This document shows positions 1-64,000 of a stretch of 64,000 nucleotides of DNA, piece by piece. Source of the DNA: an uncultured Bacteroidales bacterium (GTDB lineage Bacteria; Bacteroidota; Bacteroidia; Bacteroidales; UBA10428); assembly GCA_964503885.1 (NCBI GenBank), contig CAZDCD010000010.1:83435-147434 (forward strand). Reading direction: 5' to 3'. Below the pieces are notes generated by a model. It was not told where the DNA came from, made no database searches, and saw only the letters and a program-made list of their open reading frames with translations. Numbering within the stretch: position 1 is the stretch's first letter; each line of letters starts with the position of its first letter. A program made the translations under genes and the position numbers.

Positions 1-658
1 GCTCATGCCCTATATCTATTCTCTGGCAGGGGTAACCTTTCTCAACGATTACACCATCATGAGGGCTCTTATCATGGATTTTCCGGCTGACAGAAATGTA
101 TATGGCATACCTGATGAGTTTATGTTCGGACCCTCCCTGCTGGTTTCTCCGGTTTACGAATTCAAAGCCCGAAGCCGTAAAATATATTTTCCTGCAGGTT
201 ATGGATGGTATGATATCTACACAGGGAAATACACAGAAGGTGGCAAAGCTATTGAAGCCCCTGCACCTTATAACAGGATCCCGGTTTATGCCAGGGAAGG
301 ATCAATACTGCTGTTAGGTCCGGATATTCAATACACAGATCAAAAACCAGCCGATACGATCACCCTGATTGTTTATGCCGGCAAAAATGGAGATTTTACG
401 CTGTATGAGGATGATGGTGTAAGCTACGGCTATGAAAAAGGTGAATATACTCAAATCAGGATCAGCTATGATGAGGAAAACAACCGGGTGACCGTAGGCG
501 ATCGCCAGGGCTCTTATCCGGGAATGATCGGAAAGCGATCATTCAGAGTGCTCAGGGTGTCTCCGGAAAAACCGCTTGGAATTGATGACAAGACTCCTGA
601 TTTTACGCTGATTGATTATAACGGAAAAGAAATATCGACGGAGTTGAGTATCGAGTAA
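1..658 (+). CDS. Glycoside hydrolase family 31 (alpha-xylosidase/alpha-glucosidase type), C-terminal ~218 aa; 5' end outside window
   Basis: The frame is open to the window edge, with stop TAA at 656-658. RALIMDFPADRNVYGIPDEFMFGPSLLVSPVYE and the distal beta-sandwich TLIVYAGKNGDFTLYEDDGVSYGYEKGEY are typical of GH31 C-terminal regions. Confidence 0.8.
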   Translation, partial: LMPYIYSLAGVTFLNDYTIMRALIMDFPADRNVYGIPDEFMFGPSLLVSPVYEFKARSRKIYFPAGYGWYDIYTGKYTEGGKAIEAPAPYNRIPVYAREGSILLLGPDIQYTDQKPADTITLIVYAGKNGDFTLYEDDGVSYGYEKGEYTQIRISYDEENNRVTVGDRQGSYPGMIGKRSFRVLRVSPEKPLGIDDKTPDFTLIDYNGKEISTELSIE

Positions 659-1194
659 TCGGTAAGCAGTGATCAGTGATCGGTAAAATTTTAAGCCTTC
701 CTGCCCTGCCTTTGGCAGGTAATCTGAAAGAAAGGGCCATCAGGTTTAGTGAAGGCACGGCAATGACAAATCACGGGTATGAATCCCCAAAGCAAGATCT
801 GGAAACTAATTCCGCAGCTAAGCTACGGGGAACCGATCCCGCCTGGGGCGGGAGAGCTCAGCGCAGCTAATCAGACCCTCCGCCTTCGGCGGGATTATTC
901 CCGTTGGTCATGAGACCACTTCGTTCAGTTATTCGCCACGCAAATGCGTGGCTCATGAGAACGTTTCACTTAGTTGTTCAACTTACCCCCGATAATTATC
1001 GGGGTCAATGCACTGCGTTTTTGAAATTTGAGTTTCACGAATAAACACCAGATGCAAAACTAAATTCTACTGAGATAGTCGACCCGAAATACGAATCTTG
1101 AAACCAGTTTTTGGCGGGCATGCGCGAATTCCGGAACCTTGAACCTGCGTGCACCTAACTGCCGGCAGGCAGGCTTTGAACTATAGTCCTCCTT
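658..1194. repeat. 537-bp convergent intergenic region packed with short GC-rich hairpins, tandem heptads and a 45-nt-period imperfect direct repeat
   Basis: Heptads ATCGGTA AGCAGTG ATCAGTG ATCGGTA (658-685) and GAACCTT GAACCTG (1134-1147). Hairpins or palindromes at 705-719, 838-852, 880-892, 935-952, 987-1004 and 1159-1168. TCATGAGA-led 27-mers at 908-934 and 953-979 are 20/27 identical. Confidence 0.6.
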
Positions 1195-3156
1195 CTACCG
1201 GTCATCTGTTCTGAAAGGCACAGCCGGCAAATTTTCACTATTGTATAAATTCACATCATCGGGATTGTTTGCCCATGCATACCGTACCGATTCCGGATTT
1301 TTTACTTCAGCCGACCAGACTGCTACCTTATCGGGTGCAACAATTTCCGCCCTGGCAAAATAATATGTACCATCGCTTCCTGAAATCTGAAATCCGTTGA
1401 CATAACCGTATTTATTTTTTGCGGTCAATCCCTTTCCACAGTTGGCAAAGGTTACAATAGCCCTGTTATTTTCAATTGAAAGCGACTCATAAGTTGGCCC
1501 GCTAGATAGTATATCTTTGTGGTATGCCTTTTTTAATGCCACAAGGGCCAACCGGTAACCCACATCTTTTTTATTCCTGGGGTGAATGTCCCGGGTATCT
1601 CCGATATCAATTATACAGGCCATGCCGGTATTTGGAACCGTTTCGGCAGTAATTGACTGGGATTCCCTGAGGAACGCCCATGCCTCGTCCCTGGGTGTTG
1701 ATAATGGTTCCTTATAATTCGCCAGTTGCACAAAGAGAAACGGAAAATCACCCTGGTTCCAGTGCATCCTCCAGTCCCGGATCAGCAGGGGAAATAATTC
1801 CCGGTACCTGATGGCATCATTTATGATATTTGCATTCGATTCCCCTTGATACCAGATGACTCCCTTAATGGCATAGGGGATTAAAGGATGGATCATTCCG
1901 TTAAAAAGAAGAGTAGGAAAATCGTTAGGGCCCAATATTCCCGCTTCTTCACTTTGCGGGTTTCGGGGGATCACCAGGTCTTCTTTGGCATACCTCCAGT
2001 CTCCGGATAGTGCAATTGTGGAATTTCCATCGGTGATTATCAGCTCCTGCGGATCACCGTAAATACCGCCTTCTCCGATATAATCTTCAACCCTTACAAC
2101 TATAGTATTTTCGCCAACCCTGAGTAAGCTGTCCTGTAACGTGTAATGCCTGAGCTTCTGGTATTGCATGTAAGTCTGTCCAACCATGTGACCATTGACC
2201 CAAGTAATGTCCGAATCATCGATTTTTCCCACATAAACCGATGCATGATGGATGTCAAAATTTCCGGGTATTATAAATTTCTTTCTGAACCAGACTATTC
2301 CGTCAAAGTTACCGATCTTGCTGTCTTCCCATAATCCGGGCAGTGGTATTACCGGCCATTGTGCATCATCAAACGTTTCCAGGGAATAAGGGTGGGGAGA
2401 ACCGTTTTTTCCCAGCGCTTCATCGAGCAGTTCGTTATACCGGACATGGTTTTCTTTCTCCTGCTCTTTCAACGTTTCCAGGTCAATATTTTTAAGTTTC
2501 GACAACCACTCATCGAGGTAGGTCTCTGTACTGCAAGTTTCGCTGCTGATCCAAGGTTCAATCCGGGTTCCTCCCCAGTTATCACTTATTAATCCGACAG
2601 GAACACCGGTTTCCTTCTGCAGGAATTTGCCAAAGTAGTAGGCAATCGCTGAAAAATCCATCACATGTTCCGGAGTACAGGTAATCCATCCGTTGCCGCT
2701 CATTGTATTTACCGGGGATGATGATACCAGGTGTGGTACGGTTAATAACCTGATCTGAGGATAATTTGCCTTGCTGACCTCTGGTTCACCCTCCACTGTT
2801 TTCCATAAGGGCCATTCCATATTCGACTGGCCGGAACATACCCAAACATCACCGATAAGGATGTTTTGCAGTATAATTTCATTTTTACCCGATATGCGCA
2901 TAGTAAAAGGCCCTCCTTCAGGTTCCGGATTTAATGCAACCATCCATTTTCCTTCTTTATCGGCTTTTATAGTTGTTTTCTGATCTTTAAGAAGAACAGT
3001 GATTTTTTCACCGGCATCGGCCCATCCCCATACGGGTATTTCATTGTTCCGCTGCAATACCATATTGTCACTGAAAATACCCGGTAAGCTTATTTCTGCA
3101 TTTGTTCGTGCAGCAGCGATCACAAGGACTAGCGTTACTATCGATATACATTTCAT
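1195..3156 (-). CDS. Sialate O-acetylesterase-like (SASA/DUF303-type) carbohydrate esterase, secreted
   Basis: 653-aa ORF with signal peptide MKCISIVTLVLVIAAARTNA. The block GDVWVCSGQSNMEW is the hallmark serine block of SASA-type acetylesterases. It sits among glycan-degrading genes. Confidence 0.75.
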   Translation of the reverse strand: MKCISIVTLVLVIAAARTNAEISLPGIFSDNMVLQRNNEIPVWGWADAGEKITVLLKDQKTTIKADKEGKWMVALNPEPEGGPFTMRISGKNEIILQNILIGDVWVCSGQSNMEWPLWKTVEGEPEVSKANYPQIRLLTVPHLVSSSPVNTMSGNGWITCTPEHVMDFSAIAYYFGKFLQKETGVPVGLISDNWGGTRIEPWISSETCSTETYLDEWLSKLKNIDLETLKEQEKENHVRYNELLDEALGKNGSPHPYSLETFDDAQWPVIPLPGLWEDSKIGNFDGIVWFRKKFIIPGNFDIHHASVYVGKIDDSDITWVNGHMVGQTYMQYQKLRHYTLQDSLLRVGENTIVVRVEDYIGEGGIYGDPQELIITDGNSTIALSGDWRYAKEDLVIPRNPQSEEAGILGPNDFPTLLFNGMIHPLIPYAIKGVIWYQGESNANIINDAIRYRELFPLLIRDWRMHWNQGDFPFLFVQLANYKEPLSTPRDEAWAFLRESQSITAETVPNTGMACIIDIGDTRDIHPRNKKDVGYRLALVALKKAYHKDILSSGPTYESLSIENNRAIVTFANCGKGLTAKNKYGYVNGFQISGSDGTYYFARAEIVAPDKVAVWSAEVKNPESVRYAWANNPDDVNLYNSENLPAVPFRTDDR

Positions 3157-3392
3157 AGGTTTATTTCTTTAAATTACTCACAACAATAATTGATTATGGA
3201 ACAAATTAAGTAAAATATTCATATTGAAGCGGTATTGCAGGTCATATTTTTTAGCTGTTGTAGAAATTTTCTGTTTTATTTTTTACCTTCATTCTTTATT
3301 CATGAACAATTGATGCGTAACTATTTTTTAGTTAAGTTTGTGTTAGCTCTTTGGAGATCAATGCATATCATACTACCTTGACCCATATATAG

Positions 3393-3584
3393 CACCATAC
3401 TGAATTGCAACTTATTAAAAGGCTAAAGAAAGGAGATATCCTTGCTTTTAATACCCTTTGTGCTCACTGCAGCAATAAATTATACCAGTTTTCATACAGG
3501 TACCTGAAATCAGAATCCGATGCAGAAGAACTGGTACAGGAAGTTTTTACCCGTGTCTGGGAAAAAAGAAGATGTGATAGGTGA
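3393..3584 (+). pseudogene. ECF sigma-70 factor, N-terminal (region 2) fragment only
   Basis: Frame 3 reads HHTELQLIKRLKKGDILAFNTLCAHCSNKLYQFSYRYLKSESDAEELVQEVFTRVWEKRR then CDR and stop at 3582-3584. There is a TAG at 3390-3392 and no in-frame ATG. The text matches the canonical start of ECF sigma factors, but regions 3-4 are absent. Confidence 0.7.
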
Positions 3585-4164
3585 TAAACATTTTATCGGT
3601 GAACTCATTAACGTATTCTACGATTATAAGATTCTGGGTGTGTGGACACAAGCTGAGTATGATGCCGGATTAACTACCATCGGAACTTATACAGCCAAAC
3701 CCGGTGAGGCAAAAACCCTCGATGCTTCAGGCAGCACCAGGGCAAGTGCACGCGACATTGTGTTAGCCCGCCTTGCAGAAACTTACTTTTTATATGCCGA
3801 AGCATGCTAAGGGTTGAACGATTATCCCAAAGCGTCGAACTATGTACAGAGCGTATTGAACAGGCCCGGCAATGCCAAATTCGGTTCTTTGAGCAATAAT
3901 ATCGGGAGCGCCGCCAGTCAGGCCGAAACACTGAATGAATACCTGAAGGAAAGCGACAGAGAATTTTTGAGCGAGTACAATAGCCGGTGTCCCGAACTTC
4001 GACGTACCAAAATGCCTGGTTTTATGCTCAACACCTATAACTATGATGTCAGGCAACAGGTTGGTCTGGATTTTGAGAATAAATACAATTTGCGACCAAT
4101 TCCTGAAGAAGCTATAATATTAAATGAAGGTATGGATGTTGAAAATCAGAATCCTGGTTATTAG
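3580..4164 (+). pseudogene. SusD/RagB-family lipoprotein, C-terminal ~190 aa relic with an internal stop
   Basis: A single frame reads ...VLARLAETYFLYAEAC, then TAA at 3808-3810, then ...ESDREFLSEYNSRCPELRRTK...YNLRPIPEEAIILNEGMDVENQNPGY. The LYAEA and PIP...QNPGY C-terminal signatures are those of SusD-like proteins. The N-terminal ~350 aa and signal peptide are missing. Confidence 0.75.
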
Positions 4165-4188
4165 AAAAAACAAAGAATAGCGAATGGT

Positions 4189-4230
4189 ATAACCTTCAGG
4201 GACGCTAATTCTAACGCCCCTGAAGGTTAT
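4189..4230 (+). terminator. Strong hairpin 25 nt after the SusD relic stop (13-bp perfect stem)
   Basis: ATAACCTTCAGGG (4189-4201) pairs perfectly with CCCTGAAGGTTAT (4218-4230). No clear T-run follows, so terminator function is only inferred. Confidence 0.4.
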
Positions 4231-4534
4231 GTAATAAAAAACTTTCTGCTTAATAAAAGAAAACATGAAGTTTTTCTTTGATTATAAAATTTCAGAATGC
4301 TCAGGCGCTGTATAACCCTTATTGTTTTAGCAAAACATGACCAAAGCAATATCGTATTTATTTTGGTTTCTTGGCATTAATTTGGATAAGATTCGAAAAT
4401 TTCAAAAAATGAAGGACAGATTCATTTTCATAATATTCTATCTTTACGTGAAAGTTATTTTATAAATAGACAATGCTTTTGTCCTACTTAAATGTTTTGA
4501 TATAAACTTTACCATATTTTCAAGAGGATAGATA

Positions 4535-7390
4535 ATGAGATTTAGGCTAAAAATAATTCTTGTTTTTTTGATTGCTCAACTTCGCTGGGTAAATGGAATT
4601 GAACCCGTCGTGAAGCAGTATTTTAGTCCGGGAGATTTTGAACTCGTGAAAGATGGGGTGGCTGCGATATTATTTTTTGACAGCAGTGACTACAAGGTTA
4701 CAGAAATAGCCATTCATGACCTTGCTAAAGATATCGGGAATGTAACCCTTACGGAATCAACAGTAACTTCTAATCGAAAGCAACTGATTAACAACGTTTT
4801 AATTGCTGGAACAATCGGGCACAATGTCCTCATCGATAAACTCATCAGGGAGGGGAAAATCGATACATCAGGTATCTCGGGTAAATGGGAGACCTTTGCC
4901 TGGCAGGTGGTGGAAAAACCGTTTGAAAATGTTACTTCAGCGCTCATAATTTTCGGAAGTGACAGAAGGGGTACCGCTTATGGCATTTATGAGTTATCTG
5001 AACAGATCGGGGTTTCTCCCTGGTACTGGTGGGCTGACGTTCCTGTAAAACCCATGAAAAATCTGTTCATCAGACCTGTCCGGCACTCGCTTGGCGAACC
5101 TGCCGTAAAATACAGGGGTATATTTATTAATGATGAAATGCCTGCATTGTCAGGGTGGGCATTTGAAAAATTCCACGGGTTTAACCATAAATTTTATGCA
5201 CATGTATTTGAACTTATTCTAAGGCTTAAAGGCAATTATCTTTGGCCTGCCATGTGGGGAAGAATGTTTTATATCGATGACACACTGAATCCTGTATTGG
5301 CTGATGAGTATGCCATTGTTATCGGAACCTCGCATCACGAGCCACTTATGAGGGCACATGAAGAATGGAAGAAATTCGGCAAAGGGCCGTGGAATTATGA
5401 AAAAAACGATTCCGTCCTGAGAGAATACTGGCGCGGAAGCATTAAACGGATGGATTCCTATGAAAGCATCATAACCATTGGTATGAGGGGAGACGGCGAT
5501 ATGCCTATGTCAGAGGAAAGCAACATCTCATTGCTCGAACGCATCGTCTCCGACCAGCGAAAAATACTCAGGGAAGTTACCGGAAAAGATCCTTCTGAAA
5601 TACCCCAGGTATGGGCACTTTATAAGGAAGTGCAGGATTATTACGACCAGGGAATGAGAGTTCCTGATGATGTTACCCTGTTACTCTGTGACGATAACTG
5701 GGGGAATATCAGGAAACTTCCCCGGTTAAATGAAAAACCCAGGAAAGGAGGGTACGGCATTTACTACCATTTTGATTATGTTGGCGGCCCCAGAAATTAT
5801 AAATGGATAAACACAAATCCGATACCCAAGATCTGGGAACAGATGCACCTGGCCTATGAATACGGTGCCAGGCAAATATGGATCGTAAATGTGGGAGACA
5901 TCAAACCCATGGAATTCCCTATCTCTTTTTTTCTTGATTATGCTTGGAATCCTGAGAAAATCCAGGCAAAAGACCTGGGACAGTATACAATTGACTGGGT
6001 ACGTGAACAATTTGGGGATGAATATGCCACAGAAATAGCCGGCATTATAGCAAAGTATGGAAAATTCAACGGAAGATGCAAACCCGAGCTGCTAAGCCCT
6101 GAGACATACAGCCTTATTAACTACCGTGAAGCGGAAACAGTGGTCTCGGATTACGATTCACTTGCAGCAGAAGCGCAGGATATCTATGAAAACCTTCTTC
6201 CGGAATATAAAGATGCTTATTATCAGTTGGTTCTATATCCTGTACTGGCCAGTGCCAACATCAATGATCTTTATGTTACGGTGGGAAAAAATCAGCTGTA
6301 TGCATCACAGGGAAGAGCTGATGCCAACGATCTCGCCGACAAGGCAAAAGAGCTGTTCATGAAAGATGCCGAATTTGCGAATTATTATAATACCGTTATG
6401 GCTGAAGGCAAATGGAACCATATGATGGACCAGACCAATATTGGGTATACCTATTGGCAGCAACCCGAGAAAGATGTTATGCCAGAAGTGATGAGGATAA
6501 AACCTGCCAAAGAAGCGGAAATAGGAATTGCCATTGAAGGTTCGGCTGATACCTGGCCCGGTGATACGAGTGAACCTCTGTTGCCCGCATTTGATCTGTA
6601 TCTTCAGCAGAAATATTGCATGAATATTTTCAACAAGGGTAAAACACCATTCGAATATACCGTTAAGCCGAAGTCTTCATGGGTTCAGACAAGCCTCAAA
6701 AAGGGTATGGTTGAAAAAGATCAGCGTATCTGGATAAACATAGACTGGAGTGGGGCTCCCGAAGGAATTCACCGGATACCGATTGTTATTTCAGGTCAGG
6801 ATAAAGATATTTCTGTATTTGCTGAAGTCCATGACCCGCCTTCACCTGTAAGGGACCAGCTTACGGGTTTTGTTGAAAGCAATGGTTGTATCTCTATCGA
6901 GCCTGAACATTATACAAATGAGGTGCATACACGGGAAGTAGGCTGGCTTAAAATCCCGGATTACGGAAGAACATTGTCTGCAATGACTCCCTTTCCTGTA
7001 ACTGCACCGAGCCAGGAGCCGGGAGGAAACAGTCCCAGGCTGGAATATATCATTCATGTTTTCGATACAGGTAAGGTGGCAGTTATAACCTATTTGTCCC
7101 CGACACTGAATTTTCATAATGACCAGGGACTTCGATATGCTGTTTCTGTAGATAATGAAACGCCCCAAACTGTATTTATCCATAAGAATTTTACATTCCA
7201 GGACTGGGAAGAAGCTGTAAGAACCAATTCTATTGTTAAAAGATCTATACACACTATCGACCAACCCGGTGAACATATGTTGAAGATCTGGATGATCGAT
7301 CCGGCCGTGGTATTTCAGAAGATCGTACTGGACCTCGGCGGATTAAAGCCCAGCTATCTCGGGCCGCCGGAGAGCTATCACAGGCAATAA
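4535..7390 (+). CDS. Glycoside hydrolase family 115 (xylan alpha-1,2-glucuronidase type)
   Basis: 951 aa with an N-terminal signal. DRRGTAYGIYELSEQIGVSPWYWWADVPV and the overall length match my recollection of GH115 enzymes. Confidence 0.75.
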   Translation: MRFRLKIILVFLIAQLRWVNGIEPVVKQYFSPGDFELVKDGVAAILFFDSSDYKVTEIAIHDLAKDIGNVTLTESTVTSNRKQLINNVLIAGTIGHNVLIDKLIREGKIDTSGISGKWETFAWQVVEKPFENVTSALIIFGSDRRGTAYGIYELSEQIGVSPWYWWADVPVKPMKNLFIRPVRHSLGEPAVKYRGIFINDEMPALSGWAFEKFHGFNHKFYAHVFELILRLKGNYLWPAMWGRMFYIDDTLNPVLADEYAIVIGTSHHEPLMRAHEEWKKFGKGPWNYEKNDSVLREYWRGSIKRMDSYESIITIGMRGDGDMPMSEESNISLLERIVSDQRKILREVTGKDPSEIPQVWALYKEVQDYYDQGMRVPDDVTLLLCDDNWGNIRKLPRLNEKPRKGGYGIYYHFDYVGGPRNYKWINTNPIPKIWEQMHLAYEYGARQIWIVNVGDIKPMEFPISFFLDYAWNPEKIQAKDLGQYTIDWVREQFGDEYATEIAGIIAKYGKFNGRCKPELLSPETYSLINYREAETVVSDYDSLAAEAQDIYENLLPEYKDAYYQLVLYPVLASANINDLYVTVGKNQLYASQGRADANDLADKAKELFMKDAEFANYYNTVMAEGKWNHMMDQTNIGYTYWQQPEKDVMPEVMRIKPAKEAEIGIAIEGSADTWPGDTSEPLLPAFDLYLQQKYCMNIFNKGKTPFEYTVKPKSSWVQTSLKKGMVEKDQRIWINIDWSGAPEGIHRIPIVISGQDKDISVFAEVHDPPSPVRDQLTGFVESNGCISIEPEHYTNEVHTREVGWLKIPDYGRTLSAMTPFPVTAPSQEPGGNSPRLEYIIHVFDTGKVAVITYLSPTLNFHNDQGLRYAVSVDNETPQTVFIHKNFTFQDWEEAVRTNSIVKRSIHTIDQPGEHMLKIWMIDPAVVFQKIVLDLGGLKPSYLGPPESYHRQ

Positions 7391-7503
7391 AAACTGAACT
7401 ATGAACCCTGTTTTTATTTGTTTCCGCTGTATCAACCGGTTTCTTTCAATGGCTGTTTTCGGACAAATTGCTGATTTGTTTCATAATGCATAATATAGTG
7501 AGT

Positions 7504-10011
7504 ATGAAAGTTACGGGAGCAAGATGTGAAATGCTTGTATTAGCAGTATTTGCTGTTATTCTTACTTTTTCGGCGTGCAAACGATCTACACAAGATTCTG
7601 ATGATTTAACGTTGAATAATCAAGGTTATTTTGAGACTCGAGGCCTGAATGTTATGGTATTCAATTCCTGGTATAACGGGTTATTCATTGATTCCAAAAT
7701 GAGTGGAATTGAGATCATCCACCATGAGATAAGAACAGCAACCAACGGTGATGTCAAGCTGAGTCCGACACCGGATCAATGGGATCCGGTTCCCGAGTTT
7801 ATTAACCGGGTGACCGACCCGGAAAAAAAGAGCATTGAAGCCTTTCTGAAATACCCGGCCTTTGGCATGAATTACTCGGTTAAGGTTGAATCGGTAAACG
7901 GTGGAATACGCATTAGCGTCTACCTGGAAAAGCCTCTTCCGGATCAACTTGTAGGAAAGGCAGGGTTTAACCTCGAGTTTTTACCCTCGGCTTTTTTTGA
8001 AAAGGGATACCTGATGGACAGTATAGGAGGTATCTTCCCGATTTATCCGGCGGGTGAGATGGAGGTCGATGGGCAAGGCAGGGTGGAGCCACTTCCAATG
8101 GCAAAGGGTAGAACCCTGGTCCTTGCCCCTGAAGATCCGTTAAACAGAATTACCATCCGGTCTGACGGGGATGAACTTTTACTGTATGACGGGCGTAACA
8201 AAGCGCAGAACGGCTGGTTCGTTTTAAGGAGCACCATTCCTTCGGGTAAGTCAGGCAAAGTAATTGAGTGGTATCTGACAGCCAATACCATAGATGACTG
8301 GCAAAGACCGGCCGTGGTGGCCTATTCACAGGTGGGGTATCATCCCGGCCAGAAAAAGCAGGCGGTGGTGGAACTCGATGTAAATACAAAGCCCTATGAG
8401 TTTGTCAGTCTTCTGAAAGTCAATCCTGACGGACAGTTTATCGAAAAACTCAAAGGCGATATGTCAGGCTGGGGCAGGTTTCTCAGGTACAACTATTATA
8501 TTTTTGACTTTTCAACCGTAAAAGATCCGGGATTGTATGTCATAGAATACAATAAGAAATTGACCGGAACCTTCAGGATTTCAAAAGATGTGTATAACGA
8601 TGCATGGTATCCTACCCTCGATGTGTTTTTTCCGGTGCAGATGGATCATATGTATGTTAAGGAAGCATACCGTGTTTGGCACGGTGCGGCACACCTCGAC
8701 GATGCGCTCCAGGCACCGGTTAACCATGTTCATTTTGATATGTATGCCCAGGGCCCTTCCACCGATACCTGGTTTAAACCCGGAGAGCATATTCCCGGAC
8801 TGAACAGGGGGGGATGGTTCGATGCGGGTGACTTTGATATCAGAACCCAGACTCAGTATGCAGTGGTTCTGAGCCTTGTTCAAACCTGGGAATTGTTCAG
8901 GCCGGAAAGGGATGAAACCACAATTGATCAACGACAAAAATATGTTAAAATTCATGTACCCGACGGCAAACCCGATATGCTTCAGCAGATTGAACATGGA
9001 ACCCTGGCCCTGATCGGGCAGTTCAGGTCGGTTGGTCATGCCATCAACGGCATCATAGCCTCCCGCCTTACCCAGTATACACTTCTCGGTGATGCTTCAA
9101 CGAGTACCGATAACATGATCTACAATCCCAATCTCGACAGCCTTGAAAACAACGGATTTACCAGTGGAAAATTCGACGACAGGTGGGCGTTTACCACAAA
9201 ATCAACACCCCTGGATTATGGGTCTGCAGCAGCTTTGGCGGCAGCAGGCAGGGTTCTGAAAGGATATAATGACCCACTTTCAAAAGAATGTCTCAAGACA
9301 GCAGAGAAGGTCTGGAACGATGAACATAGCCATGCGCCCGATCTCTTTATTCACGGAAATACTACAGGAGGAAAGCTTGAAGCTGAAGAACTGAAAGCTG
9401 CTGCAGAGCTCCTTATCAGCACACAAGATGAAAAATATGCTTCCAGAATTGAAGAGCTTTGGCCATACATTGAACAGAATTTCTTTCTCTGTGCCATACC
9501 AGCTGCCAAAGTAAAACCATTAATGAATGAATTTTATGCAAAAAGGCTCAGAGAACTTGTTGTCAGATATGCTGATACGTTACCACGCCTGTCAACCCGA
9601 AATCCATATGGTGTGCCCGTTACAACCGGTGGATGGGCTGGTAACGGATACGTGGTCTGGTTTGCGGTAACCAACTACTTTTTACATAGAGCTTTTCCCG
9701 ATATCATTGATCCGGAATATGTGTACAGGGGGCTCGATTATATTTACGGTTGCCACCCGGCATCGAATATTTCGTTTGTATCGGGTGTGGGAACCCATTC
9801 AAAAAAAATAGCCTACGGGTATAATCGTGCTGATTATTCCTTTATTGCAGGCGGAGTGGTTCCCGGTGTTCTGATTTTGCCTCCGGATTTTCCTGAAAAC
9901 AAAGAAGATTGGCCGTTCCTTTGGGGAGAAAATGAATATGTTGTAAGTCTTGCTGCTAATTATATTTTTCTCGTAAATGCAGTCCGCGAACTTTTGCAGG
10001 AAAATAAATGA
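7504..10011 (+). CDS. Glycoside hydrolase family 9 with N-terminal extension and Ig-like (CelD_N-type) domain; lipoprotein
   Basis: ATG at 7504 gives MKVTGARCEMLVLAVFAVILTFSAC (lipobox). VVAYSQVGYHPGQKKQAVV is Ig-like, GGWFDAGDFDIRTQTQ is the GH9 DAGD block, and GENEYVVSLAANYIF is a GH9 C-terminal block. Confidence 0.6.
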   Translation: MKVTGARCEMLVLAVFAVILTFSACKRSTQDSDDLTLNNQGYFETRGLNVMVFNSWYNGLFIDSKMSGIEIIHHEIRTATNGDVKLSPTPDQWDPVPEFINRVTDPEKKSIEAFLKYPAFGMNYSVKVESVNGGIRISVYLEKPLPDQLVGKAGFNLEFLPSAFFEKGYLMDSIGGIFPIYPAGEMEVDGQGRVEPLPMAKGRTLVLAPEDPLNRITIRSDGDELLLYDGRNKAQNGWFVLRSTIPSGKSGKVIEWYLTANTIDDWQRPAVVAYSQVGYHPGQKKQAVVELDVNTKPYEFVSLLKVNPDGQFIEKLKGDMSGWGRFLRYNYYIFDFSTVKDPGLYVIEYNKKLTGTFRISKDVYNDAWYPTLDVFFPVQMDHMYVKEAYRVWHGAAHLDDALQAPVNHVHFDMYAQGPSTDTWFKPGEHIPGLNRGGWFDAGDFDIRTQTQYAVVLSLVQTWELFRPERDETTIDQRQKYVKIHVPDGKPDMLQQIEHGTLALIGQFRSVGHAINGIIASRLTQYTLLGDASTSTDNMIYNPNLDSLENNGFTSGKFDDRWAFTTKSTPLDYGSAAALAAAGRVLKGYNDPLSKECLKTAEKVWNDEHSHAPDLFIHGNTTGGKLEAEELKAAAELLISTQDEKYASRIEELWPYIEQNFFLCAIPAAKVKPLMNEFYAKRLRELVVRYADTLPRLSTRNPYGVPVTTGGWAGNGYVVWFAVTNYFLHRAFPDIIDPEYVYRGLDYIYGCHPASNISFVSGVGTHSKKIAYGYNRADYSFIAGGVVPGVLILPPDFPENKEDWPFLWGENEYVVSLAANYIFLVNAVRELLQENK

Positions 10012-10146
10012 CAACACTTCCGGCCGTGGGAGAAAGTCGTAAGAAAAAATTCGTGACTTTATGTATGTTTAGCATAAAAACTCTTGTGGCGACCCTTTTT
10101 TTTACTACCGGCTACACTAAAGGCTCACTACGATACGGTTTTTTAT

Positions 10147-10589
10147 AACCTCATTCTCGCAGGGTTCTACCCCGATCCCGGCATTTGCAAAACCGGGATG
10201 GATTATTACCTGTGATTCAACCTTACCGGTCGGTTCCACAAACGGATTCTACCCATACAGGTACGACGCTGATAGCTGTTCGTGAACTCGACACATCCAG
10301 AGCAGGCATTTATCTGTATCTTAAGATTGAGGCTTATGGCAATACCTATTCATTTCAGTATGCCTATGATGCTGCAGCGTGGATCGTTCCTGAAGACAAC
10401 GTTGATGCAACATTTCTCAGCACTACAGTTGCAGGCGGATTTGTAGGATGCATCTATGCCATGTATGCTACCTCACTTGACAACCAGAGCAGCAACCGGG
10501 CACAGTTCAACTGGTTTGAATATATAAGAGTGATGATGAAGTATATAAAACCGGTGCAACACTGCCGTAACGCTGCTAGATATCAATAA
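10147..10589 (+). pseudogene. GH43-type beta-xylosidase/arabinofuranosidase relic: N-terminal 22 aa joined out of frame to the C-terminal beta-sandwich
   Basis: NLILAGFYPDPGICKTGMDYYL (10147-10212) then TGA. A different frame gives ...GIYLYLKIEAYGNTYSFQYAYDAAAWIVPEDNVDATFLSTTVAGGFVGCIYAMYATS...AQFNWFEYI, the GH43 XynB-like C-terminal domain. The catalytic propeller is absent. Confidence 0.65.
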
Positions 10590-11005
10590 TAATCATCGAT
10601 GATCTCCCGGTTTTCAATCAGGTCACGAAGTGTAATGGATTTCAGGTAATCGATGATGAGGTTGTTAAGTTTGCTCCAGAAACCACGGGCCACACATCCT
10701 TCCTCACGCTTACAGGTGTTGGTTTTTCTCAGGCATTCAATGACACATATTCCGGGTTCGAAAGCATTGTTAATATCGTATACTGAGATCTCGGAAGGGT
10801 TGCGCATAAGAACATATCCCCCTTTTTTTCCTTTCTTGGCGATCAATTCCGCAACTTTAAGGCCGTGTATAATATGGTCGAGGTATTTATTGGATATTTC
10901 CTGGTTCTGGGCAATATCTTTCTGAAACATACCCTTCTCTGATGGATTGGAAGCAATCTCAAGCATTGCCCGTAAGCCGTACCTGGTTTTAGTGCTGAAT
11001 TTCAA
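10583..11005 (-). CDS. Rrf2-family transcriptional regulator (IscR/NsrR-like, cysteine-containing)
   Basis: A TTG start gives MKFSTKTRYGLRAMLEIA, the canonical Rrf2 N-terminus with wHTH. A cysteine cluster, CVIECLRKTNTCKREEGC, follows. Confidence 0.8.
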   Translation of the reverse strand: MKFSTKTRYGLRAMLEIASNPSEKGMFQKDIAQNQEISNKYLDHIIHGLKVAELIAKKGKKGGYVLMRNPSEISVYDINNAFEPGICVIECLRKTNTCKREEGCVARGFWSKLNNLIIDYLKSITLRDLIENREIIDDYY

Positions 11006-11016
11006 GGCAAACCGAA

Positions 11017-11646
11017 TTAAGAATTATTCTGAAATGAGAATACAAAGCCAAAATTAATGATTACTTCATCTTTCACTTTAATCAGGCCCTGAAATTTTTC
11101 AGGAGGGTCAAGATTAAAATCCGACAGCCGGATACCCCGGATTCCTGTTACATAGACTTCCCTGCCGGTGCACGATGAGACAAAACAGGGCACCCTATAG
11201 GTGCGGGAAACGCCGGCAATAGTGATCCTGATCTGAGGAACGGCACTGGATGATATTCCAGTAAGAAAATCATTCAGTTGCGGATAAGAAATGCCGATAA
11301 TGATCCTCGGGTATTCTTCAGCCTTTAATAAGGTCAAAAAATCGTGGTAAATCAGTTGATTGTCGCTTCGGAAATTTCTTACGGGAATGGGGATTTCAAA
11401 AATCGATTCATTCTCGTCGACTATATTGAACTTATTTTCAACAACAAATTTTACCGGCCTGGAGAATTCGAAATCGAACTGAAACCGGTTTACATTGGTA
11501 TTTCCTGAAATATTGATATAATTATCACATACAGCGGTATTGGAATTTGATGCCAGCAATTTTTGCTGTCCGAATAGCTGAAAGGGATTTAAAAGAATTA
11601 AAACGAAAAAGACATCTCTATAATATGTTATCATCCTGGGTAACAT
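11017..11646 (-). CDS. Secreted YceI-like paralogue (divergent)
   Basis: ATG at 11646 and signal FFVLILLNPFQLFGQ. It aligns by eye to the 13032-13616 product: ISGNTNVNRF vs IGGTSNLHDW, EEYPRIIIGI vs DKYPVIRFSL, ITIAGVSRTY vs LTLAGSTKKI, and LSDFNLDPP...VKDEVIINF vs MTEFGIKPP...TGDEVTINF. Confidence 0.45.
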   Translation of the reverse strand: MLPRMITYYRDVFFVLILLNPFQLFGQQKLLASNSNTAVCDNYINISGNTNVNRFQFDFEFSRPVKFVVENKFNIVDENESIFEIPIPVRNFRSDNQLIYHDFLTLLKAEEYPRIIIGISYPQLNDFLTGISSSAVPQIRITIAGVSRTYRVPCFVSSCTGREVYVTGIRGIRLSDFNLDPPEKFQGLIKVKDEVIINFGFVFSFQNNS

Positions 11647-11737
11647 CTTTTTGCGAATAATCAATTGCGATCATAGTTTCCTTAATTGAATGCTGCCATA
11701 CCTCAGATGAGGATATGGCAGCAATGAACTGGCAAGG

Positions 11738-12979
11738 TCAAAATGATACCCCTGCTTCTACCATGAATCCGTTGAATCCCGCATCTGCACCATAATCAGA
11801 AATAAAATCGGTATAATTCTGATTGACATATTCAACTTTCAATACGGTTGATTCAAGTATGTGCCAGCCGGCGGAAACCTGGATCCTGTCTACAGAACGG
11901 TCACCAGGTACAGATGTATCGGTATCGCCCTTTACAAGGTCGTACCGTAAACCTCCGTAAAATTGTCTTTGTCCGCCAAACCTGTATAATCCTTCGGCTG
12001 CGATCTGGCTGAATTTATATTCGGTACCTGAAGCATACAACCCTTTGGCAGCTTCGTAGGTACCGAAAACTTCAAGTCCTTTTACCTGAGCGAATAGGTT
12101 TAACATCAACGAATTATCTTTATTGGTAATTCCGGGGCTCCATCTTCCCGTAGTGTGGTTGCTCTTAATGTCGACATCGGAAGCTGAGAACGTTTCCGGT
12201 TTCATGACCAGGTAATATCTCGATCCTGTTCTGTCGCCATAATACAATGTGCTGTTATGATTTTTTTTCGGTACATGGTAACCCGACACTGTAAATCTTG
12301 CCCTCATATCTTCACCAAATTCCTTGTCAAAACCAAGTTTCCAGTATACACCAAGCTCTTTGACGGCATTATATGTTCTGTATGAGGCACCGCTTAGACT
12401 GGTAAGGTCCTGCCTGAGGCTACCGGTTGTAGTTCCTATCATGGCAAGTAAACCCTTGTTACGAAACATGACTTCGAGAGCCGGAGCAGTAGTAAATGCG
12501 TCCATAATATAGTTGCCTACAAATGGATTATGGGTCACACTCCCGTTGTCTGATCTCCTGAAATGAGCATCTCCATAGTTAAGTTCCATATCTCCCACGG
12601 TAATGGTCAGGTAATCCATGACCTTATCGACTCCGGGAGATTTGATGAAAGGCAGTTCATCAAACACAATATAGCCTCCTTTTACCCAGGCTTCGTTATG
12701 ATGACGTGATGAGAGATACGTTACAAGATTTAGTCTGACACCCTTTGCCAGTTCGGCATTGAGGTTCAAATTGGCAGTGGGAAGGTTAAAACCTTTACCT
12801 AACGGAATGAGTGCGCTGTCGGCTTCATGATCTAATGCCTGGTATTGAATGGCAAAATCACCTCCAACTTTTACATTAACCTTGTCGAATTCATCACCGT
12901 TGTCCTGAGGTGGTTCGAACTGTCCAAATGTCATAACAGAAATTGCAATCGTGTAAATTATTAAAAATTCCTTTTTCAT
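11738..12979 (-). CDS. Outer-membrane beta-barrel porin-like protein
   Basis: 413 aa with signal MKKEFLIIYTIAISVMTFGQ, alternating beta-strand pattern, aromatic girdle residues and a C-terminal ...VEAGVSF ending in Phe. Confidence 0.5.
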   Translation of the reverse strand: MKKEFLIIYTIAISVMTFGQFEPPQDNGDEFDKVNVKVGGDFAIQYQALDHEADSALIPLGKGFNLPTANLNLNAELAKGVRLNLVTYLSSRHHNEAWVKGGYIVFDELPFIKSPGVDKVMDYLTITVGDMELNYGDAHFRRSDNGSVTHNPFVGNYIMDAFTTAPALEVMFRNKGLLAMIGTTTGSLRQDLTSLSGASYRTYNAVKELGVYWKLGFDKEFGEDMRARFTVSGYHVPKKNHNSTLYYGDRTGSRYYLVMKPETFSASDVDIKSNHTTGRWSPGITNKDNSLMLNLFAQVKGLEVFGTYEAAKGLYASGTEYKFSQIAAEGLYRFGGQRQFYGGLRYDLVKGDTDTSVPGDRSVDRIQVSAGWHILESTVLKVEYVNQNYTDFISDYGADAGFNGFMVEAGVSF

Positions 12980-13031
12980 ACTTTAAGTTTTTATATTCAT
13001 ATTCTTGTTCTGTTCATTCTGTGCATACCTG

Positions 13032-13616
13032 CTAAAGTTGCTTTAGATTTACGGTGAAATTGATCGTAACCTCATCACCAGTTTTAAGTGCTCCCAGCAT
13101 GGCAGTTGGAGGTTTGATCCCAAATTCAGTCATGTTTATTTTTTTTGTTCCTGTAATGATAATCCTGTCTTTTCCCGTGACTTTTCCTGAATAGGGAATA
13201 CTTATTTTTTTGGTACTTCCTGCAAGGGTAAGCTCGCCTGAAGCCGTTCCGCTGAATGCTCCTCCCTGAATAGGAATTTTGTCTGCAGAAGTCAGACTGA
13301 ACCGGATAACCGGATATTTGTCCGTTTTAAGGGCATCGTGTGCCTTATTGTCCATAATGGAATTATCGCTTAATATGCTCGATGATTCTCCGATGAAGGA
13401 TACACTGCTTATTGTTACCGATGGATTTCCCACAGTAATGTCTGCATCACATTTGAATTTTTTCATGTTCATCTCCCAATCGTGTAAATTTGAAGTGCCC
13501 CCGATCGATAATATGCTGCTCTCAGGTATAACCCTGAAGCTCTCTTGTGCCTTCAGATTCCAGATACCTGCTATGAGCAGAATCTGGATGAAAATCGTAT
13601 ATTTTATTTCTTTCAT
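13032..13616 (-). CDS. YceI-family periplasmic lipid/polyisoprenoid-binding-like protein
   Basis: 194 aa with a signal peptide. GGTSNLHDWEM and the DKYPVIRF blocks are typical of the YceI family. Confidence 0.65.
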   Translation of the reverse strand: MKEIKYTIFIQILLIAGIWNLKAQESFRVIPESSILSIGGTSNLHDWEMNMKKFKCDADITVGNPSVTISSVSFIGESSSILSDNSIMDNKAHDALKTDKYPVIRFSLTSADKIPIQGGAFSGTASGELTLAGSTKKISIPYSGKVTGKDRIIITGTKKINMTEFGIKPPTAMLGALKTGDEVTINFTVNLKQL

Positions 13617-13679
13617 AATTAGTACTATTAATCCTATAGAAATAGTAGCGTAAAATTAGCAAAAAGGTTCAAAATATCT

Positions 13680-13697
13680 ATATGTTATATAACATAT
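13680..13697. promoter_or_regulatory. Perfect 18-bp palindrome ATATGTTATATAACATAT, candidate operator upstream of the YceI-porin-Rrf2 operon
   Basis: All 9 pairs are complementary. It lies 64 nt upstream of the 13616 start. The half-site ATATGTT recurs at 13706-13712. Confidence 0.35.
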
Positions 13698-13878
13698 TTC
13701 AGCTTAATATGTTCGCTATTAATTTATTAGATTGTTGCAGAAATGTTGCTTTTTTGTACGTGTTTTCGGATGATAACCGTTGTATAGATTTAACTGCATG
13801 AAAGTTTATGGTGAACAGACTAATCCTAACGGCAAAAAGTTATATTTTTGATCATTGAAAACCCTTTAGTTTCTTATT

Positions 13879-15642
13879 ATGAAAAACAGAAACCTATTCG
13901 TTCTCATTGCGTTGATCCTGTGGGGACCTGTTGCATATTTGAACTCACAATCGTTGCCTGTGGAACAACATCAGGCCGTTATTACAGGTAAATATTCGAT
14001 TCCCGAATGTCCCGGGTGGTTGGATAATGCCGTATTCTATCAGATTTATCCGCAGACTTTTTACGATAGTGATGGTGACGGAACCGGTGATTTGAACGGG
14101 ATCATTCAAAAACTGGATTATGTAAAAAGTCTTGGTGTCGATGGCATATGGATCAATCCTTTTTTTGAGTCGCCTTTTCATGATGCCGGGTATGATATTT
14201 CTGATTATTACAAAGTTGCACCAAGATACGGGACTAATGAAGATGCTCGCATGTTGTTTGAGGAGGCTGGAAAAAAGGGACTAAAAATTATTTTTGATTA
14301 TGTGATCAGCTATACAAGCATTGATCATGAATGGTTCAGGGAGTCAGCAAAACAGGAAAAAAACAAGTATTCGAACTGGTACATATGGACTGACAATACC
14401 TGGATCAATCCTCCGGATGCTTATAAAGATGCCTTCATAAAAGGATACAGCCGGCGTAATGGCCAGTTCATGAGGAACTTCTACTGGAGCCAGCCGGCAT
14501 TGAATTTCGGCTTTGCCAAACCCGAAGAGGAATGGATGCTTCCGGTCGATCATCCCGATGTGCTGGCATTGCAGGAAGAACTTAAAAAAATGCTGAGGTT
14601 CTGGATGGATATGGGAGCCAGCGGATTCCGTGCTGATATGGCCGGGGCACTGGTCAAGAATGCAAATATTCAGGGTAACGAACAGTTTTACAGTACCCGT
14701 GATGAGGGCACAAAGAAGTGGTGGAATAATATCCGCCAGATCATGGATGATGAATACCCGGGCTCCTTTATGGTGGCTGAGTGGTCGCACCCCGAATCGG
14801 CGCTTAACGGGGGAGGGTTTCATGCTGATTTTTACCATTGGTTTCCGGGATATAACGATCTTCTTCAGAAAGAAAGCTGGCGCATCCTTAACGGATACTC
14901 CGAAGGGCACAGTTTTTTCGACAGCGAAGGTAAGGGAAACATTAAAGGTTTCCTGGACAAGTACATGGAACAATACATAAAAACAAGGGATAAAGGGTAT
15001 ATTCTTCTTCCTCTTGGCAATCACGATCTTTCCCGGTTAAATATCGAAAGGTCACAGCATGAACTTGAAATGATTTTTGCATTTTCAATGGCCATGCCCG
15101 GAATTCCTTTTATCTATTACGGCAACGAACTAGGAATGCGGCAGCTTTATGGAATGCCATACGTGGAGGGAGCATACAGGCCGAGGGCAGGAGCGCGCAC
15201 ACCCATGCAATGGTCTGCAGGAAAGAACCTGGGTTTTTCAGATTCTGACCCGGCATTGCTCTACCTTCCTGTTGATAAGGCGCAGGATGCGCCCAATGTG
15301 GCGGAGGAAGAGAAAGATCCGAATTCCTTGCTGAACAGCGTGAAAGGACTTATACAGCTCAAAAAAACCGAACCGGCACTGGCCGCATACGCCGAATTTG
15401 TCCCGGTATTTGCCCTGGAAAATACATATCCCTTCATATTTGCCAGAGCAGCCGGCGAGGAGACGATTATCGCTTTTTTTAATCCATCCGGCATGGAACA
15501 GAAAGCTACTTTCAGCTTAAACCTTTCGGCAAAGCAGTTTGAGCTGCTGGCCGGTGATCCGATAAGGATAGATTACAAGAGTAACATGTATTCTGTTGTG
15601 ATGCCGGGAATTACATATGCTTTATTTAAAATGAAGTACTAA
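13879..15642 (+). CDS. GH13 alpha-amylase-family enzyme (alpha-glucosidase/oligo-1,6-glucosidase-like), secreted
   Basis: DGIWINPFFESPFHDAGYDISDYYKV, GFRADMAG (nucleophile region), MVAEW and GNHD are the four GH13 conserved regions. Confidence 0.8.
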   Translation: MKNRNLFVLIALILWGPVAYLNSQSLPVEQHQAVITGKYSIPECPGWLDNAVFYQIYPQTFYDSDGDGTGDLNGIIQKLDYVKSLGVDGIWINPFFESPFHDAGYDISDYYKVAPRYGTNEDARMLFEEAGKKGLKIIFDYVISYTSIDHEWFRESAKQEKNKYSNWYIWTDNTWINPPDAYKDAFIKGYSRRNGQFMRNFYWSQPALNFGFAKPEEEWMLPVDHPDVLALQEELKKMLRFWMDMGASGFRADMAGALVKNANIQGNEQFYSTRDEGTKKWWNNIRQIMDDEYPGSFMVAEWSHPESALNGGGFHADFYHWFPGYNDLLQKESWRILNGYSEGHSFFDSEGKGNIKGFLDKYMEQYIKTRDKGYILLPLGNHDLSRLNIERSQHELEMIFAFSMAMPGIPFIYYGNELGMRQLYGMPYVEGAYRPRAGARTPMQWSAGKNLGFSDSDPALLYLPVDKAQDAPNVAEEEKDPNSLLNSVKGLIQLKKTEPALAAYAEFVPVFALENTYPFIFARAAGEETIIAFFNPSGMEQKATFSLNLSAKQFELLAGDPIRIDYKSNMYSVVMPGITYALFKMKY

Positions 15643-15708
15643 ACCACAACAACAGGATCATAATCCATACACTTTGAAACCCTGTTGTAATATAATAATG
15701 TACAGTAT

Positions 15709-17547
15709 ATGCCAAAAAACCTTGCTTTTTTTCTGGCTTTAATCTGGCTGAACGTCCTATTTTCTGATACTTTTAGCCAGGAACCGCTTATGATCAATAC
15801 ATCAGCCAGAAAGATTACTTTTTTGGACGGCAAATGGCATTACATTGTCGATCCGTATGAGAACGGATATTACAATTACCGTTACGAGCCTTTTGACGAG
15901 ATGGAAGATCCTTCAAACGGCGGATATTATGTCAATAAAAAACCAGCCGATAAAACCGACCTGGTGGAATATAATTTTGATGAAGCACCCGTGCTGAATG
16001 TTCCGGGAGACTGGAATACCCAGGATGATAGGTTGTTCTATTACGAGGGGAGCATCTGGTACAAGAGATCCTTCGATTATGCTAAGGCTGATATAAAAGA
16101 CCGGGTCTTCCTTTATTTTGGTGCTGTTAACTACCAGGCCGACGTGTATATGAACGGAATAAAGCTCGGTCAGCATACAGGAGGGTTTACTCCCTTTGAT
16201 TTTGAGATCACCGGTATTCTTCGTCCGGGTGAAAATTTTGTGATCATTAAAGTCGACAATACCAGAAAAAAAGAAGGCGTACCTACCCTGAATACCGACT
16301 GGTGGAATTATGGCGGAATTACCCGTGAAGTGAAGGTTGTTGAAGTGCCCCCTACCTTTATCCGCGATTATTTTATTCATCTGAAAAATAGTGACTTAAT
16401 GACTGTTGCAGGATATGTAACCCTTGATGGCAAGCGCTGCAATTCAAAACGCGTCACTATCGTGATCAGGGGTACCGGTATAACAGCTACTATAATTACC
16501 GATAAAAACGGTTATGCCCCGTTTGAGATAGAGGCGAAAGGACTGCATCTGTGGTCTCCCGATGCTCCTGTGCTGTATGATGTAGATTTCATTGCAACCG
16601 GCGATACTGTAGCGGACAGGATAGGCCTCAGGACCATAAAAACCAGGGAAACCGATATTCTGCTTAACGGAAAACCAATCTTTCTCAGAGGAATATCCAT
16701 CCATGAAGAGAATCCCCTCAGGGGTAACAGGGCATACTCCGAAGCCGATGCAAGGTTACTCCTTGGCTGGGTAAAGGAGCTGAACGGTAATTTTGCCCGT
16801 CTAGCACATTATCCGCATAACGAAAATATGGCAAAAGTGGCCGATGAAATGGGAGTATTATTGTGGGAGGAGATTCCTGTTTACTGGACAATTGACTGGG
16901 AGAATACTGCCACCTTTAAAAACGCCAGGAGGCAACTTACGGATATGATTACACGCGATAAAAACAGGGCATCGGTAATCATCTGGAGTGTGGGCAACGA
17001 AACACCTGTGCAGGAGATGCGTACTCGTTTTATGGCCACACTGATCAGCGAGGCAAGAAACCTCGACAGTTCCAGGCTTATCAGTGCTGCGCTCGAACAG
17101 CACGGACTTGAAAATAACAACAACATCAGGGTAATTACTGATCCTTTAGCTAGTTACGTAGACATTCTCAGCTTTAACGAGTATATTGGCTGGTACGATG
17201 GCCTGCCCGGGAAATGCGATGAAATTACCTGGAAGATCAATCAGCAGAAACCGGTGATCATCTCGGAATTCGGAGCAGGCGCCTTGCTGGGATTCCATGG
17301 TGACAGCCTGACCCGTTGGTCGGAAGAGTACCAGGAGTATATGTACAGAAAATCGATCGATATGCTGGTGAAAATTCCTCAACTCAGGGGCATGACGCCC
17401 TGGATCCTGGCTGATTTCCGTTCCCCCAGACGCCCGCTACCCGGGATCCAGGACGGTTGGAACAGAAAGGGCTTAATTGCTGCTCCGTCGGGATCGAAAA
17501 AGAAAGCGTTCTATGTGTTACAGAAGTTTTATAAAAGTCTTGAATAA
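15709..17547 (+). CDS. GH2 glycosidase (beta-glucuronidase/beta-galactosidase-like), secreted
   Basis: 612 aa. Sugar-binding, Ig-like and TIM-barrel order, with NYGGITREVKV, WSVGNE (acid/base) and VIISEFGAG (nucleophile). Confidence 0.75.
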   Translation: MPKNLAFFLALIWLNVLFSDTFSQEPLMINTSARKITFLDGKWHYIVDPYENGYYNYRYEPFDEMEDPSNGGYYVNKKPADKTDLVEYNFDEAPVLNVPGDWNTQDDRLFYYEGSIWYKRSFDYAKADIKDRVFLYFGAVNYQADVYMNGIKLGQHTGGFTPFDFEITGILRPGENFVIIKVDNTRKKEGVPTLNTDWWNYGGITREVKVVEVPPTFIRDYFIHLKNSDLMTVAGYVTLDGKRCNSKRVTIVIRGTGITATIITDKNGYAPFEIEAKGLHLWSPDAPVLYDVDFIATGDTVADRIGLRTIKTRETDILLNGKPIFLRGISIHEENPLRGNRAYSEADARLLLGWVKELNGNFARLAHYPHNENMAKVADEMGVLLWEEIPVYWTIDWENTATFKNARRQLTDMITRDKNRASVIIWSVGNETPVQEMRTRFMATLISEARNLDSSRLISAALEQHGLENNNNIRVITDPLASYVDILSFNEYIGWYDGLPGKCDEITWKINQQKPVIISEFGAGALLGFHGDSLTRWSEEYQEYMYRKSIDMLVKIPQLRGMTPWILADFRSPRRPLPGIQDGWNRKGLIAAPSGSKKKAFYVLQKFYKSLE

Positions 17548-17835
17548 TAGTTCGTTGTAGAGATAATATCCGCTTTTAAGTCGGCGTATTGGGTATTTCA
17601 CAGGGAATTCCTTCTCATATAATGTTATGAAAACCCATCAGGTTGCATAGTGCGGAATTTACACTTTCCATGGGATTGAACTAATATTTGCAGGATTGCT
17701 TCCGGTTATCTTCATTTACTACCATATAATATATATTTCAATGAAAAATATCCAAATGATTTTTCTATATTTATTCGCAAAACCTGGTTATTTGGATGTA
17801 CCGGTTGTTTTTTGAAAACGTGTTGAACTAATCAA

Positions 17836-19956
17836 ATGCCACAGCAACATCTATTCATGTCCCTGAGAAGAGCAATAATTGCACTGAGCATTCCCCTTGC
17901 ATGTCTTACCCTAAGCCATGCACAGGAAAATACCTCCAAGGAATCAAACCCGGATACCATTCCGATTGATGAAGTTATTATTTCTGCTGCACGGATTCCT
18001 GTTACATACCGTTTGAACACAACGGCTGCTTCCATTGTCACTCCGTCAATATTGGAAGGTATGGCAAAAACCATAGCTGCTGATGAAGCACTCAGGCTTG
18101 TTCCCGGGGTCAGGGTTGAGAATCAGGCCGGCGGTTCACGGCTTCATATGTCTGTAAGAGGTCAGGGAATACTTTCTGAGAGGGGTTTAAGGGGGATCAA
18201 AGTGCTTATTGACGGCATTCCTGTGAACGATCCTTCGGGTTTTGCCCCCGACCTGTATGATGTCGACTGGGAAACAGTCGACAGGATTGAAGTGCTTCGC
18301 GGACCGGCAACATCCATCTATGGCGGAGGCGGTTCTGCAGGTGTGCTGAACATCATAACCCGTGACGGAGGAACAGCTCCGTTCAACGGAACAGTATATT
18401 CCGGAACCGGTTCGTATGGATTCTTTAAAGGTTTTGGTCAGATTGGAGGAACCGCGGGAAATATCAATTACAGGGTTTCGTATTCGCATATTGTGGGGGA
18501 TGCATACCGCGACCATGCAGCATATTGGGCTGATAACCTCAGCGAAAAACTTATCTGGACACCATCAGGTAAACTCAGGATCACCCAGGTGTTGATTGTT
18601 ACCACTTTTTTCAACCAGAATGCGGAGGGACTGAGTCTTGAACAGGTGGCTGAAAATCCGAGACAGGCCAACCCTGATGCCAATCCGTTCAATGAATACC
18701 AGAAAACAAACAGGATAACACAGGGCGTAATTTCGCAATACACAATCAATCAATACGCAGATATTCAGGCATATGGATTTATTCGTAGCTGGCGTTACAA
18801 AGAAACCAGCAACAAAGCCGCCCAATACCGTGATTTCGTGACACCGGGTTTTGGTGCACAGCTTGATCTGCATTTCGGAGCACAGCGCATTAGAAATCAT
18901 CTATCAATCGGAACCGATGCCCAATGGCAGACAATAAGCGAATACAAGCTTAAAAGCCTAAGTAATCCGCTAAGAAAAGAAAGTACCGATGAAGCAAACC
19001 TTGAAGATACACTATTGTTGGCAAACCAACTTATTAATCAACAAAGTACGGGCGTGTATGTTTTTGATAAACTGGAGATTTCCGGTAAGCTGAATCTCAC
19101 AGCAGGGTTTAGATATGATAATATCAGTAATGCACTGAACGATAAGTTGAATACAGGGAATAATTTGTCGGGGGAAAAGAACTTCAATAAGGTTACCGGC
19201 AGAATCGGGGTTGCTTATTCGCTTAACTCCTTTATAAGCTGTTATGCAAATTGGGCACAGGGGTTCATGCCTCCGGCAACCGAAGAGCTGGCAAGCAACC
19301 CGCTTTCATTCGGGGGATTTAATGAAAATCTTGAACCGGCCACTTCGGTGAGTAAGGAGATAGGGATAAGAGGGTTTGCAGGCAACCGTTTCAGGATTGA
19401 TGTGAATGGATTCTATATGACCACCGAAAAGGATTTTTTCAGGTTCAAGCTCTATCCTGCACGGGGAAACCAGGAAGTTTTTTATGGGAATACCGGATCA
19501 ACCGAACGATATGGAATTGAATCCTATGCAAGTTATTCTCCAGTGGATAAAATAATCCTTCAGGGCTCTTATACCTATTCACATTTCAGGTACACATCAC
19601 CCGACAGCCTGAAAGGTTTTTCACTGCCCAATTCACCGGAACATCAGGTATATCTGGATATTTCTTACAGGCTGGTTAAAAATCTTTCCATTGGAGCCAG
19701 CTATGAAATGCAGACGAAATGGTTCATATATACCGATGCAATTCACCATGATGTATTCCAGGATGGGTTTAACCTGTTGCATGCCCGCATATCCTATATA
19801 CCCGCATGGTTGGGGTTAAGCTGGGAATTCGGTGCGTTTGTTAGAAACCTCACAAACGAACACTATATTGCATTTACCGAACCCGATCCCGATGGCAATT
19901 GCTATCAACCTGCTCCCGGACGCGAATTTTTTATAAATCTGCGTGTGAGGTTTTAA
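17836..19956 (+). CDS. TonB-dependent outer-membrane receptor (non-SusC size class)
   Basis: 706 aa. Plug motifs DEVIISAARIP, RVENQAGG and IEVLRGPATSIYGGGGSAGVLNIIT, followed by a barrel ending ...FINLRVRF. Confidence 0.8.
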   Translation: MPQQHLFMSLRRAIIALSIPLACLTLSHAQENTSKESNPDTIPIDEVIISAARIPVTYRLNTTAASIVTPSILEGMAKTIAADEALRLVPGVRVENQAGGSRLHMSVRGQGILSERGLRGIKVLIDGIPVNDPSGFAPDLYDVDWETVDRIEVLRGPATSIYGGGGSAGVLNIITRDGGTAPFNGTVYSGTGSYGFFKGFGQIGGTAGNINYRVSYSHIVGDAYRDHAAYWADNLSEKLIWTPSGKLRITQVLIVTTFFNQNAEGLSLEQVAENPRQANPDANPFNEYQKTNRITQGVISQYTINQYADIQAYGFIRSWRYKETSNKAAQYRDFVTPGFGAQLDLHFGAQRIRNHLSIGTDAQWQTISEYKLKSLSNPLRKESTDEANLEDTLLLANQLINQQSTGVYVFDKLEISGKLNLTAGFRYDNISNALNDKLNTGNNLSGEKNFNKVTGRIGVAYSLNSFISCYANWAQGFMPPATEELASNPLSFGGFNENLEPATSVSKEIGIRGFAGNRFRIDVNGFYMTTEKDFFRFKLYPARGNQEVFYGNTGSTERYGIESYASYSPVDKIILQGSYTYSHFRYTSPDSLKGFSLPNSPEHQVYLDISYRLVKNLSIGASYEMQTKWFIYTDAIHHDVFQDGFNLLHARISYIPAWLGLSWEFGAFVRNLTNEHYIAFTEPDPDGNCYQPAPGREFFINLRVRF

Positions 19957-20016
19957 ACAGATAGGGAAAAGATCCGAATAAACATCATTATAATAGAATC
20001 CCCTGAATTCCGGCGT

Positions 20017-21072
20017 ATGCTATCCAAAGGTACCATCACATTATTTTCATATTTATTCCCTCTGCTATCCGGCTTCATGATGATTACTGTGAGCTGTGAA
20101 AGGGACAAGCGCGAAGACCCTGTGATTAACGATATGAAAGCACAGAGAGGGTATATGGACAGGTATCTGGGAACATTCCGTTGCGGCCTTTTTGTTCCGC
20201 CTTCATACGATCACCAAAAGAAATATCCATTGGTTATATTCCTTCATGGATATTCCGATACCACAACCTGGGACCTTGGCTGGTATCACGAACCGGTGGT
20301 TTCTTCAGATCCATGCATTGTACTGACACCCAAATGTCCCGGGGAGGAAATATACGGCTGGGGCGACAGTTTCGACCCACAAACCAGCCCGATGATGGCC
20401 AAAACCTATGCAATGATCGAACTTGTCAAGCATGTCTTCAACCTTGATTATGACAGGTTTTATATTTATGGCATTTCAATGGGTGGTATCGGAACCTACG
20501 GGGCATTACAGAAAAATCCAGGTATGTTTGCTGCTGCCTATGTAGAATGTGCAAAGGGAAATCCGGAAATAGCCCCTGTTGTTGCGGAAATACCTTTCTG
20601 GATCTTTCACGGCTCTGAAGACAATATTATCGATGTTCACTGGGCCCGGGACATGTACCAGGCAATTCAAGGGGCGGGAGGAACACAGATCAGGTATACC
20701 GAATACCATGGAGTGGGGCATAATGTTTGGGATTATACCCGCAACGAATCCACAATTACCCCCTGGCTGCTGGCTCAGCGAAAGGGAGCGGTTCACGGGA
20801 ACCCCGATGGTGTAGAAAATATTTCGGTGAGCGTTACTGACCGGGATTTTATCCGTCTTGAATGGAACGGACCTGCAGACCATTCAAATGCCGATAACCA
20901 GGTTTGGTTTTACAGGATTTATCGGAACGGACTGTTGCTGCAGGAAACATACGAGTCCTCATTCATTGACTCTCTGGTTTTCACGGAAAGCACCCCTGTC
21001 TACAATATTTCCGCTATGAATTTCTTTTTCAGGGAATCGTCACTGACTGCTGACATAAGTTATGCTGAATAA
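20017..21072 (+). CDS. Alpha/beta-hydrolase esterase lipoprotein with C-terminal Fn3-like domain
   Basis: Lipobox MITVSC, nucleophile elbow GISMGG, FHGSEDNII and GVGHNVW (Asp/His region). The tail ISVSVTDRDFIRLEWNGP...YRIYRNG is Fn3-like. Confidence 0.65.
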   Translation: MLSKGTITLFSYLFPLLSGFMMITVSCERDKREDPVINDMKAQRGYMDRYLGTFRCGLFVPPSYDHQKKYPLVIFLHGYSDTTTWDLGWYHEPVVSSDPCIVLTPKCPGEEIYGWGDSFDPQTSPMMAKTYAMIELVKHVFNLDYDRFYIYGISMGGIGTYGALQKNPGMFAAAYVECAKGNPEIAPVVAEIPFWIFHGSEDNIIDVHWARDMYQAIQGAGGTQIRYTEYHGVGHNVWDYTRNESTITPWLLAQRKGAVHGNPDGVENISVSVTDRDFIRLEWNGPADHSNADNQVWFYRIYRNGLLLQETYESSFIDSLVFTESTPVYNISAMNFFFRESSLTADISYAE

Positions 21073-21695
21073 AGTGATTAAGTAAGGAAGATACCTGGGA
21101 ACGCTTCAATTCGCTACATTGAGCCGATCAGAAATTTGAAATTGAATATTTTTCCATAGAAATCATTACCTTGATCACATAATGGTCAAACCACTTAATT
21201 ACATCATCACTTCAAGTGCCGGAAAATACGCATATGTCATAGGTAAAAACCGTTATATAAAAATGAAGGTCAATACCCACCGGAATTGACTGGAAATCCC
21301 TATACCGGGAATTCTGAAAGTATTTAATATCAATATATTAAAGCTTATTCATTAAACTCACCGGTATGAGATTCTTTCCGTATTCATTTATCCTTTGTAA
21401 ACTAATTAATTATCAGAATATTACTAATAATATACATAGTTAACTATTATTTTAACTATACTTATTTTACCTTGGTCATCCTTTAGGCATCCTTTATCAA
21501 AACAATATCAAGAGAATCAAGTATATCATTAAATAGTGCAACAATCCGAAATGGATCACGTAAAACCCTGAAAATGATACACAGTTTTTTAAATAAGAAA
21601 AAAATTGCGTAACTTAAGTGATGAAGAGGTGAGCTGTTGAAAACTTTATTTGGATTGCGAAGGTTTGAGGTTTAAATTAACAATCGTTTGAGAGA

Positions 21696-24600
21696 ATGCT
21701 GAGGACTTTTTTTGAGATATTGAATGAAGGTATGTTTTCATCCAAGGCTTTGAATAGAAAAGAACTGGACTGGAAGATTTCGGAATGCGGCAGGAGCAAC
21801 TGGCTTCATTTATACAAATGGTCGGTAAAAAGGCAATTTTTAATCTTTGCTGTCTTATTTTTCCTTTCGGCCAGGTTATTTCCGGCAACCATTACCAGCA
21901 ATGCAATGACAGGGAACTGGAGTACACCGGCTTCATGGGTAGGAGGTGTGGTTCCGGGTGCAGGGGATGATGTAATTATCGCAAACAATGCCAATATAAC
22001 TGTTAATGGTAATTATACCTGTTTAAGCCTGATCCTGAATGGTGGAAATCAACCCTCATCGGTGATCATTTCAGGAACAAATTCACTTACGGTGACAAAT
22101 ACCACAACTTTATTCTGCAATTCAAACAATGATTGGAAATCTGTAGTGGTAGATAACGGATCTTTTACTTCCGGTTCCGTAACCATGAATTCAACCAATA
22201 ACAACAGCCGGGATGCCTTTATTGAAATTGCATCAGGAAACGCTACTGTTTTGGGGGATCTCACCATGAATGCCAATATAAATAGGAATTATATCCGTTT
22301 CACCGGGGCAGGAATCTTAAATGTAGGAGGCAATATTTCAGGTGGTGGTATTACCAGTACATTTGGAGGTGGAGGAACACCCACATCGGGTACTGTAAAT
22401 CTAAACGGATCGGTAGCTCAATCAATTGATGGATATACATTTTACAATTTTACAGTGTCTGGTAGTGGAGACAAATCGCAGTCTGCATCAATAACTGTTT
22501 CAAATGATTTTACCATGAATGGTGGTAATTTTCTTTTAAACGGCAACAATAGTACTATTTCAAATCTTATATTGACTTCCGGTACTATTCAACTTGGCGA
22601 TAACAATTTAACATTATCCGGTACACAATCTGGTGGTTCAGCATCGAGTATGGTAGTTACCGATGGCAATGGATATTTGATCCGTAATGCCAATGCCACA
22701 TTGCCTATTATTTTCCCGGTTGGTTCTGACGGATTATATGATCCTGTTTCAATTACTGCAATAAATAACACAACCGGAACTATACTTGTAAGAACAACTT
22801 CGTATGCTGGCTTAGGACCTAAGTATATTTCCCGCTACTGGGATATGTTGACCAGCGTTGCTGGTAAAATAATTACTTCAATCTTTCAATACGAAGGCTC
22901 TGAAATATCCATAACTCCGAACACAATATATTTCCGGCCAAATCTGGGAGCATGGCAGCCACCATCCGGTACACAAACCTTTGGTGCAAATACAATCACC
23001 ATTACCGGTACATCAGATATTACAACAACAAATTCTTCCTGGACTGCCGGGGCAATCGGAACGTATTATTCATATCAGACTGGTAACTGGAACAATCCCA
23101 CAACATGGACATCAGATCCGGGAGGTACGACACAGATGGGTTCAACCGTTCCCGGGACTAATGATTTTGTAGTGATCCTGGATGGAAGAACGATTAGCCT
23201 TACCGGCAATGTTAACGAGGCCGACATTGATATATCAATCAATGCAGGCGGGATCATAGACATGTCTACATACCAGTTTACGTCCGGACTGAAAGCTTTG
23301 CGTGGTCAGGGTACTTTACAACTGGCCTCTGTCAATTTTCCGTCGGCGACCACCAATACTTTTATAATTACAGGAGGTGGAACGACCGAGTACAATAATT
23401 CAGTAAATTTTACTCTCCCTGCTACTCAAACTACCTATAATCACCTGACCATAAATGCCCCCGGCATTATTGCAACTCAATTGAACAACCTTACACTGAA
23501 CGGAAACCTGTATGTGAAACAAGGTACCTATCGGATAAATGACAATACTGCGAATAGAAGGCAACTGACTATTTTCGGAAATGTAGTCGTAGATAACGGA
23601 GCTTCGCTGACCACAGGCGCCGGAAATACATTTACAACAGCCGTAACTGGTGTAACAGGTGGTACTGCACCATTTTTAAACTATTATATTAATAATACAC
23701 ACCAGGTAATTCTGTATGGTGATTTTACAAACGACGGAACAGTACGCTTCACCAATCAGGCATATCCGGTATTTGATGCCTTTCCCAATCAGGGTGCTGC
23801 CACAGTTTATTTTATGGGAGCAACGAACAATACGTTAACTTGTAACAATACTACTGATTTTTACAATCTTGTCCTTGATAAAGGGGTTGATCAAACGTTC
23901 AAATTAACAATATACTCAACTGGTTATTCAAATTTCAGGTTGTTTGGGGCTAATACTTCAGGGGGCGATGGAGGTGGAAATAATCCTAATCTGAAAAAAG
24001 CCCTGTGGATAAGAACCGGAACCTTGGATCTAAAAGGTTTAACCATAATTCCCTCCTTGACTGAAGGAAATTGTGATTCCGGTCCGGGCGGTCCTAATTC
24101 TGATTTTTATATACCTGCCAACGGTGCACTGATCCTTGACGGTGCAGATGTAATTGTGCTGTCTACAGCTGATGATTACAGGGAGCTGAATGTGGCTTAT
24201 GGGGTGGCAGCCCCAAACAATACTGCGGCAGGAATTAGTCTGAGCGGATGCAGCTCCTTTTCAATATATGGCAAAATCAAAATCAACAACGGGTATTTTT
24301 CGACACGTGAATCAGGTGGATTTATTACCTGGGATGTAGCCTCGGGACAATTTGAGCTTAACGGAGGTCAGGTCGATGCTAAGCAGTTCAGGGCCGCCGG
24401 TGGTACAGGAGGACTGGCTTCTTATACACAGACCGGAGGTATGCTATACCTGCGGGGCCGCTTTCAGCGTACACCCTTACAATACACGACGGTCGATGAC
24501 CTTAAGGATTTCACATCAGCCACGATAAATACCAACCGTATAGCTGCTGCATTGGATGGTTCTGTTGCAACGTTTAACCTGAATGCTGCAGAAAACGTAT

Positions 24601-27600
24601 TTAGTATGTCGGGCGGCACCATGCGGATATATGACGTATGTGGTGCGGGTGGAGGACAAAACGGAGCGTTTGAAGTACTTTCTTCATATGCAAATATTAA
24701 CGTAACAGGTGGCACGGTTGAAGTAATCCCGACAACTGGTTCAGGTGCGGATGCGACCAGCTATATTCTGGAATCGAATGCCCCTGTTTACAACCTTTTT
24801 GTCAGCAGGGTAAGCGGTACAGCACCGGTACTGTTAAATACGTATCCGTTAAAAGTCTTAAAAAATCTTACACTTCAGTCGGGTGTGTTGAATGCAAATA
24901 ATTTTGATGTAGCTGTAGGCGGTAATTTCATCATTGCACTTGGTACTACATACACAACCGGCACCAATCGCACCATATTTAATGGTACAGGAACGCAGTC
25001 GTTTGCGATCAATCTCGCCACACCCCTTACCGTAAACAAGTTGATTGTAGACAAATCAAGTTCTGATGTACTCATACTAGATGGCACTCAAAATACCCTG
25101 AATATAACGGATTCGCTGAAGATTTTGAACAGCCGCTTTAACGATAACAGCAAAACAGTGAATTGTGCCGCCAACATATTCAATTCCGGATATCATCTCG
25201 GATCAGGAAAGATTGTATTGAACAGCAATGCTGTGCAAAACATTGACGGTAACGGTACGGGCATTTTTCAGAATCTTGAATTGAACAAACCTGCAGCCGG
25301 AACGGCAGTTGTCAATATGAATGCTGTTTTTACCATCAACGGTACACTTACTTTTTCAGGCGCAGCTGCCGGGTATAAACCGATGAATATCCAAAACAAC
25401 GAACTTATCCTGGGAACAGATGCAATTGTTGCAGGAGCTGATGCAAACCGGTATATCCAGACAAGCGGGAATGCCGGGGACGGCGGATTAACCAGGCAAT
25501 ATTCGGCAGTTTCGCCTTCGTTCACCTTTCCTGTAGGTGCATCTTCGACATCTCATGCCCTTCCTGCTTATACTCCGGCCACGCTGGGAATTAACGGTTC
25601 TCCTGCGGCGTTCGGGTCGATCACAGTTATTCCGGTTGGTTATGAACATCCTGCTACGATCAATAACGGGCGGACCCTGACTTATTTCTGGCGGGTAAAA
25701 TCAAACAGTTTTACATTGGGAACTGCTACAGTGACTCACGGGTATACTTACGATCAGAATGATGTGATTACCGGTGCCGGAATAACCGAGAATGGTTATG
25801 TGGCTGCACGCTATCAGGCTACAACCTATTCCTGGTCAAAAGGTACCGTAAATGATGTTGATGAGGCGGCCAATATTGTTGGTGAGCCGGGTACAGGTAA
25901 CTTTCTTGAAAATGTTGCATTTATTGATGGCGATTATACTGCCGGTGATGATGCACCCACCGACCCGTTTGGTGCACCTGTGATTTTTTACAGCAGGCAG
26001 TCTGCAAACTGGAATCTGGCAACTACATGGTCAAATGTAAGCCATACCGGACCTGCTGCTGCAACCATTCCGGGTTTGAACGATGTGGTAATTATCGGCA
26101 ATGGCAATACCGTAAATCTTACAGGCAATCAAAATTGTGCAGTACTGCAAATTGAAAACGGGTCAACACTTGATATTTATACCTATACAGGAAGTACATT
26201 CAGTATGGTGGTTAATCACCCTAATGGAAATGGGTTGTTTCAGGTAACCACGCCGAAAACTCCAAATAATACCATTCCAGGATTGTTTACTTTTCCATCA
26301 GGTGATTTTTCTGATTTTAATGTGCATGGCGGTACCACAGAATTTTACGATATAGATGGCACTGTCGGAGCACTGTATATATTACCCGCCAATGTTATCC
26401 AATACGGAAACCTGATCCTGAGGGCCAGGGGAGGAGATAACCTTGTATTACCGAATAATGCCGCAACCACTGTCTACGGGGATTTGACTTGTACCGGAAA
26501 TGCAACCACTGCATGGATTGCGATGTGCTGGAATACCAATATATGGCCTTACTTTTCGGGCGTATATAATCCGACGATCGAAAAAACAGTAACAGTTAAA
26601 GGGAGTATGTACGTTGATGCGGGTAGCTTTGAGTTTTTCAACGACCAGGCTCCGCAGCATTTAATTGTCGAGGGTGATGTTGTTGTTGCGCCAGGGGCTG
26701 TATTGGAGATCTATCCGAATTATCCGTTTGCTACTCCGGTGGTGAACAATACGATTGCAATAGGCGGTTCCCTGATAAACAATAACGTTGTTACACTAAG
26801 ATCGACAGGGGGAGGAAGAACATATACTGTGGATGCAACCTTTTTTGGTGAAAATTCGGCAAGTATTACAAATACCTCCGGTATTCCGACAACCACACTG
26901 AATAATGTCCTTGTAAATAAAGGCAGTTCACAATCAGATTCGTTAATTATAGATATTGGTGGAACTCTTAATACTTTAGCTGATGGCTGGCTTACTTTGC
27001 AAAATGGAACCCTGGGGTATTTGAGAACCAATCCCAACTCTGATTTTACCATTACTACAACAAGTCCGTTTACAATACCTACTACAGCAGGTCTTTATAT
27101 CGATTACAGCAATTCGGGCAACAGGGATATTCTTCTTGCTGTTGGCAATTCCGATGGCAATGATGTATACCTTAATGGTAAACTGGCTCTTATCAACGGC
27201 AATGTGTATATAGGAAATACAAATGGCACAACTGTAAGGAATAACGATATTGAATATTCTGGCGGAGGTTCATCAGAAATTGAAATTCAGGGTGGTAACC
27301 TCATTGTTAATGGGCAGATCCGAAGAAATCCCGCTACTTCAGCCGGGGTCTTGAAATATACACAGAGTGGTGGTCAGCTTGTGATCAACGGACAGAATGC
27401 CAATACTGGCAATGCAAAATTAGAAATATTAAATGCCGGAAGCCAGTTCAATATGAGTGGTGGATCTCTGACCATAGTCAGGGGCGGTGGAGGAAATACA
27501 TTCGGAGATCTGTACCTGAGACCTGCGAGCTCAACGGTAACAGGTGGTGACATTGTATTTTCCCAGGTTCCGCCCGTTGGTCCCGTTGTTGATGCAGTGC

Positions 27601-30600
27601 AGGATTACAGACTCGACGCAACAGTATCTTTGAATAACCTTACCATAACAGGTAAAACAGCGGGACCTGCCCGGAATGCTACAGTTACTCTTCTTATCAG
27701 TCCGCTAACTCTGAACGGTTCGCTTACATTAAGCAATAACAGAAGCTTTTTTGATGCCAATTCTACGTACAATATCAATGTTACAATTAACGGAAACCTG
27801 AATAATTCGGGAACCTATTCCCATTATTTGAATACAACTACATTCAATGGCAATATTCAGGCTATTACAGGTACTTCACCAACAACATTTTACGATCTGG
27901 TGGTGAATCCCGTAACAAGGCTCACCCTGAACGGTAATACCACTGTAAACAGAAACCTTACCCTGAGCAGCGGAACATTAGAGTGTGGAAATTACACTGT
28001 ATATGTTGCCGGGAACCTGAACAATAATGCAACCTACACGGATAATAACACAGGCGTTGAACTGAATGGCAGCAGTCTTCAATATATATCCGGAACAGGC
28101 ACATACGGCCAGCTTGCACTTAACAATACTGCGGGAGCCAGACTGAATAACAGCATAACCCTTGAAAAGAACCTTGTACTTACACAGGGTATCCTGGATA
28201 TCAACAAATATTTGCTGTCACTGGGTGTGAACAGCAATATTTCAGGAGCACCATTCAGCTCGGCCAAAATGATCACTTCCGACGGAGTTTTCAGTAATGT
28301 GGGAATCAATAAGTTCTTTCCGATAATAGGTGCTCCCACAACATTTACCTTTCCGTTGGGTACAACCGGAAAATACACACCTGCGGTCCTTAGTATTAAT
28401 ACCAATACCAATGTGGGTTCTTTAAGACTTAACAACATTAATACCCGACATTCTGCTGTAATTGATCCGGCAAATGTGCTGGACTATTACTGGGAAATGG
28501 AAGGTAATGGTTTAATGGGATTTAACGGAAATATTGTATTTAACTACCTCCAGGAAGATGTACTGGGCTCTCAGGAAAACAATTACCTTGCAGCAAGGTT
28601 ATTAACCCCTGCTACCAGCTGGAGCCTGACTTCCACAGTCGATGATGTGGCCAATACGATAACAATTAATTATGTCAACACCGATAATCTTAGCGGAGAA
28701 TATACAGCCGGCATTAGTACTGCTTTTCCGCCGGATATACCTGAATATACCAGCAATTCCAATGGAGACTGGACTGATAATACGATTTGGACACAAACCG
28801 GTGGTACTTTGTATCCTTGTCCTCTGGGTGGACCCAATGGTTTTATTGTTACCATTGATCATGAGGTGACTGCAGATGCCAATTATTGTTCGGCATACAA
28901 GACAACAATCAATAATACACTGCGTATTGTATCACCCTATTTCGGACATAATCTGGGTATTGTTACCGGCAACGGTACTTTATATCTTGAGAGTGGTGTG
29001 ATCCCTGCCGGACGGTACACAAGTTTTCTCGATTGTTCAAACGATGCAACATTGGAATATGGCGGTACTGGCACCTATATATTAATTGCAGACCTTTATT
29101 CCAGCGTTCCTAATATTCTGCTTTCCGGAACAGGTACAAGGAATATACCGAATAAAGATTTAACGATATGCCATAGCTTGAAGATTGGAACAGCAACCGA
29201 TGGACCAGCATTCGATAATACCCTGAATAACCGCAAATTAACAATTCTGGGTACAATGGAACGATATAACACCGGCGTATTCAAAAGCGGTTCAGGCGCA
29301 GGTGCTACAGTATCATTTGCCGGTTCATCGGCTCAAACAATAGGTGGAATTTTAGGCGATTTTACAGGCACAAATGCCTTTAACAATCTTGAGATCAATA
29401 ATGCTGCCGGATTAACTATCAACACAAACGGTGCCATTGAAGTAAATGGTAACCTTATGCTCACCAGCGGAGTAATCCATACAGCCACTGCAGATAAGCT
29501 TACGATCATTAATTCAGCCATGAATTGTGTAATTCCTGCCGGAGGTAGTTCATCGTCCTATGTTGACGGACCATTGATCAAACGGATAAACCAAAGTGAT
29601 AATTTCCTTTTCCCGGTGGGAGAAGGAACAAACCTTGGGAATAAGATCACCCTGATGACCACTATGACAGGACCTGCCTTATGGACCGTGGAGTATCATA
29701 ATCCCAATACATTTACTACGTTCCAGGCACCGCTGACCTATGTCAATCTTGATGATTACTGGAACGTTACAGTGCCTTCGGCAAATCAGGCTATTGTTGA
29801 CCTGAAATGGAATCCGGCAAGTGATCTGACTCCTCTTATGACACAGAATGGACTCTCTGATATGCGTGTAGCAGAGCACAACAGCACAGATTGGATTGAA
29901 ATTTCCTCTTCAGCAACAGGCGATAATTACAACGGTAGTGTACAGACAGTCAGCCGGATTTCATTCCCAGTGGCAGGTAAAAATGTAACCACTGCATGTA
30001 TTAATGTCACCAAACCAAGGGCGACCCTATCTCCCTCAGGACCTGTTTGCGGTGCGGCCGGAATACTGGTTTCCTTTACTCAATCACCGGGATTGAACTA
30101 TACCTTAAGCTATACCATAAACGGAGTACCCCAGGTAGATGTGGCTATCTCTTCATTGCCGTATACACTGCCTACCCCTGTTCCAGGTATATATAGGCTC
30201 ACAGCCTTTACTTACAATAACGGACTAAATAACGGTGTGGTTGATGCAGGTACAGTAACAGCTTATGACATACCTACCACGGCTGATGCCGGTTCGAATC
30301 AATCGCTTTGCGGGGCAACAGGTACAACACTGGCTGGTAATACCCCACTGGTAGGATCAGGATTATGGAGCATCGTAAGCGGTATCGGAGGTACAGTAGT
30401 TACACCCGATTCACCTGCAAGTGATTTTAACGGAACAAACGGTACAACATATACATTAAGGTGGACAATAAGCAATGGCTCCTGCACATCTTCGGATGAT
30501 GTGGTTATAGCATTTCCGCTGTTGCCCCTGCAGCCCGGTGCATACATTGTAAGTTCTCAGAATGTTTGTCAGGGCCAGAATGGTGTGCCATACAGCGTAC

Positions 30601-31100
30601 CAAATGATCCATCGGTTTCCTATACATGGGTATATGGCGGTACCGGTGCTACCATTAACGGTACGGGCAATTCTGTTACCGTTGATTTCAGTACATTTGC
30701 AACCAGTGATACTTTAAGTGTCAGGGCCACCAACGGATGCGGCATAAGTGCCCCCAGGAACATCGCCATAACGGTAAATGCACTTCCTGTTCCGACAATT
30801 ACCGGAACTGATACAACGTGTCAGGGAAATATCATTGTATACTCCACTGAGGCCGGAATGACAAACTATACCTGGTCAGTAACAGATCTTGATATTCCTG
30901 CAGCTCATACCATAATTGCTGGGGGAGGCATTACCGACAACAGCATAACCATTCAGTGGGACGGCTATGAATACCATAGAATAAGCATAAATTATGAAAC
31001 TGCAGCAGGTTGTACAGCCGCCTCAGCTACCGAGCTGGATATATGGATCTCTAAGATCCCGGATACCGGCCCTGCATATTATATACCCAATTCACCTTAA
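21696..31100 (+). CDS. Giant (3134 aa) secreted beta-helix-like surface protein with four GNW-led supermodules and C-terminal Ig/PKD-like modules; no T9SS CTD; ends TGPAYYIPNSP
   Basis: A single uninterrupted ORF rich in N/T/G/S. The hydrophobic segment FLIFAVLFFLSARLF lies ~45 aa after the first ATG, so the start is uncertain. Repeated motifs are listed in the findings. Confidence 0.9.
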   Translation: MLRTFFEILNEGMFSSKALNRKELDWKISECGRSNWLHLYKWSVKRQFLIFAVLFFLSARLFPATITSNAMTGNWSTPASWVGGVVPGAGDDVIIANNANITVNGNYTCLSLILNGGNQPSSVIISGTNSLTVTNTTTLFCNSNNDWKSVVVDNGSFTSGSVTMNSTNNNSRDAFIEIASGNATVLGDLTMNANINRNYIRFTGAGILNVGGNISGGGITSTFGGGGTPTSGTVNLNGSVAQSIDGYTFYNFTVSGSGDKSQSASITVSNDFTMNGGNFLLNGNNSTISNLILTSGTIQLGDNNLTLSGTQSGGSASSMVVTDGNGYLIRNANATLPIIFPVGSDGLYDPVSITAINNTTGTILVRTTSYAGLGPKYISRYWDMLTSVAGKIITSIFQYEGSEISITPNTIYFRPNLGAWQPPSGTQTFGANTITITGTSDITTTNSSWTAGAIGTYYSYQTGNWNNPTTWTSDPGGTTQMGSTVPGTNDFVVILDGRTISLTGNVNEADIDISINAGGIIDMSTYQFTSGLKALRGQGTLQLASVNFPSATTNTFIITGGGTTEYNNSVNFTLPATQTTYNHLTINAPGIIATQLNNLTLNGNLYVKQGTYRINDNTANRRQLTIFGNVVVDNGASLTTGAGNTFTTAVTGVTGGTAPFLNYYINNTHQVILYGDFTNDGTVRFTNQAYPVFDAFPNQGAATVYFMGATNNTLTCNNTTDFYNLVLDKGVDQTFKLTIYSTGYSNFRLFGANTSGGDGGGNNPNLKKALWIRTGTLDLKGLTIIPSLTEGNCDSGPGGPNSDFYIPANGALILDGADVIVLSTADDYRELNVAYGVAAPNNTAAGISLSGCSSFSIYGKIKINNGYFSTRESGGFITWDVASGQFELNGGQVDAKQFRAAGGTGGLASYTQTGGMLYLRGRFQRTPLQYTTVDDLKDFTSATINTNRIAAALDGSVATFNLNAAENVFSMSGGTMRIYDVCGAGGGQNGAFEVLSSYANINVTGGTVEVIPTTGSGADATSYILESNAPVYNLFVSRVSGTAPVLLNTYPLKVLKNLTLQSGVLNANNFDVAVGGNFIIALGTTYTTGTNRTIFNGTGTQSFAINLATPLTVNKLIVDKSSSDVLILDGTQNTLNITDSLKILNSRFNDNSKTVNCAANIFNSGYHLGSGKIVLNSNAVQNIDGNGTGIFQNLELNKPAAGTAVVNMNAVFTINGTLTFSGAAAGYKPMNIQNNELILGTDAIVAGADANRYIQTSGNAGDGGLTRQYSAVSPSFTFPVGASSTSHALPAYTPATLGINGSPAAFGSITVIPVGYEHPATINNGRTLTYFWRVKSNSFTLGTATVTHGYTYDQNDVITGAGITENGYVAARYQATTYSWSKGTVNDVDEAANIVGEPGTGNFLENVAFIDGDYTAGDDAPTDPFGAPVIFYSRQSANWNLATTWSNVSHTGPAAATIPGLNDVVIIGNGNTVNLTGNQNCAVLQIENGSTLDIYTYTGSTFSMVVNHPNGNGLFQVTTPKTPNNTIPGLFTFPSGDFSDFNVHGGTTEFYDIDGTVGALYILPANVIQYGNLILRARGGDNLVLPNNAATTVYGDLTCTGNATTAWIAMCWNTNIWPYFSGVYNPTIEKTVTVKGSMYVDAGSFEFFNDQAPQHLIVEGDVVVAPGAVLEIYPNYPFATPVVNNTIAIGGSLINNNVVTLRSTGGGRTYTVDATFFGENSASITNTSGIPTTTLNNVLVNKGSSQSDSLIIDIGGTLNTLADGWLTLQNGTLGYLRTNPNSDFTITTTSPFTIPTTAGLYIDYSNSGNRDILLAVGNSDGNDVYLNGKLALINGNVYIGNTNGTTVRNNDIEYSGGGSSEIEIQGGNLIVNGQIRRNPATSAGVLKYTQSGGQLVINGQNANTGNAKLEILNAGSQFNMSGGSLTIVRGGGGNTFGDLYLRPASSTVTGGDIVFSQVPPVGPVVDAVQDYRLDATVSLNNLTITGKTAGPARNATVTLLISPLTLNGSLTLSNNRSFFDANSTYNINVTINGNLNNSGTYSHYLNTTTFNGNIQAITGTSPTTFYDLVVNPVTRLTLNGNTTVNRNLTLSSGTLECGNYTVYVAGNLNNNATYTDNNTGVELNGSSLQYISGTGTYGQLALNNTAGARLNNSITLEKNLVLTQGILDINKYLLSLGVNSNISGAPFSSAKMITSDGVFSNVGINKFFPIIGAPTTFTFPLGTTGKYTPAVLSINTNTNVGSLRLNNINTRHSAVIDPANVLDYYWEMEGNGLMGFNGNIVFNYLQEDVLGSQENNYLAARLLTPATSWSLTSTVDDVANTITINYVNTDNLSGEYTAGISTAFPPDIPEYTSNSNGDWTDNTIWTQTGGTLYPCPLGGPNGFIVTIDHEVTADANYCSAYKTTINNTLRIVSPYFGHNLGIVTGNGTLYLESGVIPAGRYTSFLDCSNDATLEYGGTGTYILIADLYSSVPNILLSGTGTRNIPNKDLTICHSLKIGTATDGPAFDNTLNNRKLTILGTMERYNTGVFKSGSGAGATVSFAGSSAQTIGGILGDFTGTNAFNNLEINNAAGLTINTNGAIEVNGNLMLTSGVIHTATADKLTIINSAMNCVIPAGGSSSSYVDGPLIKRINQSDNFLFPVGEGTNLGNKITLMTTMTGPALWTVEYHNPNTFTTFQAPLTYVNLDDYWNVTVPSANQAIVDLKWNPASDLTPLMTQNGLSDMRVAEHNSTDWIEISSSATGDNYNGSVQTVSRISFPVAGKNVTTACINVTKPRATLSPSGPVCGAAGILVSFTQSPGLNYTLSYTINGVPQVDVAISSLPYTLPTPVPGIYRLTAFTYNNGLNNGVVDAGTVTAYDIPTTADAGSNQSLCGATGTTLAGNTPLVGSGLWSIVSGIGGTVVTPDSPASDFNGTNGTTYTLRWTISNGSCTSSDDVVIAFPLLPLQPGAYIVSSQNVCQGQNGVPYSVPNDPSVSYTWVYGGTGATINGTGNSVTVDFSTFATSDTLSVRATNGCGISAPRNIAITVNALPVPTITGTDTTCQGNIIVYSTEAGMTNYTWSVTDLDIPAAHTIIAGGGITDNSITIQWDGYEYHRISINYETAAGCTAASATELDIWISKIPDTGPAYYIPNSP

Positions 31101-31246
31101 TTAATGCGATGTACAGGTTGACAATAACAAAGAAACGGTTGATCAAAATGGTGAAACAAATACATAAAGAATACGATAAAGTAAATAGAATAGTGAATTT
31201 AATTCAATAACAATTATTGCTCATGTTTAATTTAAATTTTAGAAAG

Positions 31247-32215
31247 ATGAAAAGAGGTTTATTTTTGAGAACGTTGACAAGCGTTGCGGTAGCGATGTTT
31301 GTAGCTGGTGGACTGTTTGGCCAGGTGGCAGACGGTGATTATCAGGTGTACGATGCTAACAGGACTGCACCAACGAACATTGATTATGTTACGTTGAAAG
31401 CAGCTGGTACTACTATGGGGTATTATGCTTTACCCGATCCTTACTTTCACCCGAATTACGATGCCGGAAACGGGTGGGCGCTGACCGCAGGCTTTGTGTG
31501 GAACTGGACAGCACCGTCTGATCCGGGAACACCTCCGGCTTTCAATAAGCCTGGCGCTGCAAACTATGTTGAAATTACCTATTCACAGGCTGGTATTTAC
31601 AACATCAATGTGGCTGAAGAATCTCCGGCAGCGTATGGTGGATGCGCAGATGCAAGTCCGACTGTAATGAATGTTACTGTCATTGATCCGCCATCTGCCT
31701 TATTTACCACAGCCGATATTACTTCAGGCCTTTGCGGTGATCAGGCAGCACAGAGCGTGGCAGTTGCTATTACAGAAGCTATTCCGGATGCCCTTGGTGC
31801 ATTTGCATTTGCTGTTTCCGAAGTGGTTGAAAACCTCGATGCAGGTGGTACACCTGTCGGTGCTCCGCTCAGTACAACAACCGATTATGTGGATTTTCCG
31901 ACATCTGGTAAAGCTAACAGCGGGACGGCCGGAATGGTCGCTGCAACCCCGACATTCACGTATACCTTCAATTCATCTGCAATAACTGTGCAGAACAGTA
32001 TGCGTACAAGGTATACCTATACCTTGCTGAAGGCAACGGATGCTCCGGGAGCAGCAGCTGAAGGTATTATCTCAGCTATATCGGAAAAGTCCGACTATAT
32101 TTCGGGTACCGTAAATACATATCCTTTTGGTGCAAAAACCACCACGGTATTTGTCGTGAACCCGGCACCTGCAACTGGTCCTATTTATTATATTCCTAAC
32201 AATTTTGAATATTAA
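31247..32215 (+). CDS. Secreted protein (about 322 aa from ATG 31247) sharing an Ig-like module and the C-terminal TGPIYYIPN tail with the giant
   Basis: MKRGLFLRTLTSVAVAMFVAGGLFGQ signal. The module ...YVEITYSQAGIYNINVAEESPAAYGGCADASPTVMNVTV follows. It ends ATGPIYYIPNNFEY. Confidence 0.7.
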   Translation: MKRGLFLRTLTSVAVAMFVAGGLFGQVADGDYQVYDANRTAPTNIDYVTLKAAGTTMGYYALPDPYFHPNYDAGNGWALTAGFVWNWTAPSDPGTPPAFNKPGAANYVEITYSQAGIYNINVAEESPAAYGGCADASPTVMNVTVIDPPSALFTTADITSGLCGDQAAQSVAVAITEAIPDALGAFAFAVSEVVENLDAGGTPVGAPLSTTTDYVDFPTSGKANSGTAGMVAATPTFTYTFNSSAITVQNSMRTRYTYTLLKATDAPGAAAEGIISAISEKSDYISGTVNTYPFGAKTTTVFVVNPAPATGPIYYIPNNFEY

Positions 32216-32274
32216 CAGGACTTTTATAACAGCCATTTGAATGAATCGTTAATTCAACAGTTTTTAAGTTTCCA

Positions 32275-33297
32275 TTGGCTACAAAAATTAATATATTGAC
32301 CCTTTTTATCATGGCATTGATACCTGTTGCCGGTCGCGGACAAAGTTTACCTTATGCCTGCGCCGGCACCAGGGCTGCCTATGGGGTCAGCGGATATATT
32401 AATTCGGCGTTCTACTGGACTGTCGACGGAGGAAGCATAATAGCCGACGAAAACGATACTGTTGTTGTGGAGTGGGATATGACGCGGAGAGTTCACCAGA
32501 TTCAGGTGGTTGAAATTACACCGTTCGGTTGTATAGGTGCGCCTGTTATGGCACAGGTAAATGTCAGGGCACCTGACGTTGAGATCGGTGATGAAGTGGA
32601 GATATGTAAGGATGATTCAGTGCTGTTTGATGCCGAGATCAATTACGATACCCAGTTATCGTATATATGGCAGGACAGCAGCACGCAAGCTACATTTTAT
32701 GGTAAAAACGGAGGTATTGTGTGGGTGAAAGCAACAGGACTTGACGGATGCTCGGATTACGATTCGGCTGTATTGATTGTTAACCCTTTACCTGTTGTAA
32801 ACCTTGGCCGTGATACAGCCCTTTGCGGTAATTCCTCACTCGAACTTGATGCCGGGTATTTTGCCATGTATAACTGGTCGACAAACCAGATTGTAAATCC
32901 CATTACTATAGGACCGACAAACCTTCCGGCCGATACTATCACCGTTGAGGTTACCGATAACAATGGTTGCATTTCTTCGGATACCATGGTGATTTATATG
33001 TGCGAGGTTGACAGGTTTTTTGCCAATATCCCCAACACAATAATTCCAAGTGATCCAAACAGCGCCAACCATACCTGGAGGATCGATCATATTGATCTGT
33101 TTCCGGGTGCGGTGGTGGAGATTTTCGACCGCTGGGGAAGGCTGATCTATCATGCCGAGGATCCTGATCCTGAGAATGTGTGGGATGGTGTATCAAAAGC
33201 CGGCAAGGAAATGCCGATGGATTCGTATTATTACGTGATCGATCTGAAATACAGGAATTCCGATCCGCTGGTCGGTAACATTAACATTATCCGGTAG
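32275..33297 (+). CDS. T9SS type-B sorting-domain (gliding-motility-associated C-terminal domain) protein, 340 aa
   Basis: TTG start and a signal peptide. Three Cys-containing Ig-like modules, then NIPNTIIPSDPNSANHTWRIDHIDLFPGAVVEIFDRWGRLIYH...WDGVSKAGKEMPMDSYYYVIDL...GNINIIR, which matches the CHU_C/type-B CTD pattern. Confidence 0.8.
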   Translation: MATKINILTLFIMALIPVAGRGQSLPYACAGTRAAYGVSGYINSAFYWTVDGGSIIADENDTVVVEWDMTRRVHQIQVVEITPFGCIGAPVMAQVNVRAPDVEIGDEVEICKDDSVLFDAEINYDTQLSYIWQDSSTQATFYGKNGGIVWVKATGLDGCSDYDSAVLIVNPLPVVNLGRDTALCGNSSLELDAGYFAMYNWSTNQIVNPITIGPTNLPADTITVEVTDNNGCISSDTMVIYMCEVDRFFANIPNTIIPSDPNSANHTWRIDHIDLFPGAVVEIFDRWGRLIYHAEDPDPENVWDGVSKAGKEMPMDSYYYVIDLKYRNSDPLVGNINIIR

Positions 33298-33388
33298 CGG
33301 ATACCGGATGAATAAAGCTATATTTGCGGAATTTTTACCTATTGAAAATAGAAGAGGAACAGTTTAGGAATCGTTGATTCCATATGCG

Positions 33389-34405
33389 ATGAAGAAATAT
33401 CTGATCATAATGAGTGTTCTGGTGGTTGCGGGTATATCCATAACCTATGCGCAGCAATTGCCCATATACAGCCAGTATATGATGAACGGGTTCCTGTTGA
33501 ATCCTGCTGTGGCCGGCCATGAAGGGTACACTTCCATAAATATCACCGGCCGTGAACAATGGCTGGGGTTAAAAGATGCCCCTTCGACCTATGCCCTCAG
33601 CGCCCAGACCCGGCTGCTCAAGAACAGCTTCATTTCACGGGGTTCTTCTATAAAACGCAGACGCCGTGCCATGTCGCGAAGCGGCAGGGTAGGGATTGGC
33701 ACATACATCTTTAGTGACTGGAATGGTGCCTTTAACCGGACGGGCTTGCAATTCACGTATTCGTACCATATCCCCCTGCGAAAATCACAGCTCTCATTCG
33801 GCGCTTCATTAACAGGCTACCAGTTCAGGATCGACGATAGCAAAATTAAATTGTACGACGAGAGCCAGTTCTATGGTGACATGCGTAAATCCACCCTTAT
33901 TCCCGATGCAAATTTCGGCGTCTATTATACCGACAGAAACATCTATGCAGGATTTTCCGCCCTGCAGTTGTTTGAGAATACATTCAAGCTTTCAAGTAAA
34001 GATCAGGCTGAATTCAAGATGGTCAGGCACTATTTTCTGATGGCCGGATACCGTTTCGACATGATCGATTTTGTATTTGTGGAACCCTCATTTCTCTTGA
34101 AGACAACCGATCAATTTGTATCACAGCTTGATGTCAATCTTAAATTTTATTTCAAGGAAGATTATTGGGCTGGTCTGTCTTACCGTACCGGCGGTAGCTA
34201 CAGCATATCCGAGGAATCGATACATGGCGGGGGAGCTTCCCTGATAATCATGGGAGGTGCCCGTGTGGATAAGTTTTACTTCGGTTATGCTTTTGATTAC
34301 ACATTAAGCGCCATAAGCAAATACAGCATAGGGTCACATGAAATCGTCCTTGCTGTAAAATTCGGCGACAATGCACGCAGGTACAGGTGGCTGAACAGGT
34401 ACTGA
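33389..34405 (+). CDS. PorP/SprF-family type IX secretion system membrane protein
   Basis: After the signal peptide, QQLPIYSQYMMNGFLLNPAVAG is the family's signature N-terminus. The size (~338 aa) and beta-barrel-like composition also fit. Confidence 0.85.
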   Translation: MKKYLIIMSVLVVAGISITYAQQLPIYSQYMMNGFLLNPAVAGHEGYTSINITGREQWLGLKDAPSTYALSAQTRLLKNSFISRGSSIKRRRRAMSRSGRVGIGTYIFSDWNGAFNRTGLQFTYSYHIPLRKSQLSFGASLTGYQFRIDDSKIKLYDESQFYGDMRKSTLIPDANFGVYYTDRNIYAGFSALQLFENTFKLSSKDQAEFKMVRHYFLMAGYRFDMIDFVFVEPSFLLKTTDQFVSQLDVNLKFYFKEDYWAGLSYRTGGSYSISEESIHGGGASLIIMGGARVDKFYFGYAFDYTLSAISKYSIGSHEIVLAVKFGDNARRYRWLNRY

Positions 34406-34409
34406 TGCA

Positions 34410-35279
34410 TTATTCTTCGCTGAATACACTTTTATAGCTTCCCAGATCAATATTGCGGATCTCATAGATGTAACTGTAAAGTTTGAGTTGCTTGCCTGCA
34501 TTATCGGTCTCGGAAAAATAGCTCAGGCTTCCTCCCGGGTAATACCCATAAGCATATTTCAGCATTAGTTCTCCGGAATTAGTATACACCTTTTTTTCAT
34601 GCAACAGACCTTTAGCGTTGTAATTAAACGTATCTTTTTCAGTAACCTGACTCTTATCCGCCATTATTCGTATTTCCTCTATTACGCTCTTCTGATTCTT
34701 GGAGTTATACGTGATGTTCTCTGAAACGGATCTCACACCATTGGGATATTGTTTTTTGTATTTGGTATACCGCATCACCGGCAAGTGATCATTGTTATAG
34801 CTAATTGTTGTTTGCGACCTGTTTTTTTTTCCTGGTCCGTACTCTGTGATTTTTACCGGTAAGGTATCCTGCGTGTAATCGATTGTTTTTTTACCGGTAA
34901 CGGCCAGTTCACCTGCTTTCTTTTCAAACCTGGTTCCTGATATTTTTGCGCCAACAGAATTGTATTCATATTTTTCAGCATACAGCAATGAATCGTCCGG
35001 CGAAAAGTGCTCTTCGGAAACGACTTTACCATCGTCCGTAAAGAATACAATATAGTTCGATATCTGATGGGTTACAGGATCAAAGTAAATGTCTCTTACC
35101 GGCCTCATCTCCGAATCAAAAGTTTTTTGCCTTATCGTAAAGTTTTTCGTGGTTGGCCTGCCGTTGATGATTTCACGGGACAGGGTCAGGTGAATTCTTA
35201 CCGAATCGGTTTGTGCTGTAGCTGGCAGCAACAGAATAAAGCATGCGGATGCTAACAATATCGCAGGTGTATTTCTCAT
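34410..35279 (-). CDS. Secreted protein built of short Tyr/Lys-rich beta-hairpin-like repeats (function unknown)
   Basis: Signal MRNTPAILLASACFILLLPATAQ. Recurrent xYxYNxxGxxxxE-type units (EKYEYNSVGAKIS, TFNYNAKGLLHEKKVY, KYAYGYYPGG). Confidence 0.55.
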   Translation of the reverse strand: MRNTPAILLASACFILLLPATAQTDSVRIHLTLSREIINGRPTTKNFTIRQKTFDSEMRPVRDIYFDPVTHQISNYIVFFTDDGKVVSEEHFSPDDSLLYAEKYEYNSVGAKISGTRFEKKAGELAVTGKKTIDYTQDTLPVKITEYGPGKKNRSQTTISYNNDHLPVMRYTKYKKQYPNGVRSVSENITYNSKNQKSVIEEIRIMADKSQVTEKDTFNYNAKGLLHEKKVYTNSGELMLKYAYGYYPGGSLSYFSETDNAGKQLKLYSYIYEIRNIDLGSYKSVFSEE

Positions 35280-35289
35280 AGAATTGACG

Positions 35290-36552
35290 TTAATTGGTTG
35301 GTCGACTGCTGCAATGAATATCGATCAGTTCTTGTGCTGCCGTGTAACCCAGTTCAAGGGCTTTGTTAAGGTCCTTACATGCTTCTCCGGTACGCTGAAG
35401 ATTGAGCAGCGACACGGCCCTTGAATAATAAGCCCCGGCCAGTTTCGGATTCAGCTCGATTGCTTTCGTATAATCGGCAACTGCCTCCTTGTGCTGTTGC
35501 AGGTTTCCTTCTGAAATTCCGCGGTTAAAATAAGCGGTGGACGAGGAGTGATTTAATTCAATGGCTTTGGTATAAAAGGGAATCGATTGCCTGTAATCAT
35601 CAAGCATGCTTTTGGTAACACCCAGGAGAAAATAAACCTGTGCATCAGAAGGGTCATATTCAAGAGATTTCTTCAGATCGGCAAATGCCTTATCAGGCTT
35701 TTTAAGCTGAATATAGGCCAGCGCCCTGTTATAATAACTCTTCTCCGGACGGTGTTTAAGCGCTATGGCTTTTGTAAAATCTGCAACGGCTTTTTCGAAT
35801 TGTTTGTTCTGGGCGTAACTCACTCCCCGGTGGTAATATGCATCGGCGAATTCCGGATCCAGGCTGATTGCCTTGGTTAGATCTTCAATTGCGGCAACGT
35901 CGTTTCCGATACCCATTTTGAAAAAGCCGCGGTTATAATAGGCGCTTGCATTGCTTGGATCAATCTCGATGATCTTATCATAATCGCCGATTGCTCCCAT
36001 ATAATCATCAAGGGCCGATCTGGCTTCGATGCTTTTCAGGTAGGCATCGATGTTTTCTTTATTCAGTGCTATGGCCAGCTTATAATCGCTGATCGAACCC
36101 CTGAAATCACCTGTATGGGCCTTTGCGATACCTCTCTGGTAATACGCTTCGGCATATAGCGAATCGAGTACAAGGGCTTTTGTAAATGCTTGTGCTGCCT
36201 TATCGTAATCTTTTCCTGAGATGAGAATAAGTCCCCGATAATAGTATGCCTCTGGTATGATGCTGTCTATATGCAGTGCCATATTGATGTTTTCCATTGC
36301 TTCTCCTGCTTTATTCATTGAATACAGGGCTTTTCCTCTGGCCAGATAGGCACCGGATGATTGTTTATTCCATCGCAGGGCTTTATTGAACAGGTTTAAT
36401 GCCGTCTGATACTCTTTTTCTTTCAGAAAAACATTCCCTTTTTCAAAATAGCAGTCACTTATCTGATTTTTAAAGCTATACAAAACAATTGATGCAATAA
36501 TAAGAATTGCAACCAGCAGCAGCAAGACATACAAACCTTTTATGTGTTTCAT
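35290..36552 (-). CDS. Membrane-anchored tetratricopeptide-repeat (TPR) protein
   Basis: N-terminal TM LYVLLLLVAILIIASIVLY followed by about ten 34-aa units with the A..Y..G.......A..DF.KAI.L.P pattern. Confidence 0.8.
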   Translation of the reverse strand: MKHIKGLYVLLLLVAILIIASIVLYSFKNQISDCYFEKGNVFLKEKEYQTALNLFNKALRWNKQSSGAYLARGKALYSMNKAGEAMENINMALHIDSIIPEAYYYRGLILISGKDYDKAAQAFTKALVLDSLYAEAYYQRGIAKAHTGDFRGSISDYKLAIALNKENIDAYLKSIEARSALDDYMGAIGDYDKIIEIDPSNASAYYNRGFFKMGIGNDVAAIEDLTKAISLDPEFADAYYHRGVSYAQNKQFEKAVADFTKAIALKHRPEKSYYNRALAYIQLKKPDKAFADLKKSLEYDPSDAQVYFLLGVTKSMLDDYRQSIPFYTKAIELNHSSSTAYFNRGISEGNLQQHKEAVADYTKAIELNPKLAGAYYSRAVSLLNLQRTGEACKDLNKALELGYTAAQELIDIHCSSRPTN

Positions 36553-36644
36553 TTTTCAATGTTTTTCAAAATCCGTAACTAATATTACTAAAAAAAAATA
36601 AAAGAACGGATACTGGGGAAAAGTTTTTATTTCACGAGTTTTGT

Positions 36645-36827
36645 GTTCAGGTTTCAGGGTTCTTCAAAATAACTACGAGTGATATGCTGTTGATTTATTA
36701 TCGTAAAACGATAACTTTTTTCTCCCATTATCAGACTTTTATCTGTCTCTTTCTTCCTTACTATAACATCCAGTATCAGAACAGATTACCGATTACTGAT
36801 TACTCTAAACTTTTGAACCCTGAACTC
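36645..36827. repeat. Heptad tracts in inverted orientation flanking a ~150-nt AT-rich core with a TTATCG-N5-CGATAA hairpin
   Basis: GTTCAGG TTTCAGG GTTC (36645-36662) versus TGAACCC TGAACTC (36814-36827); the reverse complement matches 10/11. GATTACC GATTACT GATTACT at 36784-36804. Hairpin at 36698-36714 followed by CTTTTTTC. Confidence 0.6.
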
Positions 36828-36835
36828 TAAAAAAC

Positions 36836-37924
36836 CTAACTCTCCGGAAATTTATAAATCACCGAATTGATGTTCATTCCTGATCCTACTGAAGCGAAAA
36901 CCGCTATATTTCCGGGTTGCAGTGAATGTTCGGCAAGTCTGCCCGTAACAATAAGGTTGAGCATTGTAGGGATGGTTGCCACAGAAGAATTTCCGAATAG
37001 CGATATAGTCATGGGCATAATAAGTTTCGGGATCTTAATTTCCTTGTAGAGTTTAAAAAGTCTCTTAAGGATGGCATCATCCATCTTAGCGTTAGCCTGA
37101 TGGATGAGTATTTTCTTTACCTGGCTGAGCATCACTCCGGCTTTGTCGAGGCTGTCCTTTACCACCTGCGGTACCGTTCTCAACGCATATTCGTAAAGTT
37201 TCCTGCCGTTCATTTTTATGAAAAGTTCAGAAGCTTTTGCCTCAGGGTTGTTTGATTTACCCAGCCATAAATTGTACGCCTGTTCCAGGGTATCTGATCG
37301 CGATATATGCGACAGAATGCCAACCGGTTCTTTGCTTTCCACAGCCTCAAGGATCGTGGCTCCGGCCCCGTCCGCATAGATCATGCTATCCCTGTCGTAT
37401 GGATCACTGATCTTTGAAAGCGTATCGGTACCTATTACCAAAACGCGTTTTGCATCTCCTGACTTAATGTAATAATTGGCCTGTATCATTGCCTGGAGCC
37501 ATCCAGGACATCCGAAAATTACATCATAGGATATTGTAAACGGGTTATTGATGCCCAGTTTTTCTTTTACCCTTGCAGCAAGACTCGGAAGAATATCAGA
37601 CTGCAAAGAGCCGTTATGTATGTCGCCGAAATTATGCGCAACAATAATATAATCAAGGGTTTCCTTATCAATGGATGCAGATTTGATAGCCTCAAGTGCA
37701 GCATTGTAAGCCATATCCGATGCAGTCACCTCATCATTGACATAACGTCTTTCCCTGATTTCGGTAATCTCCTCGAATTTTTTAATAATTTCTTCTGTGG
37801 GTATGTCAATTTTAGCACCGTCGACGTCATAAAATTCATTGAAAATGAAATTTTCATTCCTGACTACTTTGGATGGAATAAAACTGCCGGTTCCTATGAT
37901 CACTGAATATTTTTCCATGCTCAT
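36836..37924 (-). CDS. 3-oxoacyl-ACP synthase III (KASIII/FabH-family) protein
   Basis: GTGSFIP start region, active-site Cys context FGCPGW, HQAN (His) and GNSSVATIP (Asn) blocks. ATG at 37924 is preferred over the TTG at 37930. Confidence 0.75.
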   Translation of the reverse strand: MSMEKYSVIIGTGSFIPSKVVRNENFIFNEFYDVDGAKIDIPTEEIIKKFEEITEIRERRYVNDEVTASDMAYNAALEAIKSASIDKETLDYIIVAHNFGDIHNGSLQSDILPSLAARVKEKLGINNPFTISYDVIFGCPGWLQAMIQANYYIKSGDAKRVLVIGTDTLSKISDPYDRDSMIYADGAGATILEAVESKEPVGILSHISRSDTLEQAYNLWLGKSNNPEAKASELFIKMNGRKLYEYALRTVPQVVKDSLDKAGVMLSQVKKILIHQANAKMDDAILKRLFKLYKEIKIPKLIMPMTISLFGNSSVATIPTMLNLIVTGRLAEHSLQPGNIAVFASVGSGMNINSVIYKFPES

Positions 37925-38161
37925 AACCAATTCTCATTAATATAGATATAAAAAGCAAAATTGTGGATGCCTGCTGCTTTCTGATACACAGATCGAGAAG
38001 TCAATATACCTCTGCACAATTTTTGGCGAATTTAAAGGATATTTAAGATTTATTCTAACCTTTTTTAAAAAAAACAGCGGCCGTGAGAGGACTTAGAAGC
38101 TTGTTATGTCCAGGAATACATTCAATTGCAGTAGAAATGATACCTCTTTTTGTTCATCCGG

Positions 38162-40666
38162 TCAACGTATGATATACCTGTCGATTTTCGATAACATTTC
38201 ATTCAGATTCAGGGGTTTTGAAAGATAATCATCGCAGCCTGAGAGCAGACACTTTTCCCTTTCTCCTTCCATAGCAAATGAAGTTTGTGCAATAACAGGT
38301 ACTTTCGAATCAATTTTTTTTATCTGCTGGGTGGCAATGTACCCATCCATTACAGGCATTTGAATATCCATCAATACAAGATGGAAGGAACTATCCCTGA
38401 AAATATCAACAGCTTCGGCTCCGTTGATTGCCCTGTAAATTTTAGCCTTGGTTCTTGACAGTGCAGATTCCAGTACCTTATAATTCAGGTCTTCATCTTC
38501 AGCGATAAGGATTTTTTTGCCTTTCCAGTCATAGTGCAGGAGCATATTCGCGGCTAAGCTCGATTTCCTAAGTTCCTGAACTGAAAAAGATCCGATCTCA
38601 ATGGTTTTAAAAGGTATTGTAAAATAAAATGTCGATCCTGCCTGAACAGCAGATTCAACCCATATTTTTCCGCCAAGAAGCTCTACAAGGTTTTTTGTGA
38701 TGGCAAGCCCTAAACCCGTGCCGCCAAACTGGTCTCCTGCAGTGGGATCTATCTGTGAAAACCGCTCGAAAATATACTGGAACTTGCTTTCAGGTATCCC
38801 GATACCGCTGTCTTTTACATAAAACTGCAGGTAAGTAGACTGACGGGTAAATCCGAATTCGACAAATCCATCGACAGTATACTTTATCGCATTTTCAAGG
38901 AGGTTATTCAGGATCTGCCTCAGCCTGTGGCCATCAGTATCAATAGTAACGCTGTTTTTCAGGCAATTCCTATCAAGCGTTAGGATGATGTGTTCTTTGT
39001 TCCTCTTATTTTTCAATTCGTTGAACATATTCAGCAAATCAAAACAGATGGCCGTAATGTTACAGCTCGACTTGCTGATAGTGAGCTGCCGGGCTTCGAT
39101 CCTGGCAATATCTATAATATCATCGATGAGTCCGAGCAGGCTTTCGCCGGCAGTGGTCACATAATTTATATACTCATCCCTTTTTGCTTTGGTAAGATCA
39201 GGGTCTCTGATAAAATTTGAAAAGGCAAGAATTGCATTCATCGGGGTCCTGAGCTCATGCGACATGTTCGACAGAAAGGCTGATTTAAGCCTGTCGGATT
39301 CCTCGGCTATTTTTCGTTCGCTGATCTCAGTCTTCAGTTCAGCCGATTTCTGTTCCACCTGTTTTTCAAGCAGTAACTTGTGTTCGTGCAGTTCCTTTTC
39401 GACCTTTCTTTTCTGAATATAGGCTACAATGATTATTACCAGAAGACTTAGGAGGATCAGGATACCAATACTCAGGAATTTTTTATACAATTTTTGCTGA
39501 GCAAGTTCTTTGCTCTTTATGGTTAATTCATTATCAAGAAGTTCAAGCTTATATTCAGCTTCCATTTCCATGATCTTGTTTTTCGACTCTACAGATTTAA
39601 TAGAATCTTCGAGATCATCAAACAGCTTGAAATATTCCAGAGATTTCTTGTAGTCATTTTGATCGGCGTACAAATTTGAAATGGCTTCGTAATTGGCCAT
39701 AATTCCCTGTACATATCCTGCATGTTTTGCCAGTTCAAGACTTTTTTCATAATAGGTTAACGCTGTGCTCAGGTCTTTCAGGTTGGAGTAAGATGTACCC
39801 ACATTGTGCATGGCAAGGATTTTTCCAATCTCAAAGTCGATTTCGTTGAAAACCTTCAACGATTCCTTGTAGTATCGAAGCGCCTGGGTATATTCCTTGC
39901 TCTTCTGACAAATCAGCCCGTTGTTGCTTAATGAAATACCCATACCTTCCTTGTCATCGAGGTCTTTGTAAATTTTATATGATTTGGTGATATTTTCTTT
40001 TGCAGCATCGAACTCATCGTTTCCGATGTAGATCAGGCCCAGGTTTTGGGTGAGCCCGGCAATGTTCCTCTTGTTTTTTAACCGTTCATTTATATGAAGC
40101 GATTTTTTATAGTAATACAATGCGTTTTCGGTGTTATTCAGTTCGTGGTGCACCAACCCCATGTTCTGGTAGATGTTGGCTTCCTCCTGCTCACGGTTGA
40201 GCCTGATGTATATCTTCAATGCTTCCTGGTAGTCTTTTATCGCTTCTTCATAATTTCCCTGATAATACTCTGCCAGCCCGAGAAATTTGTTGATCTCCGC
40301 GATCTGTTCCGTGTTGTTGAACCGCCTGAAAATATCGAGCGCCTGCAGCAGGTAGCCTTTTGAATCCTTATACTCTTCTTTATTGTATTTTGCCAAGCCC
40401 ATTCCGGATGAGGCGATTGCTTTCAGGCTGTCGATATTGAGTAGTCTTGAGATGGCATATGACCTCGAATAATAATTAAATGCCGTAGCCGGGGAATCGT
40501 TAAGGTAATAATGCCCCAGTTTATTCAGGATTAGCGACTGTGTAACATTTTTTTCATCCGAAAGCTCTTTTTTCAGGCTATCGGGATCATCTCCGGTGGA
40601 TACCGGGTATGAATTCATGGGAATTGCAAGCAGCAGGGAAGTTAATATGAAAAAAGCAGCTCTCAT
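38162..40666 (-). CDS. Hybrid sensor histidine kinase with periplasmic/N-terminal TPR array and C-terminal receiver domain
   Basis: Signal peptide, ~8 TPR-like units, TM LSIGILILLSLLVIIIVAYI, a coiled coil, H-box SHELRTPMNAI, an ATPase G-boxes region (GTGLGLAI), and REC KILIAEDEDLN...DIQMPVMDG. Confidence 0.85.
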   Translation of the reverse strand: MRAAFFILTSLLLAIPMNSYPVSTGDDPDSLKKELSDEKNVTQSLILNKLGHYYLNDSPATAFNYYSRSYAISRLLNIDSLKAIASSGMGLAKYNKEEYKDSKGYLLQALDIFRRFNNTEQIAEINKFLGLAEYYQGNYEEAIKDYQEALKIYIRLNREQEEANIYQNMGLVHHELNNTENALYYYKKSLHINERLKNKRNIAGLTQNLGLIYIGNDEFDAAKENITKSYKIYKDLDDKEGMGISLSNNGLICQKSKEYTQALRYYKESLKVFNEIDFEIGKILAMHNVGTSYSNLKDLSTALTYYEKSLELAKHAGYVQGIMANYEAISNLYADQNDYKKSLEYFKLFDDLEDSIKSVESKNKIMEMEAEYKLELLDNELTIKSKELAQQKLYKKFLSIGILILLSLLVIIIVAYIQKRKVEKELHEHKLLLEKQVEQKSAELKTEISERKIAEESDRLKSAFLSNMSHELRTPMNAILAFSNFIRDPDLTKAKRDEYINYVTTAGESLLGLIDDIIDIARIEARQLTISKSSCNITAICFDLLNMFNELKNKRNKEHIILTLDRNCLKNSVTIDTDGHRLRQILNNLLENAIKYTVDGFVEFGFTRQSTYLQFYVKDSGIGIPESKFQYIFERFSQIDPTAGDQFGGTGLGLAITKNLVELLGGKIWVESAVQAGSTFYFTIPFKTIEIGSFSVQELRKSSLAANMLLHYDWKGKKILIAEDEDLNYKVLESALSRTKAKIYRAINGAEAVDIFRDSSFHLVLMDIQMPVMDGYIATQQIKKIDSKVPVIAQTSFAMEGEREKCLLSGCDDYLSKPLNLNEMLSKIDRYIIR

Positions 40667-40841
40667 CTCGTTTTCGGCCGGAAAAATAGTAAATATTTCC
40701 CGACACGGAAAGTGAATCCCCTGTCATTTATCAACATGAACATGCATTTCATAAAAAATCAGGCCGACCTGAAAGCAAAGAAAGAAAACAAACCCGGACA
40801 ATTCCCAAAGATACCGTGGAATTGACCGGCTTTGTGCAAAA

Positions 40842-40866
40842 CCGGAAAATGGATTTTTATTTCCGG
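40842..40866 (-). terminator. Hairpin plus T-run on the minus strand 32 nt after the TonB stop
   Basis: CCGGAAA (40842-40848) pairs with TTTCCGG (40860-40866). On the minus strand it is followed by TTTTGC. Confidence 0.4.
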
Positions 40867-40897
40867 GTCCCTTTGCTTACCGGAAAAAACAGCCTGA

Positions 40898-41596
40898 TTA
40901 CTGGCTTAACCTGAAGAACACGGGTATGGTATAGGTGACTTTTACCGGAATATTCCGCTGTTTTCCGGGCTTCCATCGGGGTGAATTCTCCAGCACTTTG
41001 ATCACTTCATCGTCGAGCAGCGGATCTACTCCTTTCATAATCCTGACATCCACTACATAGCCTTCTTTATTTATTGCAAAATGAGCAACTACTCTTCCCT
41101 GAATTCCCATACCAATTGCTTCATCAGAATAGATCACGTGAGATTGCACATATTCTACAAATTCTTCATATCCTTCACCCCTGAATGATGGTTTTGTTGC
41201 AACACTCCAGAATGGCACTTCATCTTCGACATTTTCCTCTTCCATAGGAATGTAATAGTTGCCGACAGCATCATCTTCGCCGATTTCCAATTTAAAATCA
41301 AGTGCATCGCTGATGATATCATCGTTATTGTCATGAATAATAAACTCCCATATTTCCGGCTTGGGCGGTTCCTGGGGGATATCCTTTGTGAAGGTATTCT
41401 CTACAAGCTCATCTTCAAATTTACCATTATTCGCAGCTAACAGAGAATTGTCAGTTTTCTTCGGTACTTTCCACTCAAAAGCAATAAGCAGTAGTCCCAG
41501 AGAAACAAGAAGACCTACCTGGAAAAATAACCATTTCTTGTTTTCCAGATTTGCGTGTTTGGTTTTTTTGGTTTCATGGCCTGAGTTTTTTAACAT
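40898..41596 (-). CDS. TonB-family energy transducer (N-terminal anchor, acidic/Pro linker, TonB_C domain)
   Basis: TM WLFFQVGLLVSLGLLLIAF, a PQEPPKPE linker, and a C-terminal ...GIQGRVVAHFAINKEGYVVDVRIMKGVDPLLDDEVIKVLENSPRWKPGKQRNIPVKVTYTIPVFF. Confidence 0.8.
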   Translation of the reverse strand: MLKNSGHETKKTKHANLENKKWLFFQVGLLVSLGLLLIAFEWKVPKKTDNSLLAANNGKFEDELVENTFTKDIPQEPPKPEIWEFIIHDNNDDIISDALDFKLEIGEDDAVGNYYIPMEEENVEDEVPFWSVATKPSFRGEGYEEFVEYVQSHVIYSDEAIGMGIQGRVVAHFAINKEGYVVDVRIMKGVDPLLDDEVIKVLENSPRWKPGKQRNIPVKVTYTIPVFFRLSQ

Positions 41597-41844
41597 TGAA
41601 TTGATCGTACAATGTGTAAGAACAACATGAATAATTGTACAAATAAATCAACGTATTGTTACCTGATAAAAAACAAATTCAGTGCCAAAATTCGGGTAGT
41701 AATCAACCGGTTTGCCAGTTCCGGATGCATTTTAATGCATGTATGTTAAAACCGGTGATCACCCGTAATCCAATCGGACCAGGGTATATAAATCATGCGC
41801 GGAAAGGGAGAAAACAATGGCCTGTTCAGTGAAAATATGCCAGA

Positions 41845-42072
41845 TCAGTTATACAACTTTTTGCTTCTTTTGGTCTTGTTCTTTTTAATTTTATACGTTT
41901 TCCGTTTTTCAACCGAAGTGTATTTTTTATTTCGCGGAAGCTCGTCTTTCCTCGGGATCATGAGGTTACGGCGCTGCTGTGCATCTTTAGCTGCTCCGCA
42001 ACCGGTAATTCCGGTAATCAGAATGATCAGTGCGGCTGTTAAAAATTTGCCGGGAGTTACTGCTAATCTCAT
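41845..42072 (-). CDS. Small (75 aa) lipoprotein with an extremely basic Lys/Arg-rich tail
   Basis: MRLAVTPGKFLTAALIILITGITGC is a signal plus lipobox. The tail is ...RKTYKIKKNKTKRSKKLYN. I prefer it over the overlapping plus-strand ORF, which has no recognisable features. Confidence 0.4.
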   Translation of the reverse strand: MRLAVTPGKFLTAALIILITGITGCGAAKDAQQRRNLMIPRKDELPRNKKYTSVEKRKTYKIKKNKTKRSKKLYN

Positions 42073-42253
42073 CAGAATATGCTTTTAAGGTGGTTATCTT
42101 TTAGAAAGGTATACGAAAGAAGTCAGTTAAATGTTTTGCTGTTTTTTTAGCATCCGGCTTTCGGTTGATGATTTTCAATCAATTATTTGCTCTTTACGGT
42201 AAAATGATATCTTTGAGAGTAGGAACCGGCTTTACAGAAATTACCAAATCTTC

Positions 42254-42844
42254 TTAGTTCATCATCACTTTCAGGATTTCAGGCAATTTTATTAACTTCA
42301 GGAGTTTCGACCTGTCAATGTTATCTGCCATTGGCTGTAAATCAATGTGTCCGATCCTGGTCATTACAAAATATTCACCCAGTATATTGTCCAGCAACAG
42401 AAAGGCGAGATGCGCATAACGGCTGTCATCTCCGGAATAACCCGGTAAAAAAAGCTGCAGGTGTATCTTTTCATCAAAGCAATACTGAAACCAGATCTCC
42501 TCGGCGCTTAGTTTAAGATCCCCGATCTGAACCGCAAACTCACACCCTTTCGGTTGCCTGAATTTGACAATCTCAATGTTTTCAATTGAGGGTGCACAGG
42601 AGGCAAGCTTTTCGACATATGGTATGCCGTCGCGGATTCCCCCACAACTGATCACGAATTCATATTTCCCGCCCGAGGTCTCACCGATCTCAAAAGTAAA
42701 ATGGGAGTATATTTTTCCTAACCTCGAAGCGATCTCACCGATGATCTCCTGGTTATCACAAATTTGCAGTATTCTCTGAGTGTTTTCGACGAACCATTTC
42801 CAGAAAATTTTTTCTTTGCCTTGGATACGGGATTTACTATTCAT
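42254..42844 (-). CDS. Hypothetical cytoplasmic protein, 196 aa
   Basis: A clean ORF with no signal peptide and no motif I recognise. Confidence 0.5.
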   Translation of the reverse strand: MNSKSRIQGKEKIFWKWFVENTQRILQICDNQEIIGEIASRLGKIYSHFTFEIGETSGGKYEFVISCGGIRDGIPYVEKLASCAPSIENIEIVKFRQPKGCEFAVQIGDLKLSAEEIWFQYCFDEKIHLQLFLPGYSGDDSRYAHLAFLLLDNILGEYFVMTRIGHIDLQPMADNIDRSKLLKLIKLPEILKVMMN

Positions 42845-42965
42845 ACCTGAACAACAATTATCTGTGCATTGGGTTTATCTTTTTAACAAATCCCCGCATA
42901 AATTTTTGATGAAAATCCATGTGCATGCTATTTTTAATTTATGCCTTAATTAATTGATCACATAA

Positions 42966-43475
42966 TCACTCAGTCACATGATAACCTGATTTTGCTTTTC
43001 TGAAAATAAGGAACAATACCAAACCGGAGGTTATATAAACATCTGCAAAATTAATAATCCCTGTCCGCAGGTTCATAATACCGATATTCATGAAGTCGGC
43101 CACATGCCGGTGGTACAGAATACGGTCAAGGACATTCCCCAATCCTCCTGAAAGAATCATCACCAGGGCAATGCATGCAACAAGGTTTAATGTATTCCTC
43201 ATTTTTACAATATAAAAAGCAAGCAGCGCCATTAAACCCGTCGGGATCAGGCAGAACAGCCAATAGTAAATGCTGTCAGGTATCTGTGCCCCGAGTCCAA
43301 GAAATGCTCCGGTATTTTCAACATAGCCCAAACGAAAGGTGTCCATCAAAAACGATCTATATGGTTTCCCACTGAGCTGCTCGCGCGCAACCTCTTTAGA
43401 TATGCGGTCACAACCTACAAGAAAAACCATCAGAACGGAAAAAAGAAGCAGTTTATGTCGGATAAGTGCGGTCAT
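42966..43475 (-). CDS. lspA: Lipoprotein signal peptidase (signal peptidase II)
   Basis: 169 aa with four TM segments. GGLGNVLDR and INFADVYITSG are the conserved Asp-containing LspA blocks. Confidence 0.85.
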   Translation of the reverse strand: MTALIRHKLLLFSVLMVFLVGCDRISKEVAREQLSGKPYRSFLMDTFRLGYVENTGAFLGLGAQIPDSIYYWLFCLIPTGLMALLAFYIVKMRNTLNLVACIALVMILSGGLGNVLDRILYHRHVADFMNIGIMNLRTGIINFADVYITSGLVLFLIFRKAKSGYHVTE

Positions 43476-43579
43476 GATAAATTTTGTATTTGTGATAGAT
43501 ACTAAAATAACTATTGTTCAACGGGCTTGGCAGGCTTTGCCTCGGCATCTGTTTAACCTATTAACATGTGATCATTTTC

Positions 43580-44335
43580 CTAATCTGAACTCACGGTTTT
43601 TCCCGAGGTATTGATCGGATTCAGGTCAATCGGTACCGAATACTTATCCAGGCTGTCGGTCCTTACAGTGATATTTTTCCAGCGGACTTCCAGATTTTCA
43701 TACTTCTGCTCATTGGGAACCGAATCAACCTGGAATCCTATAAACCCTGAATTCATCTGATCATCAATCAGGTATGCAGCAGGTATGGCATTGGTCCAGA
43801 TTTTAATTTCCGGACCTATGACTTCAATCCTGAAATGATTCCATTCGCCTTTTTTATAGGCATTTTTTCCGGTTTCATTGTTTTTAAGGGTATACAGCCA
43901 ACCTCTACCGCCTTCTTCGTAAATGCCTCCTGACCATCCGGTCTCAGCCTGATCACCAATCTCCACCTGGTAGCCGAATACTTTTCCATTGTGATATTGC
44001 GGATTACTGCCGCTTCTGATCTGCACACCCGAATTCAATGCAGTATCGCATTTAACATCAAATTCGAGGATAAAATCATTGAAGATCTTATCTGAACATA
44101 AAAAACTGCTCGAACTTCCGAGCCAGCTTTTACCCACAAGTTCCCCGTTTTCAACCGTATACCCGGCTGTTCCGTTTAGCTGTGTCAGCCCGTAAAGATT
44201 TTTACCATTGAACAACGTATTATTTTGCACTACCTTGGGTACAGGCTTTTCAGGTGCTGGTTTGCAGGATAACAGGCTACCTGAAACAATACCAATAGAT
44301 AGAAATATGCAAGCGCATTTACTTGAATAGCACAT
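43580..44335 (-). CDS. DUF1080 (3-keto-disaccharide hydrolase-like, concanavalin fold) lipoprotein
   Basis: ATG at 44335 gives MCYSSKCACIFLSIGIVSGSLLSC. FILEFDVK, NSGVQIRS, GYQVEI and WNHFRIEVIGPEIKIWTN fit the DUF1080 pattern. Confidence 0.65.
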   Translation of the reverse strand: MCYSSKCACIFLSIGIVSGSLLSCKPAPEKPVPKVVQNNTLFNGKNLYGLTQLNGTAGYTVENGELVGKSWLGSSSSFLCSDKIFNDFILEFDVKCDTALNSGVQIRSGSNPQYHNGKVFGYQVEIGDQAETGWSGGIYEEGGRGWLYTLKNNETGKNAYKKGEWNHFRIEVIGPEIKIWTNAIPAAYLIDDQMNSGFIGFQVDSVPNEQKYENLEVRWKNITVRTDSLDKYSVPIDLNPINTSGKTVSSD

Positions 44336-44479
44336 TGGTCGGTATGTTAATGATTCATGTTTGGCCGGCAATTTAGTGAAAATGATGTGTATTTGCACAT
44401 GACCACAACGCTAAAAGATTCATGAAAAGCATATTTATCCATGGAATAATCGAAAAATTTGATGTTCAATAATTTGTAA

Positions 44480-44805
44480 ATATGTCCGGGAATTAGGTAC
44501 AGGGTTTCGGCAATTGATTATTTCGGCCATGAAAGCACTCCAGGCCGTCCGGTAAGTGTAACTTCAGATCATCAGACGGTTCCACCTCCCGTAATTACCC
44601 ATGCAGCAAATACAACGGGGGTATCCTTATTAGCCCTGGCCAGAACAGTATGACCGATATAAAAGGATACAACCTTTACCGCACAATATCCGGGGAAAAA
44701 CCTATTCTGCTCGTCAGGCTGACACCCGGTAATGATGAATACCTTGACAAGACTGCCGAAAAGGGCAGTATATTTACCTATGAGTTTACAACAGTGAGAG
44801 CGTGA
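44480..44805 (+). pseudogene. Relic of a surface protein: two Fn3-like units broken by a frameshift, with no start and no signal peptide
   Basis: ...YRVSAIDYFGHESTPGRPVSVTSDHQTVPPPVITHAANTTGVSLLALARTV then stop at 44651-44653. The next frame gives DIKGYNLYRTISGEKPILLVRLTPGNDEYLDKTAEKGSIFTYEFTTV. Confidence 0.45.
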
Positions 44806-44893
44806 AGAGCTGGGGTGTTACGGTGAGAAGACAATAACCTGTTGGTAATTATTTATCAGGAATACCAATTCCACGTAAGGAATATTAATGGGA

Positions 44894-45643
44894 TTAACCG
44901 GCATTTGAGAATATCCGTGATCGGAATAGTCCCAATTTATTCAACCGGTATAAAACCGATACACCCAGCACTCCCATTCCATATTTTATACTGCGTCGCA
45001 GATTGATCGACGAGGCATCATTGAAATATTTTGTAGGACATGTTATCTCTGCTATCTCAAACCCTGCATAAAAAATTTGTGCAATCATCTGGTTATCGAA
45101 GATGAAGTCGTCTGAATTTGTACTAAAATTAATAGATTCCAGTACCTTACGGGAGAAAGCCCTGTAACCGGTATGGTATTCCGACAATTTCTGATTCATC
45201 AGGATATTTTGTGTAAGCGTTAGCAACCTGTTCGAAAAATATTTATATACAGGCATCCCGCCTTTGAGTGCGCCTTTTCCCAGAATTCTTGAGCCCAGCA
45301 CAACATCATATACATCATTGGCAATTAAATAGCACATGGAATGAATAAGCTTCGGGGTATACTGGTAATCCGGATGCAGCATCACAACAATATCTGACTT
45401 CAGCTCTAGCGCTTTGAAGTAACATGATTTCTGATTACCCCCATAGCCTTTATTACTGGTGTGCGCAATGATATGCCTGATACCTAATGCTTTTGCTTTA
45501 TCGAGCGTATTGTCACTACTCCTATCGTCGACCAGGATCACTTCATCAACAATATCCATGGGTATTTCGCTATAGGTTTGTTCCAGGGTTTTTTCAGCAT
45601 TATATGCCGGCAACACAATAGTTATTTTTTTTTGTCGGATCAT
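44894..45643 (-). CDS. Family 2 glycosyltransferase (polyprenyl-phosphate sugar synthase-like)
   Basis: ITIVLPAYNAEKTLEQT, VILVDDRSSDNT and a DYQYTP region (DxD-like) are typical of small GT2 Dpm1/ArnC/GtrB-type enzymes. Confidence 0.75.
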   Translation of the reverse strand: MIRQKKITIVLPAYNAEKTLEQTYSEIPMDIVDEVILVDDRSSDNTLDKAKALGIRHIIAHTSNKGYGGNQKSCYFKALELKSDIVVMLHPDYQYTPKLIHSMCYLIANDVYDVVLGSRILGKGALKGGMPVYKYFSNRLLTLTQNILMNQKLSEYHTGYRAFSRKVLESINFSTNSDDFIFDNQMIAQIFYAGFEIAEITCPTKYFNDASSINLRRSIKYGMGVLGVSVLYRLNKLGLFRSRIFSNAG

Positions 45644-45706
45644 TTATTGAAAGGAATTTTAAAATAACAAATTAAAACCTGAATATCAAGGAATTCAGAA
45701 ACAGCA

Positions 45707-47110
45707 TTATTCGATGATCAGTTTATCGGTGAACGTTATATCCTCATCATTGAACACTACAATATACAAACCCTTTGATAGTTCAGGTCTAATGGTCAGG
45801 CTGTTTGATACGAACTTTGCCTTATCCCGGAAAACGACCTGACCAAGAGCATTCATTATTCTGATCATAGCCGAACCTGAATGAACCAGTTGATGATCGA
45901 GCTCGATGGTGACCATTCCTTCCTGCAACGGGTTCGGAAATATTGAGATTTTATGGGAAGCATATTTCTCAATACCAGTTGTCACATCGGGTTTCCAGAA
46001 ATTTCCGGACATGGTGAACAGATACAGGGTTCGTGTACACAGATTAAACCAGTATGTTTCGGGCAGGTTGTTCATTTCTGTCGCAAAACTATTGGCCACT
46101 GTCTGGTCATTGCACATGGCCGCCACTGCAAAACCTCCGACAAATGAGCTGTTATGATAACCATCATTGTGCTCGGTTCCGTCAAGGTTATACCCGTCTC
46201 TTATATTGGCAGCTCCGATACCAAATGCCCAATTGGATACTATTGTACACCAGGTCCCGGCCTGTATATTTCCGTTCCATAAATAATCCAATGCTATTCT
46301 CCAGGGTACGCGGCATGCATCATACCTGTAATATGCCGTATTTGTTGCAGGTATTCCTCCGGGAATCCCGCTTACCGATTGCCAGTCAGGTACCAGTCCG
46401 GTAGTTGCATAAGCTGAATTGTTAAGGATCGTATAGGTATCATCAGCAAGTTTATTCCATGAATCGTCATTCATAACCTCGGCAAATACCCTGAAGAATG
46501 CGGGGGTATAATATTGGATATCAGTAAGATTACATCCTCCCCAAATGCCTCCTATTGTTGACTTATAGCCCGGAGCCAGCGCGGTCAGATCACTGCATGT
46601 AATCATTACACTGCTTTTTATGGTTTGGATGACATTTCTGGCTTCCTCCAGATAGTTCTCTCCCCATTGTTCATGAGCCACGATAAGTGCAAAAGCAACA
46701 TCGATATCCCCGTCAGTGGCGCTGCCCGGATCAAGAAGATCGTCACAGGTGACACTCCATGCCATCATATTATTGGCTATGGCTGTGCGTTTTCTCTTAT
46801 AGAAATTATAAAGGCCGTCAAACTTTGTTTTGTCTCCACGGTAGGCAGCTAAAAGCGTTCCAAAACCAATGGCTTCGACTTTAGTTTCTTCATTATTTTC
46901 TGTCACTATTACCCGGTATCCGCTATCGCAACTAACAACCAGCGTATTATTCCAGCTGTCGTAATTCGTTGATGCAATATTTGCAGTCAATGTGGTTGGT
47001 TTATAACCGTAAGAGTAGTTGATATTCTGCGGAAACGGCCTGGAAGCCTGTCCTAAAATCTGGAATATCAGGCATACTGCTATAATTACAGAGAGAATAA
47101 TTCTTTTCAT
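45707..47110 (-). CDS. GH8 glycoside hydrolase with T9SS type-A C-terminal sorting domain
   Basis: ATG at 47110 gives MKRIILSVIIAVCLIFQILG. ATDGDIDVAFALIVAHEQWG and DACRVPWRIALDYLW are GH8 blocks. The tail ISIFPNPLQEGMVTIELD...GLYIVVFNDEDITFTDKLIIE is a Por/type-A CTD. Confidence 0.75.
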   Translation of the reverse strand: MKRIILSVIIAVCLIFQILGQASRPFPQNINYSYGYKPTTLTANIASTNYDSWNNTLVVSCDSGYRVIVTENNEETKVEAIGFGTLLAAYRGDKTKFDGLYNFYKRKRTAIANNMMAWSVTCDDLLDPGSATDGDIDVAFALIVAHEQWGENYLEEARNVIQTIKSSVMITCSDLTALAPGYKSTIGGIWGGCNLTDIQYYTPAFFRVFAEVMNDDSWNKLADDTYTILNNSAYATTGLVPDWQSVSGIPGGIPATNTAYYRYDACRVPWRIALDYLWNGNIQAGTWCTIVSNWAFGIGAANIRDGYNLDGTEHNDGYHNSSFVGGFAVAAMCNDQTVANSFATEMNNLPETYWFNLCTRTLYLFTMSGNFWKPDVTTGIEKYASHKISIFPNPLQEGMVTIELDHQLVHSGSAMIRIMNALGQVVFRDKAKFVSNSLTIRPELSKGLYIVVFNDEDITFTDKLIIE

Positions 47111-47293
47111 AGAATTGGGGTTTTGAGTGTACTTTAATTCCTGATTAAAAAACAGTGTATTGAGTTGTAATGATTCATACTTCAAGCTGTTCATTACCCT
47201 TATTATTTTCAGCGTTAAAAAACCATTAAATGAAGGCTTAAAAAAAGCACTACACTCAGATGGCATTCAGGGCATAAATATATTAAGAAAATT

Positions 47294-48928
47294 CTATCCC
47301 GGGAATCTTTCCCAAAAAACAAACCCTTTTTTTTCATAAAGAAGTTTCAGTTGCGGATATTTTTTTTGTATGGCATCTTTATCGGTGATCTTGCTGGAAA
47401 AATAGGCTTTTTTATCAATAGGTCCGGTCAACAACCATTCCCTGCTGTATGCCTGTTCATCCTCCAAGGGTTTTTTATCACCATAGAACAGGTGCGCATA
47501 GCTTTTATACCCGAGCGTCTCGATATAAGCATCCTCATTACTGTGTGATCTGAAAAACTCAATGGCCGGGCGTTGCGAATAGGCTTCAATCCTTGGAGTA
47601 AAAACAATCAGGGTGGAATAGATAAATAAAATGCTGGCGCCAAAGAGAACACAGGTAGATAAAAAGATTTTTCGCCGCCGCGACAGGAAGATGAACCCGG
47701 TGAGGCCGGTGAGCAGGAACAATACGGTGATTGACTCGAACCCTGTCCAGTGTATACCGGCTGTCAGGGCAGCAACAGCAAATTTATCCCTGATGATGCC
47801 CGATCCGATGATTTCACTGGTATATATCCCAAGGAGCGGGATAGAAATAACAGCAAACGCAATGAAAATGCCTGTAACCGTTGTGGTCCATCTGATCCAT
47901 ACCGGAAATCTTTTATTTGTCACGCACTGGTAAATAGCTGTAGAAGCCAGGTAAGTCAGCGGAAAATAGCATAAGGACGAATAATGAACAATTTTGGTTT
48001 TAACAACGGTGAACAGTATGAGAACCGTCCAGAACAAAATGAGCATCCATTTTCTGAATCCAGCCTGTTCCCCAGTGTCGTTCCTGTTCCGCCTGAAACC
48101 GTTCAGGGCAAAAACCGATGCCGGGTATACGCCGAAAAACAGGATCAGGAAATGATAGAACAGAAACCCTCCGTGACCTGCATCTTCGGTCCGGAATAAT
48201 CTCACCTGGTAGAGGATAAATTCTTTTACCGTATCCGCATTTCCTCTTAAGAGCTGCAAAATAAACCAGAATCCTCCGGTAACAAACAGTACCACAAGGA
48301 ATAGCAGAATATGGCCACCAGAAATTTTAAGTCGTTGGCGATTTAGTATCCTGAATATCCCTGCGGCTAAAAAAAATATGAGTAGCGCAACCGGACCTTT
48401 TGTCAGTATTCCCAACCCGATAAATGCTGCCGATAACAGCAATAAAAGAATGCGCCTGTCGCGGGTATACCGGATAAAACAATAAATTCCAGAGAAAATG
48501 AATAAGTTGAACCACGGATCGATTATGCCCGATTTATAATAAAGGAACGGTAGAATACTTCCGGCATACGCCAGCACCCAAATCAGACCGAATTTTTCAT
48601 CATAAAGTGTTCTCCCTATATGGAACAACAGAGGAAGCGTTACCATACCGCAGACGGCATTAGGGAACCGGGCGGCAAATTCATTGATCCCGAATAATTT
48701 CATGGACAATACCTGAAACCAGATGAACAACGGCGGTTTTTCCCAGAACGGATGAAAATTAATGCTGACTGAAAGGAAATTGTTTGTGATGATCATTTCA
48801 CGGGCCGATTCTGCAAAATTGATCTCATCCCAGTCGAACAGATGAACGCCGCCGAGAAATGGAATGAACAACGTGCCGGCGAAAACCACCAATAGTAAAT
48901 GAATCGTTATGTTTCGGTGGTTACCCAT
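47294..48928 (-). CDS. ArnT/PMT_2-like (GT39/GT83-type) polyprenyl-phosphate-sugar-dependent glycosyltransferase, polytopic membrane protein
   Basis: 544 aa with ~12 TM segments. The first-loop motif FDWDEINFAESAREM is characteristic of this superfamily. Confidence 0.7.
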   Translation of the reverse strand: MGNHRNITIHLLLVVFAGTLFIPFLGGVHLFDWDEINFAESAREMIITNNFLSVSINFHPFWEKPPLFIWFQVLSMKLFGINEFAARFPNAVCGMVTLPLLFHIGRTLYDEKFGLIWVLAYAGSILPFLYYKSGIIDPWFNLFIFSGIYCFIRYTRDRRILLLLLSAAFIGLGILTKGPVALLIFFLAAGIFRILNRQRLKISGGHILLFLVVLFVTGGFWFILQLLRGNADTVKEFILYQVRLFRTEDAGHGGFLFYHFLILFFGVYPASVFALNGFRRNRNDTGEQAGFRKWMLILFWTVLILFTVVKTKIVHYSSLCYFPLTYLASTAIYQCVTNKRFPVWIRWTTTVTGIFIAFAVISIPLLGIYTSEIIGSGIIRDKFAVAALTAGIHWTGFESITVLFLLTGLTGFIFLSRRRKIFLSTCVLFGASILFIYSTLIVFTPRIEAYSQRPAIEFFRSHSNEDAYIETLGYKSYAHLFYGDKKPLEDEQAYSREWLLTGPIDKKAYFSSKITDKDAIQKKYPQLKLLYEKKGFVFWERFPG

Positions 48929-49595
48929 TTCTTTTTCGTTTTAGCAATGCATCCGGTATTTTAGAAAGCCAGCTTACAGAAGAAAGAAAAACAGGTTCAT
49001 ACAATAACAAGGATGTGATGACGCCGATGAGAGAGCCGGTAAAGGCATCAGCAAGAAAATGCTGCGAAAGATATACTCTTGACCATGCAACAAGGATTGC
49101 TCCGATCAGACACGCGAATTTCAGGATATTCTTCTCAGAAAAAAAAGCCAGACATAAAAACATGGCAAATGCCGTGGCTGAATGCCCCGAAGGAAAGGAA
49201 TGGTAATAATGCATCTGAACTCCATCAATAAGATGCAGCTCATGAATTCCCTGAAAATATTTTACCGGTCTGACGATACCGGGAAAGATTACCATTTTTA
49301 AAACCTGAACGGCAATGCCTGATATTATATAAGTGCTGACGAGGTATACACCTTTTCTGACCGATCTGAAAAAGAAAAGTAATGCAACGGCAACAGCAAA
49401 AAGGCCGCCCCCCATATTCGTGATACCCCTGAAAAGAATATCGGTAGATTTCGTATGGTATTGGTTGATCAGGAGATGAAGATTACCCTTTGAAGTTGTG
49501 ACCAGCAGGAAGATAACCGGCACTATTGCTATGCAGTAAGGGATGAAGAACCACCCGTTTTTAGCGATCACCTTTTTTAGTTGAAGTACCGTCAT
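48921..49595 (-). CDS. PAP2-family membrane phosphatase (lipid phosphate / lipid A phosphatase-like)
   Basis: SFPSGHSATAF and SRVYLSQHFLADAFTGSLIG are the PSGH and SRx5Hx3D PAP2 motifs. It overlaps the ArnT-like start by 8 nt. Confidence 0.8.
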   Translation of the reverse strand: MTVLQLKKVIAKNGWFFIPYCIAIVPVIFLLVTTSKGNLHLLINQYHTKSTDILFRGITNMGGGLFAVAVALLFFFRSVRKGVYLVSTYIISGIAVQVLKMVIFPGIVRPVKYFQGIHELHLIDGVQMHYYHSFPSGHSATAFAMFLCLAFFSEKNILKFACLIGAILVAWSRVYLSQHFLADAFTGSLIGVITSLLLYEPVFLSSVSWLSKIPDALLKRKRNG

Positions 49596-49796
49596 GTGGA
49601 TAACACAAGTTTCAGTATTCAAAGAAAAGAAATTTTAGCGATTGATTGAACGCATGCATCCGATAATTTATCATGCATTACCTTAACGACAATAAACAAC
49701 AAGGATGATGAAGATATTGAAAACTTAAAAATTGAATCGTACAGCAAAATAGAATCCAGCAATGTATCTTACCCCCTAAATTACCTAATCTCCTTC

Positions 49797-50489
49797 CTAT
49801 TCCCCGTCATCCGCCATGTCGAGGTAATCATCATCGAAGGTGGAAAGTTCGTTATCGGATTCAAAATAAAATATGCGTATCCGGGCTACATCCCTGAGAA
49901 AATCGATCCGCCCGATCTCTACCCGGTTAATGTTTATGCCCGTCCGTTCTTTAAGGTCTTTCATCAGCTCTTCTCTTCTTTCCGGCCTGATCAGCTCAAT
50001 CTTCTCGTAGTTTATAGTTTTTCGCGATTCATGTTTAAGCAGGAATACCCGCTCAAGCAGATAGGTCAGTGCGATGAGTGAGATATTCGTGAATACAAGT
50101 TCGGCATAACTTACTTTTTTATTTGCCAGCGCATTGATAACCGATATTCCGATCACGATAAAAAGGTAGGTCATTTCTTTGATGGGGATGGGATTGGTCC
50201 GGTACCGCAGGATGCCAAATACGGCAAATAATCCCAATGCAAAACCCAGTTCAAGCTTTACATTTTCAAGCAGATAACACAGCAGGAATACGATAATGGA
50301 GATCAGCATGTATGTAAACAGATAATCCTTGCGCCTTGCTATCGGATAGTATAAATACCTGATTATTATTACAACTACGATAAGGTTAAAACTAAATCTC
50401 ACCAGCAACTCAAGAAAATCTGAAGGATTGATCAGTTTGATACCTAAAAACTCAGGGAGTTTGCTCTCCAGGTCGACTATTTGAAGCAT
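49797..50489 (-). CDS. DUF4956-family integral membrane protein
   Basis: 230 aa with an N-terminal block of TM helices and a charged C-terminal domain (RKTINYEKIELIRPERREELMKDLKERTG...). It is paired with a VTC-domain gene, as I recall is typical for DUF4956. Confidence 0.6.
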   Translation of the reverse strand: MLQIVDLESKLPEFLGIKLINPSDFLELLVRFSFNLIVVVIIIRYLYYPIARRKDYLFTYMLISIIVFLLCYLLENVKLELGFALGLFAVFGILRYRTNPIPIKEMTYLFIVIGISVINALANKKVSYAELVFTNISLIALTYLLERVFLLKHESRKTINYEKIELIRPERREELMKDLKERTGININRVEIGRIDFLRDVARIRIFYFESDNELSTFDDDYLDMADDGE

Positions 50490-51234
50490 CTAATTTATTG
50501 ATTATTAGTAATTTCTTTTTAAACTGGTTGTATTTAATATCATCGTCTGTAAGTACACGGCCAATACAGTATTTGCTCATGCTGTTGGATTGAATACCCA
50601 ATGCACCAAGTACTTCCATGAATTTTGAACCTTTACTGCCGTTCAGGCCTTTTTTGATCTCGGCGATGGCAATATTGGGCAGGTCTCTGCTTTTTTTGTG
50701 ATTCTCGAATTTCAAGTTAAAATCAATAGTCACTCTTTCGGTCATTCCTTTATTGACAAGGGTAATACGCTGAAAAGATGTGTACATTTTGGGTTCTAGC
50801 CTGGAAATTTCGTCCGGCAGATGTTTTTTGAGGAATTCCAGCGAATCGTCTGATAATTGGGTTTCCACACCCTCTTTTTTTATCCGGTTTTTTATTGTCC
50901 TTCCGTTTTTTGTTTTAAACTTGATCTCCAGGAACGACAGGTTCGAATCTTCATATGTCCTGAAACGGATCTTATACCGTTTCAATTTGCCGTTGTGATG
51001 ATCGAGGTACATCTGGTTTTTGTCCGTATCAAAATAAAGCGAGCGGTATGAGAATATCCTGTCTTTTCCGATTTGCAGGACCTTGTAATATTCACAGGCA
51101 TTACTGAGAATTTCCGGAAGCAAAGGACTGCCAAAAACAAATTTGTGATCAATCCTGTCAAGCAGGCTCACATTGTCTGTTTCCTTTAATGAAACAGGAT
51201 CAAATCCGGTCAGTAATGCTAGTATCTCATTCAT
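50452..51234 (-). CDS. VTC-domain (polyphosphate-polymerase-like, CYTH/triphosphate-tunnel fold) protein
   Basis: HKFVF, YRSLYFDT, KRYKIRFRTYEDSNLSFLEIKFKTKNGRTIKNRI. Alternating basic residues on beta-strands fit the VTC tunnel pattern. Confidence 0.65.
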   Translation of the reverse strand: MNEILALLTGFDPVSLKETDNVSLLDRIDHKFVFGSPLLPEILSNACEYYKVLQIGKDRIFSYRSLYFDTDKNQMYLDHHNGKLKRYKIRFRTYEDSNLSFLEIKFKTKNGRTIKNRIKKEGVETQLSDDSLEFLKKHLPDEISRLEPKMYTSFQRITLVNKGMTERVTIDFNLKFENHKKSRDLPNIAIAEIKKGLNGSKGSKFMEVLGALGIQSNSMSKYCIGRVLTDDDIKYNQFKKKLLIINKLDASNSRPGEQTP

Positions 51235-51656
51235 TCTTCGAGGCTCTTCTCTTTCATATCATAATTATATGATTTCCAGGAAATGAGTTTCCCTTTTTCG
51301 TTATACACTTTTTTTGAGGTCCTTAATTTGCCGTTATATTCATATACCGTTTTAGATACCGTTTTGCCGGAAGCATCGAGTTCTGTCTCCGTAGTCTTGT
51401 CGTTATTGCTGTTATAGGTCCACAACGTATGCTTCTTGATGGATTTATCAGATTCGTATTCGATCTCCTCAACCAGGTTTCCGTTATCGTCGAATTTTTC
51501 CAACGATTCAAGGTATTTGGTATTCGTACCTGTATGCCTCCAGGTTTCTTTGTTACTGACACCAAGCGATTTAAGAGTTTTCTCAGATTGGCCGTATGCA
51601 GGACCGCTTACCCAGCATAGAAATGCACACAAGAAGATCATATCTTGAATTTTCAT
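51231..51656 (-). CDS. Small secreted beta-hairpin-repeat protein (141 aa)
   Basis: Signal MKIQDMIFLCAFLCWVSGPAYGQ. Units such as EKFDDNGNLVEEIEYE, TVYEYNGKLRTSKKVYNEKGKLISWKSYNY. Its stop overlaps the VTC start as ATGA at 51231-51234. Confidence 0.6.
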   Translation of the reverse strand: MKIQDMIFLCAFLCWVSGPAYGQSEKTLKSLGVSNKETWRHTGTNTKYLESLEKFDDNGNLVEEIEYESDKSIKKHTLWTYNSNNDKTTETELDASGKTVSKTVYEYNGKLRTSKKVYNEKGKLISWKSYNYDMKEKSLEE

Positions 51657-51659
51657 CGG

Positions 51660-52385
51660 TTATTTCAATATTACTATTTCTCCCACGTCAATATCCTCAT
51701 AATCGTATTCAATGGTATCCGTAATGCTCATAGGGATCAGCTTTCGAGAAGTTTTATCGTCAGGATTCCTGGATAAGGCGTATACGGTATAAATACCCCT
51801 GACAAGATTTGAGAACCGAAAAGTACCGTCATGAAATGTTTTCACATCATCGAATGAATACGGATCATCACCATAAAGAATAAACACATCCTCATCAGCT
51901 CCGTAATAGTTTTCAATGATAGCAGTGCCTTCCGCGTTATAATCGAGTATATAGATCTTACCTGTTATACTTCCTGTCCCGTCGTCATAATCGCATTTTT
52001 CGATGATCTCAATATCCGCAAGGGTAACGGTGCTGTTATTACCAGGAATAGTTGTAAGTATGGTAGCAGGGTAAAGTCCCGATGCATTTTCACCTGTAGT
52101 ATCTATTGAATATACAAATATTTTGTAGTCTCCCTTACGCAGGTATTCAAACCTGAATGTACCGTCCCAGCTGGTTTCAAAATGATCGTTGTAAACCGGG
52201 CTATTACCATATACAATATACACATCGGTTCCGGGCTTATAATAGGTATTGAGTAAATGGGTAAACGAATTATCATAGACCTTTGAAAGCACTCTCCCGG
52301 TGATCACCGAATTTCCTCCTTCGCCTTCTTTTCCGCATGATAGAACCAGCAATGCTATTATAACAATAGACTCAATTTTTCTCAT
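51660..52385 (-). CDS. Lipoprotein with two tandem CarboxypepD_reg-like beta-sandwich domains
   Basis: ATG at 52385 gives MRKIESIVIIALLVLSC. Internal duplication: ITGRVLSK...WDGTFRFEYLRKGDYKIFVYS versus ITGKIYIL...HDGTFRFSNLVRGIYTVYALS. Confidence 0.6.
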   Translation of the reverse strand: MRKIESIVIIALLVLSCGKEGEGGNSVITGRVLSKVYDNSFTHLLNTYYKPGTDVYIVYGNSPVYNDHFETSWDGTFRFEYLRKGDYKIFVYSIDTTGENASGLYPATILTTIPGNNSTVTLADIEIIEKCDYDDGTGSITGKIYILDYNAEGTAIIENYYGADEDVFILYGDDPYSFDDVKTFHDGTFRFSNLVRGIYTVYALSRNPDDKTSRKLIPMSITDTIEYDYEDIDVGEIVILK

Positions 52386-52632
52386 TTGTTGTAAATTCCA
52401 GATCTGTGTTTTCAGGTTTTGCTGTAATAATAGGATATTCCTGTAAATATTGCACAAAGATATATTCAAAAATGTATTTTACTTAAAAAATAATCACACG
52501 CAACAATGAATACCTCTTTTATGGCAAACATTCACAAAACAGCATTGTTGGTTTCGATAAGGTATATTGCCAAATTGGTTTTTTTCAATTATACTTACAG
52601 ATACCAAATAAGTTTCATATTAAATGTGATAT

Positions 52633-52797
52633 ATGATGAAAAAATATAAATGCACGGTATGCGGATACGTTTATGATCCCGAAGAAGGTGATCCCGACGG
52701 AGGAATTCCTCCTGGAACTCCTTTTGAGGATATTCCTGATGACTGGATCTGCCCTGTCTGCGGAGTTTCCAAAGAAGATTTTGAAGAAACCGAATAA
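52633..52797 (+). CDS. Rubredoxin (54 aa), absent from the supplied ORF track
   Basis: Translation [54 protein letters not shown] with both CxxCG knuckles and the conserved aromatic core. Stop TAA at 52795-52797. Confidence 0.9.
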
Positions 52798-52901
52798 AAA
52801 TATCCGATAGGAAGGCATAATTACCATAATACAAAATACTTGCGTTAAACAAAAACAACTGTTCTGTTGTTTGCCAGGAAGATGCATATAAATCGTTCTC
52901 T

Positions 52902-53498
52902 ATGACAAATGAAATTCAAACCCTCAGGCAATTGATCAGGGAAAGAAGATCGGTTTATCCGAAAGACTTTGAGCCGCGTAAACATATCAGTGATGAAACC
53001 ATCAGTACTATTCTCGAAAATGCAGTCTGGGCTCCGAATCACGGACTGAACCAACCGTGGTTCTTCAGGGTATTCGCCGGGGAAGGTGTTGCCTCTTTCT
53101 TTGAAAAAATGAAGGAAATATACCTTGAAATTACACCTGCAGAGCAGCAGAACGATAAGAAACTGCAAAAATACAGTCAAAAAGCAGAACAGGTATCGCA
53201 TATTGTTGCCGTTTGTATGAAACGTGATCCGGCAAAACGTTACCCCGAAATTGAGGATATTATTGCTACCGGGTGTGTGGTGCAGAATATCTATCTTCAG
53301 CTTAAACCTTTCGGTATTGCCGGTTACCTGAGCACAGGAGATATTTGTTACTCAAACCAGATCAGGAAATACCTTGAACTCGGGGAAGAAGAACGGTGCA
53401 TCGGACTCTTTCAGCTTGGTATTCCCGGTGCCGGCCTTAGGGTCCCCATGAGAAATAGAATTCCGGCAACCGAAAAAACAAGGTGGATCGGAAAATGA
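52902..53498 (+). CDS. Nitroreductase-family NAD(P)H-flavin oxidoreductase
   Basis: RRSVYPKDFEP...ISDETISTILENAVWAPNHGLNQPWFFRVF is the canonical nitroreductase N-terminal block. Confidence 0.8.
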   Translation: MTNEIQTLRQLIRERRSVYPKDFEPRKHISDETISTILENAVWAPNHGLNQPWFFRVFAGEGVASFFEKMKEIYLEITPAEQQNDKKLQKYSQKAEQVSHIVAVCMKRDPAKRYPEIEDIIATGCVVQNIYLQLKPFGIAGYLSTGDICYSNQIRKYLELGEEERCIGLFQLGIPGAGLRVPMRNRIPATEKTRWIGK

Positions 53499-53885
53499 GT
53501 ATTTACCGGAATGTGATGGATCGGAACAGCAATTCGGTAAATCCCGGTGTAATCAGAATTTAACCAGTTTCTGACTCCGCAGGATATCTGATCATATTTT
53601 TGAGAAAATACGGGTATTTTATTTTATTAACGCATACAGGATAACTATAATTTATTAAATGCTTTCCGCCTGGCCACATGCCTGCAGCCACTGCCGGAAC
53701 AAATGAAATTCTGTGAAGCGAAACGTCTTTCCGGATAAATGTTTCTTTGCGGCAGCCTTGCGCAGACGGGGAATGTGATCCTGTTATTCACAATATAAAG
53801 TTTAAAAGTTAAGGATGACTTCAGGGAATATATTGTCCCGATTTCTTACTTTTGCCGCTGAGATTAATTGTGCAAATACACATCC

Positions 53886-56800
53886 ATGATTAACTATTTC
53901 AGATCGGTATCGGGCACTTATTATGCGGTTAAAACTTCAGCAAATCCACGGACAGAGGATATTGGAAAACTGATCTGGCTGTTCAGCGAGGCCGAATTTT
54001 TAAGACATAAGAAGATACCAGGGTATTTCATAGGACCAAGGAAGGAGATGATCACGCCCTGGAGTACAAATGCCGTGGAGATCACTCAAAATATGGGCAT
54101 TGAAGGCATCCAGCGGATTGAAGAATTTAAAAGGGTGGAAAATGATCGGGCAAAATACGATCCGATGCTGCAGGTGCTTTATGACGGAATCGATCAGGAG
54201 ATTTTTACCGTTCGGCACAGACCCGAACCTGTAATACCGGTCAATGATATTGCAGAATACAACCGGCGTGAGGGTCTTGCCCTGAATCGCGAAGAGATAG
54301 AGTATCTTGAAAACCTCAGCAAAAAACTGGGACGATTGCTGACCGACAGTGAAATATTCGGTTTTTCCCAGGTAAATTCAGAACATTGCAGGCATAAAAT
54401 TTTTAACGGTACATTCATTATCGGCGGGGTCGAAAAAGAGATGTCACTCTTTCAATTAATAAAAAATACGACCCGCCAAAATCCGAACCGGGTGGTCTCG
54501 GCGTATAAAGACAATTGTGCATTTCTGGAAGGACCTGTGGCAGAGCAATTCGCACCGGAAACACAGGATAAGCCCGATTTTTTCAGTCTGAAAAATTTCA
54601 ATTCGGTCATATCCCTCAAAGCAGAAACACATAATTTTCCGACAACAGTTGAACCCTTTAACGGGGCAGCCACGGGAACGGGAGGCGAGATAAGAGACCG
54701 CGTGGGTGGCGGTAAGGGAGCAGTACCCCTGGCCGGAACAGCAGTATATATGACTGCCTATCCACGTCTTGAGGGAGGCAGATCATGGGAAAAAAAAATC
54801 GAACCCAGAAAATGGTTGTACCAGACACCCGAAGAAATCCTGATCAAAGCATCGAACGGGGCCAGCGATTTTGGCAATAAGTTTGGTCAGCCCCTGATAT
54901 GTGGCAGTGTGCTCACCTTCGAACATCATGAGAACAACAAGAAGTTTGGCTTTGATAAGGTGATCATGCTGGCCGGGGGTATCGGTTACGGGAAAGAAAA
55001 GGACAGCATCAAGGACGAACCCGGCAAAGGGGATAAAATAATACTCCTGGGAGGTGATAATTACCGGATCGGTATGGGTGGCGGGGCCGTCTCTTCAGTC
55101 GCTACCGGTGAATACAGCAATACCATTGAACTGAATGCAGTGCAGCGCTCTAATCCCGAAATGCAAAAGCGGGTCGTCAATGCCATCCGTGCAATGGCTG
55201 AATCCGACGACAATCCTCTGATATCGATCCACGATCATGGTGCAGGAGGACATCTGAACTGCCTTTCCGAACTTGTGGAGAAAACAGGCGGCAGGATCGA
55301 TATGGACAAGCTTCCGGTAGGCGATCCGACACTCTCGGCAAAAGAGATCGTGGGAAATGAATCGCAGGAACGGATGGGACTGGTTTTAAAAGACAAGGAT
55401 ACTGCTTTCCTCAAAGCTGTCTCTGACCGGGAACGGGCGCCTATGTATGTGATCGGTGAAACAACAGGCGATCATCAGTTTACATTTGAGAGCAGAAAAA
55501 ACAACAGCAAACCCATCGACCTGCAGCTCGAAGATATGTTTGGTAATCCGCCCAGGACGGTTATGAAAGATGAAAAATTAATCGAAAAATACAGCGGGAT
55601 TACATACGAGAACACGTTAATTACCAACTATATAGAAATGGTGCTTCAGCTTGAGGCTGTGGCATGCAAGGACTGGCTGACCAACAAGGTGGACCGGTCG
55701 GTTACAGGTAAGGTCGCAAAACAACAAACGGCGGGTACCATTCAATTACCGCTGAATAACCTGGCGGTTGCAGCGATCGATTACAGGGGTGAGAAGGGAG
55801 TGGCTACTGCTTTGGGCCATGCCCCGGCAGCCGGACTGATCGATGCCGCAGCCGGATCGGTACTGTCCATTGCCGAAGCCCTTACCAACATCATATGGGC
55901 CCCGCTTGAAGGTGGAATTCAGGGTATCTCCCTGAGTGCAAACTGGATGTGGCCCTGCAGGAATCAGGGTGAGGATGCCCGCCTGTATGAAGCCGTTGAA
56001 GCTGCCGGAAAGTTTGCCATCGACCTGGGAATCAATATTCCTACAGGCAAAGATTCGCTTTCCATGACTCAGAAATATGGTGATTCAGATATTGTATTTG
56101 CTCCGGGAACCGTAATAATTTCGGCTGCTGCCGAAGTAAAAGATATCGGCAATGTGGTTGAACCGGTATTGAGGCCTGATCACGAAAGTACCCTCATTTA
56201 CCTCGATTTGTCTTCGGATGCTTTAAAACTTGGGGGAAGCTGCCTGGGACAGGTGCTGAACAGACTGGGAACAGAAACCCCATCAGTAAGGGACCCGGTG
56301 TACTTTATCCGTGCTTTTGAAGCCGTTCAGCAACTTATTGAAGAAAGGAAAATTATCGCAGGACATGATATTTCGGCAGGCGGTATGATCACTGCCCTGC
56401 TTGAAATGACCTTTGCCAGAGAGGATACGGGTATTGAAGCCGACCTGGGTACAATACCCGAAAAAGATATCGTAAAGATCCTGTTCAGTGAAAACCCGGG
56501 TCTTATCCTTCAGGTGAACGATACCAAAGCCGCTGAAGAAATTTTCAGAAAGAAGAACCTGTTTTACCACATCATCGGAACCCCGGTTTCTTCAAGAAAA
56601 ATTACCATTGTCAAAGGAAAGAATACCCTGGAATTCGATATCGAAAAGCTCCGGGATACATGGTATAAAACTTCATACCTGCTCGACCGGAACCAGTGTG
56701 GTACTGATCTTGCGCTTAAAAGATATACCAACTATAAGGTGCAACCGTTGCATTTCAAGTTCAACGAAAACTTTACAGGCAAAGCGGAAAACCTGGATAT

Positions 56801-57584
56801 TGATATGTACAGGAGAAAACCCACAGGAATACAGGGTGCAATTATCCGTGAGAAAGGTGTGAACGGCGACCGTGAGATGGCTTACCTGATGTACCTGGCA
56901 GGTTTCGATGTGAAGGATGTGCATATGACCGACCTGATTTCGGGCAGGGAAACCCTTGAAGGAATCAACATGATGGTTTTTGTCGGCGGATTCTCCAATT
57001 CCGATGTGCTGGGCAGTGCAAAAGGATGGGCGGGGGCGTTCATTTATAATCCTTCAGCCAAAGAGGCGCTTGACAAATTCTACTCCAGACCTGACACACT
57101 GAGCCTCGGTGTATGCAATGGCTGCCAGCTCATGATCGAACTCGGTCTGGTAACTCCCGGACACGAAGAGAAACCACGCATGCTCTTTAATGACTCACAT
57201 AAGTTCGAATCGGCATTCCTGAATGTACTGATCCGTAAAAACAACTCGGTCATGCTCAGATCGCTTGCCGGATCCAGGCTGGGGATATGGGTGGCTCATG
57301 GTGAAGGGAAATTTCATTTCCCATACGCAGAAAACAGATATTGCATACCCATGAAGTATGCTTACGATGAGTACCCGGGAAACCCCAACGGTTCAGCATT
57401 CTCAGCTGCAGGTCTTTGCTCCGCCGATGGAAGGCACCTTGTTATGATGCCACACCTGGAGAGGTCGATCTTTCCGTGGAACTGGGCCAGCTATCCCGAA
57501 AACAGGAAATCCGATGAGATATCTCCCTGGATCGAGGCATTTGTCAATGCCAGGGAATGGATAAAAGAACAAACCATGAAATAA
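53886..57584 (+). CDS. purL: Phosphoribosylformylglycinamidine synthase, single-chain large form
   Basis: ~1230 aa. SEHCRHKIF, ETHNFPTTVEPFNGAATGTGGEIRD, NESQERM and a C-terminal glutaminase domain (GVCNGCQLM). ATG at 53886 is preferred over the TTG at 53868. Confidence 0.9.
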   Translation: MINYFRSVSGTYYAVKTSANPRTEDIGKLIWLFSEAEFLRHKKIPGYFIGPRKEMITPWSTNAVEITQNMGIEGIQRIEEFKRVENDRAKYDPMLQVLYDGIDQEIFTVRHRPEPVIPVNDIAEYNRREGLALNREEIEYLENLSKKLGRLLTDSEIFGFSQVNSEHCRHKIFNGTFIIGGVEKEMSLFQLIKNTTRQNPNRVVSAYKDNCAFLEGPVAEQFAPETQDKPDFFSLKNFNSVISLKAETHNFPTTVEPFNGAATGTGGEIRDRVGGGKGAVPLAGTAVYMTAYPRLEGGRSWEKKIEPRKWLYQTPEEILIKASNGASDFGNKFGQPLICGSVLTFEHHENNKKFGFDKVIMLAGGIGYGKEKDSIKDEPGKGDKIILLGGDNYRIGMGGGAVSSVATGEYSNTIELNAVQRSNPEMQKRVVNAIRAMAESDDNPLISIHDHGAGGHLNCLSELVEKTGGRIDMDKLPVGDPTLSAKEIVGNESQERMGLVLKDKDTAFLKAVSDRERAPMYVIGETTGDHQFTFESRKNNSKPIDLQLEDMFGNPPRTVMKDEKLIEKYSGITYENTLITNYIEMVLQLEAVACKDWLTNKVDRSVTGKVAKQQTAGTIQLPLNNLAVAAIDYRGEKGVATALGHAPAAGLIDAAAGSVLSIAEALTNIIWAPLEGGIQGISLSANWMWPCRNQGEDARLYEAVEAAGKFAIDLGINIPTGKDSLSMTQKYGDSDIVFAPGTVIISAAAEVKDIGNVVEPVLRPDHESTLIYLDLSSDALKLGGSCLGQVLNRLGTETPSVRDPVYFIRAFEAVQQLIEERKIIAGHDISAGGMITALLEMTFAREDTGIEADLGTIPEKDIVKILFSENPGLILQVNDTKAAEEIFRKKNLFYHIIGTPVSSRKITIVKGKNTLEFDIEKLRDTWYKTSYLLDRNQCGTDLALKRYTNYKVQPLHFKFNENFTGKAENLDIDMYRRKPTGIQGAIIREKGVNGDREMAYLMYLAGFDVKDVHMTDLISGRETLEGINMMVFVGGFSNSDVLGSAKGWAGAFIYNPSAKEALDKFYSRPDTLSLGVCNGCQLMIELGLVTPGHEEKPRMLFNDSHKFESAFLNVLIRKNNSVMLRSLAGSRLGIWVAHGEGKFHFPYAENRYCIPMKYAYDEYPGNPNGSAFSAAGLCSADGRHLVMMPHLERSIFPWNWASYPENRKSDEISPWIEAFVNAREWIKEQTMK

Positions 57585-57629
57585 CGGAACGAAACATAAG
57601 AACAACGATCATTTTTTCAATTTAACACT

Positions 57630-58067
57630 ATGAGCGAGGATATTCAAATCCCGGGAAACTGGAAAGCTGAGCTTATCTATGGCGAAGAATGCGGACAGGA
57701 CCTTATGAATAAAACGAAACTGTTCAGGCTTACCCTGGATGAGTCCGATGGTGATATTACCGGTGAAAGCATCGATACGGAAGGTACCGGCGTGGTACCA
57801 GTGTCGGCATCGGTGTCCGGATTCATTGAAGATGGAATGATAAGCTTCGTAAAACTCTATGAAACATGTTACCTGATCAATGAAAAAGGCGAGGTGAAGG
57901 AATTCCCGGATAAAGATCCTCCGGAAATAAATTTTTCAGGATATTACAATCCCGATGATCAGTCGTTTGAAGGCGACTGGCATATGATCGCCGAAGTCAA
58001 ACAGCTTACATTTGCCTTTGCGGAGAAAGCGTTTTCCGGTACATGGAGAATGGTGAAGGAAAATTAA
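57630..58067 (+). CDS. Hypothetical protein, 145 aa
   Basis: A clean ORF 45 nt after purL with no recognisable motif. Confidence 0.5.
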   Translation: MSEDIQIPGNWKAELIYGEECGQDLMNKTKLFRLTLDESDGDITGESIDTEGTGVVPVSASVSGFIEDGMISFVKLYETCYLINEKGEVKEFPDKDPPEINFSGYYNPDDQSFEGDWHMIAEVKQLTFAFAEKAFSGTWRMVKEN

Positions 58068-58100
58068 CAAATACTCTTTTCTATCGCTTAACCAGCAAAA

Positions 58101-58832
58101 ATGAGCATACAATTTCGGGCTATATTTTTCAGGCTTAGAAAAATTTCGGTAAAAATCCTCTTCACCCTCGGTTTCGTCTTCCTATTTTTGCTTGTCTTCT
58201 CGTTCACTTCCGGACCATTCTGGATGTATTACCGCCTGGGAACTAAGCGTACAGCGTTCACCCATTCTCCCGGATATATCGTATTGCTCGGTGGCGGCGG
58301 CATGCCCAGCGAATCGAACCTGATAAGGGCCTACTATACAGCCAGTCTTGCTCAGCAATATCCCTGTGCAACGATAATTGTCGCTCTTCCGGGTGATACG
58401 GCAGACACGAGCAGCACAACAGTAGAGATGGCCATGGAACTTGAACTCAGGGGAGTATTAAAAAACCGGATCGTTTTTGAACCGGAGGGCGTAAATACCC
58501 GCTCCCAGGCCTTGAATTGCATTAAACTCACAAGCGGGCAAAAGAAAAACGATCAGGTTGTGCTGGTCACCTCACCCGAACATATGCGCAGAAGCCTGCT
58601 GAGCTTCAGAAAAGCAGGATTTGAGCGGGTAGGAGGGTACCCGGCATTCGAACATACTCTGGAATCGGAACTTTCATACAAAAATAAAGATCTCGGAGGA
58701 AGAAAAGGTGTGCCGGTTGTCGATGAAAGCATTACACTGAGGTACCGTTTCTGGATCCATCTGAAATATGAAGTGATCATTATGAGGGAATATGTTGCTC
58801 TTTTCTACTATAAATTAAAGGGTTGGGTGTAA
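58101..58832 (+). CDS. DUF218 (YdcF/ElyC/SanA-family) membrane-anchored protein
   Basis: N-terminal TM ILFTLGFVFLFLLVFSF. YIVLLGGGG, and VLVTSPEHMRRSLLSFRKAGF is the family's signature block. Confidence 0.7.
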   Translation: MSIQFRAIFFRLRKISVKILFTLGFVFLFLLVFSFTSGPFWMYYRLGTKRTAFTHSPGYIVLLGGGGMPSESNLIRAYYTASLAQQYPCATIIVALPGDTADTSSTTVEMAMELELRGVLKNRIVFEPEGVNTRSQALNCIKLTSGQKKNDQVVLVTSPEHMRRSLLSFRKAGFERVGGYPAFEHTLESELSYKNKDLGGRKGVPVVDESITLRYRFWIHLKYEVIIMREYVALFYYKLKGWV

Positions 58833-58863
58833 TCGACAAAAACAATAAACTCCAGGAGTTGAC

Positions 58864-58926
58864 AAGTTTGCCAACTGTACCCTGCCAGCTGCTCTTTGTC
58901 AACCGCCCTTTACCAACTGCCAACTC
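58864..58926. repeat. Degenerate 7-nt-periodic tract (about 8-9 heptads) in a convergent intergenic region
   Basis: CCAACTG TACCCTG CCAGCTG CTCTTTG TCAACCG CCCTTTA CCAACTG CCAACTC (58871-58926), preceded by AAGTTTG. Confidence 0.6.
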
Positions 58927-58993
58927 ATTAATGGCCAAAGGCAGCAACAGAAGAATAAATTAATTATGCATTTTTAGTCAAAAAAAGGTTGTA

Positions 58994-59992
58994 TTAAAAA
59001 TTCTTCACCGGATAATACACCCTCGTCAGCCATTTCGAAGTATCAGGCTCAGCAGAAGGATCAGTCACATATTGCTCCATCGGATCACCGGCCAGCGTAA
59101 AACCCTTTTTCTCAATCCATTCCTGCAGATAACCATGTGCATCGCCGATCTTGTTATAAAAGCCGTAAAAATCGACTTTGGCGACATTGCTGTCCGGAAA
59201 CCGGCCTGACAGGATGTCTTTTCTGGCTTGCAGCAGCTTGCTGCAGGGGATTCCCATCTCGAGGTCGATGATCCCGTCCGATATTTTATGATATACTGCG
59301 TAGGGTGAACCGGTCATTTCAGCTCCCGAAGATCGGATATAGTTCATCAGCCTGTCATAGGAAGCAGCCATCTGAGTTGAGACGTCTTCCCATTTACAGT
59401 TTTTGCGGATGCTGACGTACGGAAATCCTTTCAGTTTCACGATTTCTGCCGAATAAGGGGGCAAATTGGTAGCCACGCTGTCGAGATTTTTCAGTCCTTT
59501 TTCAAAATCCTTTCCGACAATTTTATCCATCATCAGCCCAAAGTATTTAGTAAGTGGGTTAACACCCATATCAGTATTGTACTCTAAAGTGACTTTAGTC
59601 TTATCTCCTGTTCTTTTAAAAGTATACGTGGAGGAGGCAAGGCCATGCTTCATAAAATCCATCTCGGTAATGATGGAATCATATGGGTAGGAATCAATGA
59701 TGGTCAGTTTCCCATTGCCAACACCCCTGTGATTGCTTTCCCATGTATAATATGCACCGGTCCCGGTATTGTTGGTTGAATATTCAATATTCATCAGCGT
59801 ATCGATCCGGTGCCAGGGTGACCATTTTTCCCAGTTCCGGAGGTTGTTGACCTGGTCAAACAGCACCTTTTGCGGGGCGTCAATGACCATCGACCGTTCC
59901 ACATGTATTTTTGAAGGCAGGAATAATCCTACGATGACAACAAGCACAAACAGTGCAAGGATGATGACCAGAATTCTCAGAAATGTTTTCAT
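58994..59992 (-). CDS. Membrane-anchored SRPBCC (START/Bet v1-like) domain protein fused to a GyrI-like effector-binding domain
   Basis: TM ILVIILALFVLVVIVGLFL. The N-terminal half is ...VNNLRNWEKWSPW... (SRPBCC-like). The C-terminal half is ...GSPYAVYHKI...MGIPC...AKVDFYGFY...HGYLQEWIEKKGF (GyrI-like). Confidence 0.55.
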   Translation of the reverse strand: MKTFLRILVIILALFVLVVIVGLFLPSKIHVERSMVIDAPQKVLFDQVNNLRNWEKWSPWHRIDTLMNIEYSTNNTGTGAYYTWESNHRGVGNGKLTIIDSYPYDSIITEMDFMKHGLASSTYTFKRTGDKTKVTLEYNTDMGVNPLTKYFGLMMDKIVGKDFEKGLKNLDSVATNLPPYSAEIVKLKGFPYVSIRKNCKWEDVSTQMAASYDRLMNYIRSSGAEMTGSPYAVYHKISDGIIDLEMGIPCSKLLQARKDILSGRFPDSNVAKVDFYGFYNKIGDAHGYLQEWIEKKGFTLAGDPMEQYVTDPSAEPDTSKWLTRVYYPVKNF

Positions 59993-60474
59993 TGGGTTGT
60001 TGGTTTTTATTTATACTAAATTAAAATAAAGGTAGGAAAAAGTTTTTAAATGTGCCAGAGATATTGGATACCAGATATCGAAGTGTAGCGAAGAGCCTTT
60101 CTTGGCATGCAGCATGCGGGCCATAGTTACAGTATTGGATCAAATATGCAAGAGTAAGGAAGAAAAAGGCAGATAAAAACCTGATGATACATGAAAAAAG
60201 TTATCGACCTACGATAAAAAAATATCGTCATCTAATAATTCAATTATCATGTCACGATAATTATTCAACTGATAATTCTGTTGTTGCAAAGAAATGCAAC
60301 TGCTGTTAAGGTGAAACAATTGTATCATAGCCCGTCACCTGTCACCCATTACCATACTGAAAAAAGATCCCAAGATGGTATTTAACATGCTGCATGCTCA
60401 ATACCCCAAGCCGCATGCCATTTCACCGCATACTGATTACTCCCGGCACGCCACACTCTTCACTCACACTGATT

Positions 60475-63417
60475 TCAGTACCTGGGGTCTTTCCTGAACG
60501 GCAGCCTGGCCATTTTCTCCACCTCGATGCTCGGAAAGCCGAACTCTTCAACCACGGTGCCTAAAATAAGGTATATGCCGTAACCACGGAAGGGGTATTG
60601 CTTCAGCGAATCGGGAAAATTCACGGTATCGAAGAACTCTCCCGAGGTATCGAAAAAACAGCCGAAATGCATCCATTCGCCTTTTACCGTCCTTACATTT
60701 TTAAGCGTGACCAGATCGCCGAGGATGCGTATCTTTTTACCCACGTAGCTGGCAAGGTCCCTGGCCAGCACATTGCCGCGGAACCGGGTCTCGAGCATGT
60801 CGAAATACGAAACCGATACCGGGAAACCCAGGAGCCCGATCTCATCGTAGGCATCTTCGAGCCTGCTCTGTTCAAGCTCAGGCAATGAGAATTCCTTTGG
60901 TTTCTCATAGAAAAGCCGTTTGGTCACCGGTTTCTTGTCGCTTTTGCCCGGCAGCATGTGTGCTTCCCATAAAAGCTGCTTTTTTGTTTTTCCGGTAAAC
61001 CTGAACGCGTCGAGACGGATAAGGACGATGAGCTGCTCGATACCCAAAGGGATGCGTGCAATGAATTCCTCAAGTGAGGTGTAGTTACCGTTTTTCATCC
61101 GCTCTTCGGGAATGGCCTCGGCGATGCGGGTCTCGAGGTTCATGACATGAATAAGGCCCAAGTAAATGTCCTTACCGCTGATGCTTGTCATGTACATGCT
61201 GTGGTTTACGCACGGCAGGCGTATGTTACCTCCCCACCGTTTGGCTTCGTTCACGTATACCCTTGTGCGGTAAAAACCGCCGAAATTGTTGATCACGGCC
61301 ACCATGAATTCAAGCGGGAAATAGGTTTTCAGGTAGAGGCTCTGGTAACTTTCTACGGCATACGAGGCGGAATGGGCCTTGGAAAAGGCATACCCGGCAA
61401 ACGAGGCCACCTGCCGCCACACTTCTGCCGAAAGCTCATGGGTATAGCCCCGTTCACGGCAGTTGTTGAAAAACCTGTTCTGTATCCGCTCGAACTCTTT
61501 TTTCGATCTGAATTTCCCGGCCATGGCCCTGCGAAGGATATCGGCATCCGACAGGTCGAGCCCGGCAAAATGGTGGCATATCTTGATCACGTCTTCCTGG
61601 TATACCATCACCCCGAAAGTCTCCTTAAGCTGTTCCTCCATCACCGGGTGCAGGTACTGAAAATTGCCGTTGCTGTGAAACCGTTTGATGTACTCTTTCA
61701 TCATCCCCGATTTGGCGACGCCGGGACGGATGATGGAGCTGGCTGCCACCAGGCTCAGGTAATTGTCGCATTTCAGCTTTTTAAGCAATCCCCTCATGGC
61801 AGGGCTTTCGATGTAAAAGCATCCGTTGGTCTCGCCGATGTAAAGCATCCTGTTGATCTTTTCATCATGCTTGAACTGCTGCATCTGGTGCACATCCACT
61901 TTCACTCCCCTGTTTTCGCGGATGATCCCCACACTCTCATTGATATGGCCTATACCCCGCTGGCTGAGAATATCGAGCTTTTCATACCCGATCTCCTCGG
62001 CAGTATACATGTCGAACTGTGTGGTGGGAAAGCCTTTGGGTGGCAGGTCGAGCGCAGTGTAGCAGGTCACCGGCTCTTCGGAGATGATGATCCCCCCGGC
62101 ATGTATGCTTCGTAAGTTGGGAAAATCCATGAGCAGGTTGCCGACCTCGAACATGCGGCCGGTGATGCTGTCGCTGTTTACCGGTGCCCCGGGGCTTTCC
62201 ACAAGACTGTCGATCTCTTCCCTGGGAAGGCCGTATACTTTGCCCAGCTCACGGAATATGGCACGGTCCCTGAACGTGGATATGGTGCCGATAAGGGCGG
62301 TATGTTTGGTTCCGTAGCGCCTGAAGATGTACTCCTGTACCTCCTCACGGTCCTTCCACGAGTAGTCGATGTCGAAATCGGGCGGGGAGGTGCGTTTGGG
62401 GTTGATGAAGCGTTCGAAATACAGGTTCAGCTCTATCGGGTCGACATCGGTGATTTTCAGGCAGAAGGCCACAATGCTGTTGGCCCCGCTGCCCCTGCCC
62501 ACATGATAAAAACCGCGGCTCATCGAATAGCGCACGATATCCCATGTGATCAGAAAATATGCCGAAAACCCCAGCCTGTCGATCACTTCGAGCTCATGCC
62601 TGACCCTTCCGAGCGCTTCTTTGTTTTTTTTCCCGTAACGGTACTCAAGCCCGTCATACGCAAGCTTTTCAAGCAGCAGCTTATCGTCGTACCGGCTGCC
62701 GGTAAAAGTCTGCTTGTTTTTTATGGTGCTGTAATCGAACCCGGTCTCGCACTCGCCGGCAAGCTCCACGGCATTGCGAAGGAGCTGCGGGTAATCTTCG
62801 TACATGATGCGCATGAAATCAGGGGGGAGCAGCACCTCTTTCGGCGAGGCCAGCTGCTCCGGAGTGAGCTTCGAAAGCAGTGTATTGTTGTCAATTGCCC
62901 GCAAGTGGCGGTGCAGTGCGTAATCGGTATCTTTGAGGAATGTAACCGGGCTAAAGGCCACAAGCCTGTCCTGCCGGTACCGCAGCCGCGAGGTGACAAG
63001 CTTGTTAAGCTCGCCGGGCTGTACCCCGAAGTACTCGTTTTCCCTGAGCTGCCGGGGAATCTTTGAGGGGAACGGATAGACCAGGTATGCATCGGAAAAG
63101 GCAGGAGGAACAGCGGGCAGGGGAGTCTCCGAAAGGTTATGACGGGTGAGGAATTCGTTGATCTCCCGGAAGCCTTTGTTGTTTGTGGCAATGGCGGTAT
63201 ACAGATGATGGTGTTTGTCATCCCTGAATTCAATGCCGGTAATGGGTTTGATGCCGTTCATCCGGCATTCCTTCACGAATTCTATGGTGCCCATGGTGTT
63301 GTTGATGTCGGTGAGGGCAAGCGCCTCCACGTTGTTTCGGCTGGCTTCACCGACAAGCTTTTCAACTGAAATGGTGCCGTATCGGAGGCTGTAATAGGAG
63401 TGGCAGTTCAGATACAT
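60475..63417 (-). CDS. dnaE: DNA polymerase III alpha-subunit family protein, short (980 aa) DnaE2/ImuC-like form
   Basis: PHP N-terminus MYLNCHSYYSLRYGT, the polymerase core (PDFDIDY, IIRPG, GYAFSKAHSASYA) and an OB-fold tail. It is much shorter than replicative Bacteroidota DnaE and strikingly GC-rich. Confidence 0.8.
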   Translation of the reverse strand: MYLNCHSYYSLRYGTISVEKLVGEASRNNVEALALTDINNTMGTIEFVKECRMNGIKPITGIEFRDDKHHHLYTAIATNNKGFREINEFLTRHNLSETPLPAVPPAFSDAYLVYPFPSKIPRQLRENEYFGVQPGELNKLVTSRLRYRQDRLVAFSPVTFLKDTDYALHRHLRAIDNNTLLSKLTPEQLASPKEVLLPPDFMRIMYEDYPQLLRNAVELAGECETGFDYSTIKNKQTFTGSRYDDKLLLEKLAYDGLEYRYGKKNKEALGRVRHELEVIDRLGFSAYFLITWDIVRYSMSRGFYHVGRGSGANSIVAFCLKITDVDPIELNLYFERFINPKRTSPPDFDIDYSWKDREEVQEYIFRRYGTKHTALIGTISTFRDRAIFRELGKVYGLPREEIDSLVESPGAPVNSDSITGRMFEVGNLLMDFPNLRSIHAGGIIISEEPVTCYTALDLPPKGFPTTQFDMYTAEEIGYEKLDILSQRGIGHINESVGIIRENRGVKVDVHQMQQFKHDEKINRMLYIGETNGCFYIESPAMRGLLKKLKCDNYLSLVAASSIIRPGVAKSGMMKEYIKRFHSNGNFQYLHPVMEEQLKETFGVMVYQEDVIKICHHFAGLDLSDADILRRAMAGKFRSKKEFERIQNRFFNNCRERGYTHELSAEVWRQVASFAGYAFSKAHSASYAVESYQSLYLKTYFPLEFMVAVINNFGGFYRTRVYVNEAKRWGGNIRLPCVNHSMYMTSISGKDIYLGLIHVMNLETRIAEAIPEERMKNGNYTSLEEFIARIPLGIEQLIVLIRLDAFRFTGKTKKQLLWEAHMLPGKSDKKPVTKRLFYEKPKEFSLPELEQSRLEDAYDEIGLLGFPVSVSYFDMLETRFRGNVLARDLASYVGKKIRILGDLVTLKNVRTVKGEWMHFGCFFDTSGEFFDTVNFPDSLKQYPFRGYGIYLILGTVVEEFGFPSIEVEKMARLPFRKDPRY

Positions 63418-63489
63418 TAATGATTATATTATAATCAAATTTAAAGATTAAAATATAATCAAATAAATTTTGAAAAGCAAGATTTAAGT

Positions 63490-64000
63490 TTAATTTAACC
63501 CTGTTCCTGAAAACTGCAGGTATACATCTTTTCGAAATTCCAGGTCACTGCTTGAAAAGGCGTCTTTCCAACTTGAGATAGTATGATCATCTACAATAAT
63601 CGTGAGGGTTTTCCTGATGGAATCTTCATAGCTTACTGGTCTGATATGGAGGAGTTTATTTATATCTTCGTTTCGACATACTACCTCTATTTTCATACTA
63701 TCGACCAATGCTGTTGCAAGCTTATACGATACAGAAGTGATGAAATACAACCAGTAAGAAGATAATTTTGGTGTCATGACAGGCACAACAAAGATAAGCC
63801 GTTTCAGACCACGTACTTTTGCATATCGAAGCAACATTTCTTTATAGGTGAGTATATCAGGGCCTCCGATGTCAAAATCTTTGTTGAACGTTGTTTCGTT
63901 CAGGAGCGATTCTTCAAGGATTTTAAGCGCATCTGCAATACCAATTGGCTGGCATTTGGCGTTTAACCATTTTGGTGCGATCATTACCGGCAGTTTCTCG
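63490..64000 (-). CDS. C-terminal part of an NAD(P)-binding atypical SDR/NmrA-like protein with a DUF2867-like tail; 5' end outside window
   Basis: The frame is open to the window edge. ...DFDIGGPDILTYKEMLLRYAKVRGLKR...PKLSSYWLYFITSVSYKLATALVDS... resembles SDR-DUF2867 fusion proteins. Confidence 0.45.
   Translation of the reverse strand, partial: EKLPVMIAPKWLNAKCQPIGIADALKILEESLLNETTFNKDFDIGGPDILTYKEMLLRYAKVRGLKRLIFVVPVMTPKLSSYWLYFITSVSYKLATALVDSMKIEVVCRNEDINKLLHIRPVSYEDSIRKTLTIIVDDHTISSWKDAFSSSDLEFRKDVYLQFSGTGLN

Follow-up and report, generated by a model that had tools for sequence, protein, structure and literature searches.

The window analysed here, a stretch of 64,000 nucleotides, contains four plus-strand genes in a row that encode a giant protein and three smaller proteins (P2, P3 and P4), with intergenic gaps of 146, 59 and 91 nt. 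A preliminary description had placed these ORFs at 21696-34405, and its coordinates, strands and gaps were all reproduced. The genes and their domains are as follows:

21696..31100, plus strand: giant protein, 3134 aa, N/T/G-rich, PKD-like domains near the C-terminus, no CTD
30543..30767, plus strand: best-scoring PKD_6 domain (PF19408) of the giant, aa 2950-3024, E 9.2e-12
31247..32215 (ORF start 31217/31247), plus strand: P2, 322 aa counted from the ATG, with a signal peptide and a tandem pair of Ig-like beta-sandwich domains
32275..33297, plus strand: P3, 340 aa, comprising a signal peptide, a set of three PKD-like Ig domains and a type-B CTD
33025..33288, plus strand: type-B CTD of P3, aa 251-338, matching PF13585 (57.5 bits) and TIGR04131 (45.5 bits)
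33389..34405 (ORF start 33374/33389), plus strand: P4, outer-membrane protein of the PorP/SprF family, starting 91 nt after P3

The composition of the giant (T 12.6%, G 11.4%, N 10.8%) bears out its description as N/T/G-rich. Its hydrophobic, signal-peptide-like core lies at residues 47-64 of the ORF, which leaves the position of the true start codon in doubt. PKD_6 was the sole family matched in HMM searches, in two stretches (E 9e-12), and self-BLAST detected no internal repeats at E<=1e-3. The second PKD_6 stretch lies near the one at 30543..30767. As first reported, the giant has no CTD: neither type-A nor type-B models matched it at E<=0.1. These models do work on this DNA, since a GH8 enzyme encoded elsewhere in the window, at 45707-47266 on the minus strand, an ordinary T9SS cargo, matched the type-A CTD (PF18962 / TIGR04183) at E 7.7e-10.

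P2 has a type-I-like signal that ends before Gln and contains no Cys. AlphaFold2 models it as two Ig-like sandwiches, and a fold search with this model returned generic Ig tandems as its sole matches. No Pfam or NCBIfam family matched P2 above threshold and no type-A or type-B CTD at E<=0.1, though there was a weak match to the FctA pilin domain (E 0.048). The family assignments made earlier for the other two proteins were upheld: P3 matched the type-B CTD models CHU_C/PF13585 (57.5 bits, cut-off 27, aa 251-330) and TIGR04131 (45.5 bits, cut-off 35), while P4 matched PorP_SprF/PF11751 (254 bits, cut-off 22.3) and TIGR03519 (244.6 bits, cut-off 90.55) over the whole profile. It is not the smallest cargo that carries the sorting domain, as had been stated, because P2 is smaller than the CTD-bearing P3. 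The closest structures to P3 are stem and base fragments of GhpA (Foldseek E 6e-15 to 6e-10). Scans for sigma-70 promoters and terminators gave results at chance level (36 found vs 37 expected).

A C-terminal tail shared by the giant and P2

An Ig-like module had been described as common to all three cargo proteins. This holds for the giant and P3 (hhalign probability 90-97%, E 2e-6 to 3e-10), with the PKD_6 domain of the giant being homologous to each of the three Ig-like domains of P3 (E 3e-10 to 2.5e-7), but the match of P2 is only marginal (probability 6%, E 0.006). The giant and P2 instead both end in a 13-residue signature, PxTGPxY[HY][IV]PN:

31047..31097, plus strand: giant-class tail ISKIPDTGPAYYIPNSP, consensus [KR]xP[ED]TGP[QASE]Y[HY][IV]PN
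32159..32212, plus strand: P2-class tail NPAPATGPIYYIPNNFEY, consensus P[AT]PxTGP[IV]Y[HY][IV]PN plus four residues

The giant-class consensus was built on 77 non-redundant tails. In both classes, the motif is normally followed by four residues before the C-terminus (exactly four in about 85-90% of tails), and the residue after TGP separates the classes, being I or V in P2 and Q, A, S or E in giants. The strict motif occurs 80 times among the 3168 ORFs of the genome loci described below, never more than 8 residues from the C-terminus. Across the wider P2 family, TGP[IV]YH is better conserved than the PN of the tail. Profile-profile alignment of giant and P2 C-termini limited their homology to the last strand and the tail (26 columns, probability 97%, E 1.5e-11). 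Judged by these alignments, it is the C-terminal tail that links the giant with P2, more strongly than the Ig module. Pfam scans of the bare tail peptides returned nothing useful, and searches of the full-text literature for YHIPN, YYIPN and GPIYHIPN found no paper.

Two structural explanations of the tail found no support. The first, that it is a type-B CTD cut after its first strand, started from the IPNx[FWY] with which both open; hhalign aligned just three columns (IPN) at E 0.28. The second was that the tail donates an A-strand to the first Ig domain of P3. When the P2 tail was fused in cis to mature P3 and modelled with AlphaFold2, it was disordered (pLDDT below 50, no secondary structure), a weak test given the cis construct and the lack of alignment depth in the tail columns, and mature P3 opens with a strand of its own (E26-32). 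In the model of the P2 monomer, the tail is placed at a pLDDT of about 86, so it may pack against P2's own domain rather than being a free peptide.

Conservation in genomes and metagenomes

Synteny was examined in 72 loci from Bacteroidales-type genomes, including dozens of uncultured Bacteroidales. The one cultured carrier found was Perlabentimonas gracilis M08_MB (L058). P3 follows P2 in 68 of the 72 and P4 follows P3 in 64, with order and strand kept, even where the P2 proteins of different lineages share only 25-60% identity. The preliminary description had raised the prospect that orthologous giants in relatives carry a CTD; none of the 28 tail-bearing genes upstream of P2 encodes one. 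Most of these genes encode giants of 1100-3300 aa that end like the one described here. Metagenome contigs yielded more than 50 further tail-bearing genes, dozens of them giants, with the same motif, then a stop and no CTD. The N-terminal passengers of the orthologous giants are very diverse and the C-terminal end is constant; a T9SS sorting domain of their own, as in giant adhesins of the SprB/GhpA type, was absent from all those examined, and phmmer found no homology to the P3 CTD in any giant of the genome loci. Because the HMM assignments of P3 and P4 hold and no related giant has a CTD, the split arrangement first proposed, in which the giant is CTD-less and the CTD resides on a small neighbour, is on sequence grounds genuine, ancient and maintained by selection.

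P2 is conserved more widely than any other tail-bearing protein. Its family comprises 444 clusters at 50% identity (290 with E<=1e-10) of near-constant length, with the alignment extending to the C-terminus and conservation high at both the mature N-terminus and the tail; a CTD is fused to none of the 444. The same ending in relatives, the lack of a CTD-like ORF in any frame after the giant's stop codon and the absence of CTD-bearing members from the P2 family together refute the idea that truncation, a frameshift or an assembly error removed the giant's CTD here, which we regard as vanishingly improbable.

P3 has 196 homologues, with PF13585 present in 120 of 120 among the matches listed, and is strongly conserved outside its CTD as well. 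Conservation of the P2-P3-P4 trio extends far beyond that of the giant, in keeping with P3 as a dedicated partner rather than an ordinary cargo. The C-terminus of P4 is a near-invariant RRYRWLNR[YF]: all but one of its 69 homologues have this end or a one-residue variant, the exception (L048) being a frameshifted ORF. In SprF-type gliding carriers, a periplasmic C-terminal Cys-x-Cys bonds to GldK (PMC12635249); no such tail occurs among the 69 P4 homologues. Since P4 has no such twin-cysteine tail, by which SprF is coupled to the gliding track, the P3-P4 complex is more likely static than propelled.

The giants are less tightly bound to the trio. Among metagenome genes with a giant-class tail and at least 1.3 kb of downstream sequence, P2 comes next in only 9 of 39, indicating that adjacency is not required and that the tail could be read by a core T9SS component. 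Two distinct tail-bearing giants are encoded on one contig (L118 and L133). The frequent distance of giants from the trio, like the lack of any CTD of known type in the giant and P2, would also suit export of both proteins independently of T9SS, to the periplasm or by another route, with proximity to P3-P4 reflecting a looser functional or regulatory link. We consider this very unlikely in the face of the order of the trio, kept despite the divergence of P2, the PKD-like domains common to giants and P3, and the character of the 3134-aa protein, whose N/T/G-rich composition and Ig-like domains are typical of surface adhesins.

Possible roles of the tail and the P3-P4 pair

Type-B CTD proteins are bound and anchored by cognate, adjacently encoded PorP-like proteins, a step established for PG1035-PorP and SprB-SprF (PMC9143113, PMC12618676). 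Family membership and adjacency point to P3 and P4 as a surface anchor of this type. The giant and P2 have Sec signals, lack a CTD and are putatively exported; the tail would act in trans as a docking or sorting signal that couples them to the P3-P4 anchor. Coupling might take place on the surface or already in the periplasm; in the latter case, the proteins would pass through the translocon as hitch-hikers. P3 would thus serve as the constant CTD-bearing adaptor, P2 as a constant tail-bearing connector or stalk subunit, and the giants as exchangeable adhesin heads, whose genes may adjoin the trio, as they do here, or be located at other sites in the genome. We infer the adaptor role of P3, which the preliminary description had also suggested, from synteny and the shared tail. 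That the locus encodes a conserved cell-surface appendage module, in which a type-B CTD protein and a PorP-like protein form the pair to which the tail docks CTD-less proteins, is the reading we favour, tentatively and at a little short of an even chance. We are more doubtful of, but still entertain, the broader proposal that the tail represents a third type of C-terminal signal linked to T9SS. Through it, P3 as a dedicated adaptor and P4 as its carrier would export and/or surface-anchor proteins without a CTD in trans, among them giants of some 3000 aa whose genes may lie anywhere in the genome; this would amount to hitch-hiker secretion or to a modular loading of adhesins. A literature search for hitch-hiker or piggyback secretion in T9SS found nothing relevant.

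Since most metagenome genes with a giant-class tail lie away from the trio, the tail could equally be a free-standing signal with a reader other than P3. It would then represent a new class of very short, autonomous C-terminal signals that a core T9SS component or P4 itself recognises, and P3 would be another P4 cargo and not an adaptor. The fixed position of the tail at the extreme C-terminus, the two tandem PorP-like genes found in five loci and the failure of the tail to dock to P3 in the cis-fusion model are all compatible with such a signal. However, the T9SS signals described so far are folded domains 70-100 residues long, export needs all five conserved motifs of the type-B CTD (PMC12618676), and the tail matches the start of this domain at IPN alone. 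The position of tail-bearing P2 directly ahead of P3-P4 would also go unexplained, and overall we judge an autonomous signal unlikely, if worth serious consideration.

The components could also build a pilus-like fibre, with P2 polymerising head to tail through its tail, the giant at the tip and P3 at the base on P4. The order of subunits would resemble that of sortase-assembled or type V pili, which by analogy share a three-part plan with an adhesin at the tip, a conserved subunit in the shaft and an anchoring subunit at the base. P2 is the most conserved and widespread component, has two Ig-like sandwiches and is highly conserved at both its ends; the class difference after TGP (I/V vs Q/A/S/E) would fit different acceptor sites. 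Apart from the weak FctA match, the P2 profile also matches repeats of a 6293-aa protein with CnaB/SpaA-like repeats, and the PxTG core of the tail resembles the LPxTG of sortase substrates. Unlike in such substrates, however, only 8-10 residues follow the PxTG, with no hydrophobic, membrane-spanning segment or charged end among them. P2 has neither the lipoprotein signal nor the family match of a type V (FimA/Mfa) pilin, and its fold matches are generic. We therefore hold a P2 fibre to be distinctly unlikely.

Under the favoured docking model, a CTD-less giant and a small partner with a conserved tail, beside a CTD protein and its carrier, suggest an undescribed coupling to T9SS secretion or anchoring. 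T9SS cargo is currently predicted through type-A or type-B CTDs. If the tail and a dedicated adaptor grant access to T9SS, many Bacteroidales have more cargo than is now listed for them; those affected would include Rikenellaceae, Tenuifilaceae and numerous MAGs of sediment and digester origin, and the overlooked proteins would be the largest adhesins that they possess. This would be the first case of a T9SS cargo and its sorting domain residing on two separate polypeptides, and the tail would offer a small tag with which heterologous proteins could be loaded onto an anchor of the PorP type.

Comparison with known systems and neighbouring genes

The operon of the giant adhesin SprB in Flavobacterium johnsoniae (SprB-SprF, with SprC and SprD) closes with a gene of the PorP/SprF family and has extra CTD-less proteins upstream. 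We know of no tail motif in that system. SprB has a CTD of its own, whereas here the domain is on the 340-aa P3 and the giant is without one. The systems are alike in that a type-B CTD is recognised by an adjacent cognate carrier (PMC12618676), and they differ in that P4 lacks the Cys-x-Cys tail through which SprF is linked to the gliding track (PMC12635249).

The structural matches of P3 to GhpA recall the grappling hook of Aureispira (GhpA-GhpB-GhpC), an outer-membrane-anchored appendage of Ig chains with a PorP homologue encoded downstream (bioRxiv 10.1101/2024.01.29.577165). GhpA is a single giant chain that has its own T9SS sorting domain and forms a heptamer; in contrast, the chain bearing the CTD is small here and the giant is separate. 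The Aureispira cluster also encodes a PorE homologue, and peptidoglycan-binding PorE is part of the PG1035-PorP-PorE complex of Porphyromonas gingivalis and of Fjoh_3952-3951-3950. To our knowledge, tail-bearing partners have not been reported for these two complexes. They resemble the P3-P4 pair in that a type-B CTD protein of modest size is held at the surface by a PorP-like protein in a static, non-gliding manner (PMC9143113, PMC12618676).

At the present locus, no PorE-like (OmpA_C) gene was found in the cluster; the neighbours of P4 encode a repeat protein without a family and a protein with TPRs only. The four-gene extent given by the preliminary description is right in order and coordinates, but the conserved neighbourhood reaches further, to include these two minus-strand genes, which are frequently linked to the module and are tentative members of it:

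34410..35279, minus strand: P5, 289 aa, signal peptide, weak YD/RHS-like repeats, no family
35290..36552, minus strand: TPR protein, 420 aa, N-terminal hydrophobic anchor

A homologue of P5 adjoins the module in 25 of the 72 loci, and in two loci (L073 and L094) such a homologue directly follows a tail-bearing giant without an adjacent trio. Homologues of the TPR protein (E 1e-76 to 1e-141) lie 3-5.5 kb from the start of P2 in 17 loci.

Gene layout and domain content

Four plus-strand ORFs lie in a row with intergenic gaps of 146, 59, and 91 nt, in agreement with the preliminary description of this locus, and two linked minus-strand genes lie beyond them:

21696-31100, plus: giant (3134 aa)
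31217/31247-32215, plus: P2 (322 aa; two possible starts)
32275-33297, plus: P3 (340 aa)
33374/33389-34405, plus: P4, PorP/SprF protein (two possible starts)
34410-35279, minus: P5, 289-aa secreted protein (weak YD/RHS-like repeats; no family match)
35290-36552, minus: TPR protein (420 aa; N-terminal hydrophobic anchor)

P3 contains a type-B C-terminal sorting domain (CTD) at residues 251-338, scoring above the curated cut-offs of both PF13585 (57.5 bits; cut-off 27 bits) and TIGR04131 (45.5 bits; cut-off 35 bits), and P4 is a full-length PorP/SprF match (PF11751, 254 bits; TIGR03519, 244.6 bits); both assignments are as first proposed. The CTD bearer is not the smallest cargo, as had been stated, since P2 is smaller than P3. 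In line with the claim of a CTD-less giant, type-A and type-B CTD models gave no match to the giant or P2 at E ≤ 0.1, and no CTD was found in other frames past the stop codon of the giant, whose sole HMM match is PKD_6 near the C-terminus. As a positive control, an ordinary type-A CTD was detected on a GH8 glycoside hydrolase (window 45707-47266, minus strand), indicating that the organism uses the T9SS and that the CTD models work on its proteins. The flanking genes, with a TonB-dependent receptor and an esterase upstream, are unrelated to the module, as is an upstream cluster of polysaccharide-degrading enzymes (window 1195-17547; SASA esterase, GH115, GH9, alpha-amylase, GH2).

In the giant ORF, approximately 45 residues precede the hydrophobic signal-peptide core (window 21696-21890) with no closer in-frame ATG; orthologous giants have long N-regions too, pointing to an extended signal peptide or, alternatively, to translation from a non-ATG codon. 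The first residue after predicted signal-peptide cleavage is Gln in P2, P3, P4, and P5 alike, a known pattern in Bacteroidota linked to N-terminal pyroglutamate formation.

Conservation of the split arrangement

A word-indexed search returned 239 P2 homologues from Bacteroidales MAGs, all unnamed and mostly 45-65% identical. Profile searching of 1.84 billion representatives gave a family of 444 clusters (290 with E ≤ 1e-10), nearly all of 290-420 aa and matching to the last residues of the protein; no CTD fusion occurs in any of the 444. Scanning GTDB, with each species represented by a single genome, yielded 70 loci; the carriers include MAGs of Rikenellaceae and Tenuifilaceae, and Perlabentimonas gracilis is the one cultured strain among them. 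Across the 72 loci analyzed for synteny, P2 is followed by P3 in 68 and P3 by P4 in 64. Of the 58 loci with enough room, 28 have, immediately before P2, a gene bearing the C-terminal tail described below; these genes mostly encode giants of 1100-3300 aa with widely varying N-terminal passengers, and none of the 28 carries a CTD, the feature that, by the preliminary description, would have implied truncation or assembly error if present in relatives. Together with the conserved gene order, the lack of CTDs and the diversity of passengers indicate that the split between giant and CTD is ancient and selected. Truncation of the giant is ruled out, since relatives keep CTD-less giants in the same arrangement. 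Separately, tandem PorP/SprF paralogues follow P3 in loci L003, L007, L009, L032, L049, and L061, the second copy ending RRYRWLERY in L009, L032, L049, and L061.

A C-terminal signature of giants and P2

The C-terminal sequences of the giant, KIPDTGPAYYIPNSP, and of P2, NPAPATGPIYYIPNNFEY, both carry the tail PxTGPxY[HY][IV]PN. Its strict form, TGP.Y[HY][IV]PN, was found 80 times across the 3168 ORFs of the genome loci, each time at most 8 residues from the C-terminus. Exactly four residues follow it in 83-90% of tails of both classes, and such fixed spacing to the free C-terminus is as expected of a recognition signal. C-terminal profiles built from 77 non-redundant giants and 77 P2 sequences are homologous over 26 columns (probability 97%, E 1.5e-11), limited to the last beta-strand and tail, with a regular class difference ([KR]xP[ED]TGP[QASE]Y in giants versus P[AT]PxTGP[IV]Y in P2). 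A full-text search found the motif in no searchable paper.

A DNA-pattern scan of metagenome contigs located 73 giant-class tail loci. Downstream sequence of 1.3 kb or more is available for 39 tail genes; the next gene encodes P2 in nine cases, P5 in one, and an unrelated protein in 29. Two different tail-bearing giants share one contig (L118, L133), and in Tenuifilaceae the P2-P3-P4 trio lacks an adjoining giant (L001, L031), with a tail-bearing giant found elsewhere (L073). These distributions point to the tail being a modular signal of many proteins, with P2 its constant bearer. At one further locus, L129, two 655-aa tail-bearing ORFs (157-2124, minus; 2287-4254, plus) diverge across a 162-nt gap and have the same C-terminal 18 residues; an inverted duplication or an error of assembly could account for the pair.

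Possible mechanism and linked genes

Cognate, adjacently encoded PorP-like proteins are needed by, bind, and anchor type-B CTD proteins (PMC9143113, PMC12618676), and P3 and P4 would form such a pair. SprF is bonded to GldK via a Cys-x-Cys motif (PMC12635249), whereas none of 69 P4 homologues contains one; in all but one, a frameshifted ORF, the presumably periplasmic C-tail is instead RRYRWLNR[YF] or differs from it by one residue. Because P4 lacks the twin cysteines, the pair is predicted to be static. Less certainly than the pair itself, the tail would couple P2 and giants to it, with P3 a CTD-bearing adaptor and the giants exchangeable heads; we regard this adaptor model as possible, though somewhat short of probable. 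When the 25 C-terminal residues of P2 were modelled as a cis-fusion with mature P3 (47 P3 homologues), P3 folded into three sandwiches and the CTD (most blocks at pLDDT 84-97), and docking of the P2 tail on P3 was not supported (tail pLDDT <50), albeit in a weak test. In the main rival explanation, a core T9SS component or P4 itself reads the tail and P3 is mere co-cargo.

The Ig-like module proposed for all three cargo proteins is firmly shared by P3 and the giant, at an hhalign probability of 90-97%, but is marginal in P2 (6%, E 0.006). The AlphaFold2 model of P2 (mean pLDDT 91.7) shows two tandem Ig-like sandwiches and a tail without regular secondary structure (pLDDT ~86). Its fold matches are generic Ig tandems, a weak FctA signal is its only HMM family match, and its profile also matches repeats of a 6293-aa protein with CnaB/SpaA-like repeats and a C-terminal hydrophobic anchor. 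A variant explanation has P2 as the polymerising shaft of a fibre.

In fold comparisons P3 best matches GhpA fragments (E 6e-15 to 6e-10). GhpA is the T9SS-secreted grappling hook of Aureispira, and PorP and PorE homologues are encoded after it (bioRxiv 10.1101/2024.01.29.577165). In both the GhpA-GhpB/C and SprB-SprF systems the giant bears its own CTD, whereas here the giants end in a distinct tail and small, conserved P3 bears the CTD. The parts, i.e., type-B CTD, PorP/SprF protein, and PKD-like Ig chains, are already known; the arrangement of a small conserved CTD protein with giants ending in an undescribed signature is not. If the tail acts in trans as a T9SS signal, it would represent a new signal class.

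P5 is convergent with P4, with 4 nt between them. Of the 72 loci, 25 have a P5 homologue next to the module (10 at the same position, 15 directly upstream of P2); in L073 and L094, one comes immediately after a tail-bearing giant that has no neighbouring trio. In 17 loci a homologue of the TPR protein is encoded in either orientation just outside the module, at a distance of 3-5.5 kb from the start of P2. A 141-aa protein (window 51231-51656, minus) is a distant P5 relative (jackhmmer E 4e-16) with a weak MORN-variant repeat match. A hybrid sensor kinase (TPR, HisKA, HATPase, and receiver domains; window 38162-40666, minus), which may regulate the module or be linked to it by synteny alone, has strong homologues (E ≤ 1e-149) approximately 7-8 kb downstream of P2 in L005, L008, L037, and L046, and weaker matches elsewhere.

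Follow-up and report, generated by a model that had tools for sequence, protein, structure and literature searches.

The window analyzed here, a 64,000-nucleotide stretch of DNA from an uncultured Bacteroidales bacterium, contains a run of forward-strand genes that begins with a giant ORF (21696–31100; 3134 amino acids in the ORF list and translation). Its translation and Pfam matches reveal a Sec-type hydrophobic N terminus, a long repeat- or β-helix-like body, and C-terminal PKD_6 domains; PKD_6 (PF19408), with 45.6 bits against a cutoff of 25 in the C-terminal region, was the sole Pfam match, and NCBIfam returned nothing. The last PKD_6-like domain (30783–31055, approximately residues 3030–3120), which matches the Pfam model in two stretches and is covered by a custom repeat HMM, lies immediately before a short tail, IPDTGPAYYIPNSP (31056–31097). 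The protein ends ..DTGPAYYIPNSP, with the tail core, TGPAYYIPN (31065–31091), finishing 2 residues short of the stop. The following gene, ORF2 (31247–32215, 322 amino acids), for which the ATG at 31247 is the best start, has a product identical to the database protein P0001, comprising a signal peptide ending ..FG|Q, two Ig-like β-sandwich domains (D1, approximately residues 27–149, and D2, residues 150–305), and a tail, PAPATGPIYYIPNNFEY (32162–32212). Its C terminus reads ..ATGPIYYIPNNFEY, and the core, TGPIYYIPN (32174–32200), ends 4 residues short of the stop. ORF2 had no match in Pfam or NCBIfam. Within D1, the motif ALPDPYFHPNY (31427–31459, residues 61–71) is nearly invariant in our conservation tables and, by eye, looks like the tail core P-[IV]-Y-H-(I)-P-N.

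ORF3 (32275–33297, 340 amino acids) encodes, in order, a signal peptide, an N-terminal PKD_6-like domain that starts the mature protein (32341–32574, residues 23–100), two more Ig-like domains, and a type-B CTD (33013–33294, from family models and a script) starting ..FFANIPNTIIPS. The protein matches PF13585 (CHU_C; 1.5e-15) and TIGR04131 (6.3e-12), and the type-B CTD models gave 45.5 bits (cutoff 35) and 57.5 bits (cutoff 27). These matches agree with a sequence-only reading of the same DNA, according to which the IPN at 33028–33036 opens a CTD. ORF4 (33374–34405) encodes a PorP/SprF-family outer-membrane protein (TIGR03519, 1.5e-72; PF11751, 2.5e-75), whose match to the PorP/SprF model (244.5 bits, cutoff 90.55) covers positions 1–292 of 292, and which is presumably the carrier and anchor for the ORF3 CTD.

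The sequence-only reading had singled out the twin tails, and the sequence, translations, and a script bear out its description. The DNAs coding for TGPAYYIPN and TGPIYYIPN differ at exactly 8 of 27 nucleotides, five of them synonymous third positions and three in the Ala/Ile codon. Since the flanking DNA is just 33–36% identical, DNA duplication is ruled out as the origin of the twin tails, and the identity is kept at the level of the peptide, as had been proposed. A six-frame scan of the window for G[PS].[YFW][YH][IV][PA]N gave just two hits, the C termini of the giant and of ORF2, where 300 residue shuffles predict 0.003. Neither the giant nor ORF2, in which only 2–4 residues follow the motif, matches the type-B (TIGR04131/PF13585) or type-A (TIGR04183/PF18962, Por_Secre_tail) CTD models of NCBIfam and Pfam. 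The earlier claim that no CTD-like coding sequence follows either stop also holds, in any frame of the 146- and 59-nucleotide gaps.

Searches for ORF2 homologs found 239 proteins, and the family comprises 439 clusters of 50% identity at E ≤ 1e-3 and 294 at E ≤ 1e-10. Across these at least 294 clusters, virtually all complete members terminate in NP.P.TGPIYH[IV]PN, including those whose overall identity is as low as 25%, and NP.P.TGPIY.. forms the C-terminal end in 120 of 120 homologs among the matches listed. Few segments of the family are as conserved as the tail, in which N305, P306, P308, T310, G311, and N318 are invariant in the conservation tables. It is carried by 66 of 68 genome loci, both exceptions being frameshifted assemblies, and by 131 of 147 cluster representatives, the remainder of which are mostly fragments or near-variants. 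As judged from these alignments, strong purifying selection acts on the tail throughout the family. The motif is also exclusively C-terminal: in 770,000 residues of fetched ORFs, a set selected in part by the motif itself, we counted 310 terminal and no internal occurrences. ORF2 tails contain GP-I-Y and giant tails GP-[ASQGN]-Y. This difference is systematic, and two separate acceptor sites would account for it better than a single shared one.

The gene order is as constant as the tail. Among loci from 68 species genomes, the gene following ORF2 encodes a small type-B-CTD protein in 63 of 63 cases, and PorP/SprF then follows in 57 of 58, so that the predicted enrichment of the tail beside PorP/SprF genes is strongly positive; as ORF3 and PorP always co-occur, this synteny does not tell which of them is the partner of the tail. 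Where enough upstream sequence was available (54 loci), the protein encoded upstream of ORF2 ends [ED][TP]GP.Y[YH][IV]PN in 22. These upstream proteins are variable and mostly 1,100–3,300 amino acids long, and those bearing the tail at other loci combine unrelated N-terminal parts with the same C-terminal PKD_6 domain and tail. The giant-class tail also ends many database fragments, and tail-bearing giants occur at other places in genomes (loci L191 and L192). Both the stand-alone giants and the variable N-terminal parts fit exchangeable tips on a constant base.

In metagenomes, a sister tail, P.TSPI[YW]HN, ends CTD-less proteins encoded ahead of other small type-B-CTD adaptors. This tail is a real ORF end in 75 of 80 metagenome loci, and the product of the next gene has a PKD-like domain right behind its signal peptide in 50 of 64. 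Of these 50 adaptors, 31 showed a type-B CTD and 11 more are cut by contig ends. The smallest adaptors (193–199 amino acids) consist of one PKD-like domain and a CTD, and nothing else. A second tail-like protein is encoded upstream in 35 of 47 loci, and here too the tails differ by position, with ..SPI[YW]HN on the adaptor-adjacent protein and ..S.I[YF]H[RHQ] on the distal one. The pairing of a tail with a CTD adaptor recurs independently. The sister tail (..TSPIYHN) has no IPN, which bears on the earlier statement that the tails lie exactly where a type-B CTD would begin. The partial resemblance of IPN to a CTD opening stands, but the invariant core is TGPIYH, and the IPN part varies (ISN, IDN, IGN, LAN) even among ORF2 homologs.

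The mature N terminus of ORF3, Q-S-L-P-Y-A-C-A-G, places only 6 residues ahead of a conserved cysteine, and the pattern Q.LP.AC.G recurs across 59 ORF3 homologs, with Q23, L25, and C29 at least 90% conserved in a 32-sequence alignment. Although this domain scores below the Pfam cutoff for PKD_6 (19.4 bits versus 25, the match starting at model position 14), the custom repeat HMM recovers it at 7e-12, in a match beginning at HMM position 16 and residue 27. Internal PKD_6 repeats start at HMM positions 1–2, whereas the first domain of adaptors starts at positions 12–16 and is without the linker and first-strand positions. The tail comes after the NP.P linker, which in tandem PKD_6 repeats precedes the first strand. 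An N-terminal PKD-like signature, V.E....GC, identified by regular expression, is present in 64 of 64 ORF3 proteins, 43 of 64 ORF2 proteins, and none of 15 giants; in the sister system, the signature (V.E..GC) is found in 41 of 58 adaptors, 32 of 58 middle proteins, and none of 25 distal proteins. Comparison by hhalign links ORF2 D1 weakly to the ORF3 N-terminal domain (42% probability, E 2.6e-4).

An AF2 model of ORF2 (pLDDT 91.6, pTM 0.83) shows the tail as a coil past the last strand (299–305), forming an extension outside the β-sandwich. Its pLDDT is ~87 in the full-length model and 72 in a model without D1, and DSSP assigned it no strand pairing in either. Foldseek searches of the PDB with these models returned generic tandem Ig domains only, such as titin and antibodies, and no pilin was among the best 50 matches for either model.

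How might CTD-less proteins reach the surface? In our best reading, the locus would specify a single long surface adhesin that is divided among three polypeptides joined head-to-tail. The variable giant, bearing a tail only, would be the tip; ORF2, with an N-terminal PKD-like domain and a tail, the middle; and ORF3, with the same kind of N-terminal domain and a type-B CTD that would bind the cognate PorP/SprF, the base. Each tail emerges directly behind the final Ig-like domain of its protein, at the point where an additional domain would begin its first strand. We propose that, through strand addition or complementation, it binds the PKD-like domain at the N terminus of whichever protein comes next toward the cell, making the N-terminal domain of ORF3 the candidate tail acceptor. 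The assembled chain would be topologically equal to a single SprB-like type-B substrate, such that one CTD/PorP pair could export and anchor all of it. We infer every physical contact in this scheme, the identity of the acceptors, and co-export. The tail probably hooks the giant and ORF2 onto their small CTD-bearing neighbor; that it is a C-terminal docking peptide through which CTD-less proteins use a CTD in trans has, in our estimate, slightly less than an even chance of being correct. It is a little less likely again that Bacteroidota build T9SS surface structures by a general, so far undescribed “CTD in trans” route, for which other loci in the genome would supply alternative tips. In this general form, the TGPIYH.. 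and TSPI[YW]HN tails would be donor peptides that clip tip and middle proteins onto a PKD-like plus type-B-CTD adaptor, and the resulting fiber would be modular, exchangeable, and non-covalently assembled.

We are drawn to docking because the tail stays invariant even where the remainder of ORF2 is down to 25% identity, with five synonymous differences between the window copies; because the order of tailed upstream protein, ORF2, type-B-CTD protein, and PorP recurs; and because the giant and ORF2 are without a CTD, yet have Sec-type N termini and an Ig-like adhesin architecture. The recurrence of the tail and adaptor in the sister system, the tracking of tail classes with gene order in both systems, and the three tiers (base, middle, and tip) in the distribution of the V.E..GC signature argue in the same direction, as do the placement of the tail outside the β-sandwich in the AF2 model and the geometry, in which a tail that follows the NP.P linker is matched by an adaptor domain without linker and first strand. 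Against docking, the tail (HMM positions ~9–17) overlaps the N-terminal segment that ORF3 keeps (12–17), so that simple completion of a missing strand fits inexactly. ORF2 D1 is only weakly PKD_6-like, with about a third of ORF2 proteins missed by the signature, and the fairly high AF2 confidence of the tail coil makes some intramolecular packing possible. The literature that we searched contained no case in which the T9SS co-exports a non-covalent complex, no trans-acting signal of this kind, and no short C-terminal tail shared by CTD-less proteins.

Direct recognition of the tail by PorP or the translocon is a serious rival. The tail would then be a minimal secretion or anchoring tag that mimics the start of a type-B CTD and is read by the cognate PorP/SprF-like carrier or the T9SS translocon, with ORF3 just another cargo of the same PorP. 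The near-universal presence of PorP (57 of 58 loci) and the resemblance of the C-terminal half of the tail in ORF2 ([IV]PN.F.Y) to the CTD-B opening of ORF3 homologs ([IV]P[NA].F[TS]P) favor such a tag, and type-B CTDs rely on conserved motifs both for secretion and for pairing with the cognate carrier (PMC12618676). However, this IPN half is the less conserved one, degenerate in giants and missing from the sister tail, and since all five CTD-B motifs, spread over ~100 residues, are each required for secretion in F. johnsoniae (PMC12618676), a 9-residue tag would be unprecedented. A tag would also leave unexplained the conserved 193–199-amino-acid PKD-like plus CTD proteins encoded right behind tail-bearing genes. 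The sequence-only reading had allowed both a minimal tag and a donor strand docking onto a common acceptor. Of these, we regard the tag as rather unlikely and favor a version of the donor strand, in which the two tail classes fit two acceptor sites better than the common one.

The other alternatives fare less well. If the tail were an intramolecular cap, packing on its own last Ig-like domain for stability or protease resistance without a partner, its AF2 confidence in the monomer would be accounted for, as free ends usually have very low values. Yet conservation is higher in the tail than in the domain beneath it, and the tail is common to proteins with different last domains (PKD_6 in giants and ORF2 D2, which has no Pfam or NCBIfam match). 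CTD-bearing proteins have many PKD_6 domains, both internal and terminal, and the tail is absent from these (with no internal occurrences). It also shows no strand pairing by DSSP and is closely associated with the genes for adaptors and PorP, making a cap improbable. T9SS type-A cargo is cleaved and ligated by a sortase-like mechanism, and the P-x-T-G or P-x-T-S directly before the core, in which P.TG recalls the sortase motif LPXTG, could mark a site at which the tail is cleaved and the protein covalently attached to protein or glycolipid, for example by a PorU-type sortase-like peptidase. We consider ligation more improbable still: no peptidase is conserved in the loci, neither a hydrophobic segment nor a charged tail follows the motif, several giants have P in place of the T (..EPGPAYHIPN), and the PIYH after TG is as conserved as TG itself, which is unusual for a leaving group. 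Finally, the likeness of IPN to a CTD start could betray an artifact or vestige, namely a type-B CTD gene interrupted by a frameshift or truncation, or the remnant of one in decay. We rejected these readings, to which we give almost no credence, since the same stop position and tail recur in hundreds of independent assemblies, no CTD-like sequence lies behind the stops, and the purifying selection seen family-wide excludes the passive remnant of a lost CTD that had been suggested earlier.

Several known systems come close to this locus. ORF3 and ORF4 form a canonical T9SS type-B substrate and PorP/SprF pair, like F. johnsoniae SprB/SprF and Fjoh_3952/3951 and P. gingivalis PG1035/PorP; in those systems the adhesin bears its own CTD, whereas here the CTD is on a small separate protein and the giant and ORF2 have none. 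Static adhesin operons include a PorE-like OmpA protein (PMC12618676, PMC9143113), as do some sister loci. The sprC-sprD-sprB-sprF operon of F. johnsoniae likewise encodes extra proteins along with a type-B adhesin and SprF carrier, and SprC also moves along the gliding track (PMC12635249), but we found no sequence relation, and ORF2 and the giant body have no NCBIfam or Pfam match. With type V (FimA/Mfa1) and chaperone-usher pili, the likeness is in the proposed logic, in which the terminal peptide of a subunit binds the next Ig-like domain non-covalently; just as pilus tip proteins are without an acceptor or donor that others have, the giants are without the N-terminal PKD-like signature. 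Unlike type V pilins, ORF2 has an SPI-type signal with no lipobox cysteine, no FimA/Mfa fold, and no sign of a protease-removed N-terminal propeptide. Instead of a homopolymer, the proposed chain would form a defined hetero-oligomer with a T9SS CTD at its end, and strand exchange is only proposed. Short sorting signals such as LPXTG and PEP-CTERM are similarly very short, family-independent, extreme C-terminal, and linked to a dedicated partner, but the tail is without a transmembrane helix, basic tail, or linked dedicated peptidase, and, unlike in a sortase signal, only 8–12 mostly polar or aromatic residues follow the TG.

At present, a protein is predicted to be T9SS cargo when it contains a type-A or type-B CTD. 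Should a 9–12-residue tail allow CTD-less proteins to ride on a neighboring CTD adaptor, secretome prediction would be missing a whole class of very large Bacteroidota surface adhesins, on a scale of at least 294 clusters of 50% identity plus the second tail family in metagenomes. The T9SS would then be able to deliver pre-assembled or sequentially docked multi-protein fibers, many tiny “gliding motility-associated C-terminal domain” proteins without obvious function would be explained, and the tail could serve as a compact, portable surface-display tag for Bacteroidota. Even if PorP reads the tail directly, the tail would be shorter by a wide margin than any other T9SS-linked sorting signal known to us.

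Finally, we note a recurrent neighbor of the operon. A secreted repeat protein of 289 amino acids, with no Pfam match or family assignment, is encoded on the reverse strand directly after ORF4 (34410–35279). Homologs detected by BLASTP flank the operon in 22 fetched loci, and another follows the stand-alone tail-bearing giant in L191.

Four co-directional genes form one block in the window. The giant, a 3134-aa protein encoded at 21696-31100, ends in ..IWISKIPDTGPAYYIPNSP, and ORF2, a 322-aa protein running from an ATG at 31247 to 32215 (a mechanical call starts at the TTG at 31217), ends in ..VFVVNPAPATGPIYYIPNNFEY. They are followed by ORF3 (340 aa; 32275-33297), which carries a type-B T9SS C-terminal domain (CTD; PF13585, 1.5e-15; TIGR04131, 6e-12), and by ORF4 (343 aa; 33374-34405), a full-length PorP/SprF protein (TIGR03519, 1.5e-72). 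ORF3 with its PorP is an ordinary representative of the type-B CTD/PorP class. Neither the giant nor ORF2 qualifies for any CTD class: Pfam and NCBIfam detect no T9SS CTD of any kind in either, the giant's sole match is a PKD_6 domain near its C terminus, and ORF2 matched no model at all. Searching the PDB by sequence gave no relatives for either PorP or ORF3. The rest of the window is ordinary chromosome, encoding glycoside hydrolases, a TonB-dependent receptor, PurL and DnaE. Upstream, at 4535-19956, lies a polysaccharide-utilisation-like cluster (GH115, GH9 with a CelD_N domain, alpha-amylase, GH2, TonB-dependent receptor and esterase) that is unrelated to the tail.

The sequence-only reading had reported that the giant and ORF2 end in the same peptide (TGPAYYIPN, 31065-31091; TGPIYYIPN, 32174-32200), kept at the protein level. 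Sequence and translations confirm this, and its coordinates are all exact. The eight differences between the 27-nt stretches comprise five synonymous third positions and three in the Ala/Ile codon, and the flanking DNA is unrelated (33–36% identity). Over six frames, G[PS].[YFW][YH][IV][PA]N occurs in the window at two sites, the two C termini, where residue shuffles predict 0.003.

The tail recurs throughout the ORF2 family, nearly all known sequences of which, like those of its partners, come from uncultured organisms. The 239 homologs in a 90%-clustered database, all "hypothetical proteins" of about 310–340 aa from Bacteroidales-type MAGs, include 120 that were listed, every one ending in NP.P.TGPIY[YH][IV]PN.[FY].[YFL]. 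Few segments of ORF2 are as conserved as the tail in an alignment of 118 sequences, where N305, P306, P308, T310, G311 and N318 are invariant. At 50% identity, an exhaustive profile search yields 439 clusters, 294 of them at E<=1e-10; 131 of the 147 cluster representatives fetched have the tail, and the 16 others are mostly truncated sequences or slight variants (TGPIYKISN, for example), with one unrelated. TGPIYH is more constant than IPN, which many members replace by ISN, IDN, IGN, INN or LAN. The final residues (F.Y vs W.[PN]) do not follow ORF3 type, and the tail is too invariant to yield a tail-acceptor covariation signal. The tail characterizes the ORF2 family and is under strong selection. 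Elsewhere in ORF2, residues 61-71 of the first Ig-like domain, D1 (31427-31459), form a near-invariant ALPDP.YHPNY that is similar to the core of the tail, P-[IV]-Y-H-(I)-P-N, and could be a tail mimic in cis or a coincidence.

Is the motif tied to C termini and to PorP, as the sequence-only reading had proposed to check? Both associations held. In 770,000 residues of fetched ORFs, a set selected in part by this motif, T[GS]P.[YWF][HY] occurs at 310 sites within 10 residues of a C terminus and at none internally; the many internal PKD_6 linkers of giants all lack it. One scan of GTDB representative genomes with the ORF2 alignment found 69 loci in 68 species genomes, from Bacteroidales, Rikenellaceae and Tenuifilaceae MAGs and a single isolate, Perlabentimonas gracilis M08_MB. 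Of 68 ORF2 homologs, 66 have the tail; the other two come from frameshifted assemblies. An ORF3 homolog is the next gene in 63/63 loci, and PorP follows it in 57/58. Two tandem PorP/SprF paralogs lie behind the ORF3 homolog at five loci (L003, L007, L031, L048 and L060).

Where enough upstream sequence is available, the gene 5′ of ORF2 also encodes a tail-bearing protein in 22/54 loci. These proteins, mostly 1,100–3,300 aa, end in [ED][TP]GP.[YF][YH][IV][PSE]N..; their N-terminal parts have several unrelated architectures, and their C terminus is always a PKD_6-like domain plus tail, an ending shared by database fragments of further giants. Tail class tracks gene position: ORF2 always has GP-I-Y and giants GP-[A/S/Q/G/N]-Y. 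Not every tail-bearing giant belongs to an ORF2-ORF3-PorP block; at least two, from Tenuifilaceae and Perlabentimonas MAGs, are remote from any such block (locus L191, 1-853, ending in ..KIPETGPEYHVPNNFAN; locus L192, 1-952, ending in ..KIPETGPQYHIPNTHGQ). It is established, then, that the tail is conserved, strictly C-terminal and common to otherwise unrelated CTD-less secreted proteins, and that it is tightly linked in the genome to a small type-B-CTD protein and to the PorP that carries it. The ORF2 of the window is nearest those of L003/L004, and its ORF3 nearest those of L043/L046/L056, where ORF2 is distant and ends in ..IPN[DN]W..; since the two similarity rankings conflict, sequence comparison suggests that operons have exchanged modules.

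Matches to the giant's C terminus include a second set of PKD_6 proteins, ending in ..LP.TSPI[YW]HN, whose contexts repeat the tail-protein/adaptor design. At locus L073, an Ice_binding protein ending in ..VTTLINHF and a PKD_6 protein ending in ..STSPIWHN are followed by a 199-aa protein (one PKD-like domain plus a type-B CTD), PorP and a PorE-like OmpA protein. At L072, a 2568-aa type-B-CTD protein whose mature N terminus is a PKD-like domain lies behind two tail-bearing proteins. A metagenome scan for P.TSPI[YW]HN-stop at the DNA level picked out 116 stretches; 75 of the 80 that were fetched are true ORF ends. The next product opens with a PKD-like domain directly after its signal peptide in 50/64, with a conserved mature N terminus Q[LMV][AT]MPD.V[CY][IV]G; 31 of the 50 have a CTD-B, and a contig end interrupts 11 others. 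Another tail-like protein (..TS.I[YF]H[RHQFY]) lies upstream in 35/47. The CTD-B and PorP HMMs used for these loci are narrow, so the metagenome counts are lower bounds. The small adaptor family has 1953 matches at E<=1e-5; among the 120 listed, the median length is 279 aa and most have the Q..MPD.V N terminus. Across L072, L073 and L075-L154, CTD-less proteins, including those with Ice_binding domains, end in ..TS.I[YWF]H[NRHQFY], and 3′ of them lie very small type-B-CTD adaptors (193–322 aa), PorP and, in some cases, a PorE-like OmpA protein. Adaptor homologs with names in databases come from Paludibacter and Bacteroidales MAGs.

What might the tail do? The likeliest mechanism, which we favor tentatively and whose physical interactions we infer throughout, is docking in trans. 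The giant's tail would bind ORF2, whose own tail would dock onto the PKD-like domain at the N terminus of ORF3, and the ORF3 CTD would engage PorP, as the CTD of type-B substrates does (PMC9143113, PMC12618676). The product would be a head-to-tail chain, topologically like one SprB-like protein, with an exchangeable tip. The T9SS has a very large barrel and passes proteins through it in folded form (PMC9251779), so export of the docked chain is conceivable. The tail sits directly after an NP.P linker, which in tandem PKD_6 arrays (repeat-HMM consensus VTVNPLPVPTITGDTSVCAG..) connects to strand one of the following domain. In every CTD-bearing partner the first domain begins at about HMM position 12–16, directly past signal-peptide cleavage, and the internal repeats begin at positions 1–2. 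The ORF3 family (mature N terminus Q.LP.AC.G) shows this truncated start, as does the L073 adaptor, counted from its predicted cleavage site; the CTD-bearing giant of L072 aligns from position 15, three residues past its predicted site. These first domains share a V.E....GC signature, which is found in ORF3 (64/64) and ORF2 (43/64) and at the N terminus of none of 15 giants; in the sister system it occurs in 41/58 adaptors, 32/58 middle proteins and 0/25 distal proteins. With hhalign, the alignment of ORF2 D1 to the N-domain of ORF3 covers this motif (42% probability, E 2.6e-4). Exact split-domain completion was rejected: tail plus ORF3 N terminus exceeds a canonical PKD_6 repeat by about 6–9 positions, and we therefore do not propose that the tail simply supplies a missing strand. 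No single polypeptide fusing tail and adaptor domain ("Rosetta stone") occurs among 4,118 fetched ORFs.

The main rival, which we consider rather unlikely, is that PorP or the translocon reads the tail directly. In its favor, ..IPN.F.Y looks like the opening of a CTD-B, but that half of the tail is variable or absent, and the minimal adaptors would be left without explanation. An intramolecular cap is improbable. AF2 confidently folds ORF2 (pLDDT 91.6, pTM 0.83) into two Ig-like sandwiches; the final strand extends to residue 305, and residues 306-322 have no secondary structure; when the second domain, D2, is modeled with the tail alone, the tail is still coil (pLDDT falling from about 87 to 72). 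These models are compatible with the ORF2 tail being a partly free extension, though the fall in confidence is too small to settle where it packs. Against the PDB, Foldseek matched both models only to generic (tandem) Ig folds; none of the 50 best matches for either was a pilin, and no lead to an adhesin emerged. That the strictly C-terminal motif is a site of cleavage or ligation seems more improbable still. The suggestion that the tail is the remnant of a lost type-B CTD, or the product of a frameshift, is excluded: the tail is kept across homologs, and the gaps of 146 and 59 nt behind the two stops encode nothing CTD-like. The sequence-only reading had itself noted that nothing CTD-like follows either stop.

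Evidence for the tail itself is strong. The mechanism proposed here would work as donor-strand assembly does in type V and chaperone-usher pili, but proteins of the giant/ORF2 type, which lack a lipobox and pilin fold, are not members of those systems. Searches of the accessible literature turned up neither these tail peptides nor CTD-in-trans adaptors, and work found on CTD-less or piggy-backed T9SS cargo and on the type-B CTD had nothing on such tails. We rate the tail system as belonging under type-B T9SS surface anchoring, as a variant new to the searchable literature.

Some loci hint at longer chains and further tail types. At L082, L087 and L138, the gene after the tail protein (at L082, 4834-5619) encodes an acceptor-like N-terminal domain, lacks a CTD and ends in ..TITIKPRPKIL; a CTD-B protein lies two genes further on. 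Finally, a secreted protein that Pfam does not match, about 290 aa long and encoded on the minus strand at 34410-35279, is a recurrent operon neighbor and may be a fifth component. Its BLASTP homologs (20–49% identity) occur in 22 of the fetched loci (L001, 8416-9378; L030, 7382-9320; and others), either convergent directly behind PorP or on the same strand directly 5′ of ORF2, and one (L191, 983-1864) comes after a stand-alone tail-bearing giant.
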